NCBI RefSeq assembly: GCF_032444005.1 | Contig: NC_091287.1 | Span: 16,926,001-16,990,000, forward strand | From: Ranitomeya imitator | Taxonomy: Eukaryota | DNA length: 64,000 nt | Reading direction: 5' to 3' | Shown here: piece by piece, positions 1 to 64,000 of the stretch | Layout: each line of letters opens with the position of its first letter | Position numbering within the stretch: the first letter of the stretch is position 1 | Position numbers and translations under genes: made by a program | Notes under the pieces: model-generated | Databases searched by the model: none | The model's input: only the letters and a program-made list of their open reading frames with translations | What the model was told of the DNA's origin: nothing

Positions 1-60
1 GAGACCATATACCAATATAAATGATCGCCACCCGGGCGTAGAACGGGTTCAATAGCTAGT
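1..60 (+). mobile_element. Probable 3' terminus of a Helitron-like element (runs off the window edge)
   Basis: Short hairpin ACCCG(30-34)/CGGGT(44-48), followed 7 nt later by CTAG (56-59) and a T. This is the canonical Helitron 3' signature. Confidence 0.45.
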
Positions 61-87
61 TAATATTATAATGACAATCTATTTTAC

Positions 88-3000
88 ATTAGGACAATTA
101 TAAACATTCCATAAGTCATTACATTTTATTGGCATTTCCATGAAGTTTCTGTCGTGCCGTAATATTCCCAGCGCTGCCCCATATTTTTCAGACTTCTGCC
201 CTTCGCCCCGGCGGATGGATATCTGCTGTCTGATGGCCGCCCATTCTTTCATTAGAGCTCGGAGTTTATCACAATTTCTGGGTTTTGTCTCTTTTTGAGG
301 ATTGTCCATAGCTTCTCATGTGACTGAGATCTGGGGAGTCTCCTGGACCCAAAATGTCAATGTTTTGCTTCCGGAGCCGCTAAGTTCTCACTTTTGCCTT
401 GTGGCCTGGTCTTCATCATGCTGGAAAAAGCATCATTACACATTGTGAGTGATCCGCCTCCATGGATGAGAAGCCCCCACACATTGTGAGTGACCCCTCC
501 ATGGATGAGAAGCCCCCACACATTGTGAGTGACCCCTCCATAGATGAGAAGCCCCCACACATTGTGAGTGACCCCTCCATGGATGAGAAGCCTCCACACA
601 TTGTGAGCGATCCACCTCCATGGATGAGAAGCCCCCGCACATTGTGAGTGATCCCCCTCCATGGATGAGAAGTCTCCGCACATTGTGAGTGATCCCCTCC
701 ATGGATGAGAAGCCTCCACACATTGTGAGTGATCCCCTCCATGGATGAGAAGCCCCCACACATTGTGAGTGATCCCCTCCATGGATGAGAAGTCTCCGCA
801 CATTGTGAGTGATCCCCCTCCATGGATGAGAAGCCTCCACACATTGTGAGTGATCCCCTCCATGGATGAGAAGCCCCCAAACATTCTGAGTGATCCCCTC
901 CATGGATGAGAAGCCCCCACACATTGTGAGTGACCCTTCCATGGATGAGAAGCCCCCAAACATTCTGAGTGATCCCCTCCATGGATGAGAAGCCCCCACA
1001 CATTGTGAGTGACCCTTCCATGGATGAGAAGCCCCCAAACATTCTGAGTGATCCCCTCCATGGATGAGAAGCCCCCACACATTGTGAGTGATCCCCTCCA
1101 TGGATGAGAAGCCCCCACACATTGTGAGTGACCCTTCCATGGATGAGAAGCCCCCAAACATTCTGAGTGATCCCCTCCATGGATGAGAAGCCCCCACACA
1201 TTGTGAGTGACCCCTCCATGGATGAGAAGCCCCCAAACATTCTGAGTGATCCCCTCCATGGATGAGAAGCCCCCACACATTGTGAGTGATCCCCTCCATG
1301 GATGAGAAGCCCCCACACATTGTGAGTGACCCCTCCATGGATGAGAAGCCCCCAAACATTCTGAGTGATCCCCTCCATGGATGAGAAGCCCCCACACATT
1401 GTGAGTGATCCCCTCCATGGATGAGAAGCCCCCACACATTGTGAGTGACCCCTCCATGGATGAGAAGCCCCCAAACATTCTGAGTGATCCCCTCCATGGA
1501 TGAGAAGCCCCCACACATTGTGAGTGATCCCCTCCATGGATGAGAAGCCCCCACACATTGTGAGTGACCCCTCCATGGATGAGAAGCCCCCAAACATTCT
1601 GAGTGATCCCCTCCATGGATGAGAAGCCCCCACACATTGTGAGTGACCCCTCCATGGATGAGAAGCCCCCAAACATTCTGAGTGATCCCCTCCATGGATG
1701 AGAAGCCCCCACACATTGTGAGTGATCCCTCCATGGATGAGAAGCCCCCACACATTGTGAGTGACCCTTCCATGGATGAGAAGCCCCCACACAGTGTGAG
1801 TGACCCCCTCCATGGATGAGAAGCCCCCACACATTGTGAGTGACCCTTCCATGGATGAGAAGCCCCCACACATTGTGAGTGACCCTTCCATGGATGAGAA
1901 GCCCCCACACATTGTGAGTGACCCTTCCATGGATGAGAAGCCCCCACACATTGTGAGTGATCCCCTCCATGGATGAGAAGCCCCCACACATTGTGAGTGA
2001 CCCCTCCATGGATGAGAAGCCCCCAAACATTCTGAGTGATCCCCTCCATGGATGAGAAGCCCCCACACATTGTGAGTGACCCCTCCATGGATGAGAAGCC
2101 CCCACACATTGTGAGTGACCCGTCCATGGATGAGAAGCCTCCACACATTGTGAGTGATCCACCTCCATGGATGAGAAGCCCCCGCACATTGTGAGTGATC
2201 CCCTCCATGGATGAGAAGTCTCCGCACATTGTGAGTGATCCCCCTCCATGGATGAGAAGTCTCCGCACATTGTGAGTGATCCCCTCCATGGATGAGAAGC
2301 CTCCACACATTGTGAGTGATCCCCTCCATGGATGAGAAGCCCCCACACATTGTGAGTGATCCCCTCCATGGATGAGAAGCCCCCACACATTGTGAGTGAC
2401 CCTTCCATGGATGAGAAGCCCCCAAACATTCTGAGTGATCCCCTCCATGGATGAGAAGCCCCCACACATTGTGAGTGACCCCTCCATGGATGAGAAGCCT
2501 CCACACATTGTGAGTGATCCCCTCCATGGATGAGAAGCCCCCAAACATTCTGAGTGATCCCCTCCATGGATGAGAATCCCCCACACATTGTGAGTGACCC
2601 CTCCATGGATGAGAAGCCCCCAAACATTCTGAGTGATCCCCTCCATGGATGAGAAGCCCCCACACATTGTGAGTGACCCTTCCATGGATGAGAAGCCCCC
2701 ACACATTGTGAGTGATCCCCTCCATGGATGAGAAGCCCCCACACATTGTGAGTGACCCCTCCATGGATGAGAAGCCCCCACACATTGTGAGTGATCCCCT
2801 CCATGGATGAGAAGCCCCCGCACATTGTGAGTGACCCTTCCATGGATGAGAAGCCCCCAAACATTCTGAGTGATCCCCTCCATGGATGAGAAGCCCCCAC
2901 ACATTGTGAGTGACCCCCTCCATGGATGAGAAGCCCCCACACATTGTGAGTGACCCCTCCATGGATGAGAAGCCCCCAAACATTCTGAGTGATCCCCTCC

Positions 3001-6000
3001 ATGGATGAGAAGCCCCCGCACATTGTGAGTGACCCCCTCCATGGATGAGAAGCCTCCACACATTGTGAGTGACCCCATCCATGTATGAGAAGCCCCCACA
3101 CATTGTGAGTGATCCCCTCCATGGATGAGAAGCCTCCACACATTGTGAGTGATCCCCTCCATGGATGAGAAGCCCCCACACATTGTGAGTGACCCTTCCA
3201 TGGATGAGAAGCCCCCACACAGTGTGAGTGACCCCCTCCATGGATGAGAAGTCCCCACACATTGTGAGTGACCCCCTCCATGGATGAGAAGCCTCCACAC
3301 ATTGTGAGTGATCCCCTCCATGGATGAGAAGCCCCCACACATTGTGAGTGATCCCCTCCATGGATGAGAAGTCTCCGCACATTGTGAGTGATCCCCCTCC
3401 ATGGATGAGAAGCCTCCACACATTGTGAGTGATCCCCTCCATGGATGAGAAGCCCCCAAACATTCTGAGTGATCCCCTCCATGGATGAGAAGCCCCCACA
3501 CATTGTGAGTGACCCTTCCATGGATGAGAAGCCCCCAAACATTCTGAGTGATCCCCTCCATGGATGAGAAGCCCCCACACATTGTGAGTGACCCTTCCAT
3601 GGATGAGAAGCCCCCAAACATTCTGAGTGATCCCCTCCATGGATGAGAAGCCCCCACACATTGTGAGTGATCCCCTCCATGGATGAGAAGCCCCCACACA
3701 TTGTGAGTGACCCTTCCATGGATGAGAAGCCCCCAAACATTCTGAGTGATCCCCTCCATGGATGAGAAGCCCCCACACATTGTGAGTGACCCCTCCATGG
3801 ATGAGAAGCCCCCAAACATTCTGAGTGATCCCCTCCATGGATGAGAAGCCCCCACACATTGTGAGTGATCCCCTCCATGGATGAGAAGCCCCCACACATT
3901 GTGAGTGACCCCTCCATGGATGAGAAGCCCCCAAACATTCTGAGTGATCCCCTCCATGGATGAGAAGCCCCCACACATTGTGAGTGATCCCCTCCATGGA
4001 TGAGAAGCCCCCACACATTGTGAGTGACCCCTCCATGGATGAGAAGCCCCCAAACATTCTGAGTGATCCCCTCCATGGATGAGAAGCCCCCACACATTGT
4101 GAGTGATCCCCTCCATGGATGAGAAGCCCCCACACATTGTGAGTGACCCCTCCATGGATGAGAAGCCCCCAAACATTCTGAGTGATCCCCTCCATGGATG
4201 AGAAGCCCCCACACATTGTGAGTGACCCCTCCATGGATGAGAAGCCCCCAAACATTCTGAGTGATCCCCTCCATGGATGAGAAGCCCCCACACATTGTGA
4301 GTGATCCCTCCATGGATGAGAAGCCCCCACACATTGTGAGTGACCCTTCCATGGATGAGAAGCCCCCACACAGTGTGAGTGACCCCCTCCATGGATGAGA
4401 AGCCCCCACACATTGTGAGTGACCCTTCCATGGATGAGAAGCCCCCACACATTGTGAGTGACCCTTCCATGGATGAGAAGCCCCCACACATTGTGAGTGA
4501 CCCTTCCATGGATGAGAAGCCCCCACACATTGTGAGTGATCCCCTCCATGGATGAGAAGCCCCCACACATTGTGAGTGACCCCTCCATGGATGAGAAGCC
4601 CCCAAACATTCTGAGTGATCCCCTCCATGGATGAGAAGCCCCCACACATTGTGAGTGACCCCTCCATGGATGAGAAGCCCCCACACATTGTGAGTGACCC
4701 GTCCATGGATGAGAAGCCTCCACACATTGTGAGTGATCCACCTCCATGGATGAGAAGCCCCCGCACATTGTGAGTGATCCCCTCCATGGATGAGAAGTCT
4801 CCGCACATTGTGAGTGATCCCCCTCCATGGATGAGAAGTCTCCGCACATTGTGAGTGATCCCCTCCATGGATGAGAAGCCTCCACACATTGTGAGTGATC
4901 CCCTCCATGGATGAGAAGCCCCCACACATTGTGAGTGACCCCTCCATGGATGAGAAGCCCCCACACATTGTGAGTGACCCCTCCATGGATGAGAAGCCCC
5001 CACACATTGTGAGTGACCCGTCCATGGATGAGAAGCCTCCACACATTGTGAGTGATCCACCTCCATGGATGAGAAGCCCCCGCACATTGTGAGTGATCCC
5101 CTCCATGGATGAGAAGTCTCCGCACATTGTGAGTGATCCCCCTCCATGGATGAGAAGTCTCCGCACATTGTGAGTGATCCCCTCCATGGATGAGAAGCCT
5201 CCACACATTGTGAGTGATCCCCTCCATGGATGAGAAGCCCCCACACATTGTGAGTGATCCCCTCCATGGATGAGAAGCCCCCACACATTGTGAGTGACCC
5301 TTCCATGGATGAGAAGCCCCCAAACATTCTGAGTGATCCCCTCCATGGATGAGAAGCCCCCACACATTGTGAGTGACCCCTCCATGGATGAGAAGCCTCC
5401 ACACATTGTGAGTGATCCCCTCCATGGATGAGAAGCCCCCAAACATTCTGAGTGATCCCCTCCATGGATGAGAATCCCCCACACATTGTGAGTGACCCCT
5501 CCATGGATGAGAAGCCCCCACACATTGTGAGTGACCCTTCCATGGATGAGAAGCCCCCACACATTGTGAGTGATCCCCTCCATGGATGAGAAGCCCCCAC
5601 ACATTGTGAGTGACCCCTCCATGGATGAGAAGCCCCCAAACATTCTGAGTGATCCCCTCCATGGATGAGAAGCCTCCACACATTGTGAGTGACCCCCTCC
5701 ATGGATGAGAAGCCCCCACACATTGTGAGTGATCCCCTCCATGGATGAGAAGCCCCCGCACATTGTGAGTGACCCTTCCATGGATGAGAAGCCCCCAAAC
5801 ATTCTGAGTGATCCCCTCCATGGATGAGAAGCCCCCACACATTGTGAGTGACCCCCTCCATGGATGAGAAGCCCCCACACATTGTGAGTGACCCCTCCAT
5901 GGATGAGAAGCCCCCAAACATTCTGAGTGATCCCCTCCATGGATGAGAAGCCCCCGCACATTGTGAGTGACCCCCTCCATGGATGAGAAGCCTCCACACA

Positions 6001-7099
6001 TTGTGAGTGACCCCCTCCATGTATGAGAAGCCCCCACACATTGTGAGTGATCCCCTCCATGGATGAGAAGCCTCCACACATTGTGAGTGATCCCCTCCAT
6101 GGATGAGAAGCCCCCACACATTGTGAGTGACCCTTCCATGGATGAGAAGCCCCCACACAGTGTGAGTGACCCCCTCCATGGATGAGAAGCCCCCACACAT
6201 TGTGAGTGACCCTTCCATGGATGAGAAGCCCCCACACATTGTGAGTGACCCTTCCATGGATGAGAAGCCTCCACACATTGTGAGTGATCCCCTCCATGGA
6301 TGAGAAGCCCCCACACATTGTGAGTGACCCTTCCATGGATGAGAAGCCCCCACACATTGTGAGTGACCCTTCCATGGATGAGAAGCCCCCACACATTGTG
6401 AGTGATCCCCTCCATGGATGAGAAGCCCCCACACATTGTGAGTGACCCCTCCATGGATGAGAAGCCCCCAAACATTCTGAGTGATCCCCTCCATGGATGA
6501 GAAGCCTCCACACATTGTGAGTGACCCCCTCCATGGATGAGAAGCCCCCACACATTGTGAGTGATCCCCTCCATGGATGAGAAGCCCCCGCACATTGTGA
6601 GTGACCCTTCCATGGATGAGAAGCCCCCAAACATTCTGAGTGATCCCCTCCATGGATGAGATGCCCCCACACATTGTGAGTGACCCCCTCCATGGATGAG
6701 AAGCCCCCACACATTGTGAGTGACCCCCTCCATGGATGAGAAGCCCCCACACATGAATGGTCTCAGGAGGCTTTACTGCCGGCAGACATAGGACTCATGG
6801 CAGCGTCACCTTCTCTTCTACAGACAATTGTTCTTTCAGATGTCCCTATGGTTTGAAGGGGACTTCATCAGAGAACATAACTTTGTAGGACATACAGGGA
6901 TTGTACTGCAGAACACGAGAATAAAGTTATTTTTTCTACGTTGTTTTTGATCCCAGACAGTGGGCTCGCTTATGAAATGCCGATAATTGTACTCCAGTAA
7001 CCATAGAAACAACCGACTAAAATATCTAAAAGCACTGAAGCAGCAAAGATTGTGGAAAACCAAATTTTATGTCGGTCCCAAAACTTTTGGCCTCAACTG
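88..7099 (-). mobile_element. Degenerate Tc1 DNA transposon split by a 6.3-kb internal minisatellite
   Basis: Minus-strand relics of a Tc1 transposase: FFQHDE..HKAKV (394-430), SPDL-like (318-330) and KPRNCDKLRALMKEWAAI (ORF 79-309). The right end reads ...aaaacttttggcctcaactg|TA, a Tc1-type TIR with TA at 7100-7101. The left TIR is truncated. Confidence 0.7.
438..6754. repeat. 39-41 bp minisatellite, about 160 copies (ACATTGTGAGTGACCCCTCCATGGATGAGAAGCCCCCAC)
   Basis: The tandem unit is directly visible; length variants occur in the C-run after GTGA. Confidence 0.98.
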
Positions 7100-7244
7100 T
7101 ACAATAAAAAGAAAAGAGGGAAAAGCATAAACCGTACATAAAAAATAGATATGAAATTTACAGATAGATATTTATGTGATACCATCACAAAGAAGCAAGT
7201 ATTTGTAAAGTGTAAAGAAAATGATACCCTTTTTTTAAATTATT

Positions 7245-8622
7245 TTAAGAATATAAATATGAACATTCTGAGGTGCATTTATATTCAGCCCCTGTAGCCT
7301 GATGTCCCCAAATAAAATCCTGAGAGACCAATTGCCTTCAGAAGTCACATAATTAGTACATTGTGTCCCTCTGGGTGTGATTTCTTCAGAATAACTATAG
7401 CTGCTCTTTGAAGGCCTCAGAGGTTTGTGTGAGAACATTAAAGCTCAAACAGCATCATGAAAACTAAGAAGGAGCCCACCAGACAAATCAGGGATAAAGT
7501 TGTGGAGAAGAGTAAAGCAGGGTTGGGTTATAAAAATAGTCCAACCTTTGAACATCTCACAGAACACTGTTGAAACCATCATCCAATAATAGGAGTATGG
7601 CACAACTGCAAACCTACCAAGACATGGTCATAGACCTAACCTGACATCCCAAGCAAGGAAAGCACTAATGAGTGAAGCAGCCGAGAGACCCATGGTAACT
7701 GTGGAGGAGATGTAGAGATCCATAGCTCAGGGTGGGAGAAGCTGTCCACAGTATAACTATTAACCGTATACTTTACAAATTGGGCCGTTATGGAAGAGTG
7801 TCAAGAAGAAAGACATTTTTGAAAGTCATAAGAAGTTCCATTTGCAGGGGACACAGCGAGCATGTGGAAGAAGGTGATCTGATCAGATGACACCAAATGG
7901 GAACTTTTGGGGCTAAATGCAAAACACTATGTGTGACAAAAAACTAACACTGCACATAACTCTGAAAACACCATCCCTACTGTCACATATGGTGGTGGCA
8001 ACATCATGCTGAAGAAGGATTGTCTTCAACTGGGGCAGGGAAGCTGGTCAGAGTTGATGGGAAGATGGATGAAGCTAAATACAGGGCAATCCTAGAGGAA
8101 AACCTGTTTGAGGCTGCTGGACACTTGAGATTAGGGCGTAGGTTAGAGCAGGACAACAACCCTAAACATCCTGCCAGAGCTACAATGGAGGGCTTAGATC
8201 AGAGCATAATCATGTGTGTGAATGGCACAGTCACGGTCCAGACCAAAATCCCACAGACTCTGTGACAAGTCATGAAAATTGCTGATCACAAACGTCTCCA
8301 TCGAATCTCCCTGAGCAAGAGCGAGTGTGCAAAAAAGAAGAGGCAAAATGTCACCTCTAGATGTGCAAAGCTGGGAGAGACAGACCTCAAAAGACTGCAG
8401 CAGTAATTGCAGCAAAAGGAGGTCCTACAAAGTACTGACTCAGGGGCTCAATACAAATGCACCTTACAATATTCAGATTTATATTTTTTAAATAATTAGA
8501 AAACCCTGTATCATTTCCTTTATACGTCACAAGCACTTATTACTTAGCATTTGGTATCAGAAAATTATGGGTGTAACGTGAAAAAGTGGGGAAAAGTTCA
8601 TGAATATTTTTCCAACGCACTG
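7245..8622 (+). mobile_element. Degenerate 5'-truncated Tc1; transposase pseudogene about 7457-8438
   Basis: ATGAAAACTAAG start, then DKVVEK..AGLGYK, ANLPRHG and EQDNNPKHPARAT relics with stops and frameshifts. The 3' end is ...aacgcactg|TA. Confidence 0.85.
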
Positions 8623-8636
8623 TAGATGGATAGATA

Positions 8637-10630
8637 CGGTAACTTGTGAACGTATTTACCACACCTTAACATTTTCCATGTTTTGTTGTTATAACCTTGA
8701 ATTTCACTGTTGTTTTTGAGGGTTTGCATCAGTTCATGTAATGAACTTGCCTACAATTGTGAACATTTGGTTTTCTTGTTTTTGTGTGAAACAAACAACA
8801 AATAGGACAAAATAACCAAAAACTTCAGTGTGCAAAACAATTTACCCCCCCTAAAGTCAGTACTTTGTAGAGCCTCCTTTTGTGGCAAATACTGCTGCAG
8901 TCACTTTGGAATAGTCTCTATGAGTTTTCCACATCTGGCTACTGGGATTTTTGCCTAATCCTCAAGGCAAAACTGCTCTAGCTCCTTCACATTAGATGGT
9001 TTCCTCTGGAGAACAGCGATCGTCAAGTCTGACCACAGATTCTCCAGTGGATTAAGGTCTGGGCTGTAACTCGGCCACTCAAAAACATTTACATGCTTCT
9101 AATGCTTGCTTTAGCAGTATGCTTTGGGTCATTGTCTTGTTAGACGGTGAACCTCCATCCTGGTCACAATTCACTGACAGAAACAGGTATTAATCAAGAA
9201 TATCCCTGTATTTCACGTCATCCATCTTCACCTCGACCATTATCCCTGTCCCTGCTGCTGAAAAAAATCCCCATGGCATGATGCTGCCACCATCATTTTT
9301 CACTGTGGGGATGATGTTCTTGTGGTGATGAGCGGTGTTGCTTTGGCACCAGACATAGCGTTTACCTTGGTGGACAAAAAGTTCAATTTTGGTCTCATCT
9401 GACCAAAGCACCTTCCTCTATACATTTTGGGGAGTCTCCCATCCGTCATTTGGTAAACTCAAAACGAGTCTTACAATTTTTGTGTGTAAGTAAAGGCTTT
9501 TATCTGCCCACTGCTCTATGGAGTGTATGGCTTATTGTGGTCGTATGTACAGATACTCCAGTCTCTGCTTGCGAACTCTGCAGCTCCTTCAGGATTACCT
9601 TTGGTTTCTGTGCTGCCTCTCTGATTAATGCCCTCTTTGCCTGTGCTGAAAGTTTTGGTGGATGACCTCTCTTGGTAGGTTTGTTGTGGTGCCATGTTCT
9701 TTCCATTGATGATAATGGATTTGATGGTGGTATTGGGGATCATCAGAAATTGAGAGGTTTTTTTTAACCGAACCTTGACTTGTACTTCTCAACAACTTTG
9801 TCCCTGAGTTCTTTGGAGATCTCCTTGGTCTTCATTATACTGTTTGGAGATCTCCTTGGTCTTCATGGTGTTGTTTGGAGATCTCCTCAGCCGTCATGGT
9901 GTTGTTTGGAGATCTCCTTGATCTTCATGGTGTTGTTTGGAGATCTCTTTGGTCTTCATGGTGTTGTTTGGAGATCTCCTTGGTCTTCATGGTGTTGTTT
10001 GGAGATCTCCTTGGTCTTCATGGTGTTTGGAGATCTCTTTGGTCTTCATGGTGTTGTTTGGAGATCTCCTCAGCCGTCATGGAGCTGTTTGGAGATCTCC
10101 TTGATCTTTATGGTGTTGTTTGGAGATCTCCTTGGTCTTCATGGTGTTGTTTGGAGATCTCCTTGGTCTTTATGGTGTTGTTTGGAGATCTCCTCAGCCG
10201 CCATGGTGTTGTTTGGAGATCTCCTTGGTCTTCATGGTGTTTGGTTAGCGGTGCCTCTTGTTAATGGTGCTGAATCCTCTGTGCCTTTTCATAGAAGGTA
10301 AAGTGTATATACTGACAGACATGTGACACTTAGATTGCACACAGGTGGACGTCCTGTCACTAAGCACGGGACTTATGTAGGGAATTGCTTGCACCAGAAA
10401 ATTTTTAGAGGCTTCATAGCAAAAGGGGTGAATACATATGCAAATGCCAATTTTTAGTTATTTGAGCCCATAAATTACATTTTTGCCTATATTTTTCTCA
10501 CTTCACCAACTTAGACTATTTAGTGCTGATGCATCACACACAAATCGGATTACAAAAGGATTAACACACAGGTTGCAATGTAGCAAAATAGATAAAAAGT
10601 CAAGGGGATGAATACTTTTGCAAACCACTG
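8637..10630 (-). mobile_element. Degenerate full-span Tc1 with TA at both ends
   Basis: TA|cggtaacttgtgaacgtattt ... aatacttttgcaaaccactg|TA. Minus-strand ORF fragments include [28 protein letters not shown] and PPKLSAQAKRALIREAA. Confidence 0.88.
9815..10242. repeat. 31-bp tandem repeat, 14 copies, covering the transposase start codon
   Basis: Unit GGAGATCTCCTTGGTCTTCATGGTGTTGTTT. Its reverse complement encodes MKTKEISKQH. Confidence 0.95.
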
Positions 10631-11413
10631 TATAAAAGGGTGGTGTCTATCAGCACCTGGCACATTCTATGGCATCGGACCTTGTGAAATTGCTCCACAC
10701 CCAATGTTTATCTCTTCTATAACCAGGATTTTCTATGTGCTCTTTTTTCTTATTGCCGAGAGATGAGGCGGAGAGAACTTTTGTGCTCCATGGACAAAGC
10801 GTAGAATGTAGGCTATCTTCAGGAGAGGGTGCGCACCCCTGAGAGCCGACTGTTGTGTGGGAATTCATGTCCTATAAAGGTCTCTGGACACAGAAAATCC
10901 ACATTTGCATTTACTCCGAGTCATCTATTGAGGGGACTGCGGCCTGGAGTCAGCGCTCTCTGCCCGGGCAGCCAGAATTATGCGGAAACTTTGGGTTTTT
11001 TGGAAAGGAATCTCATTAAACCTCTCCGAGAAGAGTCCAGAGAATCCGTAACAACCTCTGTGAGGTGAAGCTCGCACATCTACAAGGCTCCAGGGTCAGA
11101 CCCTTATTGTACGCCTCCTGAAAATGTGTGACACCCACACAAAAAGAGATTGGCGTGAAACAATGGAGAGAGACGCCGAAAAGATTAGAGCCGGTATCTG
11201 AGCACAATCAGTATTCAGCCCTGTCACCCAATAATCTCCTGAGCGAAACCCGGGGAAAAATAAAGAGGCAACCGTGAAAAACAAGAGAAAAACTGCAACA
11301 ACAAGTGCAAATGACACCGCCCTGCAGTCACAACATGGAAAGCCTGGCAGAGTTTGCTTATTGTTAACTTTTTTTTTTTTTTATAGTATATGAAAAATAT
11401 TTTGTGGCCAGGA

Positions 11414-11679
11414 NNNNNNNNNNNNNNNNNNNNNNNNNNNNNNNNNNNNNNNNNNNNNNNNNNNNNNNNNNNNNNNNNNNNNNNNNNNNNNNNNNNNNNN
11501 NNNNNNNNNNNNNNNNNNNNNNNNNNNNNNNNNNNNNNNNNNNNNNNNNNNNNNNNNNNNNNNNNNNNNNNNNNNNNNNNNNNNNNNNNNNNNNNNNNNN
11601 NNNNNNNNNNNNNNNNNNNNNNNNNNNNNNNNNNNNNNNNNNNNNNNNNNNNNNNNNNNNNNNNNNNNNNNNNNNNNNN
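11414..11679. other. Assembly gap (N run)
   Basis: 266 N. Confidence 1.
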
Positions 11680-12060
11680 ATGAAATATATATATAGCTAG
11701 ACAGGAAAAATGTCAGCAATCTAGTTGTGAGATACTGAAAAAAAAGAAAGCTAGATGGTTAGATAGATAGATGACAGGAGATGCCGCGCTGGTGGAGTGT
11801 TATTAATGGAGCCCTAATTGGCTCAGTGACTACAGAAGACAGAGCACAATGGGGCTGACAGGAGTATTGTGTAACAACTCATAAAAGATTTCATAAAAGA
11901 CAATCACAGAAGAAGTACGAAATAATTTGACAGGCAAGTAATTAACATGATCAGACGGAGCAAAACACAATTAATGCCATGACTTAAGCAAAATAAATTA
12001 TCTTAATATCCACCTTGTGTTCAGTTGGTAGAACAATTCCATATGCAAAATATGAGACTT

Positions 12061-12425
12061 TATAGACAGATAGATAATATATATATATATATAATAGATA
12101 GATAATAGATAGATAGATAATATATCATAGATAATAGATAGATCATAGATAGATAGATAGATAGATAGACAATAGATAAATGATAGATAATAGATAAATG
12201 ATAGATAATAGATAGATTATAGATAGATAATATAAAATAGATAAATAGATAAAGAGATACATAATAGATAATATATAGATAATAGATACATAGATAATAG
12301 ATAGATAATAGATAAATAATATATAGATAATAGAAAGATGATATATAAATAGATAATAGACATATAATAGATAGATAATAGATAGATAATAGACATATAA
12401 TAGATAGATAGTAGATATATAATAG
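12061..12425. repeat. Degenerate (GATA)n microsatellite
   Basis: Visible TAGA/GATA runs. Confidence 0.95.
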
Positions 12426-13224
12426 ACTTAGTTCTGGAAAGTAAAACAATTTGCTGCTGCTGATCTATGATTTCAGCTCTGGATAGCTCAGGTGACGTGT
12501 TAATGTGAACGTCTTGGAAAGAGATTTTAATAAGAAACCAATTAGATTTCCCAAAGCCGCTTGTGTCTGGAGGAAGGTGCGGGGCGCTCGGTGACTGGAA
12601 AAAAATTTTTGAATGAAAAAGTGCTAAACTATGTTGTATGATTCCTTGATCTTCTTCCATTGTGGAGAGATCTCCGGCACAGATCACTTACAGGATCACA
12701 CGCAGAGTGCAGCCATTTCCATGGAGGGTTTCCCTCATTCAGCCCTATGGGTAAAGCAGCTGTGAGAAGCTAGAATGAAGGACATGTTAATGATTCAGGT
12801 CCGGCGCTGCAGTCAGATAAGTCGCTGCCCATGAGGATCTTGGCGTGGGGACTGGCAGAAGGTTGTGTAAGACAATTGCACTAATATAAGCCGTGCGGAT
12901 TATAACGAGCGCATGACACCATGTATTACCAAGGAAAAAACGCTCACCATATATTACCATCCGCGTGAGGAACACCACATAAGTGCAGGACATAGTGAGC
13001 GCGCGCCACCGTGCATTACCGCGTGTACAGAATATCGCAGGACTGCACAATGTGCATTATATACAGTCCCATGTAACACTGCCAGATGACTGGGCAGAGA
13101 CCGGTGTGGCTGCTCAGGGTTTCCATTATGAAGAAAGCTGGGAAAGCATCAAGGAGTGATAGAAAGCTACAAATGCAGAAAGCAAGCAATGCGGGAAGCA
13201 GAAATGCATCCAATGCACTGCAGA

Positions 13225-14050
13225 TGTACATTCATACGTTCCTTCCCTTCTTTCCTCTTTCCTTCTCTTTCTTTTCTCAATCTCTTCCCTCATTTCCCTC
13301 CTTCCTTCGCCTCCTTTCTTCTCTCCCATTCTTCCATCCTTTCTTTTATTCCTTCCTTCCTTTCCTCCATCCATTTGATATCCTTCTTTCCTTCCCTCTC
13401 TTCTCTTCTCGCATGATTCTTTCCTTCCTCCCCTCCTTCTTTCCTTCCTCCCCTCCTTCCTTCCTTCCTCCATCCCTTCCTTCCCTCCATTTGTTCCTTC
13501 TTTTCTTCTCTTCTGCTCACCCTTCCTAATTTTCCTCCTTCCTACCTTCCATCCCATAATTGCAGTCACATGATTTAGGAGACGACCGTATGTGATGGAA
13601 ATGGCAGAAGACAGCGATGGGTAAGTATTTTGTTACACACACTGGACATACTTCTTATCCTTCACATCCCCTTATTTCACCCTTCCTTTTTCTTCTTACC
13701 TTCTGTGCCTTCCTTTTTGTATCCATTTACTTCTCTTTATCATCTTCTCATTGTCATCTATCTTTTCTTCCCATACATTGAACATTTGTCTTTTTCCATT
13801 CCTCTACTTCCCACTCTTTCCTCCTTGCTGTTTTCCGTTCTGTCAACTTTTCATCCTTCTTCCTATTACCTAATGGGTCCATTTCCTTTTTCCATCTCTT
13901 TCTTTCCATTGAATTAATTCCTTTCCTCACTCCTTTCTTGCCTTTTCCCACCAATCCCTTACTTTTGTTCTTTTCTCTTCCTTTCCTGCCTCACCTATTC
14001 CCTTTCATTCATGGTTTCCTTCCCTTCTTTGCTATCCACTTCCACCTCTT
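13225..14050. repeat. CT-rich low-complexity sequence
   Basis: TTCC/CCT runs grading into the 63-bp array. Confidence 0.85.
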
Positions 14051-17000
14051 TCTTCTTGTTGCCCCCACTCTTCCTTCCATTATTTTCTCTTTCCTTCTGC
14101 GCTTTCGTCCACTGTTCTCTTCCTTCCTCTTTGCCTCCATTCTTTTCCTCCCTTTCCTTCTATGCTTTCTTCCATCGTTCTCTTCCTTCCTCTTTACCCT
14201 CATTCTTTTCCTCCCTTTCCTTCTGCGCTTTCTTCCATCGTTCTCTTCCTTTCTCTTTGACTTCATTCTTTTCCTCCCTTTCCTTCTGTGCTTTCTTCCA
14301 TCGTTCTCTTCCTTCCACCTTTGCCTCCATTCTTTTCCTCCCTTTCCTTCTGCTTTTTCTTCCACCATTCTCTTCCTTCCTCTTTGCCTCCATTGTTTTC
14401 CTCTCTTTCCTTCTGCACTTTCTTCCACTGTTCTCTTCCTTCCTCTTTGCCTCCATTCTTTTCTTCTCTTATCCTTCTGCGCTTTCTTCCATCGTTCTCT
14501 TCCTTCCTCTTTGCCTCCATTCTTTTCTTCTCTTTTCCTTCTGCGCTTCTTTCCACCATTCTCTTCCTTCCTATTTACCTCCATTCTTTTCCTACCTTTA
14601 CTTCTGTGATTTCTTTCATCGTTCTCTTCCTTCCTCTTTGCCCCCATTTTTTCCTCCCTTTCCTTCTGCGATTTCTTCAATCAATCTCTTCTTTCCTCTT
14701 TGCCTCCATTCTTTTCCTTTCTTTCCTTCCACCACTCTCTTCCTTCCTCTTTGCCTCCATTCTTTTCCTACCTTCCCTTCTGCGCTTTCTTCCATCATTC
14801 TCTTCCTTTCTCTTTGCCTCCATTATTTTCCTCCCTTTCCTTCTGCGTTTTCTTCCACCATTCTCTTCCTTCCTCTTTGCCTCCATTCTTTTCCTCCCTT
14901 TCCTTCTGTGTTTTCTTCCATCGTCCTCTTCCTTCCTCTTTGCCTCCATTCTTTTCCTACCTTTCCTTCTGTGCTTTCTTCCATCGTCCTCTTCCTTCCT
15001 CTTTGCCTCCATTGTTTTCCTCCCTTTCCTTCTGCGCTTTCTTCCACTGTTCTCTTCCTTCCTCTTTGCCTCCATTCTTTTCCTACCTTTCCTTCTGTGC
15101 TTTCTTCCATCGTCCTCTTCCTTCCTCTTTGCCTCCATTCTTTTCCTCCCTTTCCTTCTGTGCTTTCTTCCATCGTCCTCTTCCTTCCTCTTTGCCTCCA
15201 TTCTTTTCCTCCCTTTCCTTCTGTGCTTTCTTTCATCGTCCTCTTCCTTCCTCTTTGCCTTCATTCTTTTCCTACCTTTCCTTCTGTGCTTTCTTCCATC
15301 GTCCTCTTCCTTCCTCTTTACCTCCATTCTTTTCCTCCCTTTCCTTCTGTGCTTTCTTCCATCGTCCTCTTCCTTCCTCTTTACCTCCATTCTTTTACTC
15401 CCTTTCCTTCTGTGCTTTCTTCCATTGTCCTCTTCCTTCCTCTTTGCCTCCATTCTTTTCCTCCCTTTCCTTCTGTGCTTTCTTCCATCGTCCTCTTCCT
15501 TCCTCTTTACCTCCATTCTATTCCTCCCTTTCCTTCTGTGCTTTCTTCCATCGTCCTCATCCTTCCTCTTTGCCTCCATTCTTTTCCTCCCTTTCCTTCT
15601 GTGCTTTCTTCCATCGTCCTCTTCCTTTCTCTTTACCTCCATTCTTTTACTCCCTTTCCTTCTGTGCTTTCTTCCATCATCCTCTTCCTTCCTCTTTGCC
15701 TCCATTCTTTTCCTCCCTTTCCTTCTGTGCTTTCTTCCATCGTCCTCTTCCTTCCTCTTTACCTCCATTCTATTCCTCCCTTTCCTTCTGTGCTTTCTTC
15801 CATCGTCCTCTTCCTTCCTCTTTGCCTCCATTCTTTTCCTCCCTTTCCTTCTGTGCTTTCTTCCATCGTCCTCTTCCTTCCTCCTTGCCTCCATTCTTTT
15901 CCTCCCTTTCCTTCTGCGCTTTCTTCCATCGTCCTCTTTCTTCCTCTTTGCCTCCATTCTTTTCCGCCCTTTCCTTCTGTGCTTTCTTCCATCGTCCTCT
16001 TCCTTCCTCTTTGCCTCCATTCTTTTCCTCCCTTTCCTTCTGCGCTTTCTTCCATCGTCCTCTTCCTTTCTCTTTACCTCCATTCTTTTCCTCCCTTTCC
16101 TTCTGTGCTTTCTTCCATCGTCCTCTTCCTTCCTCTTTGCCTCCATTCTTTTCCTCCATTTCCTTCTGTGCTTTCTTCCATCGTCCTCTTCCTTCCTCTT
16201 TACCTCCATTCTTTTCCTCCCTTTCCTTCTGTGCTTTCTTCCATCGTCCTCTTCCTTCCTCTTTACCTCCATTCTATTCCTCCCTTTCCTTCTGTGCTTT
16301 CTTCCATCGTCCTCTTCCTTCCTCTTTGCCTCCATTCTTTTCCTCCCTTTCCTTCTGTGCTTTCTTCCATCGTCCTCTTCCTTCCTCCTTGCCTCCATTC
16401 TTTTCCTCCCTTTCCTTCTGCGCTTTCTTCCATCGTCCTCTTTCTTCCTCTTTGCCTCCATTCTTTTCCGCCCTTTCCTTCTGTGCTTTCTTCCATCGTC
16501 CGCTTTCTTCCATCGTCCTCTTCCTTCCTCTTTGCCTCCATTCTTTTCCTCCCTTTCCTTCTGCACTTTCTTCCATCGTCCTCTTCCTTTCTCTTTACCT
16601 CCATTCTTTTCCTCCCTTTCCTTCTGCGCTTTCTTCCATCGTCCTCTTTCTTCCTCTTTGCCTCCATTCTTTTCCTCCCTTTCCTTCTGTGCTTTCTTCC
16701 ATCGTCCTCTTCCTTTCTCTTTACCTCCATTCTTTTACTCCCTTTCCTTCTGTGCTTTCTTCCATCATCCTCTTCCTTCCTCTTTGCCTCCATTCTTTTC
16801 CTCCCTTTCCTTCTGTGCTTTCTTCCATCGTCCTCTTCCTTCCTCTTTACCTCCATTCTATTCCTCCCTTTCCTTCTGTGCTTTCTTCCATCGTCCTCTT
16901 CCTTCCTCTTTGCCTCCATTCTTTTCCTCCCTTTCCTTCTGTGCTTTCTTCCATCGTCCTCTTCCTTCCTCCTTGCCTCCATTCTTTTCCTCCCTTTCCT

Positions 17001-18940
17001 TCTGCGCTTTCTTCCATCGTCCTCTTTCTTCCTCTTTGCCTCCATTCTTTTCCGCCCTTTCCTTCTGTGCTTTCTTCCATCGTCCTCTTCCTTCCTCTTT
17101 GCCTCCATTCTTTTCCTCCCTTTCCTTCTGCGCTTTCTTCCATCGTCCTCTTCCTTTCTCTTTACCTCCATTCTTTTCCTCCCTTTCCTTCTGTGCTTTC
17201 TTCCATCGTCCTCTTCCTTCCTCTTTGCCTCCATTCTTTTCCTCCATTTCCTTCTGTGCTTTCTTCCATCGTCCTCTTCCTTCCTCTTTACCTCCATTCT
17301 TTTCCTCCCTTTCCTTCTGTGCTTTCTTCCATCGTCCTCTTCCTTCCTCTTTACCTCCATTCTATTCCTCCCTTTCCTTCTGTGCTTTCTTCCATCGTCC
17401 TCTTCCTTCCTCTTTGCCTCCATTCTTTTCCTCCCTTTCCTTCTGTGCTTTCTTCCATCGTCCTCTTCCTTCCTCCTTGCCTCCATTCTTTTCCTCCCTT
17501 TCCTTCTGCGCTTTCTTCCATCGTCCTCTTTCTTCCTCTTTGCCTCCATTCTTTTCCGCCCTTTCCTTCTGTGCTTTCTTCCATCGTCCGCTTTCTTCCA
17601 TCGTCCTCTTCCTTCCTCTTTGCCTCCATTCTTTTCCTCCCTTTCCTTCTGCACTTTCTTCCATCGTCCTCTTCCTTTCTCTTTACCTCCATTCTTTTCC
17701 TCCCTTTCCTTCTGTGCTTTCTTCCATCGTCCTCTTCCTTCCTCTTTGCCTCCATTCTTTTCCTCCCTTTCCTTCTGCGCTTTCTTCCATCGTCCTCTTC
17801 CTTTCTCTTTACCTCCATTCTTTTCCTCCCTTTCCTTCTGTGCTTTCTTCCATCGTCCTCTTCCTTCCTCTTTGCCTCCATTCTTTTCCTCCCTTTCCTT
17901 CTGCGCTTTCTTCCATCGTCCTCTTCCTTTCTCTTTACCTCCATTCTTTTCCTCCCTTTCCTTCTGCGCTTTCTTCCATCGTCCTCTTCCTTCCTCTTTG
18001 CCTCCATTCTTTTCCTCCATTTCCTTCTGTGCTTTCTTCCATCGTCCTCTTCCTTCCTCTTTACCTCCATTCTTTTCCTCCCTTTCCTTCTGTGCTTTCT
18101 TCCATCGTCCTCTTCCTTCCTCTTTACCTCCATTCTATTCCTCCCTTTCCTTCTGTGCTTTCTTCCATCGTCCTCTTCCTTCCTCTTTGCCTCCATTCTT
18201 TTCCTCCCTTTCCTTCTGTGCTTTCTTCCATCGTCCTCTTCCTTCCTCCTTGCCTCCATTCTTTTCCTCCCTTTCCTTCTGCGCTTTCTTCCATCGTCCT
18301 CTTTCTTCCTCTTTGCCTCCATTCTTTTCCGCCCTTTCCTTCTGTGCTTTCTTCCATCGTCCTCTTCCTTCCTCTTTGCCTCCATTCTTTTCCTCCCTTT
18401 CCTTCTGCGCTTTCTTCCATCGTCCTCTTCCTTTCTCTTTACCTCCATTCTTTTCCTCCCTTTCCTTCTGTGCTTTCTTCCATCGTCCTCTTCCTTCCTC
18501 TTTACCTCCATTCTATTCCTCCCTTTCCTTCTGTGCTTTCTTCCATCGTCCTCTTCCTTTCTCTTTACCTCCATTCTTTTCCTCCCTTTCCTTCTGTGCT
18601 TTCTTCCATCGTCCTCTTCCTTCCTCTTTGCCTCCATTCTTTTCCTCCCTTTCCTTCTGCGCTTTCTTCCATCGTCCTCTTTCTTCCTCTTTGCCTCCAT
18701 TCTTTTCCTCCCTTTCCTTCTGTGCTTTCTTCCATCGTCCTCTTCCTTCCTCTTTGCCTCCATTCTTTTCCTCCATTTCCTTCTGTGCTTTCTTCCATCG
18801 TCCTCTTCCTTCCTCTTTACCTCCATTCTTTTCCTCCCTTTCCTTCTGTGCTTTCTTCCATTGTCCTCTTCCTTCCTCTTTACCTCCATTCTTTTCCTAC
18901 CTTTCCTTCTGCGCTTTCTTCCACTGTTCTCTTCCTTCCT
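14050..18940. repeat. 63-bp polypyrimidine minisatellite, about 75 copies
   Basis: Unit CTTCCATCGTCCTCTTCCTTCCTCTTTGCCTCCATTCTTTTCCTCCCTTTCCTTCTGTGCTTT. The ORF track shows a matching 21-aa periodicity. Confidence 0.97.
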
Positions 18941-20476
18941 GTTACTTTGTGTAAATCCCACATTCAACTCATTGATGCTTTGGTGCCAAGTAACGACACT
19001 AATGATTTAATTTGAAGATTCACAAATGTTTTGCGCGTCTCGTACTTCTCCGAACTTGGGATCTGTTTATCCAACACCCTGTGACTCCGGCGGGTTTACA
19101 CGTCCTTATCGCTGAATAATCAGAGTCTTAATCGCTCCGTGAAGTCAATTAACACCTCCGGTCTAATTACCGTCTATGGTAAGAACTCGACCGTCTTCAC
19201 GGTTCTGAGCGTCTTCCATTTCTTTACGGCTCCTCCTAGGCCGGGTCTCCAGGTCCAGTCCTTGTAGATCCCATCGGGGGGGGAGGCTTCCAGGATTTAC
19301 AGTATGTTCTTAATTAGCCAATTAACCTCACTCCAGTTGGAAATGTAAAATGTCTCCACGGTGTGTGAGAAATTGAAATCCAGACCCATCGGACGCCCAG
19401 AATTAAATTTTTAAGTTTACAATTTAATTGGATATTAACGACATCTGAATTCCTGCAATTATTTTCGTTAAGATGTTTAAAAAAAGGAGTGATCAGTTTT
19501 AATTAAAGGGTTTCCATGCTTCACACAATCCGTTTTTGCGATGTCGCCTCCAGCTGTGATTTGCAGGGAAATCGTGATGCAATTTCCTTACAGCGCCACC
19601 ACAGGAGTAAAGATGTATTACACCACTCCCTTACGGAATGAATGGACACTGTGTCGGGATTTTACTGAACCTTCGATGCTCATGGTCGGAGTCACCCACT
19701 GCATATAGCCTAGGAAGCGATGATACACAACCCTCGGATCTCAGGTCAGGGCGCAGAGTGTGGTGCCAGTGCCTCCGGAGTCATGGTGGCAGACCACCAC
19801 TTCAGTAGCAGGATTCTCACTCACATCTATGCTAAAACCCCAGGTCTCCATCCTTCCCCCTTCTGCAGATGATTATTTCCACCGTCTGAATGTGGACAAG
19901 AATGTTTCCATTCACTAACAGCAAGCAGAGATCTTCATGTTAAAGATGGATCTCCCATCATGTCTTCATCCTATGTGCCCCTACCATGGCCACTTCTTCG
20001 CTGACTTTTCCTGGACTCCTCGGTGACTACTCTCTACATCTATTTGCCTAATGTATCAATGTCTAATCAGGAAAATGTATCAGGAAAAATGAGTAACACT
20101 GGCAACCCCTCTATTAGCTGCACAGGGGGCGACAACCATCCCTTCACTTAAAGGCTATACAAATAAAATATTGTCCCCAATAAACCATTACATTTTACTT
20201 GCAGTACCACTCCTGGCCACACAGCGAAGACGGCGCAATATTCATTTTCCGCTACAGGGAATGTGTGAGTAGGATCCACCCTCCTAATCCGTCCATATGA
20301 GCATGTAGGTCATAAGAGGATACCTTCATTACTGCAATCCGATATCTTATTCCAGAGAAATCCATGTTTTTCTTAAAGGGAAGTTGTCAGGTCCCCCATG
20401 CCCTCCAATCCTGCAGCATTCAGCTATATGCGATTAACCTCCCTCCCTAACCAGGCTTGTATAACAGAATTCAGTT

Positions 20477-20980
20477 AGGCTGTGTGCACACGTTGCAGAT
20501 TTTTTGTGTTTTTTTTCACGTTTTTTTTTGCTATAAAAACGCGAAAAAAAGCATACATTATGCATCCCATCATCCCAATTGTATCATACAATTATTAGGT
20601 TCTGTAGAAGGACGTAGATCTGGGGATTTATTATGATGGAATATAGGCTGAACTGGATGGACAAATGTCTTTTTTCGGCCTTACTAACTATGTTACTATG
20701 TTACTATATTTAGAATGCATTCTGCAAATTTTTGTGCACATGATGCGTTTTTTTCCGCGAAAAAAAAACGCAGCATGTACATTTATTTTGCGGATTTTTT
20801 GCCGATTTCCCACTATATTATTGCATTGGGAACCTCCGGAAAAATCTGCAAAGAAACGCACCAAAAACGCTGCAAAAACGTGGTAAAAACGCGCAAAAAC
20901 GCATGCGGATTTCTTGCAGAAAATGTCCTGTTTTGCTCAGGAAAATTCTGCAAGAAATCCTGAACATGTGCACGTAGCCT
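20477..20980. mobile_element. T2/Kolobok-type MITE with an unrelated insert (about 20574-20709)
   Basis: Inverted ends aggctgtgtgcacacgttgcag / ctgaacatgtgcacgtagcct, with internal TTTTGCG/CGCAAAA repeats. Confidence 0.7.
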
Positions 20981-21309
20981 GAAAGAAATGCTTTAAAAAA
21001 AAAATCATTTATAATCTCCGCTTTCACTACGCTAATCAGAGCTTTGACTAGTCAGCCCACTTTCCATGTTATCACGCGCCTGTACGAAGCGACATCATAG
21101 CCAGCTCATGCAAATCTACGCAGGCGAGCCACTCATTCCTGCAGCATCACTGCGTCTCTGAAGCCGGTTGCACGCTTCCCGGCTTCAGAGACATGCACTG
21201 AGCATGTCAGGAAGTTCAAAAGATGGCTTCTGCTTGAGAAAGGTCCACACTTGGAATGAAATATCGCCACTATGACTGGGTGTAAATAAATCTCAGTAAT
21301 TCTTTTTGG

Positions 21310-21336
21310 AGATAGATAGATATATCATAGATAGAG

Positions 21337-21367
<31 letters not shown>

Positions 21368-21545
21368 CTATAAATAGATAATAGATATATAATAGATACA
21401 GTAGATAATAGATAGATAATTAATAGATAGATCGATAATAGATAATATATAGATAATAGATACTACTATGTTATGTTACTATGTAATAGATAACAGATAG
21501 ATAATAGATATGTAATAGATAATAGATAGATAAAATGCGTTAGTA
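21310..21545. repeat. (GATA)n microsatellite
   Basis: Visible. Confidence 0.95.
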
Positions 21546-23265
21546 GATAAATTTCTCTAGAATGATATCAGTATATTTTTGCCCTGTGTTGTCAGATCTC
21601 GGCTACTTGCTGCAGGAGGATCCTGAATCCCATCATCCGCCTTATTAAGCATTCAATGCGTGTCCGCTCAGCAGTCTGGACGAGAGGCCGATGTCAGGAG
21701 ATTGTGCACATTAATGCTGAAACACACAACTTTCATTTCCCATTCATTTACCAGAGCCATATGATAAGATAATAGAATGTGACCTTGTGCAGGCCGCTAA
21801 TATGTGACACACTGCAAACCAGCCCACCATGGAGAACAAAAAAGAACTGCCCTGAATGGGGCAAATCTACGAGCCAATCACATATCAGGAGAAGTAGGAC
21901 AGGTTGTATACTGGAGATTATGTGTGGGGAATGTCAAAGGTCGCAGCCAGGGGGGTCACGAACAGCTCTGTGCTGCCCCCTATCATCCAGACAATATGCA
22001 ATTGACCGACGATCAACAGAGAAGGCCGCAGGCTTTTTCCACTAAGGCCGGTTATTGGGAAACTAACAGCATGTGGTATATACTACTCCGATTCCAAAGC
22101 ATAGAATATGTGTATAAACTCTTTGTATGGTCACTGCTAACTGCACGATAACCCAAAAACTACTCGCCGCCACCACCAGTCATTTGTATACAGGCCGCCT
22201 GGAGGCCTCGTTCTGGTAGCATATGGCTTTGGGGCGCGGTTTACAGAACAAAAAGAACAGAACTGTTATGTTTTATATTTACTCCAGATTGATAGGCAGT
22301 GTTTGTTAAATATATGCAAAAGATTTTACAAAGGGGGACAAACAATACAGCATATGCAATTACAGAAAATAAAGAGAATAAACAAAAGAAACTTACTAAA
22401 CCTCTAAGTATTGACGACGTCTAAAAGTTGGCATTTACCTTTTATTTGCTCCTAAGTTACACCCACACCCCTCCACTTGTTGACTCCTACCAGGGTTGAA
22501 CATGGGATGTGGCTTCAGTTTCAGATAATTATGAGATTCACTACATTGATGATATATTTGCTCCTGAGAGTCGCAGGTGCTCGATTTTGATGTCATAATT
22601 TTTTTTTAACATGATTTTATCTAGAGACCAAATATGACAGGTGTAGCCTGGTCTATCAGCCCATATTTAATTGAAAGGTATCTGGTCATCACTCAGAGAC
22701 GTGAAACAATGCTTTGCATTCGCCATTTCATCCCATTTCCGAAAATATCATTTTCCTATTTATGGCAGTTCATACAAACCATCCCTTCTGTGGGGGGTGC
22801 ACACAAGCATCCCAGAAGCAAAGCATCGAGATAAAGCCGTTATTCCATGGCAAGGAATTAACATCCATCTTCTCTCTTCACACAGGTACAACTCCCCACC
22901 TCTGCTTGCTGTCGCATCTGGGAAAACCGAGAGACTATTTGTCCAAAACAGTAACCATATTTTATTTATCGCATCTTTTAAACTAACAATGTATGACTAC
23001 AAAACATAATGAATGACAAAAGCTAGATAATGGTGAACACTGGTGAAGCTCCTACACCCCTTTTACATATTATATATATATCAATAAAGTGGATGGGTGG
23101 ACGGTGGACCCATAAGGTTAGCAGCAATAAAAATAAAGTGCTAGTGCTTAACTTGATCTAATCATTCATTCAATGCCCCTATGCAGTGTTTAATAATCCC
23201 TAAGCGTATGGATATATACTAGCTATTCAGTGCAATCTCACACATAGTGACACATATGCTGGAAG

Positions 23266-23847
23266 TTAAGTAAAAAGGGCAGCACACTGCAGCGCCAAAA
23301 CATGCAAACTTGAAAACACGAAATTTGAACTGCATTACTGCACTAGAAATATGAAAAATGAGCGCTTTTAGCGCATAAAAATGGCCATATTTATGTGTAC
23401 CTCGTAGCCACTTTACGGCATCTCTCTTATACCAGGTCCTACGTTTGACCTACCTCACCGAGAATAAACGTCTCCATCTGAATGGGTACATGTGAAACCT
23501 CTTCTTGGACTCAAATTCTCTCTCTCTGTGGAGGGGTATTGGACCTACTATAATTAAAACACCTGTGGCTAGGAGGCGGAGTGCACGATCAGAAGGCTAG
23601 AGAATACATTTCAAAAACCTGACCTGCACATCCAAACATAGACTGAGTGTGAACAGGTGCTGAACCCAGAGTCGCCAACTCGTATATAGTTAAGTAAAAA
23701 GGGCAGCACACTGCAGCGCCAAAACATGCAAACTTGAAAACACGAAATTTGAACTGCATTACTGCACTAGAAATATGAAAAATGAGAGCTTTTAGCGCAT
23801 AAAAATGGCCATATTTATGTGTACCTCGTAGCCATTTTTGAAATGAA
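23266..23847. mobile_element. 1.37-mer of a 424-bp unit inserted with a 14-bp TSD
   Basis: A 147-bp direct repeat (23264-23410 and 23688-23834). Flanked by ACATATGCTGGAAG at 23252-23265 and 23848-23861. Confidence 0.8.
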
Positions 23848-23963
23848 ACATATGCTGGAAGGTCAGTATATCACTGCAGAGCATTCACCATAAATGATAT
23901 GCTGCCACTGACATTACATTTCAGGGTTTTTTTTACCCATAGTCTCCACACGGTGTCAGATGC

Positions 23964-24013
23964 AGACAGCCCCGACGCGCGTTTCGTGTGGGCTTCCTCG
24001 GGGGGCCGTGTCT
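23964..24013 (-). ncRNA. Variant or degenerate minimal type I hammerhead in Penelope-like terminal sequence
   Basis: Minus strand reads agacacggcccc-CCGAGGA-agcccacac-GAA-acgcgcgt-C-ggggctgtct. Stems I and III pair; the core has U4>C and stem II is weak. Confidence 0.5.
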
Positions 24014-24653
24014 ACCTGTTTATATATCGGGCATAATACCAGATCCAGTTACATGTACATAAATTTAAAAAATTTACACAAACGTGACTATAGCCTGCAT
24101 TAGTTCCCCATTGTTAAATGTAGAGGAATAAATTTATACAAATCATATAAATTAATTTTGTGTCAAATACTAATAACCAAAAAAAGTGTATAAAAATACT
24201 TAGTGTTAAACATATATTAGATGTGCACTCTTAAGAACACACATAATAATAATAATCTTTATTTATATAGTGCCAACATATTCCGCAGCGCTTCGGCACA
24301 CATACAAACGGATAGATGACAAAGCCAGAGTGCGCAGACCTAGACGGCCAAATATAATCAATACAACACACTCAAACCCAATATAAATCCATCATAATCA
24401 TTAACCCACATAGAACATTTTTCTCAGAGGGGTTCGTGTGTTTGTTGATAGCTTGTCATGTTATCATCTATAGGCCCATATAAGACGAAATCCGTTATGG
24501 TCAATCTACAGTCATATGAAAAGATATTAATTAGTACATCAGTACAAATAAAAAAGAATCTAAAAAAAACAAGACTGCATACGTAAGACAACACATAGAT
24601 ACAATCAAGTCCAGAGATATATTCATTACAGAAACGGCACAAAACTAAGGTGT

Positions 24654-25884
24654 TCATTTAGGCCTGCAGGAGTCATTGTCCCCAATATTGTGATCCATCG
24701 GCACTCACATTGTGCCAGGTTTCATTTAGGCCTGCAGGAGTCATTGTCCCCAATATTGTGATCCATCGGCACTCACATTGTGCCAGGTTTCATTTAGGCC
24801 TGCAGGAGTCATTGTCCCCAATATTGTGATCCATCGGCACTCACATTGTGCCAGGTTTCATTTAGGCCTGCAGGAGTCATTGTCCCCAATATTGTGATCC
24901 ATCGGTACTCACATTGTGCCAGGTTTCATTTAGGCCTGCAGGAGTCATTGTCCCCAATATTGTGATCCATCGGCACTCACATTGTGCCAGGTTTCATTTA
25001 GGCCTGCAGGAGTCATTGTCCCCAATATTGTGATCCATCGGCACTCACATTGTGCCAGGTTTCATTTAGGCCTGCAGGAGTCATTGTCCCCAATATTGTG
25101 ATCCATCGGCACTCATGTTGTGCCAGGTTTCATTTAGGCCTGCAGGAGTCATTGTCCCCAATATTGTGATCCATCGGCACTCACATTGTGCCAGGTTTCA
25201 TTTAGGCCTGCAGGAGTCATTGTCCCCAATATTGTGATCCATCGGCACTCATGTTGTGCCAGGTTTCATTTAGGCCTGCAGCAGGAGTCATTGTCTCCAA
25301 TATTGTGATCCATCGGCACTCACATTGTGCCAGGTTTCATTTAGGCCTGCAGGAGTCATTGTCTCCAATATTGTGATCCATCGGCACTCACATTGTGCCA
25401 GGTTTCATTTAGGCCTGCAGGAGTCATTGTCCCCAATATTGTGATCCATCGGCACTCATGTTGTGCCAGGTTTCATTTAGGCCTGCAGCAGGAGTCATTG
25501 TCTCCAATATTGTGATCCATCGGCACTCACATTGTGCCAGGTTTCATTTAGGCCTGCAGGAGTCATTGTCTCCAATATTGTGATCCATCGGCACTCACAT
25601 TGTGCCAGGTTTCATTTAGGCCTGCAGGAGTCATTGTCCCCAATATTGTGATCCATCGGCACTCACATTGTGCCAGGTTTCATTTAGGCCTGCAGGAGTC
25701 ATTGTCCCCAATATTGTGATCCATCGGCACTCACATTGTGCCAGGTTTCATTTAGGCCTGCAGGAGTCATTGTCCCCAATATTGTGATCCATCGGCACTC
25801 ATGTTGTGCCAGGTTTCATTTAGGCCTGCAGCAGGAGTCATTGTCTCCAATATTGTGATCCATCGGCACTCACGTTGTGCCAGG
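24654..25884. repeat. 68-bp tandem repeat, about 18 copies
   Basis: Unit TCATTTAGGCCTGCAGGAGTCATTGTCCCCAATATTGTGATCCATCGGCACTCACATTGTGCCAGGTT. Confidence 0.97.
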
Positions 25885-25947
25885 AGACGTTTAGCATCTC
25901 CATCCCGTATGCCCAGACGTATCCTGTCAATTCCCCTGATTTTTAAT

Positions 25948-26029
25948 TACCTTATATACTCGAGTATAAGCCGAGATTTTCAGCCCAAAAAAATGGGCTG
26001 AACGTGCCCCTCTCGGCTTATACTCGAGT
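25948..26029. mobile_element. End fragment of a pogo/Tigger-like MITE
   Basis: tacc(t)tatatactcgagtataagccgag terminus, with an 18-bp inverted copy at 26012-26029. Confidence 0.5.
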
Positions 26030-26381
26030 CATGGTCGGCGGGTGAGGGGGAGCGATGCCTGTCAAATACTCACCCGCTCCTGGTGCTCCTGACGTGGTCC
26101 CTGCATGACAACCTGCAGGCCATTTTCAGTATTCTGTAGTGGATTCTCTTGGCATTGGGAACTTCTCGCAGGAGAAAACTCCTAATATTCTGTTTAGATC
26201 AGCACATTACTATCACTGCTGCCACATACAGCAGAAACATCTCCCGGCAGAGTACCACATTTTTTTACTTATTTATTTTTTTTGGAGTGGGGGGGGGGGG
26301 GGGTGAGTGCATCTTGTGTCATTTATCTCAGGATCAGATTTCCTGGAGTTTTAGGCCATAGAAAATGTTGGAACTATTTTT

Positions 26382-26765
26382 CAAATTGTCTCTTCAGAGA
26401 GGAAGAGGACTAGAACTCTAGCGCCACCTATTGGAAGTAGCCATCCTAACAGTCAATGTCGACCCTTTAACGAGCCTTGTCACATGACTTAGGATAAGAG
26501 CCAAACCAGAATCTCAATTTGCAGACACGATGTTTCGGGGTACTGCCCCTCGTCAGTGCAAAGTGGAGATCTGGTTTGGCTGATTGAGAGGCGTTGACTG
26601 TTAGGATTGCTACTTCCTATAGGTGGCACTAGAGTTCTAGTCCTCTTTCTCTCTGAAGAGACAATTTGCATATTTCCCAGAGGAGCATTGCGGCTTTAAG
26701 TCTCCTCACCTCGACATGCTTATCATGTCACTCTCCGCAAGGAGAAACGATACTTCTTGGATCCC
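26382..26765 (-). mobile_element. Non-coding hammerhead-bearing retro-insertion (retrozyme-like), about 384 bp
   Basis: TSD GGAACTATTTTT (26370-26381 and 26766-26777). Long inverted arms at 26382-26458 / 26592-26668 with a central hammerhead. Confidence 0.82.
26518..26562 (-). ncRNA. Type I hammerhead ribozyme with canonical core
   Basis: Minus strand reads UUUGCA-CUGACGA-GGGG cagua CCCC-GAA-ACA ucg UGU-C-UGCAAA. Predicted GUC cleavage at 26524. Confidence 0.9.
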
Positions 26766-27399
26766 GGAACTATTTTTCCTAACACTTTTTTATTTAGTTC
26801 TTTTTGCCATTTTCCTGATCATTTGTAGATGATCTGTGATGTTCCTCTCGTTTAGTTATGTGATTTTGGTGACTTTCCGCTCACAGATAAGAGACATAAT
26901 TGTACAGATAATCCGGTGCTCGGCCCGTCCCCGCTAATACCTGCCGGCCGCGAGTGCACGCAGCGTTCACAGGCGGCGTGAAAGCCGCGGCGTGCGGAGA
27001 ATAGAACATTCTGTAATAATTAATGAAAAGGCTGCAGAGCAAAAATCTGCTCATTACCACTAAAATGTAAGAGACACGACTGGTGCGGCGGCTGCTCGAA
27101 ATAAAGGGGCCGACAGAGAAACTCTGTTACCATAGCAGCAATCTGCACAGTTCAGAACCCCGTCCTCTGCCTCCTGATTGCTTCCCCGAGGAGGTAAACA
27201 AACAGCTGGTTTATTTTATTTCCTCGCAAAAGCCTCCGAAAATTCACATTCTACCTTCGGAAATACACACAGCACCCAGGAAAGGGAAAAATGACCAAAA
27301 ATATCCAAAAATTACATAAAATAATGTAATAACCAAAATAACTACACAAGTACTGTATGACGAGAATAATTACAAAACTAATAATAATAATAATAGTAA

Positions 27400-27810
27400 C
27401 AAAACATTTGGAGAACAGCAACGAAACACTGGAAGGCAGAACTGATGCTCAGAAATGAAAACTACGAACTAAAATAAAATGAATATAAATAATAATAATA
27501 ATAATAATAATAACACAAACAATTGTAATTATTATTATTATTATTATTTATAACAGCAAAACCTTTGAAGAAAAGCCAATGAAAGACTGGAAAGCAAAAC
27601 GGATGTTTAGAAATGAAAAAATATTATGGACTATAATTAAATAATTGTTATCATTTATGATTAATTATTGTATTATATTATTAGATTACTTATAATTATT
27701 TATAATTAATTATTATATTATATTACTTATTATTGTTATTTATAATTCATTATTTTATTAATGTATTAATTATTATTATTTATAATTCATTATTATATTA
27801 TTATATTACT
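27400..27810. repeat. AT-rich (AAT/ATT)n low complexity
   Basis: Visible. Confidence 0.85.
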
Positions 27811-28997
27811 TTTTACCATTTATCCTCGTTCCTAAGGAGGCACATTCCATTTTTTTTTTTATTCGTGAATGTGGTATAAAGAGCTGTAAAACATATTCTC
27901 ATTTGGATATTTAAATCATTTTTGTCTTTTTTTTCAAGATACGTGGGGCTTTATATTTCTCTTATTTTTGTATTCTCTTTTTTTTAGCCGATTCTAATTT
28001 GAAATTCAGTAAGTGGTTAACAATTATTTGTCATCATTAACTTAATTAATAATAAAAAGTCAAAGAATTTGTTTAAAGGGTCTTGTGGTCGGGCAGTAAA
28101 ATATCGTGAGAAGTATCTTCTTAATGTTGTTCATCACTGCCATGAACTCACTATCAATAATTCTGAAGAAAACAAATCTTGAGTGTTCAAATCAGCAAGA
28201 ATTCATAGAGGATTTAACATCTATTATATACGGAAGACATGAAGCTGCACGAAAAAATCTGACACTGAAATTCAAACATTGACAAAAACCGCCAGAATAT
28301 TCAGTACAGACATTTCAACGGATTTTTTTTTTGCCCCTAAAAATTAGATGTTCCTGTTCACAAAAAGAGGAAAATCCTGGACAGCGAAAGAATTGAAATA
28401 CCAAAATGATGCCAAATTATTGAGAACAATCATAAATACCCGACTACCCGTGCATTCTGCTGCTGGGTAACATTAAGCACGGACAAGTAAAACGCAAGAT
28501 CACTTTCAGAGAGAGCAAAAAGTGCAAAACTATATGGTGACAATTTTTGGAAGAAAAGTTGACCAGTAAAAAAAAATACAAAAATATGGCTACGGCTTAA
28601 AAATGCAAATTTGAAGAAATAAACTGAAGGGCCAATTCTAGCGACACAGGAATTGACCATTCAAACGATGGAAAAGCCAAGACTGAAAATTCTTCCAAGT
28701 GTAGACTGTGCTAGAAATCACACAAAACAATAAAATTATCGACAATGTGCTCAGTTCATGTAAAAAATAAATTGCGCAGACTGACTACAAACAATCACAT
28801 AATACCGCAACAACCAAAAATGTCGAAAATTACCAGTTATCCACTAAAAAGAACTGGTGGAACAGCAGAGTGGTCGGAAATTAATATGCGGAACTTTTAT
28901 GGGACTTTTGCATACAAACGAGCAAATTATTACACACCCAACCTCACACTCGTCAAGAAAAGAGGATGTGGTCATCGACAAAACAATACTTGTAGAT

Positions 28998-29929
28998 TAG
29001 GGTTGAGCGAAACGGGTCGGCCATTTTCAGAAGTCGCCGACTTTTGGCAAAGTCGGGTTTCATGAAACCCGACCCGACCCCTGTGTGGGGTCGGCCATGA
29101 GGTCGGCGATCTTCTGATCTGGAATCGGAATTCCGATACCGAGTTCCGATATGTTTAAGATATCGGGAATCGGTATTGGAATTCATATTTAAAATAAAGA
29201 ATAAAAATAAAAAAATATTGATATACTCACCCTTGGACGCGCCCTGGTTCTCACCGGCAGACTGCCTTCCTAAGAATGAGCGCCTGAAGGGCCTTCGATG
29301 ACGTCGCGGCTTGTGATTGGTCGCGTGAGCGGTCACATGGGTGGTCACGCGACCAATCACAAGCCGCGACGTCATCTAAGGTCCTTCAGGCGCTAATTCT
29401 TAGGAAGGAAGCGTCCGAGGGCGCGTCTGAGGGTGAGTATATTCCTAATAGGTATATGCTCACCCTCGGACGCGCCCTGGTTCTAACCCGCAGCCTTCCT
29501 TCCTAAGAATCAGCGCCTGAAGGACCTTAGATGACGTCGCGGCTTGTGATTGGTCGCGTGACCGCCCATGTGACCGCTCACGCGACCAATCACAAGCCGC
29601 GACGTCATCGAAGGTCCTTCAGGCGCTCATTCTTAGGAAGGAAGGCTGCCAGTGAGAACCAGGGCGCGTCCGAGGGTAAGTATATCAATATTTTTTATTT
29701 TGATTCTTTATTTTACACTTAAATATGGATCCCAGGGCCTGAAGGAGAGTTTCCTCTCCTTCAGACCCTGGGAACTATTAGAAACCCAATGCACTGTATT
29801 GGGTTTCGTGTTTCGGCTGACCCCGACTTTTCTATATGATCGGCCGATTTCACTCGACCCGACTTTTCAGAAAGTCAGGATTCGTGAAACCTGACCCGAT
29901 CCTATAAAAAGAAAAGTCGCTCAACCCTA
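28998..29929. mobile_element. hAT-type MITE, 932 bp
   Basis: TIR TAGGGTTGAGCGA / TCGCTCAACCCTA with a perfect 8-bp TSD TTGTAGAT on both sides. Confidence 0.9.
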
Positions 29930-32303
29930 TTGTAGATAGCAGAGTGGAGGAAAAAGAAATGGGAAAGGCTTGAAAATATCAAGACCTGAAAATTGAAATT
30001 CAAAGACTGTGGCACAAGGTAGCAGCCTTGATACCAGTGGTTACCAGAACAGTGGGTGTTATCCCTAAAACCCTTGGGAGGCATTTACAAGTCAATGCCG
30101 ACAAAATCACCATTGGTCAACTACTACACTTACACTGTGCAACATCTTGAATTCTGGGAAGAACGTGATGTGTATTGGAGGCCAACACCAATGTGACATC
30201 GGGCAGTTACGATTTATAAACAATATTATTGAAAAGTACTAATATTAACCCCTTCAGCACACAGGAATTGTATTAGCTATTTTGCGTCCCAGCTTTCCTA
30301 GAACCAGAATTTTTATTATTCCGTCGATGTAGTCATATGCAAGTTTATGTTTTAGTTGTTGAGACTAATTTCATTTTTTGGGGTTATATGTACTGTATTA
30401 AAAATACATCATACAGTTATTTAGGGTTGAGGGAAAAAAACAGGAATTTTGCATTTTTTTATTTTGCAGTTCAGTACAATTAAAAACACTTTTCTGGAGA
30501 AGGCAACATTAGAATTTCTGTCTCCGTTCTCATACTTTCATGTTGGCAAAATAAGGACGTAAAAGTCCAGGAAATATCTCCCACCTGAGCAGGCCACCTA
30601 CTTTTGTGTAGGGTCTAAATAAAATCCACACCTTTTACATATCCCTAAATTTGCCGGATTGTTTTGCTGCAAGTGAAAATCTCACCAAGGGCAAATTTGC
30701 AAAATCAATATCAATTTGCGCAAAACCCAAATAAGCAAAATAAGCCAGAAACCCCCCAAAACTTAGTCAAATCATGTCATAAACTGACAAATGATCATCA
30801 GACTAGTGTGCAACAGAGATTTCATGAGCGGAGTTGCTATAAAAAAAAATTCATGACATAGGCCAGTAATATTCTGAACTCTAAACCCGATCCTAAATTG
30901 TATGCTGACCCTCAATCAGACCCCAAAATTAATTCAAAACCCAATACCTGACCCCAAAATCAATTCAGATCCCAAATTAATTCCCATTCCAAAACTCTGT
31001 AATAAAACTAATGTAGACTCTAAATCAGACCTACCATATTAAGTACAGACGAGGACCAGAGACCCCAAAACTCAATCACTACCTCAAACCCGAGACAAAA
31101 ATGAATGCAGTCCAAGACAAGACCCCAAGATTAATCCAGTCATAAAGTCAGACCCTAAATCAAATTAGACCTCAGGCCGAGCCCCAACAAAATTCAGTTT
31201 AGATTCCAAACCAGCCCCTTCCAGTTATTAGCCACTAGAGCTTAGTGAATCCCCTGAAATTACATTTCGGCAGATTTTCTCAATTCCGGGAGTGTGGTTG
31301 CAGATTATTCTTCTAAGCGGAGGATGAAAATTTTTTTGGGCCCTTTCCCTACCAATCATTGTATCACTGGTCCCGCCTGGCCTTCTGATCGAACTCTCGT
31401 TAGTCTTCTTCTTGGGTTTTCTGTTGGCCAAGCATGCCGCCAATAAAGTGCAGCTTGCCCCCTTTGTGATCGCGTAGACATAGTTAGCCACGGCACAATC
31501 CAGAAGACCCAGAGGAAGGATAAGAGCTTAGAAAACGCCTGGGGAGCGGCAATGGTGGGACAGTAACGGGAGGGTCAAGGAGAGGCGAGAATGATTTCAA
31601 TGCTTTTTCCAACCCCTTCCCGATATTCAGAATCCAGCAAAATTCACGCTATTCAAATTCCAAAAATTCAGTTTAGTTCCAATCAGAATTATTGGAGAAA
31701 TTTGTAGCAAATACGATTTGCTCGTCTCTATTGGCCACTCCTCACTCTTGGGACCTCGTCACCTCCCGGCAGGTCAGAAGGTTAATTATCAAGATGGTTT
31801 TAACTCCATATTGTTCCCCTATTATGATATTTGCTCTGTACCGGAAACAAACATCTGTGTGTCTGATACCCGCCCTCCGTATGTATTCACGCCTTCACTG
31901 AGTGATTGATATTAACACTGAATATGCTCGCCTAATGAATGCCGTCGCGGTTTTAATCACCGATGTGTTGAGTGAGTGCTGGGAAATATATGAAAACGGC
32001 TGAGAGGAATGCTAATACTCTATTAATTAGAACACTCTGCCCTCCTGGGGTTCATAACATAAGACGAGAAAGGATTACAAAAGCAAATGAATAAAATTAC
32101 CGCTCAGAGAAGGACACTAGATAAATTAATGATAGACTTCAAGAGGACAGAAGAACCCGAGCTCCTCCAGCAGCGCTCCACGGCTAAGAAGCAAAACAAA
32201 TGTAACCTCTTCCCAGGTCCAAGCAATCAACAAAGAGCGGTCTATTATTCAGAGAAAATATGAGACATCCAAGGATTAAAGAGTTACACAGAAGAATCAT
32301 CAA

Positions 32304-33470
32304 TATAGGGGCAGTATTATAGTAGTTACATTCTTGTATATAGGGGCAGTATTATAGTAGTTATATTCTTGTACATAGGAGCAGTATTATAGTAGTTATA
32401 TTCTTGTACATAGGGGCAGTATTATAGTAGTTATATTCTTGTACATAGGAGCAGTATTATAGTAGTTATATTCTTGTACATAGGGGCAGTATTATAGTAG
32501 TTATATTCTTGTACATAGGAGCAGTATTATAGTAGTTATATTCTTGTACATAGGAGCAGTATTATAGTAGTTATATTCTTGTACATAGGAGCAGTATTAT
32601 AGTAGTTATATTCTTGTACATAGGAGCAGTATTATAGTAGTTATATTCTTGTACATGGGGGCAGTATTATAGTAGTTATATTCTTGTACATAGGAGCAGT
32701 ATTATAGTAGTTATATTCTTGTACATAGGGGCAGTATTATAGTAGTTATATTCTTGTATATAGGGGCAGTATTATAGTAGTTATATTCTTGTACATAGGA
32801 GCAGTATTATAGTAGTTATATTCTTGTAAATAGGGACAGTATTATAGTAGTTATATTCTTGTACATAGGAGCAGAATTATAGTAGTTATATTGTTGTATA
32901 TAGGGGGCAGTATTATAGTAGTTATATTGTTGTAAATAGGGGGCAGTATTATAGTACTTATATTCTGGTACATAGGGGCAGTATTATAGTAGTTATATTC
33001 TTGTACATAGGAGCAGTATTATAGTAGTTATATTCTTGTAAATAGGGACAGTATTATAGTAGTTATATTCTTGTATATAGGTGCAGTATTATAGTAGTTA
33101 TATTCTTGTACATAGGAGCAGAATTATAGTAGTTATATTCTTGTACATAGGAGCAGTATTATAGTAGTTATATTCTTGTGCATAGGGGCAGTATTATAGT
33201 AGTTATATTTTTGTACATAGGAGCAGAATTATAGAAGTTATATTCTTGTACATAGGGGCAGTATTATAGTAGTTATATTCTTGTACATAGGAGCAGAATT
33301 ATAGAAGTTATATTCTTGTACATAGGGGCAGTATTATAGTAGTTATATTCTTGTGCATAGGGGCAGTATTATAGTAGTTATATTTTTGTACATAGAGACA
33401 GTATTATAGTAGTTATATCCTTGTGTATAGGGGCAGTATTATAGTAGTTAAATTCTTGTATATAAGGGGC
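32304..33470 (+). repeat. 35-bp minisatellite, about 33 copies
   Basis: Unit GGGGCAGTATTATAGTAGTTATATTCTTGTACATA. Confidence 0.97.
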
Positions 33471-34216
33471 ATAAATCCAATATTTTTTTGTATAATTGAG
33501 TTTACGATTTGGAGTGTTAGCCCCGGCTTTATTCATAATTTTTACACAGTTTTCATGTTTGTTTGTTTTTACATAACATTTAAATTTACTTATTTCTTTA
33601 AACCATACTCACTGCCATTTACTTTGCAGTATGAGCACTTGCACTTCTGATGTTTCCATGGTAACATCATTCTTTCGGTGTGCGGTGTCCAGGGTGCTGA
33701 GATTTGCACTGTACAATCCTGAACTAGAGATAGACTTCTTAATTCCCAAGTAGCACTTATTACAGAAGAGACTTTTCTGAAAACAGTCTTTTGAAAATCA
33801 AGTGCGACTAGATGAGACTGCAGAGTCCTGTTTCTGTGAGAGATAATCTGGCCTTAAAATGAAATTCCAGTGGGACCAATGCTCATTATGTTCAGTGTCA
33901 CTTGCAAGGAAAAGCCAGAGTGTGGGACAAGGAGTGAGCCTAGTTAAAGGTAACAAAGGCGGTGTGCATTTTCTCATTTTTGCTTCAGAGGATCATTGGC
34001 TGCAACTTTCTGCAAATCCTAAAACTTTTTTTTTCAATAATATATAAAAAAGATTCATAAAGCCACCACTAGGGAGTCCTCACTATACACAGATTTATAC
34101 CGCCACCACTAGGGGGAGCTCACTACATACAGATTTATACAGTCACCACTAGAGGGAGCTCACTACATACAGATTTATACAGTTACCACTAGAGGGAGCT
34201 CACTACATACAGATTT

Positions 34217-35262
34217 AGGCCATGTTCACACAGTGCGTTTTTTACTGCGGAACCGCAGCGGTATTGCCGCTGCGGTTCCGCAGCAGTTTTCCATGCAGGG
34301 TACATAACAATGTAACCCTATGGAAAACAGTCACTGCTGTGCACATGGTCCGTAATTTCGTTTAAAAAGCCGCGCAGAATAGCTGCGGCAAAAAAGAAGG
34401 AGCATGTCACTTCTTTTTCCTGAACCGCAGCGGTTCTGCACCCATAGACCTCCATTGTGAGGTCAAAATCGCAGTAAAACCCGCAGATCAAAAATATATC
34501 TGCGGGTTTTACTGCGATTTGATGTGCAGAACCGCTGCAGCAGGAAGTGCGGGGAAGCGGGCGGAAGTGCGTGAGCGGAGTGTGGCTGCCCCGATCCCAC
34601 CCCCCCATGCTCCGATGCCCCCCCCCAGTGCTCCGATGCCCCCCCCGTGCCCTAATCTCCCCCCCTTATACTTACCCGGCGTCCCGGTGTCCGTCCGGCC
34701 GTCTTCTCCCTGGGCGCCGCCATCTTGCAAAATGGCAGGCGCATGTGCGCAGTGCGCCCGCCGAATCTGCCGGCCGGCAGATTCGCTCCAAAGTGCATTT
34801 TGATCACTGAGATATAACCTATCTCAGTGATCAAAATAAAAAAATAGTAAATGACACCCCCCCCCCACTTTGTCACCCCCATTGNNNNNNNNNNNNNNNN
34901 NNNNNNNNNNNNNNNNNNNNNNNNNNNNNNNNNNNNNNNNNNNNNNNNNNNNNNNNNNNNNNNNNNNNNNNNNNNNNNNNNNNNNNNNNNNNNNNNNNNN
35001 NNNNNNNNNNNNNNNNNNNNNNNNNNNNNNNNNNNNNNTTTAGCCCTAAAAAGCTTCCTAGGAAACACACAGTCTCTGCATAGAAAACTGCATAAAAAAA
35101 GGATAAAAAAACGCATCAAAAAACGCATCAAAAAACGCATCAAAAAAGGACGAAAAAAGGACCAAAAAAAGGACCTGCGTTTTCTGCCAAGAGCTGCAGT
35201 TTTTTTAAAAAAACTGTCCTGAAAAAAAAAGGATGGAAATCCTGAACGTGTGAACATACCCT
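34217..35262. mobile_element. T2/Kolobok-type MITE spanning an assembly gap
   Basis: Ends aggccatgttcacac / gtgtgaacataccct, inserted at the TTTA of a satellite unit. The two halves may belong to different copies. Confidence 0.65.
34885..35038. other. Assembly gap (N run)
   Basis: 154 N. Confidence 1.
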
Positions 35263-36884
35263 TATACAGTCACCACTAGAGGGAGCTCACTACATACAGA
35301 TTTATACAGTCACCACTAGGAGGAGCTCACTACATACAGATTTATACAGCCACCACTGGGGAAGGTCACTAAATACAGATTTATACAGCCACCACTAGAG
35401 GGAGCTCACTACATACAGATTTATACAGTCACCACTATGGGGAGCTCACTACATACAGATTTATACAGTCACCACTAGAGGGAGCTCACTACATACAGAT
35501 TTATACAGTCACCACTAGAGGGAGCTCACTACATACAGATTTATACAGTCACCACTAGAGGGAGCTCACTACATACAGATTTATACAGTCACAACTAGAG
35601 GGAGCTCACTACATACAGATTTATACAGTCACCACTAGGAGGAGCTCACTACATACAGATTTATACAGCCACCACTGGGGAAGGTCACTAAATACAGATT
35701 TATACAGCCACCACTAGAGGGAGCTCACTACATACAGATTTATACAGTCACCACTATGGGGAGCTCACTACATACAGATTTATACAGCCACCACCAGAGG
35801 GAGCTCACTACATACAGATTTATACAGTCACCACAAGGGGGAGATCACTACATACAGATTTATACAGCCACCACTAGAGGGAGCTCACTACATACAGATT
35901 TATACAGCCACCACTGGGGGAGGTCACTAAATACAGATTTATACAGCCACCACTAGGAGGAGCTCACTACATACAGATTTATACAGCCACCACTAGAGGG
36001 ACCTCACTACATACAGATTTATACAGCCACCACTAGGAGGAGCTCACTACATACAGATTTATACAGCCACCACTAGAGGGAGCTCATTACATATAGATTT
36101 ATACAACAACCACTAGGGGGAGCTCACTACATACAGATTTATACAGCCACCACTAGAGGGAGCTCATTACATATAGATTTATACAACAACCACTAGGGGG
36201 AGCTCACTACATATAGATTTATACAACAACCACTAGGAGGAGCTCATTACATATAGATTTATACAGCCACCACTAGAGGGAGCAAACTACATACAGATTT
36301 ATACAGCCACCACTAAGAGGAGCTCATTGTATACAGATTTATGCAGTCACTACTAGAAGGAGATCATTTTATACAGATTTATACAGCCACCACTAGGGGA
36401 GCTCACTATATACAGATTTATACATTCACCACTAGATGGAGCTCACTACATACAGATTTATACAGCCACCACTAGAGGGAGCTCACTACATACAGATTTA
36501 TACAGCCACCACCAGAGGGAGCTCTCTACATACAGATTTATACAGCCACCACTAAAGGGAGCTCACTACATACAGATTTATACAGCCACCACTAGGGAGA
36601 GCTCACTACATACAGATTTATACAGTCACCACTAGGAGGAGCTCTGTACATACAGATTTATACAGCCACCACTAGGGGGAGCTCACTACATACAGATTTA
36701 TACAGCCACCACCAGAGGGAGCTCTCTACATACAGATTTATACAGCCACCACTAAAGGGAGCTCACTACATACAGATTTATACCGTCACCACTAGGGAGA
36801 GCTCACTACATACAGATTTATACAGCCACCACTAAAGGGAGCTCACTACATACAGATTTATACATTCACCACTAGAGGGAGCTC

Positions 36885-37656
36885 TGTTATGATCTGGTGG
36901 CCTTGGAGCCGCATGGAACTTCCTCTGGAGCTGGTGGAAACTATACTGACCGCAAATCCTGAACTTAACATCGCAACTAGAAGTAGCCGTGGGGTGTGCC
37001 TAACAAATCCTAGACACCTCGACACAGCCGAAGGACTAAATACCCCTATAGATGGAAGTAGGAATTCTACCTTGCCTCAGAGCAGAACCCCAAAGGATAG
37101 GCAGCCCCCCACAAATATTGACTGTGAGAAGTAGAGGAAAGACACACGCAGGCAGGAAACAGGATTTAGCAAAAGAGGCCACTTCTAGCTAAATAGGAAA
37201 GGATAGGACAGAATACTAAGCGGTCAGTATGAAAACCCTTCCAAAAAATATCCACAGCAGATGATACAAAAAACTCCACCATCTAACTAAAGATGTGGAG
37301 TGTATATCTGCAACTCCTGAGAATCCAACTAGACTGAGAAAAACACTGACACAATCTAAGCTGGACAAGAGAAAACAATGAATAGCACAAAATTATTAGC
37401 ACACAGCAAGTGTGCCACAGAAAAAGAAACCAAACAATTATCTTTGCAGATTTAGCAGCAAGGCAGGAGGAACCAGACAGAGAACCTACTCCTCCCAGAA
37501 CCATGGACAACTGTCAAGGACTAATGAATCCTGCACACCTAAATACCCCAGTCAGAACTGCAATCAGCAGAAACACCTGACCAAGACTGCCCTTCAGGGA
37601 CAACTGCATTACCACCTACAACCCCCGGAGGGAGCCCAAAAGCAAAATTCACAACA
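36885..37656. mobile_element. Solo LTR, 772 bp
   Basis: TGTT...AACA termini; GAGCTC of the satellite unit is duplicated on both sides. Confidence 0.85.
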
Positions 37657-39879
37657 GAGCTCACTACATACAGATTTATACAGACACCACTAAGGGGAGC
37701 TCATTACATACAGATTTATACAGCCACCACTAGGGGGAGTTCACTACATAGATTTATACAGCCACCACTAGGGGGAGATCACTGCATACAGATTTATACA
37801 GCCACCACTAGGAGGAGCTCACTACATACAGAGTTATACAGTCACCACTAGGGGGAGATCACTACATACAGATTTATACAGCCACCACTAGAGGGAGCTC
37901 ACTACATACAGATTTATACAGCCACATCTAGGGGAGCTCACTACATACAGAGTTATACAGTCACCACTAGGGGGAGCTCACTACATACAGATTTATACAG
38001 CCACCACTAGGGGGAGCTCACTACATACAGAGTTATACAGTCACCACTAGGGGGAGATCACTACATACAGATTTATACAGCCACCACTAGAGGGAGCTCA
38101 CTACATACAGATTTATACAGCCACATCTAGGGGAGCTCACTACATACAGAATTATACAACCACGTCTAGGGGGAGCTCACTGCATACAGATTTATACAGA
38201 CACCACTAGGGGGAGCTCACTACATACAGATTTATACAGCCACGTCTAGGGGGAGCTCACTGCATACAGAGTTATACAGTCACCACTAGGGGGAGATCAC
38301 TACATACAGATTTATACAGCCATCACTAGGGGGAGCTCACTACATACAGATTTATACAGTCACCACTAGGAGGAACTCACTACATATAGATTTATACAGT
38401 CACCACTAGGAGGAGCTCACTACATACAGAATTATGCAACCACATCTAGGGGAGCTCACTATATACAGATTTATACAGCCATCACTAGGGGGAGCTCACT
38501 ACATATAGATTTATACAGCCACCACTAGGGGAGCTCACTACATACAGAATTATGCAACCACATCTAGGGGAGCTCACTACATACAGAATTATGCAACCAC
38601 GTCTAGGGGGAGCTCACTGCATACAGATTTATACAGTCACCACTAGGGGGAGCTCACTGCATACAGATTTATACAGTCACCACTAGGGGGAGCTCACTAC
38701 ATACAGATTTATACAGTCACCACTAGGGGGAGCTCACTACATATAGATTTATACAGCCACGTCTAGGGGGAGCTCACTACATACAGATTTATACAGCCAC
38801 GTCTAGAGGGAGCTCACTGCATACAGAGTTATACAGTCACCACTAGGGGGGGCTCACTGCATACAGAGTTATACAGCCACCACTAGTGGGAAATAATTTA
38901 AGGAATAATAAATTATTCTTGTCATAGAGGACAGTTAACATTTGAAGCAGAAACCTCCTGCTGTTGACAGGTGATTATCTGCTGAGGAAAAGATAGCAAC
39001 CTGTGAGATCTGTTTACACAGGGGAGGAGAAATAGAGAGAATGGCTTTTGTTCCAAGTAAGAAGCTTTCTGGGTTCATAGGAGTTTTCTGAGGGTGGTCC
39101 AGACTTTGTGTCTCCTTTGTCCATATATGAATATTGTTGTTTTGTATTGATCCAATATTTATGGGATATAGATTTTCGGCGTAGTAGTGAAGGGACAAAC
39201 TAAATGCATTCACTCATATTACCGTGGGGCCACTAGAAGCCCTCCACCTTAATAACGGTCTGATAGATGATGCGAGCCAGGCCATGTTTGATCTTTATGT
39301 AATGGTAAAATCATGATAAGAAATATGACGTCAATATCTAATACCTGGAACCTTCAGGTGCGAACATATCCTGTAAGCTGGGGATCTCATAACACTCCAA
39401 TAGACCTAGCACATCCACAATCCGCACCCACATGAGCTATGGTCGATACGTGGTGGTAACTCTGAGATAATAAAAAGCAGTCTTTGGATCTGGGCCATTT
39501 GTCCGCTTTGGAAGGTGCAGCTTGCCGTAGGTTCTGTCTGTTTTCTTGAAGTATCTCCCTCCGCTAATCTCTGAGCAGTTTCCATGACATCAGGTTTATT
39601 TATTTTCTTTCGCTATTCCTTTTTATTTCATGTACTGTAATGTTATATATCATATTGTTTATTACCATTTTGTATCATCTTGCATATTTTTTATAAACAC
39701 TGCCTATCTTTCTAGATTAAATACATAAAGTTGAATAGCTCTATTCCTCTTGCTCTGTAAACCGCCCCCTGAAGTCATACACTACCTGTAATGGGCCTGT
39801 ATAAGCAATTGGTGGCAGCTAGTAGCTCTTTTGTCATAATGGAGAATAATGGAGATGGCAGTGATCATTCTGGGGTATG

Positions 39880-40938
39880 TATGGAGCTCCCGCTAGGACC
39901 GTAGGTACTCGGTACCGGGCCGGTTCTGTTCTTAAAGGGGTGGTCACAGTGCCAGTGACCCAGTCCGTGGCCCTGGGCGTCCATTTAAAAAGGGTATTAA
40001 TGGAAATGGGAATAAAGTCTAATGTAGTATGTTCGTGAGGCCACCTGTGGTATTCGGCCAGGGGTGGCTGATGCTGCTTAAAGGGGTCCTCTGAGGCTGA
40101 AGGTTTGGCAGCTTAGATGGTATAGCTCCTCACAGGTAAAGCTTTGTCCCCGGGGCTCCTGGTGTAGTTGGTAAGAGGGATGATTGACGGTGGGGTGCAG
40201 GACTGAGGGTGCAGGAATTAATTGCAGGACACAGGGATAGCAGTTTCCTTTACCTTTAACTGGTATAATTCAGGTACAGTCCAGGGTACAGGTAACAGGT
40301 GATGGTGTGGTCTGGGCCGCCTGGAAACAGCTTGGGATCCGCTTAGCCAGGTGGGTTAGGAGGCCTTCCTTCTGCGCTGTATATCTGACCCGTGCTGCCT
40401 AATGCTCTGCATGAATCCTCTCAGTGTCTGTATTCTCAACCTGTATGGTTGACTGCTTGAACCTTTCATGGGCACTGTCCTTTCTCCGGCAGCCCCAGGA
40501 TCTTCAGGCTCTTCACTTGCTGTGGTACCTGCAGGTGTTGGATGGGACAGGAGACTTGCAATCTCCTGCCCTCCGGGTTCAGTGGCTGGGTCTGCAACTC
40601 CCACCCCACCATGGACCCTCGTGTCCCGTGTCTTGGCGCTTTTCCCTGGGGTGAGCCCACTCGCAGCTCCAGACCCCAGACTTCTATCCTTTGCCTCCTC
40701 TCCTTTCAGTATCCCTCACACAGACTAACAGACTGTCTAACACCTCCCCCAGACCAGAATTTATAGGGAAGTTCCCCTGAAACTGGGTTTAGAGCTCCCC
40801 CTTCTGGTCTGGAGTCAGGACGGTGTTGCATGTCATTATTACCTGATTAAGGGATCCCTCCTTGTTTCCAGGCATGACATCACCTCCACCGTGAGGAAGG
40901 CAATACCATTGTGGCATCCAGACTCCTGGGGTGCCACA
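39880..40938. mobile_element. LTR-like fragment or solo LTR, about 1.05 kb
   Basis: Ends ...ggggtgccaCA and has the look of amphibian Gypsy-type LTRs (recalled, not searched). The left edge and TSD are unresolved. Confidence 0.45.
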
Positions 40939-41347
40939 TGTATATATACAGTTGTGTTCAAAAGTTTACACACCCCGGCAGAATTTTACTTTCTTGGCCT
41001 TTTTTCAGATAATATGAATGATAATACCAAAACTTTTTCTCCATTCATATTTAGTGGTTGGGTGAAGCCATTTATTGTCACTACTGTGTTATCTCTTTTT
41101 AAATCATAATGACAACCGAAAACATGCAAATGACCCTGATCAAAAGTTCACATCCCCTGGGGATTTTGTCCTGATAACATGCACAGAAGTTGACACAGAT
41201 GGGTGTGAATGGCTACTGAAGGTAACATCCTCACCTGTGACCTGTTTGCTTGTAATCAGTGTGTGCATAAAAGCTGAGCGAGTTTCTGGGATCCAGACAG
41301 ACTCTTGCATCTTTCATCCAGCCGCTGACGTTTCTGGATTGTGAGTC

Positions 41348-41889
41348 ATGTGGAAAGCAAAAGAATTGTCAATGGATCTATGGGAAAAGGTAGTTGAACT
41401 GTATAAAACAGGAAAGGGATACAAAAAGATATCCAAGGAATTGATAACGCCAGTCAGCAGCGTTCACACTATGATTAACAAATGGAAAATCAGGGGCTCT
41501 GTAAAAACAAAACCACGGTCAGGTAGACCAACAAAGATGTCGTCCACAACTGCCAGGAATATTGTTCGGGAAGCAAAGAAAGACCCACAAATAATATCAG
41601 CTGACATACAGGACTCTCTAAAAACTAGCGGTGTGGTTGCTTCAAGATGCACAATAAGGAGGCACTTGAAGAAAAATAGGCTGCATGGTCGAGTCGCCAG
41701 AAGAAAGCCATTACTGCGCAAATGCCACAAAGTATCTCACCTACAATACGCAAAACAGCACAGAAACAAGCCTCAAAAGTTCTGGAACAAGGTAATTTGG
41801 AATGATGAGACCAAAATTAAACTTTTTTGGACACAACTATAAACGTTACATTTGGAGAGAGGTCAACAAGGCCTATGATGAAAGAAACG
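41348..41889 (+). pseudogene. Tc1 transposase N-terminal fragment (HTH, GRP motif, first catalytic D)
   Basis: MWKAKELSMDL...RSGRPTK...ARRKPLL...WNDETKI, followed by a frameshift. Confidence 0.9.
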
Positions 41890-42545
41890 TTCAAACTGTG
41901 ATTAACAAATGGGAAATCAGGGATTCTGTAAAAACAAAACCACAGTCAGGTAGATCAACAAAAATTTCGTCCACAACTGCCAGGAAAATTGATTAGGATG
42001 CACAGAGAATCCCACCCCAAATGAAGTTCCCGAGGCTGGGTAAAAAAGTTTGCCGCTATATATAAGTGTGATTGAATTTTTACTAGTAGGAATTGTATTG
42101 TGTTTTTATGATACTTGAAGGATATATACTGTATCTGAAATGCGTTGTATCTTTTGAAAAATTTTTTCAAAATATCCTCTTTGTATGTGAGTCCTGGGAA
42201 GCGCTGCCGTTCATGGGCTGGATGTGTTCGTTTTGATTTCCTTGTCCTGTGTGAACCTGCGGTTGGCTCTTTCACTTGGATCCACCCGATACAAGCTGCA
42301 AGCCCTGTCCATTGAAAAGTATCCCAGAGGAATTTTTTGAGGCTACATGATCTAAAGCCATATCAGTCTTCCACCAGGTGAGTGCATGAGGTTGTGCACC
42401 CATCAGAGACTATTATATATTGTGTTTACGCAATTAGGGTGCTGCGTTTTGTCTGTAGTTCTCTCCCAAATAGGGTTTTATTCTGTTTATTCGTATAAGG
42501 TAATTTGGAGTGATGAGATCAAAATTGAACTTTTTGGCTACAACT

Positions 42546-42586
42546 ACCCCTGGACGAAGTATTTCATTGCGAAACGCGCGTCGGGT
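42546..42586 (+). ncRNA. Variant minimal type I hammerhead
   Basis: ACCC-CUGGACGA-aguauuucauugc-GAA-ACGCGCGU-C-GGGU. There is an extra G in the core, and stem III is palindromic. Confidence 0.5.
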
Positions 42587-43146
42587 GTGGTGGACTCCTG
42601 GACCCTCTTTATTCTTCCTGGTAGATAAGTGTTCTTATGTATTGTATTAGACATGTATGCAAGATGGTTGCATTCGGATACTGTGCATGTTGTTATATAT
42701 GGCACATTTAGCCTTATTTATTAATACCCTATACATGCCTGTTTCTCTTGTATTTATCTATTTATATATTTATTTATGTTAATATATTTATCTCTATTCA
42801 TTAGTATAGAGGTTATAGCACTGGCTAGTAATAAATAAATAAGTGCCATTTTGTGCCTTTTTTTCTAAAAATTTACCACTCATTTGCCATAGTGAGAGTT
42901 ATATTCACACACTGGTAGTTGTACTATTAGCTTCCATGTTCGTCCATCTTCTTTTTTTCTGTGTCTGGTGTTTCTTACCTGTGCCTGATTTGGCCTTTTA
43001 TGACTATGTTTGGTCTTGTTTTATCTATTTTTGCTATGAATAAACATTATCTTTAAATTGTCTTCGTGCGGTGCCTCTCTTTGTAGGTGTATTTGTATTG
43101 GTTGGCTAACCATATAGGATATATTATGTGTTTTGCTCTTTTTTTC
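42547..43146 (+). mobile_element. Penelope-like terminal-repeat insertion starting with a hammerhead variant; similar AT-rich sequence at about 42003-42496
   Basis: Flanked by ACAACTA (42540-42546 and 43147-43153) and interrupts the Tc1 coding sequence. It begins with a hammerhead-like motif. Confidence 0.55.
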
Positions 43147-43153
43147 ACAACTA

Positions 43154-44758
43154 CAGTGGGGCAAAAAAGTATTTAGTCAGTCAGCAATAGTGCAAGTTCC
43201 ACCACTTAAAAAGATGAGAGGCGTCTGTAATTTACATCATAGGTAGACCTCAACTATGGGAGACAAACTGAGAAAAAAAAATCCAGAAAATCACATTGTC
43301 TGCTTTTTTAACATTTTATTTGCATATTATGGTGGAAAATAAGTATTTGGTCAGAAACAAAATTTCATCTCAATACTTTGTAATATATCCTTTGTTGGCA
43401 ATGACAGAGGTCAAACGTTTTCTGTAAGTCTTCACAAGGTTGCCACACACTGTTGTTGGTATGTTGGCCCATTCCTCCATGCAGATCTCCTCTAGAGCAG
43501 TGATGTTTTTGGCTTTTCGCTTGGCAACACGGACTTTCAACTCCCTCCAAAGGTTTTCTATAGGGTTGAGATCTGGAGACTGGCTACGCCACTCCAGGAC
43601 CTTGAAATGCTTCTTACGAAGCCACTCCTTCGTTGCCCTGGCGGTGTGCTTTGGATCATTGTCATGTTGAAAGACCCAGCCACGTTTCATCTTCAATGCC
43701 CTTGCTGATGGAAGGAGGTTTGCACTCAAAATCTCACGATACATGGCCCCATTCATTCCTTCATGTACCCGGATCAGTCGTCCTGGCCCCTTTGCAGAGA
43801 AACAGTCCCAAAGCATGATGTTTCCACCACCATGCTTTACAGTAGGTATGGTGTTTGATGGATGCAACTCAGTATTCTTTTTCCTCCAAACACGACAAGT
43901 TGTGTTTCTACCAAACAGTTCCAGTTTGGTTTCATCAGACCATAGGACATTCTCCCAAAACTCCTCTGGATCATCCAAATGCTCTCTAGCAAACTTCAGA
44001 CGGGCCCGGACATGTACTGGCTTAAGCAGTGGGACACGTCTGGCACTGCAGGATCTGAGTCCATGGTGGCGTAGTGTGTTACTTATGGTTGGCCTTGTTA
44101 CATTGGTCCCAGCTCTCTGCAGTTCATTCACTAGGTCCCCCCGCGTGGTTCTGGGATTTTTGCTCACCGTTCTTGTGATCATTCTGACCCCACGGGGTGG
44201 GATTTTGCGTGGAGCCCCAGATCGAGGGAGATTATCAGTGGTCTTGTATGTCTTCCATTTTCTAATTATTGCTCCCACTGTTGATTTCTTCACTCCAAGC
44301 TGGTTGGCTATTGCAGATTCAGTCTTCCCAGCCTGGTGCAGGGCTCCAATTTTGTTTCTGGTGTCCTTTGACAGCTCTTTGGTCTTCACCATAGTGGAGT
44401 TTGGAGTCAGACTGTTTGAGGGTGTGCACAGGTGTCTTTTTATACTGATAACAAGTTTAAACAGGCGCCATTACTACAGGTAATGAGTGGAGGAAAGAGG
44501 AGACTCTTAAAGAAGAAGTTACAGGTCTGTGAGAGCCAGAAATCTTGATTGTTTGTTTCTGACCAAATACTTATTTTCCACCATAATATGCAAAAAAAAT
44601 GATAAAAAACAGACAATGTGATTTTCTGGATTTTTTTTTCTCAGTTTGTCTCCCATAGTTGAGGTCTACCTATGATGTAAATTACAGACGCCTCTCATCT
44701 TTTTAAGTGGTGGAACTTGCACTATTGCTGACTGACTAAATACTTTTTTGCCCCACTG
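43154..44758 (-). mobile_element. Young full-length Tc1, 1605 bp, with about 205-bp IR/DR-type TIRs
   Basis: TA|CAGTGGGGCAAAAAAGTATTTAGTCAG ... CTGACTAAATACTTTTTTGCCCCACTG|TA. The TIRs are near-identical and contain an inner direct repeat AAAATAAGTATTTGGTCAG. Confidence 0.97.
43370..44392 (-). CDS. Tc1-family DD34E transposase, 340 aa, uninterrupted
   Basis: Paired-like [25 protein letters not shown] and [11 protein letters not shown]. There are 34 residues between the second D and E. Confidence 0.95.
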
Positions 44759-44760
44759 TA

Positions 44761-45274
44761 TAAGGTCAACAAGGCCTATGATGAAAGGAACACCAGTCCT
44801 ACTGTAAGGCACGGAGGTAGATCGCTGATGTTTTGGGGGTGTGTGAGCCAGAAAGGCACAGGAAACTTGTTCAAAGTTTAAGCAAAGATGAATGCAGCAC
44901 ATTATAAGGAAATACTGGAGGCAAATTTGCACTTATCAGCCTGGAAGCTGTACATGGGATGTACTTGGACGTTCCAACATGACAACGATCCAAAACACAA
45001 GGCCAAGTCGACCTGTCATTGGCTACAGCAGAACAAAGTGAAGGTTCTGGAGTGGCCATCTCAGTCTCCTGACCTCAATATCATTGATCCACTCTGGGGA
45101 GATCTCAAGCGCGCAGTTCATGCTAGACAGCCCAGGAATTTAAAGGAACTGGAGGCTTTATGCCAAGAAGAGTGGGCAGCTTTATCATCTGAGAAAATAA
45201 AGGACCTTATCCACAACTACCACAAAAGACTGCAAGCTGTCATTGATGTTAGAGGGGGCCATACACGGTATTAA
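44761..45274 (+). pseudogene. C-terminal part of the outer Tc1 transposase
   Basis: [27 protein letters not shown] and SPDLNIIDPLW (E>D). Confidence 0.9.
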
Positions 45275-46488
45275 GAAATGGGGTATGTGAACTCTTGATC
45301 AGGGTCACTTGGATGTTTTGGGTTGTCATTATGATTTAAAAGGCGAAAACACAGTAGTTTGACAATAAATGGCTTCACCCAACCACTAACCATGAGTTTT
45401 TGTGTTATCATTCATATTGTCTGAAAAAAGGCCAAGAAAGCAAAAATTCTTCTGGGATATGTAAACTTTTGAGAACAACTGTATATATATATTCCATGCG
45501 TTGGAATTGGAGATGTATATATGGTATGCTGTTAATTCTCCAATAACCGGCCTGTGGTGGAAGCAGCCGCGGCTTCGTCCATCACTCGTCAGCCAAATGT
45601 CCTGGCGTTCCCTTGACAAGTTGTAACGGTGGTGGGTTCTGCGAGACCCCTTCCACCCGGCTGTGTATTCTTGCATCCAACTTCCATTTCAATTCATAGT
45701 AAAATTGACAAGAATCATCATCTGGTGAGCTGCGCTAACCCAGTCTTATTCTAGAAGGGTGGTGCTCACCGTTTTTAACTGTCTATGTATCATAATCTAC
45801 TTTTCCACAACTTCATGAAGAATTGAAGTCTTGCTCGTCACCATCATTGATTGCTTTGTGTTGCTCTAGAGGTGTTTTCATTGAAAATCTCTTTGTGCAG
45901 CTTTGGCATTTCTGACGTCATTTATATCTGACCAGGGCCGTATTTAGAGTTTCTGCTGCCCTAGGCACTTTTAGCGCTGCCTCCCCCTCTGGTGAGTATG
46001 ACACTATCCGCAGTGACTTTGGGAAGAATCACTGATGTGAAAGTTGCCGTTTGCAGCAGATCAGGCAGTTTTTCTGCATCTGCCACGTAACGGATCACTT
46101 ACGGCAACACTGCGTTTGGTTTCATTCATTCCTTATGGGATTTGCGGTACTTGATGTGATCTGGGAAATGCGGTGCCATACCTCCCAACTTTTGAAGGGA
46201 AAAAGGTCTAAAGGTTGCGGCGCACTTAGTGCGCCGCGGCAAATTTTAGGCCACGCCTCTGACCACACCCATTTCACAACTAATCACACCCATATCCAAG
46301 TCCCAACCACACCCATTTAGCACTGCTGATCACAGTTTCATATACATTAAAACAAAAAAAAAAATATGGCCACGCAGTGCTTCATACTGTACAATGGCTA
46401 TGCAGTGCTCCACATACTGTATAATGGCCCTACATGATGTTCCATACTGTATAATGGCCACACAGTGCTCCATACTGTATAATGGCCA

Positions 46489-47777
<1,289 letters not shown>

Positions 47778-47894
47778 TACTGAGCCCGAGTGACGGGCGA
47801 GACACCACATGTACTGAGCCCGAGTGACACTGTAATATGTAAGTAACATCAGACTGTATTGTGGGGACCATTCACTTCTATGGGAGGGTGTTAA

Positions 47895-48490
47895 AGGGAA
47901 CCTGTCACCCCCAAAATCGCGGGAGAGGTAAGCCCACCGGCATCAGGGGCTTATCTACAGCATTCTGGAATGCTGTAGATAAGCCCCCGATGTAACCTAA
48001 AAGATGAGAAAAAGACGTTATATTATACTCACCCAGGGGCGTTCCCGCTGTTGGTCCGGGTCTGGCGCCTCCCATCTTCATCAGATGACGTCCTCTTCTG
48101 GTCTTCACACCGCAGCTCCGGCGCAGGCGTACTTTGCCTGCCCTGTTGAGGGCAGAGCAAAGTACAGCATTGTGCAGGCGCCGGGCCTCTCTGACTTTTC
48201 CCGGCACCTGCGCAATGCAGTACTTTACTCTGCCCTCAACAGGGCAGGCAAAGTACGCCTGCGCCGGAGCTGCGGCGTGAAGACCAGAAGAGGACGTCAT
48301 CTGATGAAGATGGGAGGCGCCAGACCCGGACCAACAGCGGGACCGCCCCTGGGTGAGTATAATATAACGTCTTTTTCTCATGTTTTAGGATACATCAGGG
48401 GCTTATCTACAGCATTCCAGAATGCTGTAGATAAGCCCCTGATGCCGATGTGCCTACCTCACCCGCGATTTTGGCGGTGACAGGTTCCCT
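47895..48490. mobile_element. Near-perfect palindromic T2/Kolobok-type MITE, 596 bp
   Basis: TTAA|AGGGAACCTGTCAC ... GTGACAGGTTCCCT|TTAA. Near-identical 158-aa ORFs appear on both strands. Confidence 0.92.
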
Positions 48491-49061
48491 TTAAGGAGGA
48501 GGAGGAGGTGAGCTGTGACATCTCCTATTGTGACTGTTGGATCTGGTTGCCGGGGTCTACCTTCCTGTGGTTGTTACAAGTATCCTCCGCTCACCTTTCG
48601 GGGTGTTGCGCTCCTCGTCCACTTGTCTCAGGAGATTCGGTTGAACGCTCGGTCCGGCGCTGACATGCTGCAATATAATGGAAATGGCGGCTGAAGCTGC
48701 AGCACAAGGAGACACCGGAGAACGGCGGGGACAGAGCGCTCTGTAGCCGTGGACACGTGCAGTATAGCACGCGGCTGCCGGTCATGTGACGCCTGCAGTC
48801 ACTTTCACCAGAGGAGCGGCGCTATAGGTCAGAATATCAGAGTAGAAGCCTCGCTGTCTGATCACCGGATATTTCCGCGGGAGGACGGCGCTGATCCGCG
48901 CGGGTGACACCGGCACAAGCGACTGCGGACGCGGGATCTCCCAGTGTGGACGGGACTCCGCGGAGGATGGGGGTCGTCTGCCGTTATCTGCTCCATCTGC
49001 GCCCAACAGAGAAGACAAACATGTCCGATAACTCTACAGGACCGCGACAGCTGCAGAACAT

Positions 49062-49492
49062 CGTCCCCCCCTCCCTCCCTCCCTGCAGAGCTTCATCGCC
49101 CCCCCTCCCTCCCTGCAGAGCTTCATCGCCCCCCCTCCCTCCCTGCAGAGCTTCATCATCGCCCCCCCTCCCTCCCTGCAGAGCTTCATCATCGCCCCCC
49201 CCCTCCCTCCCTGCAGAGCTTCATCATCGCCCCCCCCTCCCTCCCTGCAGAGCTTCATCACCGCCCCCCTCCCTCCCTGCAGAGCTTCATCATCGCCCCC
49301 CCCTCCCTCCCTGCTGAGCTTCATCATCGCCCCCCCCCTCCCTCCCTGCAGAGCTTCATCGCCCCCCCCTCCCTCCCTCCCTGCAGAGCTTCATCATCGC
49401 CCCCCCCCTCCCTCCCTGCAGAGCTTCATCATCGCCCCCCCTCCCTCCCTCCCTGCAGAGCTTCATCGCCCCCCCTCCCTGCAGAACATCGC
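49062..49492. repeat. C-rich 30-35 bp minisatellite, about 13 copies
   Basis: Unit CGCCCCCCCTCCCTCCCTGCAGAGCTTCATCAT. Confidence 0.92.
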
Positions 49493-50586
49493 CCCCGTCC
49501 GTCCTCATACTCACCTCCTGTCACTCAGCTCAGCTGCCTGTCCCACACACTGCGCGCGCCACAGCCGCCGACATCCCTCTGGCGCTCTGTCCCGCCGCCT
49601 TCTTCCTGACTGAGTGAGCGGTCATGTGATACTGCTCAATAAGGTAATGAATATGCGCATATTCATGACCTTAATGACCGGTACCATGTGACCTCTCACT
49701 CAGGACGCGCTACAGACGGTGAGAACAGGCATCGCTGGAGGCTGGAGCAGGAGGTGAGTATCGTCTCTCTTCATGGAGGGTGGGTGGGATGCGGAGGCGG
49801 GGAGGGGCGCGGGGAGGCAGGCGGGGAGGCGGGGTTTTGCGTCGGTCGCGTTTGTGACTTAAAAAAATAAAATAAAAAAATCCTTGCCCAGGTGCCGCCC
49901 CCCCCCGCAATGTCGCCGCCCTAGGCACGTGCCCTCGAGTGCCTAGTGGCAAATACGGCCCTGTATCTGACGATTCTCCACATACGCACGTTGTACATTA
50001 TAGATGAAGTCCTGGTCCCAGCGGTGAAAGGCTTGCTCCTGTTATCCTTTAATATTGCTTGGCTGAAGGTTCTTCTGCTTTATCAGCTTTGGTGGATAAT
50101 GAAGAACGGTGAAGATGACACTTGGAGGGATCTATAAGTGATGGTAGATATGGGCTTAACTGTTAGGTTTATGGTATACAGTACGTATAGCAGAATCAGC
50201 AGCCATCCCCAACTCAGAGCTGAAGGAAACGAATGCCTAAATGCCAGCTCTCCTGGAATGTACAGCAGGATTCCCCAAAAATGGGAGATTTACTGTAACA
50301 AGTCTCTTTGAATATGTCAAAAGCACCCAAAGAGTCACAAGTAGCATATTTCCCCTCCTATACAGAGTATTAATTGGTGAAGGAGTTAATAATTGTTAAA
50401 ATTATTTTATTCTCTATAGTGGATGCTTTCCTGAAACGGAAAGTACTTGCAAGCAGCATAATACAAAGAATAGCAGGTTTACCCAGAATCCTTTGCAGTA
50501 GGCGGAGCTATGCAAATAATCTCTTTCCACCCCAGTCTAATCCACAGCGCTTGGAACCGCCAAGCGTGCAATGCTGCGGATTAGTT

Positions 50587-50676
50587 CAATTCAATTCAAA
50601 TGAGCTTTATTGGCAGGACTAAGTACATGTTAGCATTGCCAAATGCTTCTGATTGATTAGTTGCTTGCTTGCTGAT
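50587..50676 (-). mobile_element. 5'-truncated LINE/SINE 3' tail with a (TTGAA)n end
   Basis: Minus strand ends CCAATAAAGCTCATTTGAATTGAATTG, flanked by GATTAGTT duplication. It adds exactly 98 bp to the 384-bp period. Confidence 0.65.
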
Positions 50677-50713
50677 GATTAGTTTCTAAATTTACACAGC
50701 CAACCAATTCCTA

Positions 50714-50757
50714 CCTGTGGACACGTGTTTCGGGCTTTAGGCCCTCATCAGCACAGG
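50714..50757 (-). ncRNA. Type I hammerhead ribozyme (complete)
   Basis: CCUGUG-CUGAUGA-GGGC cuaaa GCCC-GAA-ACACGUGU-C-CACAGG. Predicted cleavage at 50720. Confidence 0.92.
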
Positions 50758-51097
50758 GCTGGAATTGGTTGGCTGTATGGAGTGGGGCTCGGTGAGCAAG
50801 CGATACATACATGCTAGCCACCTTAGGGAGAGACCCAAGTTGGGCTAAATGTAGCGGGACGAAAGAGACCGAAAAGCCCTCTACTTAAAGGAAATACATA
50901 GTGGATGCTTTCCTGAAACGGAAAGTACTTGCAAGCAGCATAATACAAAGAATAGCAGGTTTACCCAGAATCCTTTGCAGTAGGCGGAGCTATGCAAATC
51001 ATCTCTTGCCACCCCTGTCTAATCCACAGCGATTGGAACCGCCAAGGGTGCAATACTGCGGATTAGTTTCTAAATTTACACAGCCAACCAATTCCTA

Positions 51098-51122
51098 CCT
51101 GTGGACACGTGTTTCGGGCTTT
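51098..51122 (-). ncRNA. 3' half of the same hammerhead, cut at the inversion junction
   Basis: AAAGCCC-GAA-ACACGUGU-C-CACAGG. The GUC lies at 51104, 384 nt from 50720. Confidence 0.85.
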
Positions 51123-51226
51123 CGTCCCGCTACATTTAGCCCAACTTGGGTCTCTCCCTAAGGTGGCTAGCATGTATGTATCGCTTGCTCACCGAGCCCA
51201 AATCCATACAGCCAACCAATTCCAGC

Positions 51227-51270
51227 CCTGTGCTGATGAGGGCCTAAAGCCCGAAACACGTGTCCACAGG
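51227..51270 (+). ncRNA. Type I hammerhead ribozyme (complete)
   Basis: CCTGTG CTGATGA GGGC CTAAA GCCC GAA ACACGTGT C CACAGG. Predicted cleavage after 51264. Confidence 0.92.
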
Positions 51271-52949
51271 TAGGAATTGGTTGGCCGTGTAAATTTAGAA
51301 ACTAATCCACAGCATTGCACGCTTGGCGGTTCCAAGCGCTGTGGATTAGACTGGGGTGGAAAGAGATGATTTGCATAGCTCCGCCTACTGCAAAGGATTC
51401 AGGGTAAACCTGCTATTCTTTGTATTATGCTGCTTGCAAGTACTTTCCGTTTCAGGAAAGCATCCACTATGTATTTCCTTTAAGTAGAGGGCTTTTCGGT
51501 CTCTTTCGTCCCGCTACATTTAGCCCAACTTGGGTCTCTCCCTAAGGTGGCTAGCATGTATTTATTCTCTATGTAAGATAATTAAATCTAGATCCGTCAT
51601 CATCTTACAAATACAAAGACTATATGCTGAACACCTTCAGGACGTTTTACAATTTCGATGTTATTGAGGAGAAACCACTGTGCTGTCCAAATTACCATTT
51701 GCTGTGACATTTCACATTAATCCCAATATGTGCTGTTATATGTCATGCAGTACATTATATTATGTGTTATATGTGCATGCAACGAAAAATACTAAGGTGT
51801 GATGGCTGATGAATTGGAGATTTGTGAGTTAATACATCACATGGGAGAATTGCCCTGCCAGGTCTAAATATGCCCAGTGAGTAACAGTAATGAAGTATGA
51901 AGTGATGTATCCAGAGCATAAAAAGTTAACAAACTGAGCTGCTGTGTGCAATAATGAATCACAGAGGGAGAGAGGAGTTAGCAATAACGTGCATGGCTAA
52001 ACCTAGATGTGTATAGCGAATCTCCTTCCTTGAGTGAGCAGATACATGCAGACGGGCAAATTGAAGAAGTATAATTTCAGCCGGCTCAACAGATGATGTC
52101 TATCAAAATTAGCCAGTGTTTTTCAACTGTTACGGTTCTGGTGCTGGGCTCTGTTTCTTATTTCCCCACTGGGATAAATATGACCAGAAAGTACAACACT
52201 GATTAACAGTAAGGAAGTCTGGAAGTCTGAAGTGATGAATGCAGAGCCTAAAAAGTTAACACACTGAGCTGCTGTGTTAAATAGTTACAGTAAGTGAGGA
52301 GTTAGCATTAACATGCATGGCCAAGATGTCTACAGAGAAGCTCAGGCTTATAGTGAGAAGATGCACACAGATTGGCAAATTAAAGAAGAATCCTGTTTAT
52401 CATAAATAGCCCTTGGTTCCCAACTGTTAGGGCTCCGTGGCTGGACTCATTCTTCCTTCTTCTATGGCTCCTTTTGTGCTATTTCTTGTTATTGTAGCTC
52501 CACATTCTCCTCTGATGTCATCATCCAAGGTCTTTTCAGGCCAGCTCAAGTGGCTTCTTAATGCCTAAGTATTAAATTAGTGTAATATTCTGTTACCATT
52601 TATTTGTCAGGCGTTTAGCTTCACCTTCACCTTCCACTTGACTGAGATCCATCTAGTTGTCTATTTCCTCAGCTTCTATCCAGCAGCCAGTGTTATTACC
52701 AGTGTCTGTACATGTTTTCACAGACAGTGCTGCTCAATCAAGATTCTAGATACACCATTCATCTCAACTACTTTTGGTGTCATTCATACCTTCGTCTCTG
52801 TTACCAAGGTATCGTCTAATTATTTTTTCTGCTGTGGTGATGTTGTCTACACGTTCAACTCAGCTGTGTCAAGTTTCCTGGTAACTAACTCATCTTAACT
52901 GTCCTAGTGATGTCAGTACTTACGACACTGCAGTTCCTGTCAATTATAC

Positions 52950-53950
52950 TTCTGCATATTACCACTAAGCTTACACATAGCTGCTATTCCTGTGATTAAC
53001 CGTACTACTGCTGTAAGATACCACTAAGCTTATGTATCTCTGCTATTCCTGTGATTAACCGTACTACTGCTGCATATTACCACTAAGCTTAAACATAGCT
53101 GCTATTCCTGTGATTAACCGTACTACTGCTGTAAGATACCACTAAGCTTATGTATCTCTGCTATTCCTGTGATTAACCGTACTACTGCTGCATATTACCA
53201 CTAAGCTTATACATAGCTGCTATTCCTGTTATTAACCGTACTACTGGTGTAAGATACCACTAAGCTTATGTATCCCTGCTGTTCCTGTGATTAACCATAC
53301 TACTGCTGCATATTACCACTAAGCTTCTGTGCTGTATCTCTGCTATTCCTGTGATTAACCGTACTACTGCTGCATATTACCACTAAGCTTACACATAGCT
53401 GCTATTCCTGTTATTAACCGTACTACTGCTGTAAGTTACCACTAAGCTTATGTGCTGTATCTCTGCTATTCCTGTGATTAACGTACTACTGCTGCATATT
53501 ACCACTAAGCTTATGTATCCCTCCTGTTCCTGTGATTAACCATACTACTGCTGTAATATACCACTAAGCTTATGTATCTCTGCTAGTCCTGTGATTAACC
53601 GTACTACTGCTGTAAGATACCACTAAGCTTATGTATCTCTGCTAGTCCTGTGATTAACCGTACTACTGCTGTAAGATACCACTAAGCTTATGTATCTCTG
53701 CTAGTCCTGTGATTAACCGTACTACTGCTGTAAGATACCACTAAGCTTATGTATCTCTGCTAGTCCTGTGATTAACCGTACTACTGCTGTAAGATATCAC
53801 TAAGCTTATGTATCTCTGCTATTCTTGTGATTAACCGCACTCCTGCTGCAAGATACCATTTTGCTTATACATTTCTGCCATTTCAATGCATAACTGCATT
53901 ACTGCTTGCTGCAAGATACCAGTTTGCTTATACATATCTGCTATTCCTGT
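52950..53950. repeat. About 59-bp minisatellite, about 16 copies, with two alternating variants
   Basis: Unit CTGCTATTCCTGTGATTAACCGTACTACTGCTGTAAGATACCACTAAGCTTATGTATCT. Confidence 0.93.
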
Positions 53951-55618
53951 GTAACTTCAATCCTGCAGCAAGATAGCAATTTATCCATACATCTCTGCAA
54001 TTTCTGTGAGAAACCGCACACCTGCTGAAAAATAAGAAGCAAGAGTTTGTCTATGCATCTCTGCTGATTCTGTTCAATCTGCACATCTGGCTCAGCTGCA
54101 ACCAGAGCTTCCAGCGCCGCTTACCATCTACCATCTTGCATACACTATTGTACTGGTGCTTGCTGATCTATATGAAATCTGACAATTCCAGCTCTGCTGC
54201 ATCATTGCCTCTTCTATATGCTCCTAATCTGGACCTACGGCAAAGAGAATCCACATTCTCAAATGAGCTAAAAAAAAATTAAAATGGGGGTGTGTAGTAC
54301 TCGAAATACTTGGTGTGCTGCCCCAAAGCTATTGAGAGGCCACAGAGGATCAAAGAAGGAAGGACAAACTTTTCTGTCTTTTTATTTTTAAATGGAAAAG
54401 CAACTAGCTCAACTAGATGAGAACACCGCTATAACAGAAAGGGTGAGCATTGCCAATGTAAGGGGAGAGAATTATTCCTATCTTTGAAAATTGATGCACC
54501 AAAGGAGTATAGCCGCTGATGCCTGTCACAATATATGTTAGTTGGCGGCAAGGGCATGCAAACTAAAAGACAAGAGCTACTGCAGGGCATTGCTGCCAAC
54601 AAAGGTGACCATGAAGCGGGCCACTATGAGTGTGCGATCTGCTGCATTTTGGGAAACACAGATACTGCTTCAGCGTGAAGGAAGGGCTGCTGATAAAATT
54701 GCCAGCAGACTGTCACAGGTGCTAGTGTCAGTTAATTGCTGTACAAAACTGTTAACTTCTGTTAAAGCCCATTGTCTTTTAAAGGAACATTAACCATCAA
54801 GCTTGTTGCCTCCCAGAGAACAAAATCTTCTTGGGTACATTTTTCAATAATTGGGGCAGCTGTCTTGTATTAAAAATTATTTAATCTCCGACAGAACACT
54901 CCATTAAAAGTGGAGTATTAAGAATCATAGAGGCGACAGCAGGGTAAAAATGTTTGAAAGAAAGGCACATTTGCTGCTATATATACATAATTAAAAATAA
55001 TAAATAATACTGCATCAGAGCTGAGAACGTAACTACACCGAACCCCTCCCGAGTGATAGAACCATATGGGAGCTAAGCAAAATGTAAATTCCCTTTCCTA
55101 AAAGCCTCCTTCTGTCCGACAGGCCATTACTGTCCTCCTCATAGAAGCAGAAGAACGTCTATTTTAGCTGCAGCTTATTTCAAAGAACCGACATAACATG
55201 TTATTAAGACGATTGTGACGATCAGAGAGGATTATTCAGAAAGGAACTAATTACATACGAGCAAGAAATGTGCAGCAACTGCGGAGACAAGACTATAATG
55301 GCTGCACAGACTGTTCCTCACTGATTGTAAATCAATAATTAGGGACACCCTCTATGGAGCCAGAGCCCTTATCCTGCCACTCAGCCCTCCATAGGAAGAA
55401 AAGAGTCTGGGGATAAGTCTTTTGTATGAGATTCATTAAGGTCCTGAAAATATAATAAAGTGGAAAAGTATCAGAAGCAGAATGTAAAGAGGAACGTCAT
55501 CCATCATAAATATAAAGACAAATAATATATAAAACTGAGATACAAAATATTCTTATCACAATGATGGGCGTAAATACAACTGCTATAATGCTTCCCTTTT
55601 TTGTATGAAAATATACAG

Positions 55619-57840
55619 TAACTACTATAATAATATGTATAACAACCTAACTACTATAATACTGCCCATATGTCCAAGAATATAACTACTATAACACTGC
55701 TCCTATGTACAAGAATATAACTACTATAATACTGCCCCTATGTACAAGAATATAACTACTATAATACTGCCCCCATGTACAAGAATATAACTACTATAAT
55801 ACTGCCCATATGTCCAAGAATATAACTACTATAACACTGCTCCTATGTACAAGAATATAACTACTATAATACTGCTCCTATGTACAAGAATATAACTACT
55901 ATAATACTGCCCCTATGTACAAGAATATAACTACTATAATACTGCCCCCATGTACAAGAATATAACTACTATAATACTGCCCCCATGTACAAGAATATAA
56001 CTACTATAATACTGCCCCCATGTACAAGAATATAACTACTATAATACTGCCCCATATGTCCAAGAATATAACTACTATAACACTGCTCCTATGTACAAGA
56101 ATATAACTACTATAATACTGCCCCTATGTACAAGAATATAACTACTATAATACTGCCCCTATGTACAAGAGTATAACTACTATAATACTGCCCCTTAAGT
56201 CCAATAATATAACTACTATAATACTGCTCCTATGTACAATAATATAACTACTATAACACTGCCCATATGTCCAAGAATATAACTACTATAATACTGCTCC
56301 TATGTACAATAATATAACTACTATAATACTGCCCATATGTACAAGAATATAACTACTATAATACTGCTCCCTATGTAGAAGAATATAACTACTATAATAC
56401 TGCTCCTATGTACAAGAATATAACTACTATAATACTGCCCCTTAAGTCCAAGAATATAACTACTATAACACTGCTCCTATGTACAAGAATATAACTACTA
56501 TAATACTGCTCCTATGTACAAGAATATAACTACTATAATACTGCCCCTATGTACAATAATATAACTACTATAATACTGCTCCTATGTACAAGAATATAAC
56601 TACTATAATACTGCCCCTATGTACAAGAATATAACTACTATAATACTGCCCTCTATGTACAATAATATAACTACTATAATACTGCTCCTATGTACAAGAA
56701 TATAACTACTATAATACTGCCCCTTAAGTCCAATAATATAACTACTATAATACTGCTCCTATGTACAATAATATAACTACTATAATACTGCCCCTATGTA
56801 CAATAATATAACTACTATAATACTGCTCCTATGTACAAGAATATAACTACTATAATACTGCTCCTATGTACAAGAATATAACTACTATAATACTGCTCCT
56901 ATGTACAAGAACATAACTACTATAATACTGCCCCTTAAGTCCAATAATATAACTACTATAATACTGCTCCTATGTACAATAATATAACTACTATAATACT
57001 GCCCCTATGTACAATAATATAACTACTATAATACTGCTCCTATGTACAAGAATATAACTACTATAATACTGCTCCTATGTACAAGAATATAACTACTATA
57101 ATACTGCCCCTTACATCCAAGAATATAACTACTATAATAATGCCCCTATGTCCAATAATATAACTACTATAATACTGCTCCTATGTACAATAATATAACT
57201 ACTATAATACTGCCCCTATGTACAATAATATAACTACTATAATACTGCCCCTATGTACAATAATATAACTACTATAATACTGCCCCTATGTACAAGAATA
57301 TAACTACTATAATACTGCTCCTATGTACAAGAATATAACTACTATAATACTGCCCATGTACAAGAATATAACTACTATAATACTGCTCCTATGTACAAGA
57401 ATATAACTACTATAATACTGCCCCTATGTACAAGAATATAACTACTATAATACTGCTCCTATGTACAAGAATATAACTACTATAATACTGCTCCTATGTA
57501 CAAGAATATAACTACTATAATACTGCTCCTATGTACAAGAATATAACTACTATAATACTGCTCCTATGTACAAGAATATAACTACTATAATACTGTCCTA
57601 TGTACAAGAATATAACTACTATAATACTGCTCCTGTGTACAAGAATATAACTACTATAATACTGCCCTCTATGTACAAGAATATAACTACTATAATACTA
57701 CTCCTATGTACAAGAATATAACTGCTATAATACTGCTCCTATGTACAAGAATATAACTACTATAATACTGCCCTCTATGTACAAGAATATAACTACTATA
57801 ATACTGCCCTCTATGTACAAGAATATAAGTAGTATAATAC
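55619..57840 (-). repeat. 35-bp minisatellite, about 63 copies; reverse orientation of the 32304-33470 array
   Basis: Unit TATGTACAAGAATATAACTACTATAATACTGCCCC. Confidence 0.97.
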
Positions 57841-60279
57841 TGTTTGAATCTACAATTATACAGTATATTCCATGTTATGAATATGAATTTTAGGGACAGC
57901 ACAGATTCCATTTTTCCGGTCTCCTCCTCCTTGTAAGATGTAACTATACAGCAGTATTATATATGATATAGTTATTGTTTTTTCTGTATTACGGCTCTTT
58001 CTGCTGCTCTATAGATTATTCGGAGGTGGAGGAGATGAATATTTGAGCAGGCTGGTGACCAGGGTCCTATTTGCAGCCGCCCTGTTGCTTTGCTAATTAG
58101 TATTTGACCTTTTCAGCACAAGCTGGTTTCCTCCAGGTCTGTGCTGGAGATAAGAGGCCAATGGTTATTATCAGGCCGGCAGGCGCTATATGCAGATGTA
58201 GCAGAGCTGGGGTTGTCAGTTAACTCTTTCTATTCTGGGCCATATTGGGCAGGGTTGGGGAGAAGTGTTGATTGGCGACTGGAGGAAAAGGCGATCTGGG
58301 ATTCGAGAATGGGAAGATAATGATGTCTTGTCTGGGGTCTGAAATATTTTTAGAATTTATTTTGGGGTCTGATCTGGGGTCACGTTTTGGAGTCTGATTT
58401 GATTACTGGTCTGGTCTGGGGTCTGCATGTGTTCTGCGTTACTTTCACGTTCTGATCCGGGGTTTGACCCCTCCGTTGCTCCTTTCCAGTCCATGTGATG
58501 CTTTGCTGTAGAGCTGGACAGAGAGTGGCTGGGAATTTGCTGGCCGTTGCAGCAGGATGGCAGCAGCTCGGGGACCCCTCCTCACTTATATTTGCAGTTA
58601 ACCCTTTGCCATAGGTTCCACTTTTTATTTAATTCATCAGCCAAAACTCATCATTTCAGGTCTGCAGTTTCTTAAACAAGTGATCCGGGACCCCCACCTA
58701 TCTCAGGCCCCCTGATCCCCTATTCTGATTGGTACCCTGGCCGGTGTGGCTGGCGAGGCATGGTCCCTCTGTTTGGGGATTCTGGTGCATTTTCTCGGAT
58801 GCTTTTGGAGCTGTCATGGAGATGAATGACTACAAATAAGCATTGACAGCCTTGTCTCCAGACACCGAGGCTTTGTGACCTCCAACGATTAAGACAATGC
58901 AGTCCTATGGGGTAACAGTCTTTCCTTACAGATGTTCGTATCTTTTCTTCTCTATCCAATCCTGAGCGCCATAATGACTTCTCCTAATGACTGACAAGAG
59001 CAGAACATGAATCAGACCCTAAAGGAGTCATCCCAGAAGAGATAATGATCAGCATTCGACAGAAGAGATGATCGATGTGTAGGGTCCCCACCTTTAAGAG
59101 AATGTAGACCCTCAGCCCCACTATTTCTCCTTACAGACAGCCGGGTATAGTGTTCAGTACAATCCATGAACCCCATAAGTACTGAATGAAGCTGCTTTAT
59201 CTGTACGGGGTGCCCAGGACTCTGACCCCCAGGGATATGATGGAACACCCCTTTAAGGGCCGGGCTCTAGGACCAAGGAGATGTGATGTTTGGAGCCTTT
59301 TATTGCAGATTAAATCTTCCGCCCATTTAACCCTCCAATATCCAGGAGCCGGAACCTCACACCTGGACGACGGACAAGGAGGAGATCTTCAAGTTAAATC
59401 TGCCGTTATCATTTAATTATGGTGCAGTCTCCTCCGTGATGAGCTCCGGCCTGAAATATGATGTAACCTCCTGAAATTCTGGCCGATTAGATTTCTCGGA
59501 GGAGCTGTGGTCGAAATGATCATTGCCGTATGAGTCATTCCCTCCATTTAAAGGGATGTTCCAGTTTTGGTCAATAGAACTTGAATGTTGTGTAATGCAA
59601 ATCTAGTCTGAATGGTTCCTTCACTGTTTTCCAGATCTCTGCTTGCTGTCAGTAAACTGGGATGATAAACGGCTGCTGTGAGCTAATTAGTTCTTTGCAC
59701 ACTTATAGGGTAAGCCACACAGGTCTGATTAGCGGAGGTCGCGCTTATTCGCCGACGCTTGGGGGCTCTTATGTTCAGGTGGCCTCCTCTCCATTGAGGT
59801 CGATGCCGCTCCCGCCTGGTTTGCATTGGCCAATAGAGGTTGAGGGAAGAAAAGTTAAAAGTAAGGATCTGACCAGATCTCTGGAACTTTGCTTCCCCCT
59901 TTAAATCCCCCCCAGCGTCCATGGATCAGTCGTTCATATCAATCTCTTGATCGAATCTCCCATCGTCTTCTAGGCAGAGTCTCAGATTGTGGCATGCTGC
60001 CCCATGACCGTAGGCAGGACGTCCAGCTGCTTGTATCTGCCGTGCACTGGATGCTGTCGGAGAGCGGACACAGTAAAGGAAACAGTCATAAGGGTGAGTC
60101 ATGTGACCACTGCTAACATGGTGGTGGTGGTGCTTACATCCCTGTGCCATGGGCAAGATTTACCCGCAAACCTCTATGACAATTAACCTGCACGTTCCAC
60201 TGTACCAAGACCAGAGCTTGGGCCCTTAAACGATATGGACCCCTCTAGAGACAATTTTTCAAACTAAAAAATAATTTTT

Positions 60280-60491
60280 GGACATAAATCAGCTGAGAAA
60301 AGTTCAGAAAAATACCGATAAAAGGGTTACGTACTTTCCCACCAGAACAAGCTGACTAATAGGGAAACATGGAGCCAAGAATGTTGCACTTTTTGCTTCT
60401 TTGTTTCCCTCTCCGTCAGCTTGTTCTGGTGGGAAAGTTCGTAACCCTTTTATCAGTATTTTTCTGAGCTTTTCTCAGCTGATTTCTATCC
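60280..60491. repeat. Long inverted repeat (77-bp arms)
   Basis: 60280-60356 pairs with 60415-60491, with an inner AGGGAAACA/TGTTTCCCT pair. Confidence 0.85.
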
Positions 60492-61104
60492 AGCTCAACT
60501 TTCATCATAAATCAGCAGAGAGGAGCTCAGAAAAAAAAGATCATAGTTACAAATCCAGAACGAATTCCAGGATGGATTCTCAGTTAACTCATTCTGCAAC
60601 AACTGAGCTGAACGTGTAAACATGGAAGGAGATTCGACTTGTATGGAATGCATTTGGTATTGATTGAATCTACCAGGAAGGTGTTGAAAAATACGCACCT
60701 CTCCTCGACCCTCCCAATACCTGTTACTCTGCAGCGACCCGTCTGGTCCTCCGATTGGTTCTTCTTCCAGCGGGCGCCACATCTTGTGGGATCATTAACG
60801 AGTTCCCAGTCTAGCAGAAGACGCGGACAGAAAAAGAGGAGCCATCCGGAGAAGAGGACGGGAGTGGTGGCAGGATGGGTGTGGGACGTCCCAGAGGGGA
60901 GTATAGTACAGTACAAGTAATAATTTCATTCAACTCCTTCTTGACCCACAGAATCCAGCAAAATAGCGGACGGTCACAATTTTGAGGGATTTGTGCGAAG
61001 CGAAGAACCAAACACTTGGATTTGTGTAAATTCACAAATATTGGGAAATTCTAAATTAATTTAATGTGCTTAGAATGGATTCGCTGGTCTCTAAGAGCCG
61101 ACAA

Positions 61105-62940
61105 CGGACTGTTCAACGCAGCGACTATGGAGACCAATCAACACAGCGACCATGGAGACTGTCATGACACAGCTGTTGGGTGACGCGAAACCAGGGGCTC
61201 CTTCCCTGTCCCTACCACTAGGGGGCGCCCTAGCTCGCCCTATTCCCCAGGATACTTCTGAAGGTGAAGATGCTGAGGTCTCCACCCTTGCCTTATCTCC
61301 TGAATCAGTCCTCCGTCTGTTCTCTTCCCCCACCCAGGGAAGAGGGACACTAAAGCAATCAAACAAACAAGGCAGCACAAACAAGGGTTTGTTTGCACTG
61401 GGGCGTGGAGGTAGGGGAATACACCAAAATAAAGAAGGATACTGAATTACCACATTTACAAACCAAGCAACAGTCACATAACTCCTCCAACTCTCCTTCT
61501 TATATGAACACCTCTCCCTTCAGAAGCCATGCAGCAAATGCTAGCTCTGACAAGGATTTGCAACAGAGCCCAGATTATAAAGGGGAAAGGAGTGGATAAT
61601 TGAGCTTAGTTGTGAGCACAGAGATTTCCGACATGACCGATTAACTCCTGTTCTGCCAGAAGGAATAAACACCATTAAAATGAAAGAGAAGTGCTTGTTC
61701 TCAGCGCTGGAGAAGGAGCAATCAGATGCTGTGGTCTTCTGGCTTCACACTGTCGCCATAACCCCATGACACTGTTCAACACAGCGACTATGGAGATTGA
61801 TCAATGCAGCGACCCGACCATAGAGAGTGATCAACGCAGCGACCATGGAGACTGTTCAACGCAGCGACCATGGAGACTGTTCAACGCAGCGACCATGGAG
61901 ACTGTTCAACGCAGCGACCATGGAGACTGTTCAACGCAGCAACCATGGAGACTGTTTAATGCAGCGACCATGGAGAATGTTTAATGCAGCGACCATGGAG
62001 AATGTTTAATGCAGCGACCATGGAGAATGTTTAATGCAGCGACTATGGAGACTGTTCAACGCAACGACTTTGGATGCTGTTCAATGCAGCGACCATGGAG
62101 GTTGTTCAATGCAGCGACCATGGAGACTGTTCAACGGAGCGACAATGAAGACCGTTCAACGCAGCGACCATGGAGACCGTTCAATGCAGCGACTATAGCG
62201 GCTGTTCAACGGAGCGACAATGGAGACTGTTCAACGGAGCGACTATGGAGACTGATCAATGCAGCGACCCGACCATAGAGAGTGATCAACGCAGCGACCA
62301 TGGAGACTGTTCAACGCAGCGACCATGGAGACTGTTCAACGCAGCGACCATGGAGAATGTTCAACGCAGCGACCATGGAGAATGTTCAACGCAGCAACCA
62401 TGGAGAATGTTTAATGCAGCGACCATGGAGACTGTTTAATGCAGCGACCATGGAGAATGTTTAATGCAGCGACTATGGAGACTGTTCAATGGTGCGACCA
62501 TGGAGACTGTTCAACGCAATGACTTTGGATGCTGTTCAATGCAGCGACCATGGAGGTTGTTCAATGCAGCGACCATGGAGACTGTTCAACGGAGCGACAA
62601 TGGAGACCGTTCAATGCAGCGACTATAGCAGCTGTTCAACAGAGCGACAATGGAGACTGTTCAACGGAGCGACAATGGAGACTGTCCAACACAGCAACAA
62701 TAGAGACCAATCAACGCAGCGACTATGGGGACTGTTCAACGGAGCGACTATGGGGACTGTCCAACGGAGCGACCATGGAGACTGTCCAACGCAACCACTA
62801 TGGAGACTGTTCAATGCAGCGACTCTGGAGACTGTTCAATGCAGCGACTATGGAGACTGTTCAATGCAGCGACTATGGAGACCATTCAAGACAGCAACCA
62901 TGGAGACTGTTCAACGCTACAACCATGAAGACCGTTCAAC
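61105..62940. repeat. 25-bp minisatellite interrupted by an LTR-like insert
   Basis: Unit CATGGAGACTGTTCAACGCAGCGAC. Confidence 0.93.
61160..61771. mobile_element. Solo-LTR-like insertion, 612 bp
   Basis: TGTCATG...CATGACA termini splitting a satellite unit; no clear 4-6 bp TSD. Confidence 0.6.
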
Positions 62941-64000
62941 GGTCTTAATGACGATCAATTGCAGACAATGAATTTTCGCCCTAAATATTTGCATTTACAA
63001 AAAAAAATAAATGACCCTGAAGGTGCCCAAATCCCTGTTGAATGTCACTGAAGGGGTGGGGTGAGGGGTCTCTCAGTGTGGAGGTCTGTTGCAAGTGTCC
63101 ATATATCGCTCCGGCTGCCTTATTTGTTCCCCCTGCCGGAGAAGGGTCAGATCAACGTCCGGAGAAGACTCGGCAGGAAGAAAATAAAAGGAATATTGAA
63201 ATATTCCATCATGTCATAAAGTCGAGAAACAAAGTACCAGTTCAGAGCGTTCGCCACAACAAAGTCTGAATGTATTTTCTTATGGGAAATCGATAAAGAG
63301 TAAAAAAAAAAATAACGACTAAAATTCAACTAAAAATAGTTGAAATGAGTTCTTCTGCCAACGGGGGGCACTGCCACTGTTCTGTCGCCATCCATCATAA
63401 TAGTCTGACTATGCTGCAGCGCAGCGGTTCGCTCTAACCCCCCTCCATTTTAGTTTTTTGTTCTCTTCCATTTCTATGTTTCGCTGCTGTGCACAAGCGC
63501 AAAGAAACAAGGAAACGGCATTTACCGGAGAAGATTCTCAGCGTGAGAGTTGCCGTTCACTAGAACCATCATTATGTTACCGCAGGGTTTTTGTTTTTGA
63601 CAGAGCAGCACATCACGCTGTCAGGCATTTTCTTGTCTAATTTCCCTTCACTCAATTTCCCGCGTTAGGAAGACGCTGGTGATAATGTGACCAGACTGCG
63701 ATGAGTATATACATCTCATCCTCATGTATACAGGAACTGGGGAGAGAGGAGCAGGGGTGGGGAGGACGTGTGAAAAAAAAGTATCAAAGGAAGAAAACAC
63801 AAATGTAACAAATTGTAACAAGTTACTAAAAATAATCAAAATATTTTCAAAAAGTTTCAATTCACTGATGAAAGAACATTTGGGTGTTTTTCTATCCGGT
63901 TCTCAGATGCTGTAACTATTAGATTAAGGCTCAATCTATCGCCTGAGATGCCGCCATCATGTGAGACTTTTTAATTAGTAGGAGCAATATTAATCTGGGA

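What the first reader, a model, noticed from the sequence alone, without database searches (positions are those of the whole stretch)
50406..51572. Inverted multimer of a 384-bp hammerhead unit inserted as one event (retrozyme-like)
Seen: a non-coding 384-bp unit is repeated on both strands head-to-head. It carries two complete canonical type I hammerheads and one half copy, and the whole block sits inside a single 12-bp TSD. The ends fall at unrelated phases of the unit. Known: metazoan retrozymes and newt satellite 2 are tandem units of a few hundred bp with type I hammerheads that can yield circular RNA, and Penelope-like elements carry such hammerheads. Inference: reverse transcription around a circular or multimeric RNA, plus a 5' inversion. 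Caveats: neither arm has two complete hammerheads, so this locus may not release a monomer in cis. The middle copy also differs at several positions, which fits a heterogeneous multimeric template as well as a single circle.
Basis: partly seen in the sequence, partly recalled or inferred. Interest (0 to 1): 0.9.

Follow-up and report, generated by a model that had tools for sequence, protein, structure and literature searches.

The report
Hammerhead retrozyme insertion with inverted arm
This is one young insertion of a very abundant, protein-free "retrozyme" repeat that carries self-cutting hammerhead RNA motifs, laid down with one arm inverted as Penelope-type retroelements are; the kind is already known in amphibians, but both of its ends sit in the same short motif rather than at random places.

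Summary
A 1,143-bp non-coding block (50418-51560) lies between perfect 12-bp duplications. It consists of a 384-nt unit, about 1.6 units on the minus strand and 1.15 on the plus strand. There is one complete type I hammerhead per strand plus a half copy.

It is a non-LTR retrozyme insertion, a kind already described in amphibians. Both arms have their RNA 3' ends facing outwards, and they meet at a CTTT microhomology. This means both nicked target strands primed cDNA synthesis, as in twin priming and the Penelope-type tandem/inverted pattern.

- The ends are not at unrelated phases. Both fall inside the only two copies of TATGTAT in the unit. The family's best-supported break points in the genome's own contigs lie at or next to these sites.
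- A single circular template is unlikely. Successive units within one arm differ at 6 of 161 positions, one of them a common family polymorphism.

One contig of a probable RNA run joins a 5' adapter exactly to the predicted cleavage product. Circular RNA was not shown, and the short contigs could not confirm the inversion joint.

Earlier follow-ups of this scan reached the same classification on other DNA of this genome. Verdict: a new member of a known kind.

The parts
50406..50417 (.). Left target-site duplication TTTATTCTCTAT
   Evidence: family D8. Background check. The reconstructed target is 75% A+T.
50418..50586 (-). Left arm, outer partial unit (Lc), phases 352 down to 182. Its outer end lies in the motif AGCATCCACTAT|GTAT.
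   Evidence: 98% identity to the unit.
50587..50684 (.). 98-bp extra segment inside the left arm, bounded by the 8-bp repeat GATTAGTT (13 bp with 2 mismatches). On the minus strand it ends in AATAAA...(TTGAA)3. Its origin is unresolved.
   Evidence: spacing 482 against 384; no other copy in the window.
50685..50865 (-). Left arm, middle unit part (Lb), phases about 181 down to 1. It contains the complete minus-strand hammerhead.
50697..50769 (-). Complete type I hammerhead. GUC lies at 50722-50720, with the predicted cut between 50720 and 50719.
   Evidence: HH9, 30.1 bits, E 3.6e-5; core motifs.
50866..51122 (-). Left arm, inner unit part (La), phases 384 down to about 128. It holds 5 clustered differences at phases 195-242. 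It ends in a half hammerhead that lacks CUGAUGA (GUC at 51106-51104).
51119..51128 (.). Inversion joint. There are 4 nt of perfect microhomology (CTTT) within an imperfect 8-of-10 match between phases 122-131 and the reverse complement of phases 1-10.
   Evidence: D2 and D3 overlap here.
51119..51560 (+). Right arm: one full unit (51119-51502) plus phases 1-58 of the next. Its outer end lies in the motif AGCATGTAT|GTAT.
51215..51287 (+). Complete type I hammerhead. GUC lies at 51262-51264, with the predicted cut after 51264. Stem III is the palindrome ACACGUGU.
   Evidence: 29.9 bits, E 4.2e-5. In one search the cofold of two copies forms a double hammerhead at -98.5 kcal/mol, against 2 x -43.9.
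51561..51572 (.). Right target-site duplication TTTATTCTCTAT. Its first 5 nt (TTTAT) match unit phases 59-63 (TGTAT) at 4 of 5 positions.

Best explanation
This is a single, young retrotransposition of a non-autonomous, non-LTR hammerhead retrozyme with a 384-nt unit.

Proposed steps:
1. An uncleaved oligomeric transcript of a genomic array of slightly different units served as template.
2. An AT-rich target was nicked on both strands 12 bp apart.
3. Each 3' overhang primed cDNA synthesis on the retrozyme RNA. In both cases synthesis started inside a copy of UAUGUAU, at phases 58 and 350-352.
4. The two cDNAs grew towards each other and were joined through a CTTT/AAAG microhomology. This gave a 442-bp plus-sense arm and a 705-bp minus-sense arm, both within one 12-bp TSD.
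5. The enzyme was most likely the RT/GIY-YIG protein of a Penelope-like element acting in trans.

Shown here: the anatomy, the TSD, the outward-facing 3' ends, the microhomologies, the motif at both ends, the family's abundance and its break points.

Inferred: the order of events, the multimeric template and the identity of the enzyme.
For: Anatomy and TSD.

Both arms have the RNA-sense 3' end at the outer edge. This follows directly from the strand of the hammerheads and the phase maps.

Primer-template microhomology:
- Right end: 4 of 5 nt.
- Left end: 2 nt plus a T.G pair.

End positions:
- TATGTAT occurs exactly twice in the unit, and both ends fall in it with a register offset of at most 1. 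For random pairs of ends this happens with frequency 8e-4, a figure computed after the fact.
- In the genome's own contigs (X1), the best-supported places where family copies run into unrelated flanks are 51181 (phase 63, 10 contigs) and 51478 (phase 360, 6 contigs). Both are sense 3' ends.
- X16 and X19 show another copy that ends at phase 60-62 and shares the flank ATGCCCTTC.

Abundance: family word depth is about 5e5, against 13.8 in the first flank bin.

Youth: 34 of 36 CpGs are kept and the TSD is perfect.

Heterogeneous template: La and Lc differ at 6 of 161 positions, and phase 234 (T/A) is split about 42:58 in the family.

Literature:
- Non-LTR retrozymes of 170-400 nt with type I hammerheads, with TSDs longer than 4 bp, are described in amphibians (PMC7229834).
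- Retrozymes are sister to PLE pLTRs (bioRxiv 10.64898/2026.07.22.740005).
- PLE insertions often carry an inverted 5'-truncated copy (PMC8557442).
- A purified PLE protein cleaves and extends both strands, starts internally on its RNA, prefers AT-rich targets and uses uncleaved RNA (PMC11167929).
Against: - No autonomous PLE lies in this window, and none was compared with the unit. The partner is therefore inferred. Other readers' unchecked notes report intact PLEs in this genome.
- The two preferred ends are 87 nt apart, not the 30-40 nt 'tail' spacing described for PLEs.
- The end motif is AU-rich and both primers are AT-rich. Simple microhomology annealing, rather than recognition by the RT, could place the ends there.
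- The second family break point (phase 360) is 4-8 nt from this copy's left end.
- The loose ends come from short contigs of what is probably the same sample as the assembly. 123 further loose ends were not shown.
- The inversion joint itself was not bridged by any listed contig.
- Differences between units could partly be RT errors.
Confidence: 0.72

Rival explanations
1. Rolling-circle reverse transcription around one circular 384-nt retrozyme RNA, followed by a 5' inversion.
For: Both arms are longer than one unit and are circularly permuted. All three hammerhead sites in the template were uncut or religated, as they would be in a circle. CircRNA templates are the published model for retrozymes (PMC7229834).
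Against: Two successive passes in the same arm differ at 6 of 161 positions, 5 of them clustered within 48 nt. One is a common family polymorphism. One pass carries a 98-bp extra segment. CpG retention of 34 of 36 and a ratio of 3 transitions to 8 transversions argue against ordinary decay after insertion as the source of these differences. In vitro, a PLE uses unprocessed RNA (PMC11167929).
Confidence: 0.15
2. The block is the pseudo-LTR part of a strongly 5'-truncated autonomous Penelope-like element, in its usual tandem/inverted arrangement. It would then not belong to an independent non-autonomous family.
For: The architecture is the one described for PLEs (PMC8557442). Xenopus retrozymes are sister to pLTRs (bioRxiv 10.64898/2026.07.22.740005).
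Against: The 384-nt periodicity runs on without any ORF sequence. The longest ORF is 33 aa, and the AUG in the CUGAUGA box meets a stop after 3 codons. Contigs of RNA-like runs cover all phases of the unit, with no other sequence between phases 384 and 1. The family is far more abundant than expected for pLTRs of one PLE (depth is only a rough guide).
Confidence: 0.1
3. The structure is an assembly artefact, or a DNA-level rearrangement (fold-back or palindrome formation) in a pre-existing tandem array, and not an insertion.
For: PLE-type inverted repeats are known to trouble assemblies (PMC8557442). No listed contig bridges the joint.
Against: The arms are unequal (705 against 442 bp). They differ at several positions and by a 98-bp segment, and they meet off-centre at a microhomology. 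The whole block is framed by a perfect 12-bp TSD in unique AT-rich DNA. A chimeric-read palindrome would be symmetric and would include the flanks.
Confidence: 0.03

Closest known systems
Metazoan non-LTR retrozymes (Cervera & de la Pena 2020, PMC7229834), e.g. axolotl Rtz331/Rtz353 and newt satellite 2
   Same: A non-coding unit of a few hundred nt and low GC (48%). Type I hammerhead with a very short stem III capped by a palindromic tetraloop, predicted to work better as a dimer. Very high copy number and a TSD longer than 4 bp. Present in RNA-like data sets.
   Different: Here the copy is not a plain head-to-tail array but two opposed arms within one TSD. Sequence similarity to the salamander families was not tested. 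Circular RNA was not shown.
Penelope-like elements (Poseidon/Neptune/Penelope): pLTRs with hammerheads and tandem/inverted insertions (PMC8557442, PMC11167929)
   Same: A partial tandem plus an inverted 5'-truncated copy, a variable-length TSD, an AT-rich target, cDNA synthesis from both target strands, and a start of reverse transcription at defined internal sites of an uncleaved RNA.
   Different: There is no RT/GIY-YIG ORF. The two preferred start sites are 87 nt apart rather than the 30-40 nt 'tail'. In the anole PLE the start site lies 85-92 nt after the hammerhead cut, whereas here it lies about 204 and about 296 nt after it.
LINE-1 twin priming (5' inversion); recalled from my own knowledge, Ostertag & Kazazian 2001
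   Same: The second target 3' end primes internally on the same RNA. The two cDNAs join by microhomology with a small loss at the joint. Here the loss would be 32 or 63 nt, depending on which arm is taken as the primary one.
   Different: There is no poly(A) tail, and the start is at an internal motif rather than at the RNA 3' end. The template is periodic, so the primary arm cannot be assigned.

Membership tests
Non-LTR retrozyme | Type I hammerhead ribozyme motif in the repeat unit | tested here: met
   both copies match a hammerhead model at E about 4e-5, below Rfam's gathering score. CUGAUGA, stem II GGGC/GCCC, GAAA and GUC are present, stem I is open and long. A second family in the window keeps the same helices with different letters.
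Non-LTR retrozyme | Short non-coding unit (about 170-400 nt) in head-to-tail copies, without LTR, PBS or PPT | tested here: met
   a 384-nt unit, 1.15 and 1.6 units per arm; no ORF above 33 aa. No terminal direct repeats other than the unit itself. PBS and PPT were not searched for specifically.
Non-LTR retrozyme | TSD longer than the 4 bp of plant LTR retrozymes | tested here: met
   A perfect 12-bp TSD.
Non-LTR retrozyme | Expressed as unit-length linear and circular RNA | tested here: inconclusive
   contigs of three runs guessed to be RNA (X16, X19, X20) cover all phases of the unit. One X19 contig joins a 5'-adapter-like sequence to C147, the first nt after the predicted cut. The library types are not on record, and contigs cannot show circles.
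Non-LTR retrozyme | Self-cleavage of the hammerhead (as a dimer in amphibians) | not testable with these tools
   Only predicted; the cofold of two copies forms the double hammerhead through the ACACGUGU palindrome, 10.7 kcal/mol better than two monomers.
'Active' non-LTR retrozyme in the sense of Li et al. 2026 (a hammerhead in every tandem repeat) | Two or more tandem units, each with a complete type I hammerhead | tested here: not met
   Each strand has one complete hammerhead. The second one on the minus strand lacks CUGAUGA.
Autonomous Penelope-like element | ORF with a telomerase-like RT and a GIY-YIG endonuclease | tested here: not met
   No ORF above 33 aa in the unit. The ORFs of 150 aa or more outside the satellite arrays (9 of the 21 listed) gave only Tc1-type transposase domains.
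Autonomous Penelope-like element | Tandem/inverted insertion with an inverted 5'-truncated copy | tested here: met
   This is why the locus works like a PLE insertion without being a PLE.

The most novel reading that the evidence does not exclude
The two outer ends of this copy, and the family's commonest break points, mark a defined start site for reverse transcription: UAUGUAU preceded by AGCAU, present twice per unit and used on both target strands. If so, this would be an in vivo footprint of Penelope-type internal, dual-strand priming acting in trans on a retrozyme RNA. It would also mean that uncleaved oligomers, not circles, are the transposition template. Both the retrozyme-PLE partnership and the template question would then be testable with one family.
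Probability: 0.35. Interest if true: 0.55.

Novelty: new member of a known kind. Interest (0 to 1): 0.36.

Why it matters
How animal retrozymes move is still inferred from co-occurrence with Penelope-like elements and from sequence kinship with their pLTRs. The published model takes a circular RNA as the template. A young copy like this one has sharp TSDs, both priming sites readable, a microhomology joint and non-identical successive units. It therefore gives concrete and checkable predictions: start sites at a short motif, priming on both strands, and an oligomeric template. These could be tested by a genome-wide census and with the in vitro PLE system that now exists. As a genomic object it is ordinary for an amphibian-type genome. 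The scan has already filed similar loci of other families in this same genome.

Tried and rejected
- Rfam at gathering thresholds found nothing in the window. At E-value mode over the whole window the hammerheads were lost to the filters. Only the 1.4-kb search showed them.
- Read laying could not confirm or refute the inversion joint. The contigs of the DNA run are 75-106 nt long in this high-copy family, and no listed piece bridges 51119-51128. The flank beyond 51587 had no depth, which the tool says proves nothing.
- No 'goes back' joints and no evidence for circles were obtained. All runs are kept as contigs.
- The search of earlier findings by sequence was blank.
- I looked for the TATGTAT end motif in the two other TSD-flanked elements of the window (26370-26778 and 23253-23862) and did not find it. 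The motif is therefore specific to this family, if it is meaningful at all.
Here it lies 15-18 nt upstream, in loop 2.
- I considered nested double insertion. I rejected it because there is no second TSD and no plus-oriented fragment to the left of the minus arm.
- The 98-bp segment has no other copy in the window, so its nature was not resolved. It could be a nested short retroposon tail, present in the source array or inserted later, or a template-switch filler.
- The organism was not verified here. 'Poison frog' comes from earlier notes only.
- No paper in the searchable library links retrozymes with twin priming.
Full report
1. WHAT IS THERE

- The 12-mer TTTATTCTCTAT occurs at 50406-50417 and again at 51561-51572 (family D8).
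- In the 14 kb of non-satellite sequence around the locus, only two perfect 12-mer direct repeats have a spacing of 900-1400 bp, and this is one of them. Its position exactly abutting both edges of the repeat block is therefore not chance.
- The reconstructed target is 75% A+T.

BLAST of 51119-51502 against the window defines a 384-nt unit and shows that the window holds no other copy. I number unit phases so that phase 1 is window position 51119.

- Right arm, plus sense: phases 1-384, then 1-58 of the next unit. The match continues to phase 63 with one mismatch, because the TSD starts with TTTAT where the unit has TGTAT.
- Left arm, minus sense, read from 51122 downwards:
  - phases about 128-384 (La, down to 50866);
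  - phases 1-196 (Lb, 50865-50670);
  - a 98-bp segment foreign to the unit (50587-50684);
  - phases 182-352 (Lc, 50586-50416).

It explains why the two left-arm copies are 482 bp apart and not 384 (D1). It is bounded by an 8-bp repeat, GATTAGTT. On the minus strand it ends in AATAAA...(TTGAA)3, and it has no other copy in the window.

2. THE HAMMERHEADS

A covariance search of the 1.4-kb region finds two hammerheads, at 51215-51287 (+) and 50697-50769 (-).

- Both score about 30 bits at E about 4e-5 against the HH9 model. This is below Rfam's curated threshold of 52, so Rfam at its own cut-offs reports nothing.
- The catalytic core is complete: CUGAUGA, stem II GGGC/GCCC with loop CUAAA, GAAA, and GUC followed by the 3' strand of a long, open stem I. 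This is the type I topology.
- The predicted cut is after 51264 on the plus strand, and between 50720 and 50719 on the minus strand. That is after phase 146.
- Stem III is only A-U and C-G closed by ACGU, so that ACACGUGU is a palindrome.
- A cofold of two copies forms the double hammerhead with an 8-bp intermolecular stem III at -98.5 kcal/mol, against 2 x -43.9 for two monomers.
- This is the weak-stem-III, dimer-dependent type described for newts and the axolotl (PMC7229834).
- A second, unrelated hammerhead element in the window (core at 26556-26533, minus strand) keeps the same helices with different letters.
- The third copy (La) starts inside loop 2. It lacks CUGAUGA and the 5' strand of stem I, so it is a half hammerhead.

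One speculative point, from inference only: in dimer mode the core of Lb could cut the GUC of La, 384 nt upstream.

The unit is non-coding. The longest ATG ORF in a trimer is 33 aa. The AUG inside CUGAUGA, which starts the ORF in the anole PLE, meets a stop after three codons. The unit folds much better than shuffled controls:
- linear, z = -5.3 against dinucleotide shuffles;
- circular, -143.9 kcal/mol with 68% of bases paired, z about -7 against simple shuffles.

3. HOW THE BLOCK WAS MADE

The hammerhead strand gives the RNA sense of each arm. In both arms the sense 3' end is at the outer edge, next to the TSD, and the 5' ends meet in the middle.

That is the geometry expected if the two 3' overhangs of a staggered 12-bp cut each primed cDNA synthesis on the RNA and the two cDNAs grew towards each other. 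The joint supports this:
- The top-strand cDNA ends in ...GGGCTTT.
- The bottom-strand cDNA ends in ...GGGACGAAAG.
- The two ends pair over CTTT/AAAG, within an imperfect 8-of-10 match.

If one RNA was used, 32 nt (phases 353-384) or 63 nt (phases 59-121) are missing at the joint, depending on which arm is taken as primary. Because the template is periodic, the two cases cannot be told apart. Either way this is the small loss typical of twin priming (my own knowledge of LINE-1 5' inversions).

The pattern also matches Penelope-like elements:
- PLE insertions show a partial tandem plus an inverted 5'-truncated copy (PMC8557442).
- A purified PLE protein cleaves and extends both target strands, prefers AT-rich DNA, starts reverse transcription at internal sites of its RNA and uses uncleaved RNA (PMC11167929).

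A nested second insertion is unlikely. There is no second TSD and no plus-oriented fragment to the left of the minus arm.

A misassembly is unlikely. The arms are unequal, differ in sequence, meet off-centre and are framed by a TSD in unique DNA.

4. THE ENDS ARE NOT AT UNRELATED PHASES

- The right arm stops inside AGCATGTAT|GTAT (phases 51-63).
- The left arm stops inside AGCATCCACTAT|GTAT (phases 341-356).
- TATGTAT occurs exactly twice in the unit, at phases 57 and 350.
- The first templated nucleotides are A58 and T350. Within the microhomology they could be in the very same register.
- Only 8 in 10,000 random pairs of ends share a 7-mer in this way, a figure computed after seeing the pattern.
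- The primer ends pair with the motif: 4 of 5 nt on the right, and 2 nt plus a T.G pair on the left.

Reads laid on 51060-51700 give a family-wide view.

- In the DNA run that probably comes from the assembled sample (X1), the unit has a summed word depth of about 2e5 to 7.5e5, against 13.8 in the first bin of the flank. The tool warns that this is not a copy number, but the family is clearly very abundant.
- The two best-supported places where family contigs run on into unrelated, mutually different sequence are 51181 (phase 63, 10 contigs) and 51478 (phase 360, 6 contigs). Both are sense 3' ends. The first is the exact end of motif A. The second lies 4 nt past motif B.
- Two RNA-like runs from different studies show a further copy. 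X19 has a flank ending in ...AATGCCCTTC before phase 18. X16 has phase 62 followed by ATGCCCTTC.... This is another TSD-flanked insertion that ends at motif A.

The family therefore has preferred 3' ends, and this copy uses both. The data do not show whether this reflects recognition by the RT or easy annealing of AT-rich overhangs to an AU-rich motif.

5. CIRCLE OR OLIGOMER?

Against the family consensus read from X1, the copies differ as follows.

| Copy | Differences from consensus |
|---|---|
| R1 | 3 private letters: 51286 C for T, 51309 A for G, 51401 A for T |
| La | 5 differences, all within phases 195-242 |
| Lb | 2 differences, at phases 82 and 84 |
| Lc | 1 difference |

- La and Lc are successive passes of the same cDNA, yet they differ at 6 of 161 positions.
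- At one of these (phase 234, T/A) the family itself is split about 42:58 (place 51352).
- Only 3 of the 11 differences are transitions, and 34 of 36 CpGs are intact.

Most differences therefore do not look like decay after insertion in a methylated vertebrate genome. They fit a template whose neighbouring units already differed, namely an unprocessed oligomeric transcript of a genomic array. RT errors cannot be excluded. All three hammerhead sites in the template were uncut. This agrees with the in vitro finding that uncleaved RNA is the substrate (PMC11167929) and argues against a single circular monomer.

6. EXPRESSION

No run is on record as RNA.

- Three runs guessed to be RNA (X16, X19, X20; three studies, two organisms) hold contigs that together cover every phase, including the passage from phase 384 to 1 and the cleavage site.
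- One X19 contig ends at 51105 and goes on with TCGTCGGACTGTAGAACTC. With the two aligned letters GA this reads GATCGTCGGACTGTAGAACTC. That is the reverse complement of the Illumina small-RNA-type 5' adapter (my own knowledge).
- The 26-mer of that adapter occurs in 226 papers, whose listed titles include RNA methods (tRNA sequencing, TSS selection) and DNA methods (methylation RAD, genotyping).
- Read on the minus strand, the adapter is joined to CACAGGUAGG..., that is to C147, the first nucleotide after GUC.
- There is no GATC in the genome at that place, so a DpnII-type ligation does not explain it.

This is a single contig of unknown library type. It hints at an abundant RNA 5' end at the predicted cut. 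It is not proof, and a 5'-OH end would need phosphorylation before it could be ligated. Nothing here shows a circle.

7. COMPARISON AND VERDICT

The locus meets the structural definition of a non-LTR retrozyme (PMC7229834):
- a type I hammerhead;
- a short non-coding unit repeated head-to-tail;
- no LTR;
- a TSD longer than 4 bp.

It is not an 'active' array in the sense of Li et al. (bioRxiv 10.64898/2026.07.22.740005), because it does not have two complete hammerheads in tandem. It is not a PLE, because it has no ORF. It is built like a PLE insertion.

No paper in the searchable library links retrozymes with twin priming. The 2020 paper does not mention inverted copies.

Earlier follow-ups of this scan reached the same classification for other families on other DNA of this genome (s1-271760, s1-271780). 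Unchecked notes report PLEs fused head-to-head inside one TSD in the same genome (s1-294665). The name 'poison frog' comes from those notes and was not verified here. The window itself is repeat-rich, with Tc1-type transposase ORFs and many minisatellites.

The kind is known and the copy is an ordinary, if very clean, member.

Noticed in passing
window 26370-26778: A second hammerhead element of another family, between 13-bp TSDs GGAACTATTTTTC. It has fold-back arms around a minus-strand hammerhead (CUGACGA ... GAAA at 26556-26533). Its helices co-vary with those of the element studied here. It does not carry the TATGTAT end motif.
   Followed up: partly
window 23253-23862: A 1.37-mer of a 424-bp non-coding unit between 14-bp TSDs ACATATGCTGGAAG. 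My core-motif scan found no hammerhead in it.
   Followed up: partly
window 50587-50684: A 98-bp segment inside one unit of the left arm, bounded by GATTAGTT repeats. On the minus strand it ends in AATAAA...(TTGAA)3, like the tail of a short retroposon. It was either nested in the source array or inserted later.
   Followed up: partly
window 32305-33471 and 55634-57842: The same 35-bp satellite in opposite orientations (ATAGGGGCAGTATTATAGTAGTTATATTCTTGTAC and its reverse complement). The two inverted arrays lie about 22 kb apart and bracket the region that holds this finding.
   Followed up: no
window 438-6754 and 14089-18940: A 40-bp satellite (159 copies) and a 63/126-bp CT-rich minisatellite without stop codons in several frames. 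They give spurious ORFs of 1,400-2,100 aa.
   Followed up: no
window 43370-44392 (-) and 41348-41842 (+): A Tc1/Sleeping-Beauty-type transposase ORF of 340 aa (HTH_SB, HTH_Tnp_Tc3_2, DDE_3) and a partial second copy.
   Followed up: partly
run X19, contig ending at window 51105: A 5'-adapter-like sequence joined exactly to C147, the first nucleotide after the predicted hammerhead cut. It is a possible direct trace of self-cleavage in vivo.
   Followed up: partly
runs X16 (loose end at 51180) and X19 (loose end at 51136): Another copy of the family, seen in two studies, spans phases 18 to 62 and is flanked on both sides by ATGCCCTTC. It has the same 3' end motif as the copy studied here.
   Followed up: no
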